This document shows positions 1 through 42,047 of a DNA stretch of 42,047 nt, one piece after another. The stretch spans positions 1 through 42,047 of IMG/VR virus record IMGVR_UViG_3300010273_000002. The stretch is one strand, 5' to 3'. Below the pieces are notes generated by a model, which worked only from the letters and a program-made list of their open reading frames with translations, made no database searches and was not told where the DNA came from. The translations under genes were made by a program, and so were the position numbers. Position 1 is the stretch's first letter; each line of letters begins with the position of its first letter. The stretch comes from a virus.

Positions 1-123
1 GCGGCGAGCATCGCCGGCAGTTCGCTCTCATCCGGCTGGCCGGTCCTCGTGAAGCCGATCTTCTCGATGTGCGCGTAGAAGATCGGCTCCTCCTGCACCA
101 CGGATGGATCGGGCTTTCTGTAC
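1..123. repeat. Terminal overlap: bases 1-123 are identical to 41925-42047
   Basis: Base-by-base comparison of both window ends. The minus-strand ORF is in the same frame on both copies. Confidence 0.95.
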
Positions 124-2099
124 AGATAGAGGAGCGAAGTCTTTGCGGTCGTTCGCGCCTGGTACCAGAACGCGTCGCGGCAGAAGCTAAAGATGGCTTT
201 GATGAAGTAGTAGTTCCGGATGAACCGCCGGGTGGCAGCATACTCCGGGGTGTTCAGGATCGCCTCGTCAACGATGATCGCTACGCGACCGCCCCGCCAC
301 TCCTCCACCTCACCCGCGTCCCGAACAAGCTTCAGGTAATCGCGGATTGCAGCAAGGAAGAGGGCCCCTCCCTTCGCCGTCGTCCCGAGGACCTTATATG
401 TGGCCGGACCGCTCTTCAGGGCCGCATCGGCTGCGGCCTTCTTCTCTCGATGGTGCTCGAGGAAGCGCTCGGCATTTGCCTTCCCGCGCTCGTCACCCTC
501 CCGGATAGCCTGCTCGTAGCGCTTGCGCCACTCCTCGATCTTCTTCTCCGCTGCTCGTATGGTGGCTTCCTCGAGGAATTCGCCCGGAAGCAGCGGGAAG
601 CGCCGTTCCATCCACTCATCGGGATCGCGCACTTCCGAGGCCTTCCGCTCCACAAGATCGGCCGCGTACGCTCGGTAGCTCATATCGCCGAGAGGCGGAT
701 TCGTGAGGCACACGTCGATCTGATCCTTGATGGTTCCCTTCCGGCCCGGGAAGACCTCTAGATCTGCCAAGAACAGCCCGTTCTCGTGACGGATATTCGA
801 CTTGCCGTCGCCGTGGATGTACATGTTCATCTTCGCGATCGTCACGATCCACTCGTCGGCGTCAGTTCCGAGAAGCTGCGTCGCATGGATCGACTCGATC
901 ACGTCCTCGGGTCGCTTCCCGCTGACTTCCTCGGCGCGGTCCCGCATGGCCTCCATGCTGAACGTTAGAAAGCGGCCGGTCCCGGCTGCCGGATCCAGGA
1001 CGACTTCCTCCGGCCCTGGGCGAGCGATATCGACAGCGAAGCGGACGATAGGCTCCGGGGTGAAAAATTGGCCGATTCTCGTGTCCTTCTCCGCCCGGCG
1101 CGCGATTGCCTCGAAGACGGCACCGAGGGCGTCGAGATGGGTTCCTCGGAATCGGTAACGGTCGAGCACGGGCAAAATTCTTTCTCCCACGAGCTCGTCA
1201 TTTATCTGACGCGGCAGGACGACTCCGTCGAGGATCCCGGCACTCTCAATATCGGGGTCGAGGCCGATCTCCTTCTCGAGCAGATGCTGGAGGGTCCGGT
1301 CCTTGTAGGCCTTGCGATCGTGCGCTGAGAGGGAGCGCTTGTACTCGGCAAATCCTTCTTGAGTAAAGCGATTCTCCTGGCCCCGCGCTTCCCGCTTCTC
1401 CTCGTACAGTTTCACGAACATGATATAGACGAGCGCCTTCATCGCGGCGATCCCGGTCACGTTCCGGTGCCGCAGAAGATTCTCGAGTCGTTGGATGTCG
1501 CTGCGGAGAGCCTCCTGTTCGAGCTGGGCGCGTTGACGTACCCTCGCGGCAACGAAGCCACGCATGAGGTCGTCCTCGGCGAAGACCGTCTCTTGGAGCT
1601 TCTCGAGCGCCATGATATCGTCGCCGATCTCCTCCCACTTCTCGAACCACGCGTCCCACCGTTCAGCGGGGAAACGGTCTTTCGACGTTTGCGCGAGGCG
1701 CTTCAGCACCGGTTCAAGGGACCGCAGGTCGAGAAAGAGGGAGCGGCCTTTGCGCCCATCTGCGGCGCGGGTACTGTTCTCCTCCCTTACGGCGCGAATG
1801 ATTCGGTCTGGCGTGGCCCAGCAGGAGAATAGGAGGTGCGCGGGCTTCCCGGCCTCTCGCTCGATCAACTCGCGGTGGTCGCGGATGGCGAGGTATTCGC
1901 TGGCCGCGTCGGCGCCGCTCCGCGAGGCTACCTCCACCACGATCACGAAGTCGTCGAGCTCGATCACGCCATCCGGCCGACCGGGGCGCCCATCGTGGAC
2001 GACCCTGGCTCCGCGTTTCTGGAGCGCAGCGGCGAAGTCATCGATGACCGCCTTCTCAAGCTCGAACGGATCCAGACTTCTGTACCGTGATTCGTTCAT
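1..2099 (-). CDS. Type IIG-like restriction-modification enzyme / gamma-class N6-adenine DNA methyltransferase, first 699 codons. It continues in frame at 41108-41924 through the terminal overlap, about 971 aa in total.
   Basis: My own translation from ATG 2099-2097 is open to base 1. It is missing from the ORF track only because it has no stop inside the window. Motif I VVLDPAAGTGRFL lies at 966-1004 and motif IV TNPPLG has NPPL at 690-701. There is an HsdM-N-like helical region (LRHRNVTGIAAMKALVYIMFVKLYEE) and an N-terminal PDGVIELDDFVIVVEVASR patch reminiscent of PD-(D/E)xK. Confidence 0.8.
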   Translation of the reverse strand, partial: MNESRYRSLDPFELEKAVIDDFAAALQKRGARVVHDGRPGRPDGVIELDDFVIVVEVASRSGADAASEYLAIRDHRELIEREAGKPAHLLFSCWATPDRIIRAVREENSTRAADGRKGRSLFLDLRSLEPVLKRLAQTSKDRFPAERWDAWFEKWEEIGDDIMALEKLQETVFAEDDLMRGFVAARVRQRAQLEQEALRSDIQRLENLLRHRNVTGIAAMKALVYIMFVKLYEEKREARGQENRFTQEGFAEYKRSLSAHDRKAYKDRTLQHLLEKEIGLDPDIESAGILDGVVLPRQINDELVGERILPVLDRYRFRGTHLDALGAVFEAIARRAEKDTRIGQFFTPEPIVRFAVDIARPGPEEVVLDPAAGTGRFLTFSMEAMRDRAEEVSGKRPEDVIESIHATQLLGTDADEWIVTIAKMNMYIHGDGKSNIRHENGLFLADLEVFPGRKGTIKDQIDVCLTNPPLGDMSYRAYAADLVERKASEVRDPDEWMERRFPLLPGEFLEEATIRAAEKKIEEWRKRYEQAIREGDERGKANAERFLEHHREKKAAADAALKSGPATYKVLGTTAKGGALFLAAIRDYLKLVRDAGEVEEWRGGRVAIIVDEAILNTPEYAATRRFIRNYYFIKAIFSFCRDAFWYQARTTAKTSLLYLYRKPDPSVVQEEPIFYAHIEKIGFTRTGQPDESELPAMLA

Positions 2100-2322
2100 G
2101 GGATTGCGCTGTTGCTTCCAACGCAGTGGACACTGCCGTCCAGGCTATCTGTCCGGGCACCGATCGGAAGCGCCCACGCCGATGAATGTCCGGCGTGGCT
2201 TCGGGTAACGTGCGATTTCAGGCCGATTTGAGTATTCTGTCGGCCGTGGCGGTGGCGAGCCGGGGTGGTGTCATACTACGCGCCGGAAGAGCCCAACTGC
2301 AAGGCGGGCAGCACCGGGAGTT

Positions 2323-2410
2323 GCTCACGGCCTCCCCTTGCCCGTCAACAGCCAGTGGCCATCGACGCCGAGGATCTTGGGCAATCGGATCATGTACTTG
2401 CCGCCCGGCA
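2323..2410. repeat. Imperfect direct repeat copy A (3' end of the HTH gene); partner at 40751-40838
   Basis: Hand alignment gives about 72 of 88 identical positions in the same orientation. Confidence 0.8.
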
Positions 2411-2600
2411 TTGCCCGGCGCGCGAACCAGGGGTGCACCGTCCCCGGCGAGGTCTCGAGGAGCTGCGCGAGGCGCCACGGGCCGATGCCGCGGGCCTCGC
2501 AGATCCGCAGGAAGCGGTCGAAGAACGCCTCCTCCTCCGGGGTCCACTCCGGCGCGTCGGTCTGCTTGCGGCGCCGGCCGCCAGACTGGATCAAGAGCAC
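2325..2600 (-). CDS. Small XRE/Cro-type HTH protein (~91 aa), a possible controller of the downstream R-M gene
   Basis: HTH-like GIGPWRLAQLLETSPGTVHPWFARR and the typical C-terminal tail HWLLTGKG. G/C at third codon positions is near 100% up to about 2598 and drops beyond, so the start is GTG 2600 or TTG 2594. That start overlaps the stop of the upstream gene. Confidence 0.7.
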   Translation of the reverse strand: MLLIQSGGRRRKQTDAPEWTPEEEAFFDRFLRICEARGIGPWRLAQLLETSPGTVHPWFARRAMPGGKYMIRLPKILGVDGHWLLTGKGRP

Positions 2601-3211
2601 GATCCTCTGACGCCGAACCCGCGCTCCTCGAGGGCGGCCTCGAGCTCGCCAGCGAGCGTTCCAATCGCCCCGCCCCTGGCAATGATCTCGCCATCCAGGG
2701 TCGCCACCCAGCCGGGATCGCCGGGGCGGTTGTCGCAGACCGGGCAGACGAACCGCCAGTCGATGTCGTGCCCGAGCTGCGCGAGTGTGTCGCGTGTACG
2801 GCAGAGATCGCGCCTCGCTCGATCTCCCTGGCACTGATGCCAGGTTCGGTGCACACGCCCGGTTACGGGAGAGATGAAGGCAAAGTCAGCGGCGGTGAGA
2901 TTCTTTGAACCCGGCTTGACGATCACACATCCGTGCATGATGCCGAAGGTGGCGTAGAAGTCTCCCTCCATCGATCCACCCTCGAACGTGATGCCGGCGT
3001 CCGGCTCGCCAACGCCGGCGATCGTGATCCGGAGCGACTCTCCGATCTGGTAGACACAATCTATCGAGCCGGTCTCGGACTGCTGCGTGCACGCCATGCC
3101 TTTGACCACGGCGTCGTAGGTTGCTTGCAGGTCGATCGCTGTCGCCTGGCCGTAAGCGCTGCAAGGGAGCCCCAGGACCAGGACGATGGCCAGTGTAGAG
3201 GATAGGCGCAT
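2591..3211 (-). CDS. Hypothetical protein with an N-terminal signal peptide or membrane anchor and a Cys-rich C-terminal half
   Basis: N-terminus MRLSSTLAIVLVLGLPCSAYG-QA has n/h/c regions. The C-terminal part contains CQ..C..CPVC. The 5' two-thirds is visibly lower in GC than its neighbours. Confidence 0.6.
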   Translation of the reverse strand: MRLSSTLAIVLVLGLPCSAYGQATAIDLQATYDAVVKGMACTQQSETGSIDCVYQIGESLRITIAGVGEPDAGITFEGGSMEGDFYATFGIMHGCVIVKPGSKNLTAADFAFISPVTGRVHRTWHQCQGDRARRDLCRTRDTLAQLGHDIDWRFVCPVCDNRPGDPGWVATLDGEIIARGGAIGTLAGELEAALEERGFGVRGSCS

Positions 3212-3241
3212 TTTGTATATCGCCCCCTGTTAGAGTACCGG

Positions 3242-3802
3242 TCAGATCCCGTGCTCTCGGTACAGCCTGAGCCGGAGAACAGATCGATCATCCACCCGCG
3301 CCCACGGCCAGTCGGGGCCCCACCGTGCCCTGATCTCCGCCTCGATCTCGGCTCTGATGTCCCGCCAACTCAGCCGCGCGCGCCGAAGCGTCTCGATGAG
3401 ACGACCGGGGATCAGGTCCGCCAGCGCGAATAAGTCTGCGACCCGCTCTTCCCACGTCAGGTAGCCCCGATCGGCTAAGGTGATCCAGTCATCGGCATCG
3501 CCGTTGAGGACGTGCCCGAGCTCGTGGCGGATCACGAAAAGCCTCTCCTCGACAGACAGATCCACACGGATACCGATCCGGTAGTAGCCTGCGATCGGTA
3601 CGAGCGCCATCGCCTTCGCCCCCGTCGCGCCGCGCACGAAGTAGACGCGGCATGTGGCACGACGGAGGAGATTGGAGATTTCGGCTGTGTAGGCCGGAAT
3701 CGGCCCGTGGGCGTAGCGGGGCTCGATCCGCTGGGCAGACCTGACGAGCTCCACCACGTTCCTGATTAACGCGGTGTCAGAGCTTTCCTTGCCGAATCTC
3801 AT
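3242..3802 (-). CDS. ImmA/IrrE-family (COG2856-like) zinc metallopeptidase
   Basis: HEXXH in FVIRHELGHVLNGD. It sits immediately downstream of, and overlaps, an XRE HTH gene, the classic repressor/anti-repressor-protease pairing. Confidence 0.75.
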   Translation of the reverse strand: MRFGKESSDTALIRNVVELVRSAQRIEPRYAHGPIPAYTAEISNLLRRATCRVYFVRGATGAKAMALVPIAGYYRIGIRVDLSVEERLFVIRHELGHVLNGDADDWITLADRGYLTWEERVADLFALADLIPGRLIETLRRARLSWRDIRAEIEAEIRARWGPDWPWARVDDRSVLRLRLYREHGI

Positions 3803-4190
3803 CCTCGGCGTCGAGGAGATGCTGAATCGGGAACCGCTTACCTTCTCTGCGTAGTTCCTCGGCCACCTGCTGCAGCAAGCGTACGAGGAACAATTTGTCG
3901 TCGGCCCGCTCGCCTGGGCCGCCCATGTCGGTCAGCGTACGGTAGAGGGCCGCCTTGCTCCGGAGGAGGCTCTCGGCGCCGCTGGCTGCGGCGTCTTCGT
4001 GCCGGCGCTGTTCCAGGTATCGCGCGATCGCCCTACGCGTACCCGGATACAAGCGTTTCCACTGGCCCCGACGCCAACGGGCAACGGTCTCGTGACTCAG
4101 GCCGATCTCGCGAGCGGCATCGTGGGCGCTCATCTCCCGCGTCGCCTCCACGAAGGCCTCTACCAAGTCCCTATCCTCTTGTCGTGACAA
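3777..4190 (-). CDS. XRE-family phage repressor (CI-like); start uncertain (TTG 4190 or ATG 4133)
   Basis: HTH LVEAFVEATREMSAHDAAREIGLSHETVARWRRGQ. It is divergent from the early operon across an operator-rich region. Confidence 0.7.
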   Translation of the reverse strand: MSRQEDRDLVEAFVEATREMSAHDAAREIGLSHETVARWRRGQWKRLYPGTRRAIARYLEQRRHEDAAASGAESLLRSKAALYRTLTDMGGPGERADDKLFLVRLLQQVAEELRREGKRFPIQHLLDAEDEIRQGKL

Positions 4191-4279
4191 CTTTTGCGGA
4201 CAACTCTTGACGAGTCGTGAAGGTTGTGCTAAAGTTGTGTCGAGTCGTGACGATCGTGAATCCAAGTTAAGAGTCGTGA
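4181..4279. promoter_or_regulatory. Divergent immunity-region control region: repeated operators plus a rightward sigma70-like promoter
   Basis: GTCGTGA occurs at 4181, 4214, 4244 and 4273, three of them as GAGTCGTGA, with variant ATCGTGA at 4253. ACAACT at 4187 and 4200 faces GGTTGT/AGTTGT at 4222 and 4233. TTGACG (4207-4212) is followed by a 17-nt spacer and TAAAGT (4230-4235). Confidence 0.55.
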
Positions 4280-4281
4280 AC

Positions 4282-4557
4282 ATGGCGAGCAATAGGGTCG
4301 AGGATCGTCTGCTGACCGTCGCCGACGTGGCGGAATACCTCGGATTGTCGGTCGGCACGATCTACAACAAGGTGTCCGCCGGCGAGATCCCACACATCCG
4401 CCTCGGCCGTACGCTCCGGTTCCGTCTCTCTGAAATCGATGCCTGGATCGCCGAGCAGGACGCAGCCCGCAAGGCGAGGCTCGATGAGGCCGGCCGGGGA
4501 AAAGACGGCGCCGCTGAATTAGGCGGCATCGCCGCACCCCTCGCCCGTACGGCCTGA
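4282..4557 (+). CDS. Excisionase/AlpA-type (HTH_17-like) DNA-binding protein, first gene of the early operon
   Basis: LLTVADVAEYLGLSVGTIYNKVSAGEIPHIRLGRTLRFRLSEIDAWI matches the Xis/MerR-like winged-HTH pattern. Confidence 0.7.
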   Translation: MASNRVEDRLLTVADVAEYLGLSVGTIYNKVSAGEIPHIRLGRTLRFRLSEIDAWIAEQDAARKARLDEAGRGKDGAAELGGIAAPLARTA

Positions 4558-4563
4558 CCTATC

Positions 4564-4821
4564 ATGGCCACCCTCGCGATGCCCCCTGTTGCCGAGATCG
4601 ACGAGCACGCCCGCGCCGTGCGGTCGCGCATCGACGAGATCGACGGCCAGCTCGCGGACCTCCTCGCGCGAATCGATGCCCTCAGCCGCGAGGTCGCGCT
4701 CCTACGGCACGCCCGCGCAGCGCAGGAGCAGGTGCTGGGCACCCTCGACGAGTGGCGGGCGATCGAGGCTGGTGGAGCTCGCGCGAGGTCCATGGCGGAC
4801 AAGCATATGGAGGCACCATGA
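4564..4821 (+). CDS. Hypothetical coiled-coil protein
   Basis: High G/C at third codon positions. The stop is coupled (ATGA) to the next gene. Confidence 0.5.
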   Translation: MATLAMPPVAEIDEHARAVRSRIDEIDGQLADLLARIDALSREVALLRHARAAQEQVLGTLDEWRAIEAGGARARSMADKHMEAP

Positions 4822-5294
4822 AAACCTCCAAGCAATCCACCGCAGCGGAATTGCTGATCGCGCGCCGGCGGCGCCTGTCGCACGCGGCGCTTTGGCGGCG
4901 AGCATGCCCCGAGCTCGAGACGCTACCGAAGCGACTGCGCTTCAGGCTGTGCCGCTGGCGGAGCGGCGCAATGCCCGCAGCCACCCAGGACATCGAGGAA
5001 TTCTTCGCGTCACAGGCGGGTATACCCGGCGCCGCCGCGCGTACACGGCTCATCCTCGAGCGGCTGGAAGACTGTTGGGATGAGCACTTCGGCTCCATCC
5101 ACCTCTCGCTCGATGATGCCTTCCGCGCGGAGCAACTCGCGGACGGCGCGGAGGACGTAGTGCAGCTGCGCGCCGCGGCCGATGAGGCGGCGCTCATGGC
5201 GTGGGTCGAGGAATCGGAGGAGCACGCGGCACGTGCGCGGGTGGCAAGGGCAGTCGTGCGGCGCAGAATCTTTCGTCCGGGGCTCGCGTCATGA
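4818..5294 (+). CDS. Hypothetical protein
   Basis: GGAGG lies 5 nt upstream of ATG 4818. There are ATGA overlaps at both ends. Confidence 0.55.
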   Translation: MKTSKQSTAAELLIARRRRLSHAALWRRACPELETLPKRLRFRLCRWRSGAMPAATQDIEEFFASQAGIPGAAARTRLILERLEDCWDEHFGSIHLSLDDAFRAEQLADGAEDVVQLRAAADEAALMAWVEESEEHAARARVARAVVRRRIFRPGLAS

Positions 5295-5677
5295 GCGCCG
5301 ATCTCGTGTTCATCGTCGCCTACGCGGCGTGTGTGTTTGGGCTGCCGCTCGGCCTCGAGCGGCTCACGCGCTCACGCCGCGCTCCCGCCCCCACGCCGCC
5401 GCTGCCATCTGCGATCGGTCACCTCGGCCCCGATGCCTCGGAGCTGCCCCACCAGCGCGCCAACTGCCCCGGGCACTGGCAGATCGACACGGGAAGCCTG
5501 GTCGCGTGGTGCGACGGCTGCGGCGCGCGCCTCTCCTACGAGCACGACGACCGGGTCCTCCACCTGGTGCTGGAGGATGTGCGCCTACGGTCGATCCTCG
5601 CCGACATCGAAGCCGCCGGCGGCGAGGTCACGATCATCCCTGGCCGATCCGGCCGTGAGCACGGGAGGGCGGCATGA
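5291..5677 (+). CDS. Hypothetical protein with an N-terminal hydrophobic segment and a Cys cluster (CPGHW..WCDGCG)
   Basis: ATGA start/stop coupling and the track frame. Confidence 0.5.
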   Translation: MSADLVFIVAYAACVFGLPLGLERLTRSRRAPAPTPPLPSAIGHLGPDASELPHQRANCPGHWQIDTGSLVAWCDGCGARLSYEHDDRVLHLVLEDVRLRSILADIEAAGGEVTIIPGRSGREHGRAA

Positions 5678-5844
5678 AGAACCCCGGCAGGCTCATGGAC
5701 TGGCGGCGCGTGCTGGTGGGGCCGCTCGGCGGCCAAGGCTGGAGTCACACACAGGCGTACACCACGACGCACGGGGACAGCGGCCACGTCGGTTCACGCG
5801 AGCGGCTCGCGGCCCTCGCCGCCGCCGGGGAGGCGAGGCAATGA
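5674..5844 (+). CDS. Hypothetical small protein (56 aa, below the track cutoff)
   Basis: My own translation gives MKNPGRLMDWRRVLVGPLGGQGW... GGGAGGG lies upstream and there are ATGA overlaps at both ends. Confidence 0.4.
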   Translation: MKNPGRLMDWRRVLVGPLGGQGWSHTQAYTTTHGDSGHVGSRERLAALAAAGEARQ

Positions 5845-6008
5845 ACGCCGCCAACGTGGTGCTCTCCGTGGTCGGAGGCGCGGTCGCGGTGGCGGTCCTC
5901 GCGATCGGCTGCGCGATCGCGTGGCCGCAGATCGTGCACTACCGGCAGCGGAAGCAGTTCGAGCGGGAGTACGTGGAGCGCCAGCGCGCCCTGCGCGCAC
6001 TGCGCTGA
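5841..6008 (+). CDS. Small single-pass membrane protein (55 aa)
   Basis: GGAGG lies upstream of ATG 5841. TM segment VVLSVVGGAVAVAVLAIGCAIAW. Confidence 0.5.
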   Translation: MNAANVVLSVVGGAVAVAVLAIGCAIAWPQIVHYRQRKQFEREYVERQRALRALR

Positions 6009-6023
6009 GGGTGGGAAGCACAA

Positions 6024-6088
6024 CGCCCTCGATCCGCTCGCGTCTGCCAGGACCGCGGATCGAGGGCACCGGACCCGGGCGAACCCGG
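6024..6088 (+). terminator. Two stem-loops between the small-gene cluster and the exonuclease gene (attenuator or terminator candidate, no U tract)
   Basis: A perfect 13-bp inverted repeat, GCCCTCGATCCGC (6024-6036) / GCGGATCGAGGGC (6054-6066). A second hairpin CCCGGG-CGAA-CCCGGG lies at 6073-6088. Confidence 0.4.
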
Positions 6089-6116
6089 GAACTGATCTCA
6101 ATCTAGGAAGTCTCCC

Positions 6117-7181
6117 ATGGCCACACAAGTGAAGGAGCTGTTCGCTGCGGGCAGGCTCGGTCCGGAGGACCGGGAGGGTTGGCTTGCGCTCCGCCGCCAG
6201 GGGATCGGGGGGAGCGATGTCGCGGCCATCTGCGGGCTCGACCCCTACGGTCGCACGGCCGCGGACGTCTACGACGAGAAGGTCGGGGCCGTGGCGGACC
6301 GGCAGCCGACGCCCGCGATGCAGCGGGGCGCTCTCCTGGAGCCCGTCGCGGCGGCGATTTACGCCGAGCGGACCGGCCGGACCCTCCGGCGCCAGCCGCT
6401 CCGGCGCCACCCCGAGCATGAGTGGATGATCGGCAACGTCGACCGGCAGATCCTGGCGGGGCACGGCGGCGTGACGAGCACCGGCGTCCTCGAGGTGAAA
6501 TGCCCGGGGATCCGCCAATTCGCAAAGGTGAAGGCGAATGGTCTCCCCGAGGCGTGGATCCTCCAGATCCAGCACTATCTCGCCGTCTACGGCTACTCCT
6601 GGGGCTCTTTCGCGGTCTTCAACGCGGAGGCCTGGGAGCTGATCCACTTCGACATCGAGGCGGACGCCGCCCTGATCGAGCGGCTCATCGAGATCGAGCA
6701 CGACTTCTGGCACAACCACGTCCTCGCCGGCGTGCGGCCGGAGCCTGCGCCGGTGGAGCTCCCCAAGCTGCCCGAGGTGTCGGGCCAGGTCGTGACGCGC
6801 GACGACCCCGAGTGGGCGGACGCGATCGCCATGCTCGCCGAGGCGAAGGAGTTCAAGGCGAGCGCGGAGGAGATCGAGGCCGCGGCGAAGGAGCGGATCC
6901 AGGCGCTCGCCGGCGGCTACGGCGTCTTCGAAGGCGCCGGCGCTCGGGTCTACTGGCGCATGATGCCCGGCCGGAAGTCGTTCGACAAGCGAGCGCTCGC
7001 CGCGGCCCGGCCGCTCAACCGCGTTCTCGTCCGCCAGGCGCTCTTCGACCGGGGCATCTCGGCGACCGAGGCCGACCTCATTCTCGACGGGTGCGAGCTC
7101 GACCTCGAGCTCTTCGAGAAGGCCGGGAGCCCCTACGCGGAGTTCCGGGCCTACTTCCTCACCGGCGCGGGGGAGGAGTGA
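6117..7181 (+). CDS. YqaJ/lambda-Exo-like PD-(D/E)xK recombination exonuclease
   Basis: GIGGSDVAAICGLDPYGRTAADVY..MQRGALLEPVA..GVLEVKCP matches the YqaJ viral recombinase pattern. It is paired with RecT. Confidence 0.8.
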   Translation: MATQVKELFAAGRLGPEDREGWLALRRQGIGGSDVAAICGLDPYGRTAADVYDEKVGAVADRQPTPAMQRGALLEPVAAAIYAERTGRTLRRQPLRRHPEHEWMIGNVDRQILAGHGGVTSTGVLEVKCPGIRQFAKVKANGLPEAWILQIQHYLAVYGYSWGSFAVFNAEAWELIHFDIEADAALIERLIEIEHDFWHNHVLAGVRPEPAPVELPKLPEVSGQVVTRDDPEWADAIAMLAEAKEFKASAEEIEAAAKERIQALAGGYGVFEGAGARVYWRMMPGRKSFDKRALAAARPLNRVLVRQALFDRGISATEADLILDGCELDLELFEKAGSPYAEFRAYFLTGAGEE

Positions 7182-7185
7182 TTCG

Positions 7186-7341
7186 ATGGACACGCTGATG
7201 GTTCTCATCGACACGTTCGAGCGCGCCGTGCTGGATCTGGCGGCGGAGCGAGCGCGTGGCAACAGCGGTGATTGGGAGTACCGACAGGTAGACCGCGTGA
7301 AAGCCGCCATCATCGATCACGAGGAGGCCGCCCATGCGTAA
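7186..7341 (+). CDS. Hypothetical small protein (51 aa)
   Basis: My own translation gives MDTLMVLIDTFERAVLDLAAERARG... GGAGGAG lies upstream. Confidence 0.4.
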   Translation: MDTLMVLIDTFERAVLDLAAERARGNSGDWEYRQVDRVKAAIIDHEEAAHA

Positions 7342-7654
7342 CCCCGTGCGCGCCTGGCTCCGCCGGAGCCTCGTCGGTGGCGAATACCTCGGCCACCTCT
7401 TCACCGGGCGGGAGGGCACCCCGAGCGAGACGCCAGTGCTCGTGGTGTCCCTCACCGAGGAGGCCGTCAACCAGACCTACGACCGCCTGGCGCTCGCCTT
7501 CGCCGGCCGGGCCGACCGCTACGAGCTGGCGAGCCTCGCGCTCGACGTGCTCGGGATCCGGCCGGTCCGGCGGCCCGAGGCGCCGGCGGCCACCGTGCTC
7601 ACGATCGGGGACGACCGGGTCCTCGAGGAGTTCCTGGAGGTGGTGAATGAGTAA
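7334..7654 (+). CDS. Hypothetical protein
   Basis: GAGGAGG lies upstream. It overlaps both neighbours by 8 nt. Confidence 0.5.
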   Translation: MRNPVRAWLRRSLVGGEYLGHLFTGREGTPSETPVLVVSLTEEAVNQTYDRLALAFAGRADRYELASLALDVLGIRPVRRPEAPAATVLTIGDDRVLEEFLEVVNE

Positions 7655-8618
7655 CGGCAACGGGAAGTCGCTCGTCCAGAGCAACAAGGCCACGCTGCGC
7701 TCGCTCCTCGAGGCGCCGGAAACCCGGGCGGCGATGGAGCGCGTGCTGCCGAAGTACCTGACCGTCGACCGCATGATCGGGCTCGCGATGCTGGCCGTCA
7801 CGCAGCAGCCGAAACTCCTCGAGTGCCGGCCGCAATCCGTGCTCCAGTCGATCATGCAGGCGGCGCAGCTCGGGCTCGAGGTCAACGGCCCGCTCGGGCA
7901 CGCCTACCTCGTGCCGTACGGCAACATCTGCCAGCTGATCCCCGGCTATCGCGGCCTCATCTACCTCGCGAAGAGGAGCGGGGCGATCGCCGCGGGCGAG
8001 GCGAGGCTGGTCTATGAGGGAGAGACCTTCGATGTCGAGTACGGCACCGACCCGAAGATCGTCCACCGGCCGCGCTGGGACATCGAGCGGATCGACGACG
8101 CGATCGTCGCGGCCTACTTCGTCGCGCGGCTGCCGGACGGCACGCGGCAATTCGAGGTGATGAGCCGCGCGGAGATCGAGCGGATTCGGCAGCGCAGCCG
8201 GGCGAAGGATGAGGGCCCGTGGAAGAGCGACTTCGGCGAGATGGCCCGAAAGACGCCGACCCGCCGCGGGCTCAAGTACCTCCCGATCTCGAACCCCGAG
8301 GAGGGGCGGAAGCTCGCGATGGCGCTCGAGCTCGACAACCGGTTCGAGAGCGGGGAGATGAGCGGGGTGCTGCCCGAGCTGGACAGCGAGGAGTCGATCA
8401 ACGCCGCCGTGCGCGACCGGACCCGCGACCGGATCGCCACGCTCCGGGAGCGGATCGGCGCGACCGGGCGCGACGTGACGCCCCAGACGACGGGCCGGGA
8501 CGCCGGGCCTGAGCCGGAGCCGGAGCCCGACCCGGAGTCGACACCGGCGCCGGAGCCAGAGCCGGCCCCGGCGCCGGTCGCGAGCCTGTTCGACGCGGAA
8601 GACTCCATGCCGTTCTAG
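7647..8618 (+). CDS. recT: RecT-family single-strand annealing protein
   Basis: SVLQSIMQAAQLGLE..GHAYLVPYG..QLIPGYRGLIYLAKRSG and KSDFGEMARKTPTRRGLKYLP are typical RecT signatures. The C-terminal tail is PEPEP low complexity. Confidence 0.85.
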   Translation: MSNGNGKSLVQSNKATLRSLLEAPETRAAMERVLPKYLTVDRMIGLAMLAVTQQPKLLECRPQSVLQSIMQAAQLGLEVNGPLGHAYLVPYGNICQLIPGYRGLIYLAKRSGAIAAGEARLVYEGETFDVEYGTDPKIVHRPRWDIERIDDAIVAAYFVARLPDGTRQFEVMSRAEIERIRQRSRAKDEGPWKSDFGEMARKTPTRRGLKYLPISNPEEGRKLAMALELDNRFESGEMSGVLPELDSEESINAAVRDRTRDRIATLRERIGATGRDVTPQTTGRDAGPEPEPEPDPESTPAPEPEPAPAPVASLFDAEDSMPF

Positions 8619-8627
8619 GAGGGCGAC

Positions 8628-8837
8628 GTGTTGATCACGGTCTGTGACGACCCTGGTCCTACTCGGAAGCCGATCCGGCCTCTCAGGCGGCGGATCTCCA
8701 CGCTGCTCGCGCGGCCGGGACAACGGGTGGAGGACGCAATACGCGACGGCGTGATCTGTCTCGAGGCGTATCGCCAGCGCCGCGAGGCGCGCTCGCGGCA
8801 GGACCGGCAGGGGGTGCCCGGCAGGAGGATACCGTGA
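8628..8837 (+). CDS. Hypothetical protein
   Basis: GGAGGG lies 5 nt upstream of GTG. G/C at third codon positions is about 80% by hand count. Confidence 0.45.
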   Translation: MLITVCDDPGPTRKPIRPLRRRISTLLARPGQRVEDAIRDGVICLEAYRQRREARSRQDRQGVPGRRIP

Positions 8838-9097
8838 CGGAGTGCGTGGTCGACTGGCGGAACGTCGCGATCTCCCTCGCGGCCGAGATCGCCCGCATCC
8901 CGGACGCCGACCGCGTCCGCTGGCGTCTGGAGTCTGCCGCCGAGACCGGGTCGAGCTGGCTGCGACCGGACTACCGCGCGGCAGCGGACCTCGTCGCTGA
9001 AGAGATCGCCGCCCGCGATAAGCCGCTTGCGACGGTGGGCGTAGACCTCGACCCCGCGGTCACCAGGCCCGCGGTCGATGTAGGCGAGGCCGTATGA
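8834..9097 (+). CDS. Hypothetical protein
   Basis: AGGAGGA lies upstream of GTG 8834, with a GTGA overlap. Confidence 0.45.
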   Translation: MTECVVDWRNVAISLAAEIARIPDADRVRWRLESAAETGSSWLRPDYRAAADLVAEEIAARDKPLATVGVDLDPAVTRPAVDVGEAV

Positions 9098-9603
9098 GCA
9101 CGACGCACCCGGCGTTTGAGCGGGCTCCCGAGGAACACCGGTGGTCCGGCACGCTGGACGAGCTGTGGCCGGTGCTGCGGAAGCAGGCGTACGAGATCGC
9201 CGCGGCCACGCCGCCGGGTCAGGAGCGGTGGGCCTGGTTCGTCCTGCCGAGGGGCGCGCTCGTCGCGCTCCGGATCCGGCCCGACTTCCGGAAGGAGCTC
9301 CGGATCGCGCGGGGCGAGCGGCCGGACACGGCCGATGCGAAGCTGCGCTGGGAACGGGAAATCGAGACGTTCCTCAAGCACTTCGGCTGCGAGCGTTGGC
9401 AGCGCATTGACGAGCAGGCGAGCCGCGGTGTGGCCGTCCGGTTCGTCGAACTATGGTCCAACGAGCACGCGGTCGGCCTCTCGCGATGCGCCGACTGCGG
9501 CCGCGAGACGACGTCGACGCCGATCCTCTCCCCGATGCGGTGCCCCGACTGCGTGCGGGCACGGCGCGGGTCCCCGCAACGCCACCTGGAGTTGGTCCGA
9601 TGA
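9094..9603 (+). CDS. Hypothetical protein with a C-terminal zinc ribbon (CADCG..CPDC)
   Basis: ATGA coupling at both ends and two CxxC pairs. Confidence 0.5.
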   Translation: MSTTHPAFERAPEEHRWSGTLDELWPVLRKQAYEIAAATPPGQERWAWFVLPRGALVALRIRPDFRKELRIARGERPDTADAKLRWEREIETFLKHFGCERWQRIDEQASRGVAVRFVELWSNEHAVGLSRCADCGRETTSTPILSPMRCPDCVRARRGSPQRHLELVR

Positions 9604-10310
9604 CGTGCTTGAACTGGTGGGACGGCGTGCTGCCGGTCCTGGACTTCGAGGCGACCGGCACGGACCCGCAGGAAGACCGCATCGTCTCCGTGGCTCTCGT
9701 GCTCTGCACGCCGCGGGGACGCACGCTGCCGGGCGGGGTCGTGACGCTCGTGAATCCGGGCGTACCGATCCCGCAGGAGGCCTCGGCGGTCCACGGGATC
9801 ACGGACGACATGGTGCAGGACAAGCCGACGACTGCGGAGGTCCTGCCCGAGCTGCTCCGATGCCTGATGGGGATCCAGGCGCTCGGCTGGCCGCTCGTGA
9901 TCTACAACGCGACCTACGACTGGCCGCTGCTGAACGCAGAAGCGGCCCGGCACGGCGGGCCGGCGGTCCCTGAGGTGCCGATCATCGACCCGCTCGTGCT
10001 CGATCGAGGCTACGACCGCTTCCGGCCTGGCGGGCGGAAGCTGGGGGACGTGTGCTGGCACTACGGCGTCGAGCTCGTCGACGCGCACGACGCGCTCTCC
10101 GACGCGCTCGCCACGGCGGAGCTCTGCCGGGCGATCGTGAGCCGCTACCCCGAGCTACAGCAGATGGACTTCCGCGCGCTCCATGACCTCCAGGCCGACA
10201 TGCACGCGGCCTGGTTACGGGAGTTCAACCGCTACCGGGCCCAGCAGGGGCGAGAGCCGATCCCGGAAGTCCACTGGCCGGGCATGACGGAGGTGCCATG
10301 CTCGCGATGA
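9600..10310 (+). CDS. DnaQ-like DEDDh 3'-5' exonuclease
   Basis: Exo I is LDFEATG, Exo II is VIYNATYDWPLL and Exo III is HDALSDALATAEL. Confidence 0.8.
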   Translation: MTCLNWWDGVLPVLDFEATGTDPQEDRIVSVALVLCTPRGRTLPGGVVTLVNPGVPIPQEASAVHGITDDMVQDKPTTAEVLPELLRCLMGIQALGWPLVIYNATYDWPLLNAEAARHGGPAVPEVPIIDPLVLDRGYDRFRPGGRKLGDVCWHYGVELVDAHDALSDALATAELCRAIVSRYPELQQMDFRALHDLQADMHAAWLREFNRYRAQQGREPIPEVHWPGMTEVPCSR

Positions 10311-10513
10311 TCAGGTTCGGTCGCGGCGCACAGGACGAGGCGCGGGCCGTTGCGCCGCTCGAGCCCGACGACGACCTGCGGGAGCCGTGGGGCGATGTGC
10401 CCGCAACACCGGCGGGTACAGAGCCGCGCAGGCCCGATCCGGTGCCCGAGGGCGCGAGGCGGGCGTACCGCCGGAGGAAGGCGCTGACCTTGAATCGCGC
10501 GAACGGACAATGA
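10298..10513 (+). CDS. Hypothetical protein
   Basis: GGAGG lies upstream of ATG 10298. The stop is coupled to the next gene. Confidence 0.4.
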   Translation: MLAMIRFGRGAQDEARAVAPLEPDDDLREPWGDVPATPAGTEPRRPDPVPEGARRAYRRRKALTLNRANGQ

Positions 10514-10905
10514 CCGTATCGGAACTCCCCCGCACGTGGCGAGAGCGAGCCGAGCAGGTCCGGCGCTTCGCCGTCGATGACCGGGCCGCCCAGCTATGGG
10601 AAGCGGCCGCGAAGGAGCTCGAACGGGCGCTCCAGGAGGCCGCGAACGAGGTGCTCAACCTCGAGCAGGCGGCGGCGGAATCGGGTTACACGGCCGATTA
10701 CCTCGGCCGGCTGGTCCGGGAGGGCAAGATCCCCAATGCGGGTCGTCCCTACGCGCCGAAGATCCGGCGCGCAGATCTGCCCCGGAAGGCCGCGCGGAAG
10801 AGGGGCCGGACACTCGAAGTTGTTGCAGATGGCGGCATTGGCTCCTCATCCTTCGACCGGATCGTCAGCGAGGCGATCCTGTCGAAGACCCGTAACAGGA
10901 GGTAG
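10510..10905 (+). CDS. HTH DNA-binding protein upstream of the integrase (possible recombination directionality factor)
   Basis: LNLEQAAAESGYTADYLGRLVREGKIPNAG is HTH-like. The call also rests on its position next to int. Confidence 0.5.
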   Translation: MTVSELPRTWRERAEQVRRFAVDDRAAQLWEAAAKELERALQEAANEVLNLEQAAAESGYTADYLGRLVREGKIPNAGRPYAPKIRRADLPRKAARKRGRTLEVVADGGIGSSSFDRIVSEAILSKTRNRR

Positions 10906-10907
10906 CC

Positions 10908-12200
10908 ATGCCGAGACGCAGAAAGCCATGGTCGCGAACGGTTGGGAGACGGGGCTACAAGGTCACCGTCCTCGAGCGCGTCCCGGGCGGACCGCTCTAC
11001 CTCAGGTGGTGGGATCCGACTGCGCCGGGGAGCCGGGCAACGGGCGGCCTCGGCAACTACCGCCTCCGGAGCCTCGGACACCGGGACCGCGAGCGCGGGG
11101 AAAAGGAGGCGGAGAAACTCGCCGCCGAACTCCTGGCCGCGGGAACGGCTGCGCGCACCGGCCGGATCACTCTCTCCGAGCTGTTCGCGCGCTACGAGCA
11201 GGAGGTGTCCGTCTACAAGAAGGGGGCGCAGGTTCGCGAGGATCGCCGCCGAATGGAGCTCTGGCGGCATTTCCTCGGGGGTGAGCGGGATGCCGGATCG
11301 CTCACGCACGAGGACCTCCGGCGTTTCGTCCGGCTCAGGAAGGCGGGCCGAATCAGCCTGCCGCCCACGATCGAGCAGGGAAGGGAACGGCTCCGCAGGC
11401 TATCGGAGAACCCCTCGGACGGCACGGTCGGGGCTGACATCGTGTTCCTCCAGGCCGTGCTCAATTGGGCGGTGCGGGCACGGCTGCTCGAATCGAACCC
11501 GGTGCACGGTTTCGAGCGGCCGAAGGCGAAGAATCCGAAACGGCCAGTCGCGACCTACGATCGCTTCCTGGCCGTCCGAGAGAAAGCCGACGAGGTCGAT
11601 CCACAAGGGCTCTTCGGTTCCTTCATGGACCTGGTCGAGTCTCTCGGCTGGCGAGTGAGCGCGATCTGCCAGATCTGGGCGAGTGACGTCGACCGCGCGA
11701 GCCAGCCGAAGGCGCCCTACGGCCGGATCAAGAAGCGCGGGGAGGTCGACAAGGAGGGCGTCGAGATGTGGGTGCCGCTCTCCGAGACCGCGCGCGCGGC
11801 GATCGACCGGATCCTCGAGCTGAACCCGGTGGTCGGGAACGCCTACCTGTTCCCGTCACCGCGGCGAAAGGGACGGCCATGGAGCCGGTGGCACGCACGG
11901 GACCTGCTCGAGCGCGCCGAGCGGGCCGCGGGAGTCCCGCCGATCGACGGCGGCCATTTCCACCCGTATCGGCGGAAGTGGGCGACCGAGAGGAAGCACC
12001 TGCCCGCGCAGGACGTGGCGGCCGCGGGCGGCTGGCGAGACCTCCGGAGCCTCCAGAACACCTACCAGCAGGTCGATGAGGAGACGCTGCTAGCGGTGGT
12101 GTTGGAGCCCCGGAAACTGCGGTCTGCCATTACAAATGCCATAGCAGGCGGAGGGCAGACGGACGAAGCCCCCACGGCGGGAACCGCCGCAGGGGCTTGA
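10908..12200 (+). CDS. int: Tyrosine recombinase / phage integrase
   Basis: C-terminal catalytic region GWRVSAICQIWASDVD, HFHPYRRKWATE and GGWRDLRSLQNTYQQ matches the R..HxxR..Y pattern. An SD lies upstream. Confidence 0.85.
   Translation: MPRRRKPWSRTVGRRGYKVTVLERVPGGPLYLRWWDPTAPGSRATGGLGNYRLRSLGHRDRERGEKEAEKLAAELLAAGTAARTGRITLSELFARYEQEVSVYKKGAQVREDRRRMELWRHFLGGERDAGSLTHEDLRRFVRLRKAGRISLPPTIEQGRERLRRLSENPSDGTVGADIVFLQAVLNWAVRARLLESNPVHGFERPKAKNPKRPVATYDRFLAVREKADEVDPQGLFGSFMDLVESLGWRVSAICQIWASDVDRASQPKAPYGRIKKRGEVDKEGVEMWVPLSETARAAIDRILELNPVVGNAYLFPSPRRKGRPWSRWHARDLLERAERAAGVPPIDGGHFHPYRRKWATERKHLPAQDVAAAGGWRDLRSLQNTYQQVDEETLLAVVLEPRKLRSAITNAIAGGGQTDEAPTAGTAAGA
12136..12155 (+). repeat. Candidate integrase arm-type site (ATGCCATAGCAGGCGGAGGG), inside the 3' end of int
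   Basis: The same ~20-mer recurs at 12373-12393 and its 11-nt core at 12361-12371. The copies flank the tRNA-like core. Confidence 0.45.
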
Positions 12201-12213
12201 AGTTGGGAGCGAG

Positions 12214-12245
12214 TCGGGACGGCCGGATTTGAACCGGCGACCCCC
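12214..12245 (-). other. attP core candidate: tRNA 3'-end-like segment (T-arm plus 3' acceptor strand)
   Basis: The reverse complement reads GGGGTC-GCCGG-TTCAAAT-CCGGC-CGTCCCG-A. This is a 5-bp T stem, a canonical 7-nt T loop and 7 nt plus a discriminator. It lies 14 nt downstream of the int stop. I could not fold D or anticodon arms upstream. Confidence 0.5.
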
Positions 12246-12360
12246 TGAACCCCATTACGGGGGCGGGCTCGGACGACTCCGAACCTAGTCCGGCAATACC
12301 GCGAAAACAAGCGCCCTTCGCCTGATTGGGCAACCCGTGGCGTCGGGGTTTTTCGCCCCG

Positions 12361-12393
12361 ATGCCATAGCAGATGCCATAGCACAGGCGGGGG
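12361..12393 (+). repeat. Tandem candidate arm-type sites (ATGCCATAGCAG / ATGCCATAGCACAGGCGGGGG)
   Basis: The exact 11-mer ATGCCATAGCA occurs at 12361 and 12373 and also at 12136. Confidence 0.45.
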
Positions 12394-12460
12394 CGCTATT
12401 GCATCCCGCCACCACACCAACGTCTGGTGGATCTGGCACTTGCTGTCTCGAGGAGGGCTG

Positions 12461-12961
12461 ATGCCAGAAGCGATCAAGTACGAGACCACGACGATCTCCG
12501 CCCGCCGGACGGCCGGAGAGATCATGGAGCTACTGGCCGAGTACGGCGCACGGCACGTCTCGCTCGAGTACGACGCCGCAGGAGAGCCGGCAGCCGTGAG
12601 CTTCGCGATCCATGACCCGAACCTTGGCCAGCTCGTGCCGGTGCACCTGCGCGCCCGCACGGATGCCGTCGCGCGCCGGCTCCTCGAGGTCCGGCCGTGG
12701 AACAGTCGCCGGCGCGCTGCCAGCCGCGCCGAGTACGAGCGCGAGATCCGGGCACAGGCCCATCGGATCGTGTGGCGGCACCTGAAGGACCTGATCGAGC
12801 AGCAGCTTCTCGCCGTGCGGATCGGCCAGTACGAACTGACCGACGTGTTCCTGCATGGGCTGATGCTCCGGGACGGGTCGACCGTGGGCGAGCGGTTCCG
12901 GGAGGGGGCCGATCGGCTGTTGGGGACCGGGCTCCTGCAACTCACTGCCGGCGGTGACTGA
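12461..12961 (+). CDS. Hypothetical protein (166 aa)
   Basis: GAGGAGGG lies 4 nt upstream of ATG 12461. The upstream part of the track ORF overlaps the attP repeats and looks non-coding. Confidence 0.55.
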   Translation: MPEAIKYETTTISARRTAGEIMELLAEYGARHVSLEYDAAGEPAAVSFAIHDPNLGQLVPVHLRARTDAVARRLLEVRPWNSRRRAASRAEYEREIRAQAHRIVWRHLKDLIEQQLLAVRIGQYELTDVFLHGLMLRDGSTVGERFREGADRLLGTGLLQLTAGGD

Positions 12962-12963
12962 CG

Positions 12964-14022
12964 ATGGCCGACCGCGGAGAGTACCGATCGATCTACGTCG
13001 CGCTGGTCGACGACCCCGACTACCGGGCGCTCTCGCCCCAGGCGCGCCTGAGCCTGCTGTCGCTCAAGCTGATTCTGGGGCCGTCCGGCATCGGCGTCGT
13101 GCGGGCGCTCGAGGCCGAGCTGGTGGCGCTCACGGGCCATTCGGCCGCGGATGTCCGGGGCGCGATTGAGGAGCTGATCTCCGGCGATTGGATCGCCGTG
13201 GAGAGCAGCGTGGTCTGGCTTCGGAACGGACTGCGCTACGAGCCCTCGAAGCCGCTATCCAGCGAAAATGGGCGAAAAGGGATCAGCGCGCATCTCGAGG
13301 CCCTGCCACGGGTCCGGCTGGTCAACCGGTGCGCCGAATACTACGATTTGCCGATCCCCTTCCCCGAACTCGAATCCCCTCCGGACCCCCTCCCCGACCC
13401 CCTTCGAAGGGGGTCCGGTACCCCCTCCGAACCCCCTACCGAAGCAGGGATGAGGGATGAGGGAAGAGGGATATATACGAGCGAGCTAACTACTACGCGC
13501 GCGCACGCGCGCGAAGAGCCCGGGTCCGATCCGGCTGCCATCCCGGACGCCGACCCGACCGCGCCGGTGGTGATCCCCTTCCCCGGCGCCTCCGAGGGGC
13601 TGCCATCCCCCGAGGAGCAGGCGAGCCGCGCCATCATGCTCGCCAACAGGGGCATGCGCGAGAACCCGGCGATCGGCGAGGCCTACACCCCGATTCCGCC
13701 GGGGCACTCGAGCAGGCAGGTCGTGCTCGACTGGATCGCCGAGGGCATCAGTTGGGAGGCCATCGAGGTCGCGGTCTACGAGACGGCCCGGACCTACCGC
13801 CCCCAGGAGCACCGCAGGCAGATCACGACGATGCGCTACTTCGACGGGCCGGTCCGGGAGGAGCATGCGCGCCGCCTTGCCGCGCAGGAACCCGCACCGA
13901 AGGCCGGCCGCACTGCCTCTGCGACCGGCCGTGGTCGACAGGGGCGGGCTACGCCGAGGCCTCCGGAGCACGAGTACTTGAACCCGACCGAGACTCCAGA
14001 GGAGATCGTATGGAGCAGGTGA
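12964..14022 (+). CDS. Replication initiation / replisome-organizer-like protein (candidate origin binder)
   Basis: It sits directly before a DnaC-like loader. C-terminal VVLDWIAEGISWEAIEVAVYETA..TTMRYFDGPV is DnaD/DnaB_2-like from memory. The central low-complexity linker coincides with iterons. Confidence 0.45.
   Translation: MADRGEYRSIYVALVDDPDYRALSPQARLSLLSLKLILGPSGIGVVRALEAELVALTGHSAADVRGAIEELISGDWIAVESSVVWLRNGLRYEPSKPLSSENGRKGISAHLEALPRVRLVNRCAEYYDLPIPFPELESPPDPLPDPLRRGSGTPSEPPTEAGMRDEGRGIYTSELTTTRAHAREEPGSDPAAIPDADPTAPVVIPFPGASEGLPSPEEQASRAIMLANRGMRENPAIGEAYTPIPPGHSSRQVVLDWIAEGISWEAIEVAVYETARTYRPQEHRRQITTMRYFDGPVREEHARRLAAQEPAPKAGRTASATGRGRQGRATPRPPEHEYLNPTETPEEIVWSR
13355..13514. promoter_or_regulatory. 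Candidate origin of replication embedded in the initiator gene
   Basis: (A/T)CCCCT occurs six times, starting at 13355, 13375, 13386, 13398, 13421 and 13432. A 20-bp perfect palindrome GACCCCCTTCGAAGGGGGTC lies at 13396-13415. Four tandem 7-mers AGGGATG/AGGGATG/AGGGAAG/AGGGATA span 13446-13473. ATATATA at 13471-13477 and an alternating CG tract follow. Confidence 0.5.
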
Positions 14023-14738
14023 AGATCGAGCATGGGACGCTCCGCGAGATCATGGAGCGGGCCCAGCGCATGTCGCACGAGGAGATACTCGCCGAGCGGG
14101 AACGGCTTGCCCGGGAGCTCCGGGAGAGCCAGCCCCGGCCGACGGTCCCGGCGCCGCGGATCCCGAGGAAGTTCACGGGCCGGCGGCTCACGGACTACGT
14201 GCCGAGGACGCCGAGCCAGAAAGTCGCGCTCGAGGCCGTCCGGCGGTTCTGCGACCTCGCGGCGAAGGGCCAGGGCGTCATGCTCGCGCTCATCGGTCCC
14301 GAGGGCACGGGCAAGAGCCACCTCCTCTACGGCGCCGCCCACGAGCTCTACCGGCGAGGCCTCCGGGTCTACGCCCGGCCGTGGTACCTGCTCGCAGACG
14401 AGCTTCGCTACGGCCGGCACGTCGAGCCGTACGGGGCGGACGGGGAGAGCGACGCCGTGCACCTCGAGCCGTGGCAGGTCCGCGCGGAGCTCTGGCGTCA
14501 CCGCATCGTGCTGATCGACGAGGTCGAGTGGACGGCCGGCACCGATCTCGACTACCGCGAGCTCAAGAAGTTCGCCTGCCACGCGTACGACAACGAGCTC
14601 GCCGTGATGATCACGACCAACTGGAACCCACTTCGGGACATCATCGGCGCGGCGGCCGCGGACCGGTTCACCGAGATCGTGATCGCCGGCCCGAGCGGGC
14701 GGAAAGCCAGGCAACATCAGGAGCACGAGGCGGCATGA
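14010..14738 (+). CDS. DnaC/IstB-like AAA+ helicase loader
   Basis: Walker A is GPEGTGKSHL and Walker B is IVLIDEV. GAGGAG lies upstream of ATG 14010. Confidence 0.7.
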   Translation: MEQVKIEHGTLREIMERAQRMSHEEILAERERLARELRESQPRPTVPAPRIPRKFTGRRLTDYVPRTPSQKVALEAVRRFCDLAAKGQGVMLALIGPEGTGKSHLLYGAAHELYRRGLRVYARPWYLLADELRYGRHVEPYGADGESDAVHLEPWQVRAELWRHRIVLIDEVEWTAGTDLDYRELKKFACHAYDNELAVMITTNWNPLRDIIGAAAADRFTEIVIAGPSGRKARQHQEHEAA

Positions 14739-14778
14739 CCCGGGCCGAAACAGCGGTGGAATCAGCGGGTCGACCATC

Positions 14779-15099
14779 GTGCGGGAGCGGGTGGCGGCCG
14801 ACGCAGACGAGATCTGGTACCACTGGATCGAGGGCCAGGAGGATCTAGCGATCGCGGCGCTGCGGAAGGCTAGCGACGAGGAACTGGCCCGCTTCCTCGA
14901 CATGCTCGCGCGGTGGCAGAAGTGCCCGAAGCCGAGCGACCACGACGCGGCCGCCGTCCTCCGCTCCGAGGCGCAGGGGGATGGCTGGCGGATCGCCGAG
15001 CCCGCCCGTGAGCTTGTGCGCCGCGAGACGCCGGAGTCGCGCGCCGTCGCGCAGGACGCAATCGCCGCCGCCCGCCTGGGCGAAGGAGGTGGGGAGTGA
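14779..15099 (+). CDS. Hypothetical protein
   Basis: Very high G/C at third codon positions, and the stop is GTGA-coupled to the next gene. The ATG-14735 alternative frame has poorer codon bias. Confidence 0.5.
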   Translation: MRERVAADADEIWYHWIEGQEDLAIAALRKASDEELARFLDMLARWQKCPKPSDHDAAAVLRSEAQGDGWRIAEPARELVRRETPESRAVAQDAIAAARLGEGGGE

Positions 15100-16346
15100 T
15101 TTTCCCGCAGATGCTCTTGGATCTGCACTGCGAGCTGATCGTGGATCTGTTCGCTGGCGGCGGTGGCGCGTCGCTGGGGATTGAGATGGCGACCGGGCGG
15201 ATGGTCGACATCGCGATCAATCACGACCCGGCCGCGGTCGCCATGCACAAGGCGAACCATCCGCAGACCCGGCACCTTCTGTCGGACGTCTTCGAGGCGG
15301 ACCCCCGCGAGGTCACCCAGGGCCGGCCGGTTGGGCTGCTCTGGGCATCTCCAGATTGCACGCATCACAGCAAGGCCCGGGGTGGCAAGCCGCTGCGCGA
15401 TAGAGCGCGGCGCACCCGAGTGCTTGCGTGGGTCGTGACGCGGTGGGCAGGGACCGTGCGCCCACGGGTCATTATCCTCGAGAACGTCGAGGAATTCGCC
15501 GATTGGGGACCGCTCGTTGGTCCGCCGGATCGGCTGCGCCCCTGCCCCCGCCGGAAGGGTCGGACGTTCCGGCAGTGGGTCCGCTCGCTCGAGCGGCATG
15601 GGTATGAGGTCCAATGGCGGGAGCTCCGGGCGTGCGACTACGGCGCCCCGACGATCCGCAAGCGGCTGTTCGTCATCGCGCGCTGCGACGGTCGCCCGAT
15701 CATTTGGCCTGAGCCGACGCACGGGCCGGGACGCCGCTTCCCCTACCGGACCGCGGCGGAGTGCATCGACTGGTCGCTCCCGATGCTCTCGATCTTCGCG
15801 TCCCCCGAGGAGGCGCGGGAGTGGGCGCGGGTGCATGGCGTCGGCGTGCCGGTCCGGCCGCTCGCGGAGGCGACGCTGTGCCGGATCGCCCGCGGTGTTG
15901 TGCGGTTCGTGCTGGAGAACCCCGAACCGTTCATCGTCGGCGTCGCCGGCAACGGCGGCCAGCTCGTGGCGTCGTTCATCCAGTCCTACTACGGCGCCGA
16001 GAACCGCCAGGACCTACGCGAACCGCTCCGCACGATCCCGACTCGCGACCGGTTCGGGCTGGTTACAGTCACGATCGCGGGCCAGCCCTACGTCATCACG
16101 GACATTGCGATGCGCATGCTGACCCCGCGCGAGCTCTACCGCGCTCAGGGATTCCCGGACTCGTACATCATTGACCGGGGCGCGGATGGTCGGCGGCTGA
16201 CCAAGACCGAGCAGGTGCGCATGGTGGGCAACTCGGTTTGCCCGCAGGTCGCGGCTGCACTCGTGCGGGCGAATGTTCCGGAGATGATTGCGCGCGATGA
16301 AGTGCGAGTTCCGATGCGGCGGAAGAGGACGATGGCAACGGCTTGA
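15096..16346 (+). CDS. DNA (cytosine-5) methyltransferase with no cognate nuclease gene adjacent
   Basis: Motif I is DLFAGGGGASLG and motif IV is WASPDCTHHSKA. Motif VI is ILENVEEF, motif VIII region is RELYRAQGFPDSY and motif X is GNSVCP. Confidence 0.85.
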   Translation: MIFPQMLLDLHCELIVDLFAGGGGASLGIEMATGRMVDIAINHDPAAVAMHKANHPQTRHLLSDVFEADPREVTQGRPVGLLWASPDCTHHSKARGGKPLRDRARRTRVLAWVVTRWAGTVRPRVIILENVEEFADWGPLVGPPDRLRPCPRRKGRTFRQWVRSLERHGYEVQWRELRACDYGAPTIRKRLFVIARCDGRPIIWPEPTHGPGRRFPYRTAAECIDWSLPMLSIFASPEEAREWARVHGVGVPVRPLAEATLCRIARGVVRFVLENPEPFIVGVAGNGGQLVASFIQSYYGAENRQDLREPLRTIPTRDRFGLVTVTIAGQPYVITDIAMRMLTPRELYRAQGFPDSYIIDRGADGRRLTKTEQVRMVGNSVCPQVAAALVRANVPEMIARDEVRVPMRRKRTMATA

Positions 16347-16374
16347 GTATCCCACCCCGACAGGAGCGAGAGCG

Positions 16375-16551
16375 ATGCCTGACCCCTGCCTCGCCGTCCC
16401 CTGCCCGCTCTGCCGCGCGTCTGCCGGCGAGCCGTGCCACGAGATCACGTGGGAGCGGGCGGAGCGTCGGCCCCACAATCGCCGGCGGTGGGCATACAGG
16501 CGGGAGAGGCCGCAGGTGGGCTTGTTCGAGGAGGTGAGCGATGGCGAGTGA
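16375..16551 (+). CDS. Small zinc-finger protein (58 aa)
   Basis: AGGAG lies upstream of ATG 16375. The protein contains CLAVPCPLC..C. Confidence 0.45.
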   Translation: MPDPCLAVPCPLCRASAGEPCHEITWERAERRPHNRRRWAYRRERPQVGLFEEVSDGE

Positions 16552-16897
16552 GAGCCTGTACTGCATGGAGTGCGTCGAGGGCCGGCCGGTCGCCCTGGGT
16601 CTCTGCGCCGACTGTCTGGCCGGAGAGCCGCTGGAGGAGATCATCAGGCAGATCGCCCGCCTCTCCCGCGAGCTGGAGGAGGCGAGGAAACTGATCCGTG
16701 AGCTGGTCGACGACGAGGACGCGGGTATCGTCTGGACCGGCACGCGCGTGGTCTGTGCGTATTGCTCGGCTACCGACCGGTACGATGTCGAGCACGATCG
16801 TGACTGCCCGATCGAGCGTGCCCGCCGCGTCCTCGCCGCCACGGACACCGGCGGCCAACCAAGCGCTGATCGGGATGGAAGGAGGAAGGTCGATTGA
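16541..16897 (+). CDS. Hypothetical Cys-rich protein (CMEC..CADC..CAYC..C)
   Basis: GGAGGTG lies upstream and the stop is coupled to the next gene. Confidence 0.5.
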   Translation: MASESLYCMECVEGRPVALGLCADCLAGEPLEEIIRQIARLSRELEEARKLIRELVDDEDAGIVWTGTRVVCAYCSATDRYDVEHDRDCPIERARRVLAATDTGGQPSADRDGRRKVD

Positions 16898-17382
16898 AGA
16901 TCCTGGCGCTTGACCTCTCACTCACCCGGACGGGCGTGGCCCGGTGTGACGGCGTGCGGGTGCTGGTGCCGCCCAAGGATCTCCGGGGCATGGAGCGGCT
17001 GCTCTACCTCGAGGAGGCGATCCTGAAGCGGGCCGCTAATGCCCAGCTCGTCGTCCTGGAGGGCTACTCGTTCGGGTCGCGGGGCCGGGCGGTGGTCGAC
17101 ATCGGCGAGCTCGGGGGCGTGATTCGGCTCGCCTTGTATCGGCGTGGCATCCGCTTCGTGGACGTGCCGCCGGCCACACTCAAGCGCTACGCGACCGGGA
17201 AGGGCAACGCCTCGAAGGAGGAGGTGCTCGCGGCGGCGATCCGGCGTTTGGGGTACGCAGGACACGATCACAACGAAAGCGATGCGATGTGGCTCTACGC
17301 GATGGCCCAGGACCGGTATCTCGGCGTCAGCCGCGTCCCGAGCGCGCACCGCGCGGCGCTCGACGCTGTCGCCTGGCCTTGA
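16894..17382 (+). CDS. ruvC: RuvC-like Holliday junction resolvase
   Basis: KILALDLSLTRTGVA, VVLEGYSF, KRYATGKGNASKEEV and HNESDAMWLY match the RuvC catalytic D/E/D/D layout. The start is TTG with GGAGGAAGG upstream. Confidence 0.75.
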   Translation: MKILALDLSLTRTGVARCDGVRVLVPPKDLRGMERLLYLEEAILKRAANAQLVVLEGYSFGSRGRAVVDIGELGGVIRLALYRRGIRFVDVPPATLKRYATGKGNASKEEVLAAAIRRLGYAGHDHNESDAMWLYAMAQDRYLGVSRVPSAHRAALDAVAWP

Positions 17383-17491
17383 CATTCGGTTTTCCGTATG
17401 CCACGGTTCACCTTAGCGCCCGGGCGGATGCGGCCACGCCATCGCCCGTGCGGTCACCGATCGGCGCGGCCAGGACGAGACTCGACGATGC
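17379..17491 (+). promoter_or_regulatory. Only sizeable gap before the packaging genes: candidate late promoter and/or pac region
   Basis: TTGACA lies at 17379-17384 but I found no convincing -10 at 16-18 nt. GC is locally lower. Confidence 0.25.
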
Positions 17492-17974
17492 ATGGACCGC
17501 AGGGACGCCCGCGGCCCCGGCCGCGGCCCAAGCCGTACTGAGCACGGCGGCGCCGACGGCGTGCCTCGCGGCGCCGACGGCGTCGAGCTCATCCCGCAGC
17601 CGCACGGCGGCTATCTCCGCCCCGGGGGCATGCCCGGGAATCGCGGCGGTGGCCGGCCGCCCTCTGCGGTGCGCAGGCTCGCGCGCCTCGAGTTCGAGAA
17701 GCGCATCCCCACGCTCGCCGAGCTCGCCGACTCCAAGACGGAGCGGACGCGCGACCGGATTCGCGCGATCGACGTGCTGGGGAAATACGGGCTAGGCCAG
17801 GCCCGGGGGCTCGATGAAGAGGAGTTTGAGGCGGTGGTCCTCGAGCTCGCCGGCGCGGTGCAGCGGCGGCTCGTGGGCGCGCTTCCGCCGGCGCAGGCTG
17901 ACGAGGTGATCGCGCAGCTCTTCGAGGACTGGAAGGAGATCCTGCGTGCTCGCCGCACGGGTGCTGCCGAGTGA
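17492..17974 (+). CDS. Terminase small subunit (putative)
   Basis: It sits immediately upstream of and overlapping TerL. The basic N-terminus carries GNRGGGRPPS and RDRIRAIDVLGKYGLG, as in many small terminases. Confidence 0.45.
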   Translation: MDRRDARGPGRGPSRTEHGGADGVPRGADGVELIPQPHGGYLRPGGMPGNRGGGRPPSAVRRLARLEFEKRIPTLAELADSKTERTRDRIRAIDVLGKYGLGQARGLDEEEFEAVVLELAGAVQRRLVGALPPAQADEVIAQLFEDWKEILRARRTGAAE

Positions 17975-19631
17975 CGACGACCCGTTCGTCGCCGCGATCG
18001 AGCGTGTGGCGACCCGCTTCACGTCTGCGGGGCGCCCGCGGCCGCTCGTGCAGTACCAGCGCGACCCGGTGGGATTCTTCCGGGACGTGCTCGACGTCGC
18101 GGAACACACGATCCGGTGGTCACTAAATCCGGGCTACGACCGACATCGCTGGGACGGGACGCCCGATCCGCTGGTGGTGATCGCGGAATCGCTGTCCGAC
18201 TGGAAGACCGTCGGGGTGGAAAGCGGCACGGGCACGGGGAAGTCGTTCGAACTGGCGTGCATCATCCTCTGGTTCGTGGCGTGCTGGGACGGGGCTCGGG
18301 TCTTCACCTTCGCGCCGAAGGAGGATCAGCTGCGGCTGTACTCCTGGGCGGAGATCCGGAAGATGTGGCCCCGGTTCAAGGCGAGGTTCCCGCAGGCCGA
18401 ACTGACCGATCTCCGGATCCGGATGATTCCCGGGTCGGACGAATGGGGCGCGTGGGGCTGGCCGGTGCAGGTCCGATCGGGGGAAGACGTGGCCAGCCGC
18501 GCAGCCGGAATGCACGCCGAACACATGCTGCTCATCTACGAAGAAACGCAGGGGATCGAACCCGCGGTGCTGGACGCCGGGGAGCAGACGTGCACGGGGC
18601 CGCACAACTTGCAGCTCGCCGTCGGCAACCCGGACAACCAGCAGGACGCCCTGCACCTGTTCTGCGAGCGGCCGGACGTCGTCGCCGTGCGGATCTCCGC
18701 GCTCGATCACCCCAACGTCGTGTGTGACGACCCGGACATCGTCCCGGGCGCCGTCTCGCGCGAGTCGGTCGAACGCCGCCGGAAGCGGCACGGCGAGGGA
18801 TCGCGCCTCTACGAGTCGAGGGTGCGGGGGATTTCTCCGGAGCAGGCCGAAGACGCCCTCATCCGCGCCGAGTGGATTGATGCCGCGGTCGCCCGCTACA
18901 ACGACCCCGAACTGCGCCGGGGAAAGCCTGCGCGGGGCGTCGACGTCGCGAACTCCGAAAACGGCGACCGCGCCGCGATTGCCCGGGGCATCGGCGCGTG
19001 CCTCCTGGAAGTCGAGGCCTTCCCCTGCCCCGACGCCTCGAAGCTCGGGGTGCGCGTGGCGCTCGAGATGGCGCTCGAGGGGATCGAGCCGCGGCACGTG
19101 GGCGTCGACAGCGGCGGGGTCGGCTCGTCGACCGTGAACAAGCTGAAGGAGCTCGGGAAGTACGTCCGGGCGCTGAACGCCGGTTCCGCGGCTGTGCCGA
19201 CGATCGACGAGGACTTACTGCGCGAGGCGGGCAAGGGCGTGCGGCAGGAGGAGGTTTTCCTGAACCTGCGGGCGCAGATGTGGTGGCAGATGCGGATGGA
19301 TCTCCAGCACGGCCGTATCGCGCTGCCGGACGATCCCGAGCTGCGCCGCGACCTGCTGACCCCGCGCTGGGAGGTCAGGAACGGCAAGATCGTGATCGAA
19401 GCGAAGGAAGAGATCCGGAAACGACTCCGCGGCAGGAGCCCCGACAAGGCGGATGCCGCAGTGCACTGGAACTGGGTCCGCGACCGGCGCCCGTTTGTCA
19501 AGGACGAGGGGCCGAAGAGCGCGTGGGACCCGAGTGTCTTGCAGCACGAGGCCCGCGAAAACCGGCGGGTACGCGAGATGCCGGCCAGACGGCCGGCGAT
19601 TGATCCCTCGATCATGGAGACGGTCGACTGA
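17946..19631 (+). CDS. terL: Terminase large subunit
   Basis: Walker A is GVESGTGTGKSF and Walker B-like is MLLIYEETQG. A C-terminal nuclease-like half is present. Size and position fit. Confidence 0.8.
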   Translation: MLAARVLPSDDDPFVAAIERVATRFTSAGRPRPLVQYQRDPVGFFRDVLDVAEHTIRWSLNPGYDRHRWDGTPDPLVVIAESLSDWKTVGVESGTGTGKSFELACIILWFVACWDGARVFTFAPKEDQLRLYSWAEIRKMWPRFKARFPQAELTDLRIRMIPGSDEWGAWGWPVQVRSGEDVASRAAGMHAEHMLLIYEETQGIEPAVLDAGEQTCTGPHNLQLAVGNPDNQQDALHLFCERPDVVAVRISALDHPNVVCDDPDIVPGAVSRESVERRRKRHGEGSRLYESRVRGISPEQAEDALIRAEWIDAAVARYNDPELRRGKPARGVDVANSENGDRAAIARGIGACLLEVEAFPCPDASKLGVRVALEMALEGIEPRHVGVDSGGVGSSTVNKLKELGKYVRALNAGSAAVPTIDEDLLREAGKGVRQEEVFLNLRAQMWWQMRMDLQHGRIALPDDPELRRDLLTPRWEVRNGKIVIEAKEEIRKRLRGRSPDKADAAVHWNWVRDRRPFVKDEGPKSAWDPSVLQHEARENRRVREMPARRPAIDPSIMETVD

Positions 19632-19981
19632 TGAAGGGACCGAGGAACGTGTTGGCGAAGCAGCAGCGCGGCCGGCAGCGCCAGCCGCTCAGGGTCGGCG
19701 ACTGGTACACCGCGCCCCGCGCCGGAGAGGTCGCACGCCGTAGCGAGGTGTGGGGGCTGCTGCGCTGGTACCACGAGACGTGGGTGCAGCCGCATCGGGG
19801 AGTCCGCGGGATGATCCGGCGGATGTGGTGGCGCCTGACCCGCCAGCACCAGCGCCTGCTCTCACCGTGGGAGCAGCTCGATGCGCGCATGGCCGTCCTC
19901 GCCGAGCGCCGCGCTGCCGATCTCGATGAAGAGGCGCGCCAGCTCGAGGCCGCCCGGTCGAACGGGGCCGTCGCGCCGTGA
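19631..19981 (+). CDS. Hypothetical Trp/Arg-rich protein
   Basis: TGATG coupling to terL and very high G/C at third codon positions. Confidence 0.55.
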   Translation: MKGPRNVLAKQQRGRQRQPLRVGDWYTAPRAGEVARRSEVWGLLRWYHETWVQPHRGVRGMIRRMWWRLTRQHQRLLSPWEQLDARMAVLAERRAADLDEEARQLEAARSNGAVAP

Positions 19982-20403
19982 CGCTGACCCTGATTGCCAT
20001 CGGCTCGCTGCTCGTGCACGAGTGGGCGCATGGCCTGACGGCCGTCGCGCTGGGCGACAGGCTTCCGCGGCTCCTCGGTCGCCACTGGCCGGACCCGCTC
20101 GCGCACCTGCACCCGTTCGGCTCGATCCTGCTGCCGATCGCGCTGGCGGCGTTCGGCCTGCCGCCGATCGGCTGGGGCCGGCCGCTGCCGTTCTCGGCGG
20201 TGCGCCTCGGGCGCCGGCGGTCGCTCCTGGTTCTCGCCGCAGGCCCGGCGGCGAACCTCGTGCTCGCGGCCGTCGGCGCCGTCGTCGGCTGGCGCGAGGT
20301 CGTGCTCGTCAACCTCGCGCTCTGCGGTGTCAACCTGGTGCCGCTCGGCACGCTGGACGGGCGGCGGATTCTGCACACGATCCGGCAAGGACGGTACGCA
20401 TGA
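19978..20403 (+). CDS. Site-2 protease family (M50, COG1994-like) membrane metalloprotease, short form (141 aa)
   Basis: HExxH is present as LLVHEWAHG. The spacer GDRLPRLLGRHWPDPLAHLHPFGSILLP..GWGRPLP resembles the family. AAGPAANLVLA and NLVPLGTLDGRRIL give the NxxPxxxLDG motif. Confidence 0.65.
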   Translation: MTLTLIAIGSLLVHEWAHGLTAVALGDRLPRLLGRHWPDPLAHLHPFGSILLPIALAAFGLPPIGWGRPLPFSAVRLGRRRSLLVLAAGPAANLVLAAVGAVVGWREVVLVNLALCGVNLVPLGTLDGRRILHTIRQGRYA

Positions 20404-21034
20404 GCACCAGTAGCGCAACTCCCCGCGGCTACGTCTCCGACGCCGAACGCGAGCGCCGGTTCACGTACCGGCCGCCCAAGGGCGACCAGCCGGAGCGGTA
20501 CAACCGGATCACCGCCGAGTGTCTTCGGCTGGCGAAACTCATCCGCGAGTTGGTCGCCCGCCACGGCGGGATCCGCACCGTGCGCACGCACCCGGCCACG
20601 TTCTTCGACTGGCGGACCGGCGGACCGGCGGCCCGGCGCGGGGTTGGGCGAACACGATCGTCTGCGCGGACGGCTGGACGCGCGCGCTCACGCCGGCGGA
20701 GGAGAGGGTGATCACGGAGCTGCTCCTCGCCTCCCTCGGCTATGTCCTCGCCGCGCTCTGCCTGGGGCTCTGGTGGGGTGAGCGCGGCCGGCGGCTGGAC
20801 GCCCAGCGCCGCGAAGGCGTCATCCAGGTCGATCGGCCGAAGCGGGCGATCGTGCGGCGTTCGGACGAAGGCGGGGTGGTGCCGGCCGACGTACAGTCGG
20901 GGATCGACATCGCAGCAGCGCGCCAGCGGTACATCGAAGACGCCGTGCGCGAAGGCTACGATCCAGAGGACGCCGCCCGGGACTTCGATCAGATCATGGC
21001 CCGGATCTACTCGGACCAGGCGGTGACGATCTGA
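20400..21034 (+). pseudogene. Single-pass membrane protein gene interrupted by an 8-bp tandem duplication. As written it is two ORFs: 20400-20711 and a frame-shifted continuation to 21034, with a possible GTG restart at 20708.
   Basis: Third-position G/C is about 90% in the ATG-20400 frame up to about 20620. It then switches to the 20519 frame exactly at GGCGGACC GGCGGACC GGCGG (20611-20631). Deleting one 8-mer fuses the frames into about 208 aa, with TM segment ITELLLASLGYVLAALCLGLWWG. Confidence 0.5.
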
Positions 21035-21303
21035 TGGGCGACGTGCAGTTCACCGACCGGGAACGCGAGATCGTCGGGTGCGTCGTGCGCGGGATGTCCG
21101 ATAAGGAGATCGCGCGCCGGCTCGGGATCTCGCGCGAAACGGTCAGGACGCACATCGAGAAGGCCGCGGCCAAGATCCCGGGCAAGGCACTCCGGCCGCG
21201 GCCAAAGCTCTACGCCTGGTGGGCGGGCCAGATCGAGGGGCGCCGGTCGATCCCCGAAAATGGGGATGGCGATGCACCATTCGTCGTTGCGAATGTGGGT
21301 TAG
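21034..21303 (+). CDS. Stand-alone LuxR/GerE-type HTH regulator (89 aa)
   Basis: FTDREREIVGCVVRGMSDKEIARRLGISRETVRTHIEKAAAKI matches the GerE-type HTH pattern. Confidence 0.75.
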   Translation: MGDVQFTDREREIVGCVVRGMSDKEIARRLGISRETVRTHIEKAAAKIPGKALRPRPKLYAWWAGQIEGRRSIPENGDGDAPFVVANVG

Positions 21304-21333
21304 CCATGGCGAACCCTACCATCCGCAACGCGA

Positions 21334-23631
21334 ATGGCATCAGCTGCCACGACGCCGCGCCGGTTCACGCGGCCGAGTGAAATCCCGCCTCTCCGGCGCC
21401 ATCCGTTCGAGCCGAACGAATGGGACGAGGCCCGTTGCGCCTTCAACAAGGCGCTGTGGCACTCCCAAGACGAACTGCTGCGCCAGCGGGACAGGCAGGT
21501 TGAGGAAAATCTGCGCATGCTCCACGGCCAGCACTGGATCGCCTGGAGCGACCTGCGGCAGCGATTCGTTGATATCGCCTCCACGCTGTCTGACGACGAA
21601 AAGCGCTGGCGCCACTTCCCCGTCCTGAACCGCCTCTTCCTCTGGTTCGTCCTGCTGCACGCCAGGATGAACGAGAACCCGCCGGTGCTCTCCTGGCAGG
21701 CGGGCCCCGACCGAATCGACGCGCTCCTCGCCGAGACGGCCGACGTCCTCTTCAAGCACCTCTGGTACGACGTCGAGATGCTGGAGGTGCTCGACCGCTT
21801 GACGGCGTGGATGATCCCCTCGGGGCGAGCCTACCTCAAGTCGCGCATCGACCCCATGAAGGGGGATCCGATCCTCGCGCGGGGGCCGGCCGTGCTCCAG
21901 CTGGTCGGGCACGAGGGCGAGCCGATCGAGCGCTACGTCGACGACGTGCCGTGGGGGCCGGACGAGGCTGGCGAGTGGCGCCCGCGAGCCGCGCTCGTCC
22001 AGGACGGCGACGACTACGCCGTCCGGCCGACGGGCTTCCCGCACGTGATTTACGAGGGTGGGCTGGAAGTCGACGTGCTGACCTGCCTCGAGGTCCGGGG
22101 CGAGTGGGGTGAGCACATCCCGTGGCACAAGAAGGCATGGCACACGCATCGGGCGCTGCTCACGCCGATGCAGGCTTATGAGATGTTCGGGGTGGAGCTC
22201 GAACCCGACGTGCGGGGCGAAGAGGCAGAGAACCTGGGCATCCTCTGGCGCCTGCTCCACGGGTCCGGGCTGTTCGGTGCCGCCGATTCCCGCGCGAACA
22301 GCTACACGCCGGAGCCGGGCAAGGAGTTCGTCACGATCTACGAGACCTGGTTCCGGCCGTCGCGCTTCCCGGGCATGGAGCGCACGCCGGACAGCCCAGG
22401 CGGGCGCCTGCTGATCACGACCGGCGGCGGGGTCGTGCTCCGGGACGGCGTGCGCCCGCGGCCGTTCCGGTACACATCGCCGATTCGCTGCTTCGACATG
22501 GTGACCCTGCCGGGCCGGCCGCAGGGCACGAGCCCGCAGGAGTTCCTGAACGGCCCGATCCGCACGCGAAATCGCTTACATGCGCAGGCGATCAACGTCG
22601 CGGCGAAGATGGCGAACCCGCTCCGGATCGTGGACCGGAGCGCGGGGATCCAGGCGGGCGACATCCAGGGCATCCCTGGCGAGGAGATCCTGGCCGACCG
22701 GAGCCGGTCGCGGGGACCCGTCGTCGAATTCGTCGCACCGCCGGCTATTGGCAGCGACGTCTACCAGGTCAGCGACCGCCTCGCGACGGAAGTCGACCAG
22801 ATCGGGAATATCAGCGGCACGGAGGGCACGCCGCCGACGCGCGATCCCAGCGGCGAGCTCGTGAAGGAACTGCGGTTCAACGCCGATCGGCCCATCGCGG
22901 CGACGATGCGCCGCATGGTGATCGAGCTCGGGCGGATGGCCGAAGACTGGATCGCGTGGCTACCGCTGATCTACGACCAAGAGAAGGTCATCTCGATCGT
23001 AGGGGAAGACGGGATAGATCGGACGATCACCGTGTACCCGATGCTGTTCGAGCAAGGGAAGGTCAACGTCAAGCCCGAAATCGAATCGATGCTGCCGGAA
23101 TCCCGGGCGGAGCGGCAGCAACGGGCTTACGTGCTGTGGAAGGACGGCGCCTACGGCGATCCGACGTCGCCGGAGGCGATCAACAAGTTCTTGGAGGAAG
23201 CGCGCTTCCCGCACATGTCGAGGCTGGTCCGTCCGGGTGGGGTCGACCGTTCGACGGCCGCGCAGAACGTCGGGAAGCTGCTCCAGGGCGCCAGCGCGCT
23301 CGAGATCCCGATTTTCCCGTGGTACGACCTCCGGGTGCATATCGACGTGGTCGAGCGGTTCCTGAAGTCGCCGGAGTTCTTGCGCGCCGATCGGTCCGTG
23401 CAGGAGCAGTGCGCGCTGTACTGGAGCCTGCTTCGGGAAGCGCTGATCGAGCGGCAGCTGATGGACGAGGCGCAGGCGCTGGCCGCCCAAGCGCGGGCGG
23501 CCCGTCAGCAGGCCGCTACGCCAAGCGAAGCCATGGCCGCATCAGAGGCCGCGCCGCCGGAAGGATTCGAGGCGCCGCCTGAGGCAACGCCGGCCGCGAC
23601 AGCGATCCCGGCCGCATCCGTGACGCCGTGA
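21334..23631 (+). CDS. Portal protein (putative)
   Basis: 765 aa and the first large gene after the terminase region, followed by scaffold and capsid genes. The C-terminal tail is acidic and Ala-rich. Confidence 0.6.
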   Translation: MASAATTPRRFTRPSEIPPLRRHPFEPNEWDEARCAFNKALWHSQDELLRQRDRQVEENLRMLHGQHWIAWSDLRQRFVDIASTLSDDEKRWRHFPVLNRLFLWFVLLHARMNENPPVLSWQAGPDRIDALLAETADVLFKHLWYDVEMLEVLDRLTAWMIPSGRAYLKSRIDPMKGDPILARGPAVLQLVGHEGEPIERYVDDVPWGPDEAGEWRPRAALVQDGDDYAVRPTGFPHVIYEGGLEVDVLTCLEVRGEWGEHIPWHKKAWHTHRALLTPMQAYEMFGVELEPDVRGEEAENLGILWRLLHGSGLFGAADSRANSYTPEPGKEFVTIYETWFRPSRFPGMERTPDSPGGRLLITTGGGVVLRDGVRPRPFRYTSPIRCFDMVTLPGRPQGTSPQEFLNGPIRTRNRLHAQAINVAAKMANPLRIVDRSAGIQAGDIQGIPGEEILADRSRSRGPVVEFVAPPAIGSDVYQVSDRLATEVDQIGNISGTEGTPPTRDPSGELVKELRFNADRPIAATMRRMVIELGRMAEDWIAWLPLIYDQEKVISIVGEDGIDRTITVYPMLFEQGKVNVKPEIESMLPESRAERQQRAYVLWKDGAYGDPTSPEAINKFLEEARFPHMSRLVRPGGVDRSTAAQNVGKLLQGASALEIPIFPWYDLRVHIDVVERFLKSPEFLRADRSVQEQCALYWSLLREALIERQLMDEAQALAAQARAARQQAATPSEAMAASEAAPPEGFEAPPEATPAATAIPAASVTP

Positions 23632-23661
23632 CGAGCACGGCCCCACGTGAGGAGCGAGCAC

Positions 23662-24879
23662 ATGGACCAGACGACCGAAACGACGCAGGTGACGACTGAG
23701 GCCCTGGCGCAGCCGGCGGAAACGCAGGCGACGGCCAGCGCGGACGTTCCGGCGTCGGATCAGCCGCAGCTGCCGCCGTTCGAGCGGAAGCTGCAGGCGA
23801 TCTTGGATGGCGATCAGCCCGCCGCAGAGGCCGATCAGGCGACGGAGCCGGCGGCCGGGGGTGACGACGCCCCGGCGGGCGACGGGCGTGAGGAGGCGGG
23901 CCCGGCTGGCGAGGCGGACCAGCAGCCGGCCGCGCAGGCGAGCGACGCCATTCCGGTGATCCGACTCCCGGGGCGGCAGGAAACGGATCCGGACTTCGAG
24001 GTGCGCGTCACGCCCGAACTGCGCCAGGAGCTCGAGGCGCAGGGGATCGACCCGCAGAAGTTCCTGGAGCGGGCGAACCAGCTGCGCAACGAAGGGATGC
24101 GCCGGCGGCAGTTCGAAGAAGCGATAATGGAGATCGAGGCCGATCGCCAGGACCTCGCCTGGCTCGAACAGGAGATCCGGGAGCGGCCGGCGGAGTTCAT
24201 CACGGAACGGATCTCCCCGCAGCTGCTGCCGGAAGTCGCCCGGGCCGTGCTCGCGCGCCTCTCGGATGACCAGTTCCAGGACATCCTGACGACGGTTGTT
24301 GGCTGGGAAACCGACCCTGCGGCGCGCCGTCTGGTGGCGGCGGAGGCACGGGAGCGCAGCATCGCCCGCCGGGAGCAGCTGCAGTCTGAGAGTGCAATCG
24401 CGCGCCAGCGCCAGGCCTACATCCGCGACATGGCGAACCAGATCATGGCGCTGGTCCCCGATGATATACCGGACGATCAGGCGAACGAGTTCTTCGATTT
24501 CGCCGTCTACAAGCTGGACCAGTGGGCCAGGAGCCAGCCGCGGGGCACGCGCCTGGACCCGGCCCAGGTGCCGGAGCTCCTGGAACAGCTCGGCGCCCTG
24601 AAGCCATTCGGCCTGAGTGTCAACGACCAGGCCGCCCGGAAGCCGACGCGCGACACGACCTCCAATGCGCGGCCCGTGCGCCCCGCAGACGATCCGGAGC
24701 TCATCGCGCGTGCGAAGCAGTCCGGGGAAGACCTGAAGCGCCGCATGGAACGCAAGCGGTTGGCGGTCACGACGCCCGCGGGCGCCGGCGCCCCCGCTGC
24801 GAGTCTCGCGCCGCCGAAGGGTCAGTCATTCGAGGAGCGCATGAACTGGCTTGAGAAGCGACTCGGCCTCAAGCGGTGA
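23662..24879 (+). CDS. Scaffolding protein (putative)
   Basis: Acidic, Gln/Ala/Glu-rich and helical sequence between portal and capsid. GAGGAG lies 7 nt upstream of ATG 23662. Confidence 0.55.
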   Translation: MDQTTETTQVTTEALAQPAETQATASADVPASDQPQLPPFERKLQAILDGDQPAAEADQATEPAAGGDDAPAGDGREEAGPAGEADQQPAAQASDAIPVIRLPGRQETDPDFEVRVTPELRQELEAQGIDPQKFLERANQLRNEGMRRRQFEEAIMEIEADRQDLAWLEQEIRERPAEFITERISPQLLPEVARAVLARLSDDQFQDILTTVVGWETDPAARRLVAAEARERSIARREQLQSESAIARQRQAYIRDMANQIMALVPDDIPDDQANEFFDFAVYKLDQWARSQPRGTRLDPAQVPELLEQLGALKPFGLSVNDQAARKPTRDTTSNARPVRPADDPELIARAKQSGEDLKRRMERKRLAVTTPAGAGAPAASLAPPKGQSFEERMNWLEKRLGLKR

Positions 24880-24917
24880 AGCGCAAGAATGGCAACGGCC
24901 TACACGGAGAAGGACGC

Positions 24918-26279
24918 ATGAAGCGGAACCTCCTCGCGTTCGGGTTCGTGCTACTGTGCGCGCTGCTCGGCTTCGTGCCGGCTGCGGCATTCGGTGTCCC
25001 GATCATGATCGGGCAGACCGACACGACCGCGGACCTGGACGCGCTGATGAAGATCACCTTCGATGACACCCTCATCTCGGAGGTGGTCACCGACACGGAA
25101 CTCCTCGATCTCTTCCCCGATGGCGAGGTGATCCGGGGCCCTGAGGGCAGATACTTCGAGACTTCGCAACTCTACCAGAACCCGGGGAGCATCGGCGCCC
25201 GCGCCGAGGGCGGCTACATCCCCGTGCCGAACGGCGCCAAGGCCGCGAACGCCAAGATCAAGCTCAAGAAGATCATGGGCGCGATCGAGGAGACGGCGGA
25301 GGTCTTGAAGAAGATCCGGGGCGACAAGGCCTCGTTCGTGAATTGGGCGCGGGAGCAGTTCCCGCGCTTCAAGGAGTCGCTCTCGGACGAGCTCGACCGT
25401 CAGGCGCTCGGCGACGGCTCCGGGATCCGTGCGCGGGTCAACATGGCCACACCGAACAAGGATCAGCTGAAGGTCGATTCCACGTTCGGGATCGCAGGTC
25501 TCGATCAGCCGCTCATGCAGTTCCGGCGCGGGATGCATCTCCGCGCCGGGCCGAACGCCGACGGCTCCAACCCTCGGGCCGGCGTCATGACGGTGCTCGA
25601 CATCGACTGGGACAACGACGCGCTCGTCTTGGACCAGCTCGCCACGTCGCTTGCCGACAACGACTACCTGTGGGAGGGCGACGCGGCCGACAGCTCCGTC
25701 GGGAAGGAGATGATGGGGCTCCTCGGGATGGTCGACGACGGCGGTATCGTCCAGACGCTCCAGGAGATCGACCGCACGGAGCACCTCTGGTTCCGGTCTT
25801 ACGTCAACGACCTGGGCGGCTCGGCGCCGCTCACCGAGGACGTGCTGATCGAGACCGACAAGGTCGCCCGGTTCCGCGGGGGTGGCCGGGTCGACACGAT
25901 CATCATGAGCGAGGACGCCTTCAACACGATCTGGAAGGATCTGAAGTCGGACCGGGCGATCAACGACCCGCGCGCCTACACGGGCGGCCGTCGGGGGATC
26001 ACGATCCTCTTCGGCGGCACCCGGGCGGTCGAGCTGCGCACCGCGCGGAAGATGCCCTCGAAGCTCGTCTTCGGGCTGCAGAGGGATCAGTTCCGGCGGT
26101 TCGTACTCCACGAGTGGGAGTGGGACGACACGACCGGATCGATCTGGAAGCAGGTCGTGGACAACACCGGCCGCAAGGATGCGTTCTACGCTTACGGCTC
26201 GATGCACGCGGAGCTCGCGATCAAGAGCCCGCAGCGGTGCTGGAGGCTGGAGAACTGGTCCGACAGCGGCGGCGGATGA
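24918..26279 (+). CDS. HK97-fold major capsid protein with an unusual signal-peptide-like N-terminus
   Basis: GGAGAAGGA lies 4 nt upstream of ATG 24918. AKIKLKKIMGAIEETAEVLKKI..SLSDELDRQALGDGSG resembles the Phage_capsid family pattern. The N-terminus is MKRNLLAFGFVLLCALLGFVPAAAFG. Confidence 0.7.
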   Translation: MKRNLLAFGFVLLCALLGFVPAAAFGVPIMIGQTDTTADLDALMKITFDDTLISEVVTDTELLDLFPDGEVIRGPEGRYFETSQLYQNPGSIGARAEGGYIPVPNGAKAANAKIKLKKIMGAIEETAEVLKKIRGDKASFVNWAREQFPRFKESLSDELDRQALGDGSGIRARVNMATPNKDQLKVDSTFGIAGLDQPLMQFRRGMHLRAGPNADGSNPRAGVMTVLDIDWDNDALVLDQLATSLADNDYLWEGDAADSSVGKEMMGLLGMVDDGGIVQTLQEIDRTEHLWFRSYVNDLGGSAPLTEDVLIETDKVARFRGGGRVDTIIMSEDAFNTIWKDLKSDRAINDPRAYTGGRRGITILFGGTRAVELRTARKMPSKLVFGLQRDQFRRFVLHEWEWDDTTGSIWKQVVDNTGRKDAFYAYGSMHAELAIKSPQRCWRLENWSDSGGG

Positions 26280-26294
26280 GCCGCGCCGCGAAAC

Positions 26295-26321
26295 GCCTGG
26301 CCCTGCACCGCGGGGCCAGGC
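26295..26321 (+). terminator. Stem-loop just downstream of the capsid gene (attenuator or terminator candidate, no U tract)
   Basis: GCCTGGCCC (26295-26303) pairs with GGGCCAGGC (26313-26321) around a 9-nt loop. Confidence 0.4.
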
Positions 26322-26347
26322 CCCACTCGTGACAGAAGGGACAACAC

Positions 26348-26875
26348 GTGACGACGCAACTCGGCACACTGACGGCACCGCCGGAGACGCTCGCCGCGCT
26401 GTGCGAGATCGATCCGCGAGCCGACCTGGTGCACCTCGAGGATAACGTCTGGCTCCTCGGGATTCGCGGGCCGAACCCGGCCGCGCAGGAGCGGCTCCAT
26501 CGCCAGCTGCGCATCCCCGACCCCATGAAGGGCGTGAGTCACGAGATGGGCAGCGAGTTCGAGCTGCTGCAGTTCTTCGCCCAGGGCTTTCGGCCGATCC
26601 AGATCTACCGGCTGGGCGAAGCGACGCCCGACGGCGACGTCGTCACGTTCGGCTGGATCGTCGAGGATTTCCGAATCCGGGACTTCAACTGGCGCGTCCG
26701 GCAGAAGGAAGCGGAGGCGGAGTTCAGGGCTGCGATTTCGCTGGACGAAGGCAACAAGTGGCGGCGTCGGGTCTTGGAGGACTGGGCGGAGGCCGAAGGC
26801 CCGTCGATGTGGCGATTCGTCTTTGCGAAGGCGAAGTCGTTCTGGCAGCGGTTACCGTTCCCGAAAGGAGAGTGA
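26348..26875 (+). CDS. Hypothetical virion-module protein
   Basis: GTG start with GAAGGGA upstream, and position in the structural block. Confidence 0.5.
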   Translation: MTTQLGTLTAPPETLAALCEIDPRADLVHLEDNVWLLGIRGPNPAAQERLHRQLRIPDPMKGVSHEMGSEFELLQFFAQGFRPIQIYRLGEATPDGDVVTFGWIVEDFRIRDFNWRVRQKEAEAEFRAAISLDEGNKWRRRVLEDWAEAEGPSMWRFVFAKAKSFWQRLPFPKGE

Positions 26876-26888
26876 AGGAGAGTGACGG

Positions 26889-27551
26889 ATGGCGCGCGAA
26901 CACACGGGTTACGGCAGGCGGAAGCTCAGTGCAGAGGCCTACAAGAGGCAGCAGGAGCGGAAGAAGGTCACGAGCGCGAGCGGCGTGGTCTACGGCAGCC
27001 GTAAGGGGGATCCAGGCCCGGCGCGCACGCGAGGGGCCTCCGCGCCCACGGCCGCGGGCGCCTCGCCGGTGCTCGCCGAGCTCGTCGCAGGCCTGCACGC
27101 CCACTCCGTCGCGTGGGCGAAGCTGCGGATTGCGAAGCTGCAGACGCCGGAGGAGGTCCGGGCGGTCCACACCTTCGAGCAAACGAACCCGAAGGGCGCG
27201 CGGAAGGGTGTGCTGAACGCGTGCGAGGAGAGGCTCGGGGAGCTGAAGGTGCCGAGCCCGTCCGAGGGCTTGGAGCGTATGCCGGCGCAGCCGGAGGAGC
27301 CGCAGGCCTCGGAAGGTGAGCCGCAGGCGAAGGAGCCGGGCCCGTTCGACGGCGACGAGCTCGTCGGCGTGCACGAGATGCGGAAGATCCTCGAGGAGCG
27401 GCCCGAGCTGCTCGACGCCGCGATCGAGGCGGAGTTCCGGGGCGGGGCGCCGCGGCCGGAGGCGATCGCGGTCCTTCTCGAGCACGAGGAGACCCGGGCG
27501 GCTGGGCCGCGGGATGAGGTGGTGCACTTGCTGAATCAGTTCAAGGGTTGA
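26889..27551 (+). CDS. Hypothetical virion-module protein
   Basis: AAGGAGAG lies upstream of ATG 26889. Confidence 0.5.
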   Translation: MAREHTGYGRRKLSAEAYKRQQERKKVTSASGVVYGSRKGDPGPARTRGASAPTAAGASPVLAELVAGLHAHSVAWAKLRIAKLQTPEEVRAVHTFEQTNPKGARKGVLNACEERLGELKVPSPSEGLERMPAQPEEPQASEGEPQAKEPGPFDGDELVGVHEMRKILEERPELLDAAIEAEFRGGAPRPEAIAVLLEHEETRAAGPRDEVVHLLNQFKG

Positions 27552-27558
27552 GGCTGCG

Positions 27559-28203
27559 ATGGCGCTCCTGGCTGCGGATGTCGTCAACGTCGCACGCGAC
27601 GAACACCCGGCGTTCGACCGGCAGTCGACGCCGGATATCGTGGCGCTGCGCGCGCTTGCCCGGTACCAGCAGGAACTGCTGGGCCGGATCTACAACGTGA
27701 AGCCCGACGCGGTGCACGTCGCGCAGGAGGTCCAGCTTCCGCTGGAGGACTTCGCGGCCGGGATCGCGCTGAACGACTGCCTGCAGGTGCACGGGGCCTC
27801 CGTCTACTACCGTTCCCCGGATTACCGGCCGGAGCCGGTGATGTTCGTGGATTACCCGCACCGGTTCATCCGGCCGGGCGGGCCTGCGGCCTATCGACGG
27901 GCAGACCGGATCTTCTTGCTCGGTACGCCGGCGGACTGGCAGGACGTTGCGCGGATCGTGATCGACCTCTTCCCGCGCGGGCCCGATACGCTAGGCCCAA
28001 AGGACGAACTCGTGCTGCCCGGGCAGGCGCTGGCGCCGTGCGTGGCTGCACTCGCCGTCGTGATGGCCCGGCGAGTGGAGCCGGACCGCCGGCCGGATCT
28101 CATTGAACTGCGGGATCGGCTGTCGGAGGCCGAAGAGCGCTATCTGGACCAGGTGACGGGCCGGCGCCGGGCCGTCGTGAGCGTGATTCAGGACGTGTGG
28201 TGA
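27559..28203 (+). CDS. Structural-module protein, paralog 1 of 3 (head-tail connector/adaptor candidate)
   Basis: Size and motif order are shared with 28205-28894 and 28899-29555. Confidence 0.5.
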   Translation: MALLAADVVNVARDEHPAFDRQSTPDIVALRALARYQQELLGRIYNVKPDAVHVAQEVQLPLEDFAAGIALNDCLQVHGASVYYRSPDYRPEPVMFVDYPHRFIRPGGPAAYRRADRIFLLGTPADWQDVARIVIDLFPRGPDTLGPKDELVLPGQALAPCVAALAVVMARRVEPDRRPDLIELRDRLSEAEERYLDQVTGRRRAVVSVIQDVW

Positions 28204-28204
28204 G

Positions 28205-28894
28205 ATGGCGACCGTCAATGAGCTCATCCAAGCAGCGATCGCGACCAGTCGCCACAACGTCCGTGGCGGGACTGCCAGCGATGAGGAACTCGTGGCGTTG
28301 ATCGGCGACCTCCTCGAGGGCTACGTGGACGAGGGGGCCCGGGTGAACCGCCGGTTCTTCGGGGCGCGGTTCGCCGTCGCCTGCGATCAGGAGGTTGGCG
28401 GGTGGCGCCGGCCGGCAGACGTGACGATGGTTGTCCGGCTCGAGGCGGGCGACGGGATGATGACCGCCGGATCCGATCCGATCCAGGCCGGGAAGGAAAT
28501 CGTGGAGATCCCGTTGGAGCAGCGGGACACGGAGCCGGGCCGGCCGGCGGTCTACTCGTGGGGCCAGGTTTGGTATCCGGCCGGCCGGCCGCCGGATCCC
28601 GTTTCCGGGGAACTGATCGTGTTCGGCAGCCGCCGGGCGATCCGGCCGGTGACCGTGGATGACCCCATCGATCCGTTGTGGCCGGAAGCGCACGTGCCGC
28701 TCCTGAAGTGGGACCTGGCGATCTACCTCGCACAGAAGGATGGGGAACGGGAAGCAGAGGTCGCCGCATTCACGGCCCTGCGCGATCAGGCGCACGCCCG
28801 CTACCTCGCGTTCCTCCAGGCCGAGTCGATCACCGAGGTCCGCGACTACGGCTTCGGCGGGGTGTTCCCGTCGCCAGGCGTGACGCCGAGGTGA
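28205..28894 (+). CDS. Structural-module protein, paralog 2 of 3
   Basis: Same layout: an N-terminal helix, a RP.AxY/F beta region, then IP/DP..L...LA.YLA.K. Confidence 0.5.
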   Translation: MATVNELIQAAIATSRHNVRGGTASDEELVALIGDLLEGYVDEGARVNRRFFGARFAVACDQEVGGWRRPADVTMVVRLEAGDGMMTAGSDPIQAGKEIVEIPLEQRDTEPGRPAVYSWGQVWYPAGRPPDPVSGELIVFGSRRAIRPVTVDDPIDPLWPEAHVPLLKWDLAIYLAQKDGEREAEVAAFTALRDQAHARYLAFLQAESITEVRDYGFGGVFPSPGVTPR

Positions 28895-28898
28895 GCCG

Positions 28899-29555
28899 AT
28901 GACGTTCGAGGAGGTCCGGCGCGCCGCTCTCGCGCGGCTCATGGAGTACGGCGACCGCTGGCCCCAGGGCCGCAGCGTGGCGTACCGGCGCATTGGGGTG
29001 CGCCAGCAGCAGCTCTACGCCATGGCGGCCCGGGCCAATCCCGAGTACGCGGGAGTCTGCGCGGTCGGCACGCTCGTGGACGGCGCGGCAGACTTCGCGG
29101 ACATGCAGCCGCCAGTCCTGCGGCCGGAGGCGATCACGCTGGTCCAGATCCACGACCCCGGGGAGTCGGATTACGAGGTCGGCCAGCGTGTCACGATCGT
29201 GACCGCCGATGACCCGGACGGGCTCGCGCCGCGGGCTTTTCTCAGGCATCGCGTGCTCGTCGGTGTCGGTAACGAGCTGGCAGGCGTGGCGCAGATCAAG
29301 GTGTGGTACCCGTACATTCCCGAGCCGACGGCGCCGGACGAGAACGGCAGCCGCGAGGTGGAGATTCCGGATCCCCACTCCGAGCTGCTCGTCGTCGACC
29401 TCGCACGCGACTATGCGAGAAAGACGATTTCGCTCGAGCCGGACGTCCGGACGGCGATCGTCGGCGTGTTCAACGAGGAAGAGGCGCCGATGCTGGCGGA
29501 GTGGATCGCGCACGTACGCGGTTACGCGCCGCTCGAGACGAGGTTCGCCCGATGA
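28899..29555 (+). CDS. Structural-module protein, paralog 3 of 3
   Basis: Same layout as the two preceding genes. GAGGTGAG lies upstream. Confidence 0.5.
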   Translation: MTFEEVRRAALARLMEYGDRWPQGRSVAYRRIGVRQQQLYAMAARANPEYAGVCAVGTLVDGAADFADMQPPVLRPEAITLVQIHDPGESDYEVGQRVTIVTADDPDGLAPRAFLRHRVLVGVGNELAGVAQIKVWYPYIPEPTAPDENGSREVEIPDPHSELLVVDLARDYARKTISLEPDVRTAIVGVFNEEEAPMLAEWIAHVRGYAPLETRFAR

Positions 29556-29770
29556 ACTGGGAACGCTGCGAAGCGCACACGCTCGGGCCGATCGCCGTGG
29601 CCGACCCGAGCCGCGGACTCGTCGCCCGCGTCTGGAAGGCGTGGACGCCGGACGGATATGAGGTCCGGCTCGCGGGCGCGATCGCGCTTCTGGACGCGGA
29701 GGAGGCGGCACGCACGGAGGCGGTCCTCGCGCACGTCGCGGGCTTCGCGCCCGCCGAGGGGCGGTTCTGA
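29552..29770 (+). CDS. Hypothetical small protein (72 aa)
   Basis: ATGA coupling upstream and TGATG coupling downstream. Confidence 0.45.
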   Translation: MNWERCEAHTLGPIAVADPSRGLVARVWKAWTPDGYEVRLAGAIALLDAEEAARTEAVLAHVAGFAPAEGRF

Positions 29771-31767
29771 TGCTCACGCGGGTGGTGTGCGGCCTCCTGT
29801 TCCGCGACGGCTTCGACCGTGCGGATGGTGCACTCGGCAACGGCTGGACGACGGAGAGCGGCGGACAGTTCAGCATCGAGGGCGGCAAGGCGAAGTTCGT
29901 CATCGGCACGTTGGAAGGGCAGGCCCGCGCGCCCGTGGCCGACCGGAGCCGTATGGTCGTGCAGGACCGCCGGTGGAAGTCGCACGCCACCGGCAACGGC
30001 GTCGGCATCTTGGCGAAATGGCGCGCCAGCGACCAGAAGGGATACCTCTCGTGGATCGGCGATGGGGGCGTGGGCATCTATCGGCGGGAATACGCGACCT
30101 ACCATACGCTCCTCTCGGAATACCGTGGATACACTCAGGCGCAGACCTGGCAGACCGTCAAGACGCTGGTTGGGGACGGTGTGCAGAAGCAGTGGGTGAA
30201 CGGCGTTCTGCGCAATCAGACCAATGACACCGTGCTGAACGGTGTGCTCGGGGGCGCGGGACTCAGAGGTTCCGGCACGCCTGGTCACTACAACTACTAC
30301 GACGACTTCATCGTCTGCGCGGACAATGCCGTCGTCGTCACGGGCCTGCCTGCGGGCTACAAGGTCCGTGTGGGCGCGCTCGTCGCGGTGGAGGTGGGGG
30401 GCACCGCCTCCCTGGACCTCGCCGGCACGACACTGCCCGCCGCGCTGCTGGAGATCCTCGACGCCTCCGACACCGTCGTCGCCTCCTTCGCGGGTGAGGT
30501 GTGGGGAGGGGACGAGTTCGCGCTCGGCAGGACTCCGCCCGCGAAGCCGGTGCTCACCGCGGGAGTCGTCGGCCCGTTCAGCGTGCAGGTGCTCGGCAGC
30601 GCGTTCGTGGATCCGGACGGCGATCCGCATCTTGCCTCGCAATGGCAACTGGACCGCATTGGCGGCGATTTCTCCGTGCCGATCCACGACTCCGGCGCGG
30701 TGAGCGGCGCCGAGCTCCTCGCGTACACCTTCCACGGCCTTACGCGCGCCACGCCCTACATCGCGCGGGTCCGCTATCAGGACGCGGATGGTTGGAGCGA
30801 GTGGTCGGATCCGCTCGCGATCGCGACGGTGGACACATGGCAGCTGTGCCGCGTGCGGCCCGCGACGGACTGGGATCCGTGCCAGCGCGTGACGCCGGCA
30901 GTGAGGCCGTGGGCGCACTACCGCCTCGACGAACTGGAGGTCACGGACATCCCTTACGACGCCTCTGGCAACGAGCGCCACGGCGCGGGCTACCACGCCT
31001 CACTCGTGCAGCTCGGGGCGCCGGGGTACGACGGAGGGCGGGCGGTTCGGCTGCCGGGGACGCTGCAACTGGCCTCACCGGCAATCGACATCCGCAACGT
31101 GCTGCACGACGGGGTCGGTGGATGGGCCGGTGGGGGGTTCGAAGACACGCCGCCGGCGATCCATGCGCTTTCGAGCGATTTCGGCGGCAAAGGCTTCTCC
31201 GTGGAGTTCTGGTTCTACGCCGAGGAGGAGACCGCCCTGCCGACCGGTTATGGGGACGACTACGGCAGTCGTGTGATCTGGTTCGCCCAGCACGGCGGGC
31301 CTGTCGAATCGACAAGGAACGTCTATGCCGGCCTCGGCTTCATCGCCGGAACAAACGGCTTCGTCTGCTACGGCCATGCTGGCGTTTACATCTATAACGG
31401 CACGATGCTCCAGGCGGACCTCGGGACCGGCTGGCACCATGCCTTGGTGATCACGGCGCCGGCGCCGCCAAAGAAGCTGTGCTCACGGCTGTTCATCGAC
31501 GGGTTCTACGGCGCCGAGCACCCGGCGCGAACCTCGTACGAGGAAGTAGACTGGACGACCACCTATGCCTGGACGACCGGCAGAAAGCACATCATCTTCC
31601 TGCATGGGTTTGCGGGCTCCAATAATCCGGCGCTGAGAGGGCGCTCTTTCCGCGGCCGGATCGACGACATCCGCATCTACGACCACGCCATCGACCCTGC
31701 GGCTCCGCGCGACGTTTGGGTGCCGTGCGGGCCCCGTCCCGCGACCGCATGGACCCGGGGGTGCTGA
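29770..31767 (+). CDS. Tail fibre / receptor-binding protein with concanavalin-A-like (LamG) domains and an FN3-like middle domain
   Basis: The C-terminus (FSVEFWFY..WHHALVI..LFIDG..FRGRIDDIRIYDHAI) is a classic LamG_3 pattern. The middle YIARVRYQDADGWSEWSD is FN3-like. Confidence 0.6.
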   Translation: MLTRVVCGLLFRDGFDRADGALGNGWTTESGGQFSIEGGKAKFVIGTLEGQARAPVADRSRMVVQDRRWKSHATGNGVGILAKWRASDQKGYLSWIGDGGVGIYRREYATYHTLLSEYRGYTQAQTWQTVKTLVGDGVQKQWVNGVLRNQTNDTVLNGVLGGAGLRGSGTPGHYNYYDDFIVCADNAVVVTGLPAGYKVRVGALVAVEVGGTASLDLAGTTLPAALLEILDASDTVVASFAGEVWGGDEFALGRTPPAKPVLTAGVVGPFSVQVLGSAFVDPDGDPHLASQWQLDRIGGDFSVPIHDSGAVSGAELLAYTFHGLTRATPYIARVRYQDADGWSEWSDPLAIATVDTWQLCRVRPATDWDPCQRVTPAVRPWAHYRLDELEVTDIPYDASGNERHGAGYHASLVQLGAPGYDGGRAVRLPGTLQLASPAIDIRNVLHDGVGGWAGGGFEDTPPAIHALSSDFGGKGFSVEFWFYAEEETALPTGYGDDYGSRVIWFAQHGGPVESTRNVYAGLGFIAGTNGFVCYGHAGVYIYNGTMLQADLGTGWHHALVITAPAPPKKLCSRLFIDGFYGAEHPARTSYEEVDWTTTYAWTTGRKHIIFLHGFAGSNNPALRGRSFRGRIDDIRIYDHAIDPAAPRDVWVPCGPRPATAWTRGC

Positions 31768-32144
31768 TGCCAGACCTCCCCCGTTTCGCGATGCACTTCG
31801 GCGCCGGCCTCGACCGCGAGACCGGGCTCTTCGCCGCGCCCCCGGGCTCGATGGAGGAACTGGTCAACGTCTACGTCAGCGCCGGCAAGGCCGAGATGCG
31901 GCGCGGACTCGCCGTGACCTGCGAACACTGGCTCGACGCTGCTGGCGACCCGCTCACGGCGGATTACGTCGTGCTGGTGGAGGCCATGCGCGCGGAGGGC
32001 GTGGGGATCGTCGTGCTCTACGACTCGGCGAGCGGCGACGTGCACGTCGTCTGCGAACGCCGGCAGTTCTGTGGACCGCGCGGGGCTCGACTTCCGGTTC
32101 CGACCGTGCGGCGAGGCGCCGTCGACGAGCTGGCAACAGTGTGA
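31767..32144 (+). CDS. Hypothetical protein, paralog of the N-terminal ~100 aa of the next gene
   Basis: RFAMHFGAGLDRETG..EELVNVYVSAGKAEMRRG aligns with RIAIPFGGGLDRYTG..EDVRNVHLVDGWAHVRRG. Confidence 0.5.
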   Translation: MPDLPRFAMHFGAGLDRETGLFAAPPGSMEELVNVYVSAGKAEMRRGLAVTCEHWLDAAGDPLTADYVVLVEAMRAEGVGIVVLYDSASGDVHVVCERRQFCGPRGARLPVPTVRRGAVDELATV

Positions 32145-34151
32145 GTGATGGCACGGCAACGCATCGCGATCCCGTTCGGGGGCGGCCTGGACCGCTACAC
32201 CGGCCCGATGGTCGTGGATCGGACCGCACAGGAGGACGTCCGCAACGTCCACCTGGTCGACGGCTGGGCGCACGTTCGCCGCGGTTCTGTGCAGGTCGCT
32301 GAGCTCCCGGGCGACGTCGTCGCGGGCGAGCAGCTCCGCACCGAGGACGTGCTGATCCTGGTCGTCTACGACGCAGACACGCGCGAGGTCCATGTCTACC
32401 GGGCGGCGTCGGACGGCATGAACCCGCTCCATATCGGCAAGTGGTTCGACCTGCACGAGTCGGCCGACGAGCCGCCCCGCGTGTTCATGGCCGAGGTCGC
32501 CGGGCTCATGTTCATGGCGCATAACGAGGCGATTTTCTTGCGGCGCGCGCCCACCTTCTACTACGACCCGATCGCCGGCACGCTCAAGCCGCTCGAGGCG
32601 GAGTGGGCTCACCAGGGCGGGATTCGGTTCCGCGGCGTGACGGCACACCTCGGCGCCTACCTCGCAGGCTGGGGATACGGCACGGCGGACGAGGCGCGGC
32701 CGGACCTGGTGCGGATGTCGCTCCCGGGCGAGCCCACGCAGTTCCATCCGAAGTTCTACGAGCCGATCGGCCAGCGCGGTGAGGCCGTGATCCGGTGCGT
32801 GTCGACTGGCCGGACGCTCATCTGTTTCACCAGCGCGCAAACGTGGGAGCACTTCGGGTCAGACCGTTCCACGTTCGGCGCGCGGCCGGCCGACACGAAA
32901 TTCGGCCTCGCCGCGTCGCGGCTCGCCGTCGAGGTCGACGGGACGGTGTACTTCTGGAGCCGTACCGGGCCGCGCCGCACGACCGGCGGGCTGTCGGAGG
33001 ACCTGGCGCTCCCGCTCGAGCTGCGCGCGCCCGCGCCGGCCGACCTGGCCGCCGAGGGCGCGCTCGAGCACGCCTTCGCCACGTTCTATCCGCCAGAGGA
33101 CGAGGTGCTCTTCGTGTTCGGCCGGCGGATCTACGCCTACTCACTCCGCACCGGCCGCTGGCGCTACGACGAGCTCCCGTGGGCGCCCGTGGCCGCGATC
33201 CTCTCGCAGCCGGGCGTGGACGTGGATCCCGGGTACGAGCCGGGCGTCGCGGCCAACCTGCGCTTCGTCGAGGACGTGGCGGCCGGCGTGCTCCGCGACG
33301 TGACCATCGCGTGGGACAACGTCGGGATGGTCGGCGACGAGATCCTGGAGTTCTGGTTGAATGGTGGGACCGGCTGGACGCTGTCGGGATCGGCGCCCGT
33401 CGAGCCGCAGGCAGGCCAACAGCATACTTTCGCGGGCCTCGCGCCGGGTGACACGTACCGGCTGCAGATCCGTGCGCGGCGCGGGACGCTCTACCGCGAG
33501 GAATACCAGTCGTCGAACCCGGACGACTGGCCGGCGGGATCGCTCCTGGTGTACGTGACGGGGCTTGCGGCGCCGACGATCACGGCCGCGACGTGGGAGC
33601 GGACGAGCGCCTCGAGCGAGCGCATCCTCGTCACAGTAGAGCCGTACTACGAGGACGTGACGATCGAGCTCATTTACGGCGGCCAAGTCGTCGCCACGGC
33701 CACGCCGCCCCACAGTGGGCAGGTGGTGCTCGCGCACGTCGACCCGGCTGGCGAGCAGCTCCACACGTACACCGCGCGGCATCGCACGGCGGCGGCGGAT
33801 GGCCCGGCCAGTGAGGAGTGGCGTGTGTGGGCCGGCCCGCCGCCGCCGCAGGTGCTCCTCCTCCAGCACGAGGGCATGGGGCTCTATGTCGAATACGACG
33901 AGGTCGTGCCGGTCGGCGGCGATGTCGAGGACGTGCTGGTCGAGGTCTGGACCGCGAACCGGACGCTCGGCCATCCGCTCTCCGAGGCGCTCGTGCAGGC
34001 GCGTACCGACTACTCCGCGATCGCCTACCCGAACGAGGGCGCGGGCGCGCAGCAGGGTGAGACGCACGAGGTCCGGCTGCGCAACCGGGTGCGGAGCTTC
34101 GGCGTGGACGATTGGAGCGAACACACGCCCTACGCGGAGTTGACCTGGTGA
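32145..34151 (+). CDS. Large tail structural protein (tail-tubular/nozzle-like candidate) with C-terminal FN3-like repeats
   Basis: The N-terminal GGLD..N..L.DG....RRG loosely recalls the N-termini of podovirus tail tubular protein B. Size and position fit. Confidence 0.4.
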   Translation: MMARQRIAIPFGGGLDRYTGPMVVDRTAQEDVRNVHLVDGWAHVRRGSVQVAELPGDVVAGEQLRTEDVLILVVYDADTREVHVYRAASDGMNPLHIGKWFDLHESADEPPRVFMAEVAGLMFMAHNEAIFLRRAPTFYYDPIAGTLKPLEAEWAHQGGIRFRGVTAHLGAYLAGWGYGTADEARPDLVRMSLPGEPTQFHPKFYEPIGQRGEAVIRCVSTGRTLICFTSAQTWEHFGSDRSTFGARPADTKFGLAASRLAVEVDGTVYFWSRTGPRRTTGGLSEDLALPLELRAPAPADLAAEGALEHAFATFYPPEDEVLFVFGRRIYAYSLRTGRWRYDELPWAPVAAILSQPGVDVDPGYEPGVAANLRFVEDVAAGVLRDVTIAWDNVGMVGDEILEFWLNGGTGWTLSGSAPVEPQAGQQHTFAGLAPGDTYRLQIRARRGTLYREEYQSSNPDDWPAGSLLVYVTGLAAPTITAATWERTSASSERILVTVEPYYEDVTIELIYGGQVVATATPPHSGQVVLAHVDPAGEQLHTYTARHRTAAADGPASEEWRVWAGPPPPQVLLLQHEGMGLYVEYDEVVPVGGDVEDVLVEVWTANRTLGHPLSEALVQARTDYSAIAYPNEGAGAQQGETHEVRLRNRVRSFGVDDWSEHTPYAELTW

Positions 34152-34429
34152 GCACGCCGAACCTGCTCCTGGGCCGCAAGGGCCGCAAGGTGGGCGACGA
34201 AAGCGCGCCCGTGTCGCGCTGGTCCGGACCGGACGCGCCGACGCTTACGGCGATCATACCGCAGGGGGTGTGCGTCTACACCGTCCACTGGGCGAGCGCG
34301 AGCGGGTCGCTGTACACCGAGATCGAGGACGATTATCCGAACAGCAGCTTCGCACTGCGCCGCACCGCCGACCCCGGAGTGGCTCATGATGTGGCTCATG
34401 ATCCTGTTTTGGTGTGTGCCCGGTGGTGA
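34148..34429 (+). CDS. Hypothetical protein (93 aa)
   Basis: GTGA coupling to the upstream stop. It carries the 12-bp tandem duplication (VAHD VAHD) near its 3' end. Confidence 0.4.
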   Translation: MSTPNLLLGRKGRKVGDESAPVSRWSGPDAPTLTAIIPQGVCVYTVHWASASGSLYTEIEDDYPNSSFALRRTADPGVAHDVAHDPVLVCARW

Positions 34430-34856
34430 AATCCTCGCGGCTGGTCGCGGCCGGACCGACGACGGTGCACCGATCGTCGGCCGAGTCCAGCCGCGCCCTC
34501 TCGCGGTCGGCATCGGACGGGATGCGAGCTGGGGGCCGCTGTGGCTGGTCGTGCGGCACTCCATGGCTTGCCGGCTCACGGTCACGCCCATCCTCGACGG
34601 CGTGGCCCTGGAGGACATCGCCGTCACGCACGAGCTGGCAGCGCCGCCGGCGCCACGCGACGTGCCGCTCAAGGTGCACCTCTCCCGGCCTGACGATCGG
34701 GCTCAGCCCTGGAGCCGTCAGGCGCTACGCGGGGTCTGGTGCACGGCGCGGGTGGAGCTCGAGGCGCTCGACGACGGTGACGTGCTCGCGGCCGGCGGGC
34801 TCGAAGTCGACGTGAGGCCGCTTGGCTGGGCGAGGGGCGAGATCAACGCAGGATAA
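34386..34856 (+). CDS. Hypothetical protein; start uncertain
   Basis: Good G/C at third codon positions from about 34430 onward. The ATG lies inside the duplicated 12-mer. Confidence 0.45.
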   Translation: MMWLMILFWCVPGGEILAAGRGRTDDGAPIVGRVQPRPLAVGIGRDASWGPLWLVVRHSMACRLTVTPILDGVALEDIAVTHELAAPPAPRDVPLKVHLSRPDDRAQPWSRQALRGVWCTARVELEALDDGDVLAAGGLEVDVRPLGWARGEINAG

Positions 34857-34861
34857 TAGCC

Positions 34862-35056
34862 GTGGCGACGGAGTTCACGGAGTTCATGGCGCGGCCGATC
34901 AAGCTGCGCAACATCGAAGCAAAAGTGATCAAGGCGGCTGACCCGGCGGACCTGGAGAGTGCAGTTACGGCCTTCTTGGACGCGGGCAGAGAGCGCGTCC
35001 TGGTCGGCGCATACCAGGTCGGCGAGCTCGCCATCCTGATTCTCTACGCCGAGTGA
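34862..35056 (+). CDS. Hypothetical small protein
   Basis: Track ORF in the structural block. Confidence 0.4.
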   Translation: MATEFTEFMARPIKLRNIEAKVIKAADPADLESAVTAFLDAGRERVLVGAYQVGELAILILYAE

Positions 35057-35066
35057 GGAGGCGGAG

Positions 35067-35627
35067 ATGCCAACGCTGAGGAACAGGTACACGAGAGCGC
35101 TCAGCGCGTCCGAGGTCCGCGGTCGCGAGGCGGAGGACGAGTATTTCCGCCGGGCGCGCGAGTTCGACCCGACCCAGGCGGTCACGACCGCGGCCGAAGG
35201 CGCGTGGGGCCAGATTCTCCCGCAGGTGCGCGACACGATCCGCGAGCTGCGCGGGCGCATGGTGGGCGCGGGGCGGCTGCGCGGAGGATACGGCGAGATG
35301 GACGAGGATGAGGTCTGGAACCGCGCGACCCAACAGCTCACGAGCGAGATCGCGCGCAACGCCATGAGCGCAGCAAACCTCGCACTCTCCAACATCCAGG
35401 GGATTGGCGGTTACGGCGAGCGCGTGACGAACCGCTACCTGGACCTGCTCTCCGGCGGCCTGGACCGCGAGCAGATGGAGCGCGAAATGGCCCGTCAGCG
35501 GCGGGCGAGCAGGTGGGGAACTCTCGCCGGGCTGGCCGGTAGTGCGCTCGGGACCATCTTTGGGCCGGCAGGTACGGCCATCGGCGGCCGGATCGGCACG
35601 TGGGTCGCCGATAGAATCGGAGGCTGA
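35067..35627 (+). CDS. Internal virion / ejection protein candidate with a Gly-rich hydrophobic C-terminus
   Basis: GGAGG lies upstream. C-terminus WGTLAGLAGSALGTIFGPAGTAIGGRIGTWVADRIGG. It sits before two larger proteins of similar character. Confidence 0.4.
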   Translation: MPTLRNRYTRALSASEVRGREAEDEYFRRAREFDPTQAVTTAAEGAWGQILPQVRDTIRELRGRMVGAGRLRGGYGEMDEDEVWNRATQQLTSEIARNAMSAANLALSNIQGIGGYGERVTNRYLDLLSGGLDREQMEREMARQRRASRWGTLAGLAGSALGTIFGPAGTAIGGRIGTWVADRIGG

Positions 35628-35630
35628 GCC

Positions 35631-36842
35631 ATGCCGTACCGTCCGCGAGTGATTCCGACCGCCGAAGATCCGCTGGCCGCGGCGATCACGGGGCTGCGAG
35701 AGGGATGGCGCGCAGCTGCTGAAGCGCGCCGTCAGCGCCAGCTCGATGAGGAGAGGCGCCAAGAGCGGCAGTTTCTGCAGGACCTACAGCGGAGGCAGCA
35801 GGAGGCCCGGGAATTCGAGGTGTACGGCCAGGTCTTGCTCCCCGAGCCGCCCGCGGAACGCCAGGCGGCCCCGCGTCCGCCCGCAGCGGGCGCCTACGTG
35901 CCCGGGCATGGGTTCGCGCTACCTCGCCCGCCGATCCAGCCATCGACCGCCGGGACCGGTACCCAGGCATCGCCGATCGCTCCGATGGCCGTGGCACGGG
36001 AGGATCCTCGATATGAAGAGTTCGCGCCGGGCCGGTGGGGCCGGCGGGGCCTGCTACCGGAGGAACGGGCTGCAGCGCGGGCTCGCCAACTCGAAGAGGA
36101 GCGGATCCAGCGGCTTGCGGAAGCGCTGGCCGGCCTTGAGCACATTCCGGAGGCGTCGCAGCGCGCGATCGCGCTGGGGGTGCCGCCGAACGTGGCGATT
36201 CCGCCGGCCACGGGAGAGAGGCCGCAGCGCGGCCAGCTCGTGCAGACCGATCAGGGTTGGGCGCTGGTCGATCCGATCACCGGGGAAACGCGGCTGCTCG
36301 GCCTCGGGCTTCCGCCGCATCCGACCGCAGCCGACGCCCAGCGCGTTACGGAAACCCAAGCGAAGATGCGGGTGGCCTACGCTCGAGCGGCGGACGCGCT
36401 CCGGGAAATCGAAGAGTTTTTGGGCTACGACCCGGTGACGGATATGTTCCGCAGCGAAAACGTGCGCGTCCCAGAGGAATCGTTCTTGGGCCGCATCACG
36501 CCAGGAAGGTATCTGCAGCGGGCTGATGTGCAGGCCTTCGATCGCGCGGCGGAAGCGATCGCTTCGTCGATCCTCCGAGTCGAATCTGGGGCCGCCATTA
36601 CCGCGCAGGAGATCGAGAGCTACAAGCGTCAGTTCATCCCGCAGCCCGGCGATCGGCCGGAGGTGATCCGCAGGAAGCTCCAGGCGATTCGCGTGACGCT
36701 CGATGCGATCCGGCGGGCGGCGGGTCTCGATACCGTGCCCGGCGCAGCTGCGCCGGTGACGGAAACCGCGGTGGCGCAGACGCCGGAACCGATCGTCGTT
36801 GTACCGGAACAGCAGGTCGCACCCGTCAACCCGTTCCGTTGA
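35631..36842 (+). CDS. Internal virion / ejection protein candidate
   Basis: GGAGG lies upstream. The protein has a charged coiled-coil N-terminus. Confidence 0.35.
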   Translation: MPYRPRVIPTAEDPLAAAITGLREGWRAAAEARRQRQLDEERRQERQFLQDLQRRQQEAREFEVYGQVLLPEPPAERQAAPRPPAAGAYVPGHGFALPRPPIQPSTAGTGTQASPIAPMAVAREDPRYEEFAPGRWGRRGLLPEERAAARARQLEEERIQRLAEALAGLEHIPEASQRAIALGVPPNVAIPPATGERPQRGQLVQTDQGWALVDPITGETRLLGLGLPPHPTAADAQRVTETQAKMRVAYARAADALREIEEFLGYDPVTDMFRSENVRVPEESFLGRITPGRYLQRADVQAFDRAAEAIASSILRVESGAAITAQEIESYKRQFIPQPGDRPEVIRRKLQAIRVTLDAIRRAAGLDTVPGAAAPVTETAVAQTPEPIVVVPEQQVAPVNPFR

Positions 36843-36850
36843 GGTGGTAG

Positions 36851-38914
36851 ATGACCCCGACTCCGCAGCAGGCGACGGTTCCGCTGCCGGATCAGGCCCG
36901 GCAGCGGGCCGCGGATCTGTGGGACCAGTACGTTGCGGCCGGGCTTTCTCCGGAGGAGGCAACCCGCCGCGTGATCGCTGAAACCGGCGTACAGCCGTCG
37001 ACGCCGGCAGCGGAAGCGCCACAGCCGCGGGCGGGACTGTCCGGCGCGCTCCGGACGGCTGCGCAGGGTGCGACGCTTGGCTTCTCCGACGAGCTCGAGG
37101 GGCTGGCCCGCGGCGCCGCCGCGCTGCTCCCGGGTGGCCAGTCGCCGGCGGAAGCGTACCGCGCGGGCGTGGAAGCGGCCCGCGCCGACATTGAGAGGGT
37201 CCGGGAAGAGCATCCGGTCGCGAGCCTCGCGCTCGAGGCGGGCGGCGGTCTCGCCCTCGGGGGCGCCGGCGCGCTCCGGAGCGGCGGCGCGGCTGCCGCA
37301 CGTTCGCTCCTCCGACGTGCCGTGGCCGCTCCGATCGGGCGGGGTGCCGTCGAGGGCGCGGTGGCTGGCGCCGGCGCCGCCGAGGGAGGCGTCGGCGAGC
37401 GCGTTCTGGGCGCGGCCGGCGGCGCCGCACTCGGTGCCGCGACGGGCGGCCTGGTGCAGGGCGCCGGCGCGCTTCGCGGTGCGCGAGGGCGCGCGCAGAG
37501 TCGGCTGATTCGGGCCCTCGAGCGTGAAGGAATCGAAGATCCGGTGGCGGCCGTGCGGAGTCTCGCCCCGGGCCAGACGCTCATGGACATTGGCGAGACC
37601 GGCGGGCCCCTGCAGAGGCTCGCGCGGGCCGCGGCGTCGATCCCGAGCGAGGGTTCGGAGCGCATTAGGCGGACGCTCCGACAGCGGGCCGAGGGCGCGC
37701 CGACGCGGATCACCGGCGCGCTGCAGCGTCGGACCGGGCTATCGTTCGAAGATGCCGTCCAGACCGTAGATGACATGATCGAGCGGCGCGCGGCGGAGGC
37801 CGCGCCGCTTTACCGGGCGGCCTACCAGAAGTCGGTGAGCGATGACGTCATCCGTGGGCTCTTCGAAGAGCCGGAATTCCAGAAGGCGTACAGGCTGGCG
37901 CAGCGCACGGCCCAGCAGGAAGCCTCGGCGCGTCGTGCCCTGGAGGCCGCAGGACTGCCCGTTCCCGAGGACCTGCAGTTTGCGGAGACCCTGCCAGATC
38001 TCTTCCGGGTCAAGGACGACGGCGCCGTCGAGTTCATCACCAATTCGATCCCCGTGCGCGCGCTCGACTACATGAAGAGCGCGCTCCAGGAGGTGATCGA
38101 CCAGGACCTTGCGGGCGGTCGGCTTACCAAGCGCGGCGCCATGATGCTCAAGCGCAAGCTCGACGCCTTCCTCTCGCGCGTCGACGAGCTCGTGCCTGAG
38201 TATCGCGAAGCCCGTGCGACGTTCCGCGGCTTCAGTGAGGCCATGGATGCGTTCGAGATGGCACGCCAAGGCAGCCGGGAACTCGGCCTCAAGGCGTTCC
38301 TGAACGAGGATCCCCGCAGGATCGAGAAGGTGCTGCGGGAGATGAGTCCCCCGGAGCAGGAGTTCTACCGCCGGGGCGCTCTCGATGCCGTGCGCGCGCG
38401 GCTCGAGCGTGCGGCCGACAACCGGGACCTGACTCGCGTCCTGTTCGGCAACACGGAGATGCGGCGCCGGATCAGGACCTTGTTCCAGAGCGACGAGGAC
38501 TTCAACCGGTTCCGCGAGCTGATGCTCCGCGAGCGGAGGATGGCGGAGGGCGCGCAGTTCATTCTCGGAGGCTCGCCGACCGCGCGCATCCAGGCCGAGC
38601 AGGCGGACCTACTCGCCGAGACGCCGGCGAACCGGTTGGCTCAAGCACTGGATGCGATCCTCGCGCCGATCGAAGCGGGCCGGCGCGGCGTGCGTGCCCT
38701 GGAGTCGCGCATGGTCACGGGCGGAGGCGAGCGGACGGTGGACGAGCTCGCGCCGTGGCTGACGGCGACGGGGCCCGAGGCGGGAGCACTCGCGGCTTCT
38801 ACGATCGATCAGTGGTGGGATCGAGAGGCGCTTCGACGCGCGCTACTTCGCGCCGCAACGACGGCCACCGCGGTCCCGGCTGGCCTCGCCGCCGGGCGCG
38901 CAGTCTCGCCTTGA
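36851..38914 (+). CDS. Large internal virion / ejection protein candidate
   Basis: Gly/Ala-rich hydrophobic stretch (GGGLALGGAGAL..GAVAGAGAAEGG) followed by a helical domain. It is the last structural gene before the lysis cassette. Confidence 0.4.
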   Translation: MTPTPQQATVPLPDQARQRAADLWDQYVAAGLSPEEATRRVIAETGVQPSTPAAEAPQPRAGLSGALRTAAQGATLGFSDELEGLARGAAALLPGGQSPAEAYRAGVEAARADIERVREEHPVASLALEAGGGLALGGAGALRSGGAAAARSLLRRAVAAPIGRGAVEGAVAGAGAAEGGVGERVLGAAGGAALGAATGGLVQGAGALRGARGRAQSRLIRALEREGIEDPVAAVRSLAPGQTLMDIGETGGPLQRLARAAASIPSEGSERIRRTLRQRAEGAPTRITGALQRRTGLSFEDAVQTVDDMIERRAAEAAPLYRAAYQKSVSDDVIRGLFEEPEFQKAYRLAQRTAQQEASARRALEAAGLPVPEDLQFAETLPDLFRVKDDGAVEFITNSIPVRALDYMKSALQEVIDQDLAGGRLTKRGAMMLKRKLDAFLSRVDELVPEYREARATFRGFSEAMDAFEMARQGSRELGLKAFLNEDPRRIEKVLREMSPPEQEFYRRGALDAVRARLERAADNRDLTRVLFGNTEMRRRIRTLFQSDEDFNRFRELMLRERRMAEGAQFILGGSPTARIQAEQADLLAETPANRLAQALDAILAPIEAGRRGVRALESRMVTGGGERTVDELAPWLTATGPEAGALAASTIDQWWDREALRRALLRAATTATAVPAGLAAGRAVSP

Positions 38915-39023
38915 GCCGTGAGACGAGGTAGTAACCGAGCATCGAAGACGCGACCCACACGGGAATGTGCGGCCACGTCGAGTGTACCCACTCGTGGCGC
39001 AGCCACTCGAGGAGGCTGTCCAT
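38799..39023 (-). CDS. Candidate reverse-strand small membrane protein (74 aa, not separately listed in the track)
   Basis: MDSLLEWLRHEWVHSTWPHIPVWVASSMLGYYLVSRLKARLRARRRG... In 38913-39023, 33 of 37 third positions are G/C (hand count). GC1 exceeds GC2 only for the minus-strand reading. The plus frames have stops or poor bias. I see no clear SD. Confidence 0.35.
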   Translation of the reverse strand: MDSLLEWLRHEWVHSTWPHIPVWVASSMLGYYLVSRLKARLRARRRGQPGPRWPSLRREVARVEAPLDPTTDRS

Positions 39024-39074
39024 ACGGAAAAGATACAACTGGCCGCCGACAGTCCACAAGGAGGAAAGCCGAAG

Positions 39075-39611
39075 ATGAGACTGGCGCACGACGCGCTGCT
39101 CCGAAGCGAGGTCCGCCTCTACGGGGCGGCCGCTCTCACCCCGATCCAGACCGCCAGAGAGCTCGGTCTGCCGGGCTGGCTTGCGGCCTTCGTCGGCGGA
39201 CTGATCTCCGTCCTGAAGTACGACATCGTGATCCCCGGCCTCATGCTGGCCGTGACCGCGGGCGCCGTCGACCACATGCTCGGCTGGCACCGCGCGAGGC
39301 GCGAAGGCCGTGACCGGGCCGATCTCGCTCACGCGGGTCTGTTTGCCAAGGGGGCGCACATTTTTCTCGCCCTGAGCATTCGGTTTTCCGAATGGTGGCT
39401 GTACCACTTCGACGTGATCCCGGACACGCGCGGCTTCTTCGGTGCGGCAGCGGCCGTCGCGATCCTGGTCGCGGAGTGGCGGTCGATCAACAAGCACCTG
39501 CGGCTCATGGGGAAGGGCAATTCCCTGATCGGCGTCGTGATCGAGGCGCTTGCGGCGCTGGCGCAACGGCGCCTTCCGGCTCCCTCGCAAGAACGGAGGG
39601 AGGATGGATGA
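39075..39611 (+). CDS. Holin (phage_holin_4_1-like, 4 TM segments)
   Basis: AAGGAGGA lies upstream of ATG 39075. VDHMLGW..AHAGLFAKGAH..VAEWRSINKHLRLMG resembles the D..tG / K-K / E..SI.EN..G pattern of that family, from memory. Confidence 0.6.
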   Translation: MRLAHDALLRSEVRLYGAAALTPIQTARELGLPGWLAAFVGGLISVLKYDIVIPGLMLAVTAGAVDHMLGWHRARREGRDRADLAHAGLFAKGAHIFLALSIRFSEWWLYHFDVIPDTRGFFGAAAAVAILVAEWRSINKHLRLMGKGNSLIGVVIEALAALAQRRLPAPSQERREDG

Positions 39612-40228
39612 TCCGGACCAGCCTCTCTGTCGCGCTCGGGATCGTCGCTGTGCTCGCCGCTGCCCGCGCGTGCGCGTCCGACCGCGAGGCCGGCCGGCTG
39701 CGAGCAGAGGCCGCGCGGCTCAGGGCCGAGGCGGCGCAGGAGCGGCTACGTGCCGCCGGATACCAGGCGGTCCTGGCGCGCGTCGCCGACGATCTCCGGG
39801 CCGCGCTCGAGGAGCGGGACCGCTGGCGCGCGCTCGCCCGGGAGTCCGACGCCAGGCCGGCGGCGCTCGTGACCGCCGAGGCGACCGCCGAGGCGCGCAT
39901 CGAGACGCCTGCCGCGGCCGACGTGGACAGCGGGCGGTACGAGGGGGAGTACGCCGATTCCGTGTTCTGGCTGCGCTGGGGGCTGCTGCTCGGGCCGCCG
40001 GCGCGATTCTCGGCAGACGTCCGCGCCCGGCTGCCCGTCGAGCTGGTCGCCTACGAGCTGCCGGACGGGCGGTACGGCATAACAGCGGCGAGTCCTGACC
40101 CGCGCGCGACCGTGGAGGTGCGCGATTTCGTCCTGGCGCCGCCCGAGCGCGAGCGGCGCGGGATACCCTGGAAATGGATTGCCGGCGCGGCCGTGGCGGC
40201 CGTCGTCGGCTGGGAGATGATCCGATGA
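39608..40228 (+). CDS. Spanin-like protein with an N-terminal signal/TM ending in Cys, a coiled coil and a C-terminal TM
   Basis: ATGA coupling to the holin. The N-terminus is MIRTSLSVALGIVAVLAAARAC-ASD, followed by the heptad-like RLRAEAARLRAEAAQERLRAAG. The C-terminus is IPWKWIAGAAVAAVVGWEMIR. Confidence 0.45.
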   Translation: MIRTSLSVALGIVAVLAAARACASDREAGRLRAEAARLRAEAAQERLRAAGYQAVLARVADDLRAALEERDRWRALARESDARPAALVTAEATAEARIETPAAADVDSGRYEGEYADSVFWLRWGLLLGPPARFSADVRARLPVELVAYELPDGRYGITAASPDPRATVEVRDFVLAPPERERRGIPWKWIAGAAVAAVVGWEMIR

Positions 40229-40308
40229 GGCGCCGCCGGTCCCCGTCGGTCTGCGGGCCGGCGGGCTACTCCGTCCCCGCCGGCGGCGCCTGACCTGGAG
40301 GTGATCCG

Positions 40309-40731
40309 ATGCGAACGCTGAAGCTGGTGAGATTCGCCAAGACCCCCGACGGCGTGCTCGGCCGGCTCGCCCGGTGGTGCACGCTCGAGGAGGAGGACCT
40401 GGGCAACCGCCCGAACGTCTCCTGCATTCCCCCGGGCACGTACCGCTGCGTCCGGACGCGGTACTACGCCGGCGGCTACGACACCTACGAGGTGACCGGC
40501 GTGCCCGGGCGCGCCCGGATCCTCATCCACGTGGGCAACACCGAGGAGAATACCGACGGTTGCATCCTGCTCGGGAGCCGGTTCGGCGTGCTGACCGTCC
40601 GGGATGAGGAGAGCGGCCAGACCCGGCCGAAGCTGGCGGTGCTCGAGTCGAAGCGGGCGTTCGACGATTTCATGCGGGAACTCGCCGGCGCCCGGGAGTT
40701 CACGCTGGTGATCGAGGAGTACGCCACGTGA
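40309..40731 (+). CDS. YkuD/L,D-transpeptidase-fold (DUF5675-like) cell-wall enzyme, probable endolysin
   Basis: GGAGGTG lies upstream. GTYRCV..YEVTGVPGRARILIHVGNTEENTDGCILLG matches the H-x(n)-(S/T)-x-G-C-I catalytic signature. Confidence 0.55.
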   Translation: MRTLKLVRFAKTPDGVLGRLARWCTLEEEDLGNRPNVSCIPPGTYRCVRTRYYAGGYDTYEVTGVPGRARILIHVGNTEENTDGCILLGSRFGVLTVRDEESGQTRPKLAVLESKRAFDDFMRELAGAREFTLVIEEYAT

Positions 40732-40750
40732 ACCGAGGCCACCGGGCTCG

Positions 40751-40838
40751 GCTCACCGCCTTCCCTTGCCCGTCAATAGCCAGTGGCCGTTGACCCCGAG
40801 GATTTCGGGCAGGCGGATCATGTGTCGGCCGCCGGTGA
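40751..40838. repeat. Imperfect direct repeat copy B: remnant of the 3' end of an HTH gene (encodes ..GGRHMIRLPEILGVNGHWLLTGKGRR on the minus strand)
   Basis: About 82% identical to 2323-2410. Upstream homology decays and no HTH-coding part remains. Confidence 0.75.
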
Positions 40839-41011
40839 CGTTCCGGGTGGACGGGGATTCCGTCGTCGTGCAGGATGCCCGGTTCTGGTGGCTGAAGCCG
40901 CTCGCCACCATCGGCCTCTGCGCCGCAGGCGCGCTCGTCGCCGCCAAGAGTGAAAGCGCCGCCCCGGTTGCGGTCGGGTGCGGCGCTGGATTCGCGATCG
41001 CGGTCAGGTAA
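40820..41011 (+). CDS. Small hydrophobic protein (63 aa, two hydrophobic segments); start uncertain (ATG 40820 or TTG 40766)
   Basis: High G/C at third codon positions. GC1 (about 71%) exceeds GC2 (about 57%) for the plus-strand reading by hand count. It is the last gene of the lysis block. Confidence 0.4.
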   Translation: MCRPPVTFRVDGDSVVVQDARFWWLKPLATIGLCAAGALVAAKSESAAPVAVGCGAGFAIAVR

Positions 41012-41014
41012 ACG

Positions 41015-41036
41015 AAAAACCCCAGCGGCGCCGGGG
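41015..41036 (-). terminator. Rho-independent terminator for the minus-strand R-M gene
   Basis: On the minus strand, hairpin CCCCGGC-GCC-GCTGGGG is followed by TTTTT. It lies 72 nt downstream of the R-M stop. Confidence 0.6.
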
Positions 41037-41107
41037 CTCGACCCACGCCAATCCACGGACATCGCCGTTGCCGAGTCGCGGTGGCGCCATGGCCTTCAAT
41101 CCGTGCC

Positions 41108-42047
41108 TCAGAAGGCGAATTCCTGTTGCGGTTCCTCATACAGCTCAACCGCGCGCTCCGTTGTCCCGCCGATGGACCACAGTTCGTCCGCCTCCCGCAG
41201 AGCCTGCCCGATCATCCTGTCTGTCTCCTTCCGCTGTTCGAGAGCGGCGGTTACCCGATCGGCTAGGTTTCGCTGAACCTCTATCGGTGGAAGTTTCGGC
41301 AGGGGAAGTCCCAACAGGGCAGATTCATCTTCCACCCGCGTCCGATTTGACGTGCCTGTAACCGTTCCCGCCACGAGCTCCCGCACGTTCGGCGTCCGGA
41401 GAAGTAGGGCGAGGAACCGCGGATCCACCTCATCCCTTCGATCTTCGCGGATTCGCAAGATGTAGAACTCTTTCGAGACGACCATGTCCTGTACTTCTTC
41501 GGTGGCGTAGCCTACCGAGCCGTTCACGAGGTCGATGCCGGAGACCACGATGTCTCCCGCCTTGATGAGCCTGAGGTCGGACGGGCTGTACTGCGTGTCG
41601 GTGACCTCCTTCGGCTTCACCTCACCGGTGTTCCGCGCGATCGTGGCGAAGTGGTATATCCCGAGCGGGTCTTCAGGTGGCTCGCGTACGATGATCTCTG
41701 CGACGTCTCCGAGGACAATGTGGTCGGCCGGGAGGGTCTCGCGAATCTGCCGCGCAGCCTCATATGCGTAATCGAGGCGTGCTCCGGGTTCGTCATTGCC
41801 CGGGCGCCACCGAATCCGTACCGACCCCGGCATTCGGACCTTCTCGAGCGCGCGTTTCGCCTCCGCTTCCTGGAAGGAATGCCCGCGGTAGCTCGATCGC
41901 ACGATGCGCTCGAACTCCAGATACGCGGCGAGCATCGCCGGCAGTTCGCTCTCATCCGGCTGGCCGGTCCTCGTGAAGCCGATCTTCTCGATGTGCGCGT
42001 AGAAGATCGGCTCCTCCTGCACCACGGATGGATCGGGCTTTCTGTAC
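41108..42047 (-). CDS. C-terminal part of the Type IIG-like enzyme: HsdS-like target recognition domain plus a conserved helix
   Basis: DLRLIKAGDIVVSGIDLVNGSVGYA..KEFYILRIRE..DPRFLALLLRTPNVRELVAGTVTGTSNRTRV..LLGLPLPKLPPIEVQRNLADRV matches the Type I S-subunit TRD pattern. The frame is continuous with 1-2099. Confidence 0.8.
   Translation of the reverse strand, partial: YRKPDPSVVQEEPIFYAHIEKIGFTRTGQPDESELPAMLAAYLEFERIVRSSYRGHSFQEAEAKRALEKVRMPGSVRIRWRPGNDEPGARLDYAYEAARQIRETLPADHIVLGDVAEIIVREPPEDPLGIYHFATIARNTGEVKPKEVTDTQYSPSDLRLIKAGDIVVSGIDLVNGSVGYATEEVQDMVVSKEFYILRIREDRRDEVDPRFLALLLRTPNVRELVAGTVTGTSNRTRVEDESALLGLPLPKLPPIEVQRNLADRVTAALEQRKETDRMIGQALREADELWSIGGTTERAVELYEEPQQEFAF

Follow-up and report, generated by a model that had tools for sequence, protein, structure and literature searches.

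The window, by which we mean the whole stretch of 42,047 nucleotides that was analyzed, represents an uncultured, temperate phage of ~41.9 kb. Five genes lie between the genes for the large terminase (terL) and the portal protein (Table 1). Overlapping junctions run throughout this interval (terL/A, ATGA; A/B, GTGA; B/C1, ATGA; C1/C2, GTGA; C2/D, TGATG), and so the translational coupling proposed in the first-pass annotation of this DNA stands, although there are five genes and not the four that it counted. A scan of positions 17000-24000 found no sigma-70-like promoter and no terminator on the + strand. An independent gene caller gave the same five lengths for the ENA copy of the contig (116, 141, 103, 108 and 89 aa).

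The difference in gene number comes from the third gene of the first-pass annotation, a supposed membrane protein with ~110 aa, a transmembrane (TM) segment and a further ~85 aa. That protein joins C1 and C2, which are in different frames; no ORF in the window covers positions 20400-21034. Because C1 and C2 are separate genes and the C2 homologs in related phages begin right at the TM segment, the membrane protein has essentially no N-terminal domain. The gene arrangement is seen repeatedly, in different samples and on a large number of independent contigs, and, as the Pfam scores given below are also above the curated cut-offs, it is beyond what chance would produce.

Table 1. Position of the genes, protein features and sequence features discussed in the text
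Feature	Position	Strand	Description
terL (large terminase)	17946..19631	+	left edge of interval; phrog_2, E 3e-25
Gene A	19631..19981	+	116 aa, soluble, basic, Trp/Arg-rich
Gene B	19978..20403	+	141 aa, M50 site-2-protease type (PF02163)
B, HEWAH	20017..20031		residues 14-18
B, GPAAN	20242..20256		middle-helix GxxxN-type motif
B, NLVPLGTLDG	20332..20361		residues 119-128; NxxPxxxxDG motif
Gene C1	20400..20711	+	103-aa ORF, Acb2/Tad1-family remnant (PF24729, phrog_1454)
C1, 8-bp tandem duplication	20614..20629	+	GGACCGGC x2, in C1 tail; near GC3 frame-signal switch to C2 frame (sequence, frame plot)
C1, 33-nt tail segment	20643..20675	+	absent in frame from alleles L014 and L104 (DNA alignments)
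Gene C2	20708..21034	+	108 aa, single-pass membrane protein
C2, TM segment	20711..20776		residues ~2-23
C2, GERGRR	20777..20794		family motif GERGRRxD
C2, helical hairpin	20903..21016		residues 66-103
Gene D	21034..21303	+	89 aa, stand-alone GerE/LuxR-type (NarL/FixJ effector-type) domain
Portal gene	21334..23631	+	right edge of interval; PF16510 (P22_portal), phrog_156
Candidate lysis cassette	38967..40731

Genes A, C2 and D

The gene A product is the Trp/Arg-rich protein that had been described, with seven Trp and 23 Lys plus Arg residues, a net charge of +11, no TM segment and the motifs DWY, WYH and RRxWWRL. It has no family match in Pfam, PHROG or NCBIfam. Its homologs are located directly 3' of terL in related phages, and ahead of C2 at two distant loci (L117 and L118) there are genes for A-like proteins that carry the motif RWYRRLxRW.

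Gene C2 starts with a GTG codon preceded by AGGAGA and belongs to a family of 120 members of ~100-120 aa. The N-terminal tail in front of the TM segment consists of only 1-4 uncharged residues. The TM segment is followed by the family motif, in which G24, E25, R26, R28, R29 and D31 are invariant, then by a disordered linker and the helical hairpin. In the AF2 model (pLDDT 87.6), residues 2-35 form a continuous helix. The positive charges are wholly C-terminal of the TM segment in 37 family members; together with hydropathy, this distribution predicts an N-out/C-in orientation with a cytoplasmic part of ~85 aa. A search of C2 for an anti-sigma domain gave no ASD or zf-HC2 match. We considered an RseA/RsiW-type anti-sigma factor and rejected it because RseA and RsiW are type II (N-in) proteins with anti-sigma domains, whereas C2 has its TM segment at the N-terminus, is predicted to be N-out/C-in and has no such domain.

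The gene D product matches PF00196 (GerE) with 46.4 bits (E 3e-12; gathering score 23.5) and Sigma70_r4 with E 6e-8. Against the PDB, its profile finds GerE (1fse, E 4e-11), many LuxR-type effector domains and one sigma factor (E 1e-4), and it aligns at positions 5-62 with the GerE, NarL, FixJ and VraR domains. Like Bacillus subtilis GerE and the LuxR/NarL/FixJ effector domains, D is a four-helix LuxR-type HTH, GerE-sized and stand-alone; unlike GerE, it is encoded by a phage, in a late operon where its gene is paired with one for a membrane protein. The earlier description of an 89-aa GerE/LuxR HTH is thus correct, but its likeness to sigma region 4 does not make D a sigma factor, a candidate identity that we rejected because an 89-aa protein with no region 2 matches LuxR-type domains far better than sigma factors. 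In phages whose C2 stays 69-75% identical, D is replaced by a ~28%-identical allele, and this exchange beside a conserved C2 speaks against a tight C2-D interface.

Gene B, a very small member of the M50 family

Gene B had been described as coding for a polytopic protein with both M50 signatures, and this description is borne out by a PF02163 (Peptidase_M50) score of 32.3 bits (gathering score 27.2) and by the zinc-binding HEWAH motif, which lies inside a predicted helix (residues 2-24), and NLVPLGTLDG, the NxxPxxxxDG motif, which in this family belongs to a later TM helix and supplies an Asp as third zinc ligand. The 19 B homologs compared, cellular ones included, all have H14, E15, H18, G89, P90, N93, N119, P122, D127 and G128. 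The family motifs HExxH, GPxxN and NxxPxxxLDG are kept across the homologs, and the catalytic and zinc-binding residues are unchanged down to ~33% identity. Five comparisons gave dN/dS values of 0.32-0.39 (about 0.35), which indicate that the gene is under purifying selection.

The B family profile matches RseP (7w6y, E 1e-10), MjS2P (3b4r, E 3e-9), SpoIVFB (8vjl, E 8e-8) and also Aquifex RseP in the PDB. The AF2 model of B has a pLDDT of 90.7 and a pTM of 0.84. A Foldseek search of the PDB with this model gave no match below E 1 (RseP was at rank 29, E 4.9), and in BFVD the best matches (E 0.014; probability 1.00, TMq 0.59) were two phage proteins from uncultured Caudovirales, A0A6J5SMS1 (Peptidase M50, 184 aa) and A0A6J5RHB6 (SpoIVFB Zn-dependent proteases, 268 aa). 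Both are longer than B and 20-22% identical to it.

Among its homologs, B is closest (33-40% identity) to the YwhC/COG1994-type M50 proteins of cells, which are small (211-247 aa) and go by the name "site-2 protease family protein". They share with B a GDxxxxxxGRxxxxPxxH loop and all of the catalytic motifs. However, the cellular proteins are longer by an insertion of ~40 residues and by ~60-70 residues at the C-terminus, where there are probably further TM helices, and their genes reside in housekeeping contexts, adjoining a tRNA-synt_1b gene. PDZ and CBS domains and additional TM segments are absent from B. These comparisons suggest that B derives from a cellular site-2 protease of the YwhC/COG1994 type that was cut down to a catalytic core of ~140 aa, and that it is apparently an intact, very small intramembrane zinc metalloprotease of the M50/site-2 family.

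An active B would rank as about the smallest of the known site-2 proteases, consisting of the catalytic core helices only and having no gating domain. It would then be useful as a minimal model of intramembrane metalloproteolysis and would represent a case of a phage supplying its own intramembrane protease. The literature searched contained no paper on a phage-encoded site-2 protease.

Distribution of gene B and its possible roles

In a comparison set of about 30 related contigs, a conserved cassette of C2 and D, usually joined by A, precedes the portal gene, and the slot that separates A from C2, where B is located, is variable. The cassette keeps its position beside terL and the portal gene across a broad clade of uncultured phages, even in phages with a different type of terL; A, C2 and D make up a conserved, uncharacterised late-gene set. 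The contigs that carry the cassette are mostly of high G+C content and their names point to soil and sediment metagenomes as the origin of most of them.

Gene D follows C2 at 15 of the 20 informative loci found with C2, and B is present at only three of the 18 such loci that have enough upstream sequence, being absent from the other 15. For example, locus L106 lacks the DNA corresponding to window positions 19958-20707, and with it B, although the C2-D-portal DNA of this locus and that of the window share 93% identity. Thus, C2 and D are inherited together, B is missing beside them in most cases, and the co-inheritance that the first-pass annotation had named as a test of its module does not hold. 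Wherever B does occur, it is within this same cassette; the loci found with B as the query are a set biased towards B-containing ones. Pairwise identities of B and portal proteins are 86/95, 77/82, 72/65, 48/55 and 39/51%. As B identity tracks portal identity and the B-positive and B-negative genomes are interleaved, the association is a long-standing one with repeated loss.

The slot between A and C2 appears, from these comparisons, to hold exchangeable cargo, which is B plus C1 in this phage. Related phages have other genes in the interval, including full-length Acb2-like and RyR-domain genes (L006, L099 and L100), AAA_33 (L006), and Zn-ribbon and other small genes (L002, L010 and L105).

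The explanation that we prefer, tentatively and with slightly less than even confidence, is that A, C2 and D are a late cassette with a cargo slot, that B is an ungated protease and that C2 is a candidate substrate. B is best read as an optional, ungated minimal site-2 protease of predicted activity. It would be made late in infection alongside the structural proteins, insert in the cytoplasmic membrane and act there on TM helices with very short external stubs. RseP/RasP-type site-2 proteases favor substrates with short extracytoplasmic stubs. The external stub of C2 would be only 1-4 residues long and invariant glycines are located at the membrane-cytoplasm boundary, and for these reasons C2 is considered a candidate. 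The GERGRRxD motif would sit at the cytoplasmic face of the membrane with the small helical hairpin beyond it, and cleavage would free the cytoplasmic part.

Such a cleavage would resemble that of pro-sigma-K by SpoIVFB in B. subtilis sporulation rather than that of RseA by RseP. SpoIVFB is an M50 protein with the same HExxH and NxxPxxxxDG motifs as B, and pro-sigma-K is membrane-associated through a short segment at its N-terminus, with the C-terminal body in the cytoplasm, a layout like that of C2. However, B lacks the CBS domain of SpoIVFB and has nothing like its inhibitors BofA and SpoIVFA, and the product of SpoIVFB is a complete sigma factor, which C2 is not. The likeliest single substrate of B would be the phage's own C2, although we consider this assignment doubtful; host membrane proteins are the other main candidates and are held with similar reserve. 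The predicted N-out/C-in orientation of C2 is the reverse of that of canonical site-2 protease substrates, and most of the related phages keep C2 and D without B. It follows from this persistence that B would at most have a modulating role or take the place, as a phage-borne enzyme, of a host site-2 protease, and on the present gene distribution it cannot be a core or obligatory part of a switch. A more elaborate version seems improbable to us. In it, C2 would be a small regulator that phages of a widespread clade tether to the membrane beside the LuxR-type protein, and in part of that clade the stripped-down protease would clip the C2 anchor late, so that the freed domain could act on D, on RNA polymerase or on packaging. 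If this clipping did take place, the phages would provide the first example of a phage-encoded circuit for regulated or timed intramembrane proteolysis, and no functional site-2 protease would be smaller than B.

B could instead be an accessory protease from a counter-defence or host-takeover slot that is directed at the host, with anti-sigma factors, division proteins or TM defence effectors as putative targets, and that is independent of A, C2 and D. We regard this as possible but unlikely. The exchangeable accessory genes in the interval are consistent with it, and the counter-defence-type neighbors (Acb2-like, RyR-domain and AAA_33) suit a host-directed B as well as they suit one that cleaves C2. 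The dispensability of B and its descent from a cellular site-2 protease with every regulatory or gating part gone point the same way. However, unlike the other cargo, B has stayed fixed at one junction while the portal protein diverged to ~51% identity. A third view, that B is an inactive relic, could draw on its very small size for a site-2 protease and on its loss from many relatives, but the invariance of its catalytic and zinc-binding residues, its dN/dS and its confident predicted fold make this extremely improbable.

The first-pass annotation had proposed a classical anti-sigma/sigma switch, in which B cleaves the membrane protein and thereby releases or activates D. Its neighbors are as described, an M50 gene, a single-pass membrane protein gene and an HTH gene that are adjacent and translationally coupled, and C2 and D are a conserved pair. 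The anti-sigma and sigma identities and the co-inheritance did not hold up: the supposed 110-aa cytoplasmic domain is a frame-fusion artefact, C2 has the opposite topology and no anti-sigma domain, D is of the GerE/NarL type, most C2-D loci lack B and divergent D alleles pair with similar C2 proteins. RseP/RseA/sigma-E and RasP/RsiW/sigma-W do use a protease of the same family as B. However, RseP and RasP require PDZ gating and a site-1 cleavage, neither of which is a feature here, and the partner released from RseA or RsiW is an ECF sigma factor that has both region 2 and region 4, whereas D has no region 2. We consider such a switch very improbable, and a self-contained proteolytic signalling switch at this locus is unproven.

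The conserved place of the cassette beside terL and the portal gene, which extends to phages with a different terL, might also mean that A, C2 and possibly D are helpers in head assembly or packaging, e.g., a membrane-anchored portal or prohead initiation factor with a function like that of T4 gp40, with B as unrelated cargo. A separate candidate lysis cassette elsewhere in the window (Table 1) fits with this, because C2 then need not be a holin. However, position is the sole tie between C2 and the portal protein, a LuxR DNA-binding domain has no obvious role in assembly, and hhalign gave a probability of only 0.06% for C2 against T4 gp40, which has no N-terminal TM segment. This role is thus improbable.

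Gene C1 and the Acb2 family

The other gene in the slot, C1, scores 28.4 bits against PF24729 (gathering score 27), and phrog_1454 aligns to residues 12-52. Only this part is family-like: FTYRPPKGDQPERY...LAKLIRELV aligns with the Acb2/Tad1 family, and the N-terminal motif with its conserved Tyr and helix 1 are present. Acb2/Tad1 sponges have a complete helical hairpin, whereas in the window allele the second helix of the hairpin (PxxREQSLALTxLEE...ANAAIA) is missing, which is part of the region over which the C1 family profile matches the Acb2 homolog 9ptq (E 4e-6). The C-terminal ~48 aa are instead an Arg-rich tail that looks non-coding and has a GC2 of 0.85. Another allele (L104) retains the beginning of the second helix (LTPPGREQELALTALEEVRMR), and its C-terminus, like that of the window allele, is an unrelated Arg-rich tail.

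In the Acb2 of PaMx33, cyclic dinucleotides are bound by Y11 and K26, and trinucleotides by R67 and T74 in the C-terminal part (PMC10312549). We assume that the equivalents of R67 and T74 fall in the portion that is missing from C1. With the second helix lost and the Arg-rich tail in its place, C1 is unlikely to be a functional sponge. Judged from its sequence, C1 is a decaying gene for an Acb2-type cyclic-nucleotide sponge and lies outside the module, and the interval displays an anti-CBASS/Thoeris-type sponge gene in decay, allele by allele.

The phage genome and its terL-portal interval

The window is a whole phage genome that was assembled as circular and measures about 41.9 kb; its two ends are an exact direct repeat. 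The G+C content is about 70%. The gene content suggests a temperate phage, the signs being a tyrosine integrase and an M78 peptidase of the ImmA/IrrE type; other early genes are listed in the table, and there is a weak RuvC match. No tRNA genes were found in the window and Rfam gave no matches. A tblastn search of 50,697 GenBank phage records with the portal, A, C1 and C2 proteins also gave no match. Near the two ends lie the copies of a 94-nt direct repeat (81% identical), whose reverse strand reads ...HWLLTGKGRP followed by a stop and resembles the C-termini of two paralogous XRE-type HTH genes.

Coordinates of features in the window and in related contigs
Feature	Position	Strand	Remark
Terminal direct repeat	1-123, 41925-42047		123 bp
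94-nt direct repeat	2312-2405, 40740-40833
ImmA/IrrE-type M78 peptidase	3242-3802	-
YqaJ/RecT recombination pair	6117-8618		early region
RNase_T exonuclease	9453-10310		early region
Tyrosine integrase	10908-12200	+
C5 DNA methylase	15096-16346		early region
terL	17946-19631
A	19631-19981		116 aa
B	19978-20403		141 aa
C1	20400-20711		103 aa
8-bp tandem duplication	20614-20629		within C1
C2	20708-21034		108 aa
D	21034-21303		89 aa
Portal	21334-23631
Holin-like	38967-39611		multi-TM, weak Phage_holin_4_1 match
Spanin-like	39605-40228		N-terminal TM, coiled-coil-like body
DUF5675/phrog_1501 protein	40309-40731		candidate lysis cassette
C1 allele, L104	1364-1666
C1 allele, L014	709-987
Other D class, L003	6471-6713
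Other D class, L011	3433-3675
Other D class, L002	3988-4233
Acb2-like then RyR-domain gene, L006	2631-3271
Acb2-like then RyR-domain gene, L099	2277-3004
Acb2-like then RyR-domain gene, L100	2498-3168
RyR-like gene alone, L103	2942-3319
terL, L118	1547-4183		878 aa

The first-pass annotation had proposed that the genes between terL and the portal gene form a regulated-intramembrane-proteolysis (RIP) switch of the anti-sigma/sigma type. It placed them inside the late operon, and this placement holds: every gene junction in the interval overlaps, and a scan of 17000-24000 found neither a sigma-70-like promoter nor a + strand terminator. The number of genes has to be changed from four to five, because the third protein as first described (about 110 aa, a TM segment, then about 85 aa) runs C1 and C2 together across a frame change. 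No ORF spans 20400-21034; the frame changes at a GTGA overlap (20708-20711) with AGGAGA just before it, and the gene caller behind the ENA copy of the contig reports the same five products. A programmed -1 frameshift from C1 into C2, by which the protein as first described could be rescued, is unlikely, as inspection by eye showed no canonical slippery heptamer, Rfam was empty and the C2 homologs in relatives have their first residues already at the TM segment. A third-position G+C (GC3) signal in the C2 frame covers 20620-20708, the roughly 90 nt that precede the C2 start, yet no start codon occurs in this frame from 20519 to 20708. The point where the GC3 signal switches frame carries an 8-bp tandem duplication (GGACCGGC x2). 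The signal may be the remnant of an older coding sequence.

A putative minimal protease and a probable decaying sponge gene

Judged by its sequence, B is a member of family M50, as was first suggested, and a new minimal variant of the family carried by a phage. Its PF02163 score is 32.3 bits (gathering score 27.2), and when 19 homologs from phages and cells are aligned, the motifs HExxH, GPxxN and NxxPxxxLDG do not vary. A profile of B matches every solved type of site-2 protease (S2P), namely RseP (7w6y, E 1e-10), MjS2P (3b4r, E 3e-9) and SpoIVFB (8vjl, E 8e-8). The AlphaFold2 model is all-helical and confident (pLDDT 90.7, pTM 0.84); Foldseek matched it in the PDB only to ferritin-like helical bundles, all with E > 1 (best 1.1), and its two top matches in BFVD are proteins of uncultured phages, entered under the names Peptidase M50 and SpoIVFB. 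The dN/dS values against five relatives are 0.32-0.39. All of the parts required of an active S2P core appear to be present, and B is under selection. The nearest cellular homologs are 211-247 aa long, 33-40% identical, and adjoin a tRNA-synt_1b gene; they have an internal insertion and a C-terminal extension, whereas B has neither and so is a trimmed catalytic core with no PDZ or CBS gating part.

With B as the query, the 50,697 GenBank phage records gave only partial matches of about 40%, to Listeria and faecal 'phage' contigs that probably carry cellular M50 genes. The best 80 loci in a B-profile scan for a prophage or host were cellular homologs only, at most 40% identical, including chromosomal ones of Listeria. 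PHROGs and NCBIfam have no family for B. Phage M50 proteins do pre-exist as unstudied database entries, and a literature search found no relevant paper on phage-encoded S2P or M50 proteins.

C1 is best read, from its sequence, as a degraded sponge gene of the Acb2/Tad1 family that is decaying stepwise. It scores 28.4 bits on PF24729 (gathering score 27) and phrog_1454 covers residues 12-52, but the likeness to the Acb2/Tad1 hairpin family is confined to the N-terminal half. Searched exhaustively with phmmer, C1 has 14 relatives at E <= 0.001, and these are mostly full-length, ending ...PxxREQSLALTxLEE...ANAAIARxG. The window allele ends instead in some 48 residues rich in Arg; G+C reaches 85% at the second codon positions of this tail, unlike in coding sequence, and the same unrelated tail ends all of the C1 alleles (window, L104 and L014). 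The L104 allele keeps LTPPGREQELALTALEEVRMR, the start of the second helix, which the window has lost by a net 27-nt deletion; the L014 and L104 alleles are without another 33 nt, in frame. The C1 family profile matches the structure of an Acb2 homolog (9ptq, E 4e-6) exactly across the hairpin that C1 is missing. Of the ligand-binding residues in PaMx33 Acb2, Y11 and K26 lie towards the N-terminus and bind dinucleotides, and R67 and T74 lie towards the C-terminus and bind trinucleotides (PMC10312549).

The other three proteins and the conservation of the cassette

A and C2 are outside all described families. A, the Trp/Arg-rich protein first reported at this position, is soluble and basic, with 7 Trp and a net charge of +11; Pfam, PHROGs and NCBIfam contain no family for it, and its single match in a PDB profile search (IRC4, 5cog, E 0.011 over 45 residues) was judged unreliable. 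The N-terminal TM helix of C2 has the invariant motif G-E-R-G-R-R-x-D where it meets the cytoplasm, and is followed by a variable, disordered linker and a C-terminal helical hairpin. In 37 family members the N-tails are 0-12 residues long and nearly free of Lys and Arg, and the sequence that follows the TM segment is highly basic, so C2 is predicted to be N-out/C-in. PHROGs and NCBIfam have no family for it, a PDB profile search was empty and Foldseek found no significant match to its model in BFVD. D is a complete, stand-alone GerE/LuxR domain of the ordinary type (Pfam GerE E 3e-12; GerE 1fse E 4e-11, with many NarL/FixJ/VraR effector domains). The LuxR assignment in the first-pass annotation stands, and the only sigma factor among the profile matches has E 1e-4. 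A repeat search of the window for a repeated D binding site gave nothing convincing.

The order terL-A-B-(variable)-C2-D-portal is kept on eight other contigs with B (L002, L003, L006, L008, L010, L011, L017 and L018), among which B identity falls to 44-48%; in one of them (L018) the cassette follows a different type of terL. The space between B and C2 holds C1 in the window, L014 and L104, a 90-aa Zn-ribbon gene in L105, 90-aa and 92-aa genes in L002, a 277-aa gene in L010, a 42-aa ORF in L006 and 137 nt with no called gene in L003, and it is empty in L008 and L011. An AAA_33 gene lies between A and B in L006. In the distant loci L117 and L118, terL is followed by an A-like protein with a RWYRRLxRW motif and then by C2. 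The terL of L118 has an apparent intein-like insertion.

The C2 family has 120 clusters and the B family 21. For a survey unbiased towards B, a C2 profile was the query on viral and metagenome contigs, and the loci were scored by local HMMs. Of the 20 loci that extend 0.9 kb or more downstream, 15 have D, mostly abutting or overlapping the C2 stop; of the 18 that extend 1.4 kb or more upstream, only three have B. The decisive case is L106: its C2-D-portal DNA is 93% identical to the window, and the homology skips from window position 19957 to 20708, which leaves out B and C1 altogether. Portal identities to the window are 95, 82, 65, 55, 55 and 51% for genomes with B and 99, 64, 61, 58, 48, 48 and 47% for genomes without it; the two groups are interleaved, and B identity declines in parallel with portal identity. 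These results imply that B is an old resident of the junction that has been repeatedly lost and is not an obligatory partner. C2-D is a conserved pair, usually with A, and B is optional.

D itself comes in two allele classes that are about 28% identical, and the other class occurs in phages that share 69-77% identity with the window in B and C2. This pattern is difficult to square with a C2-D interface that is tight and co-evolving. L106 has a window-type D (99%) together with an other-type A (57%), and such combinations are mosaic exchanges at gene boundaries.

What the protease might act on

B would be an ungated intramembrane zinc protease active late in infection. As a rule, S2Ps such as RseP, RasP and SpoIVFB take substrates whose TM segment has a short external stub and contains residues that destabilise the helix. 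C2 has an external stub of 1-4 residues and, at the edge of the membrane, the invariant residues Gly24 and Gly27, and it has been the neighbor of B throughout the divergence of the lineage; for these reasons we rank it as the most likely single substrate, although only tentatively. The layout of C2 resembles that of pro-sigma-K and not that of RseA. The anti-sigma/sigma switch of the first-pass annotation is very improbable, since it fails on architecture, on topology and on the co-inheritance of the protease with C2-D. A phage RIP switch is a hypothesis, and its strongest form is refuted; the original observation was partly confirmed and its interpretation partly supported.

A host-directed role of B is an equally tentative proposal and fits the cargo-slot context just as well, because Acb2-like, RyR-domain and AAA_33 genes occupy the same interval in relatives. 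It is rather unlikely that A and C2 are morphogenetic proteins; T4 gp40, the one known analogue compared, has no similarity to C2 and was rejected as a homolog. C2 is also unlikely to be a holin, as a separate candidate lysis cassette with holin-like and spanin-like genes is present at 38967-40731. This cassette hints at a diderm host.

L006, L099 and L100 each carry, within the terL-portal interval or close to it, a full-length Acb2-like gene with a RyR-domain (PF02026-like) gene directly after it, and these may be a recurrent counter-defence pair. L103 has a RyR-like gene alone.
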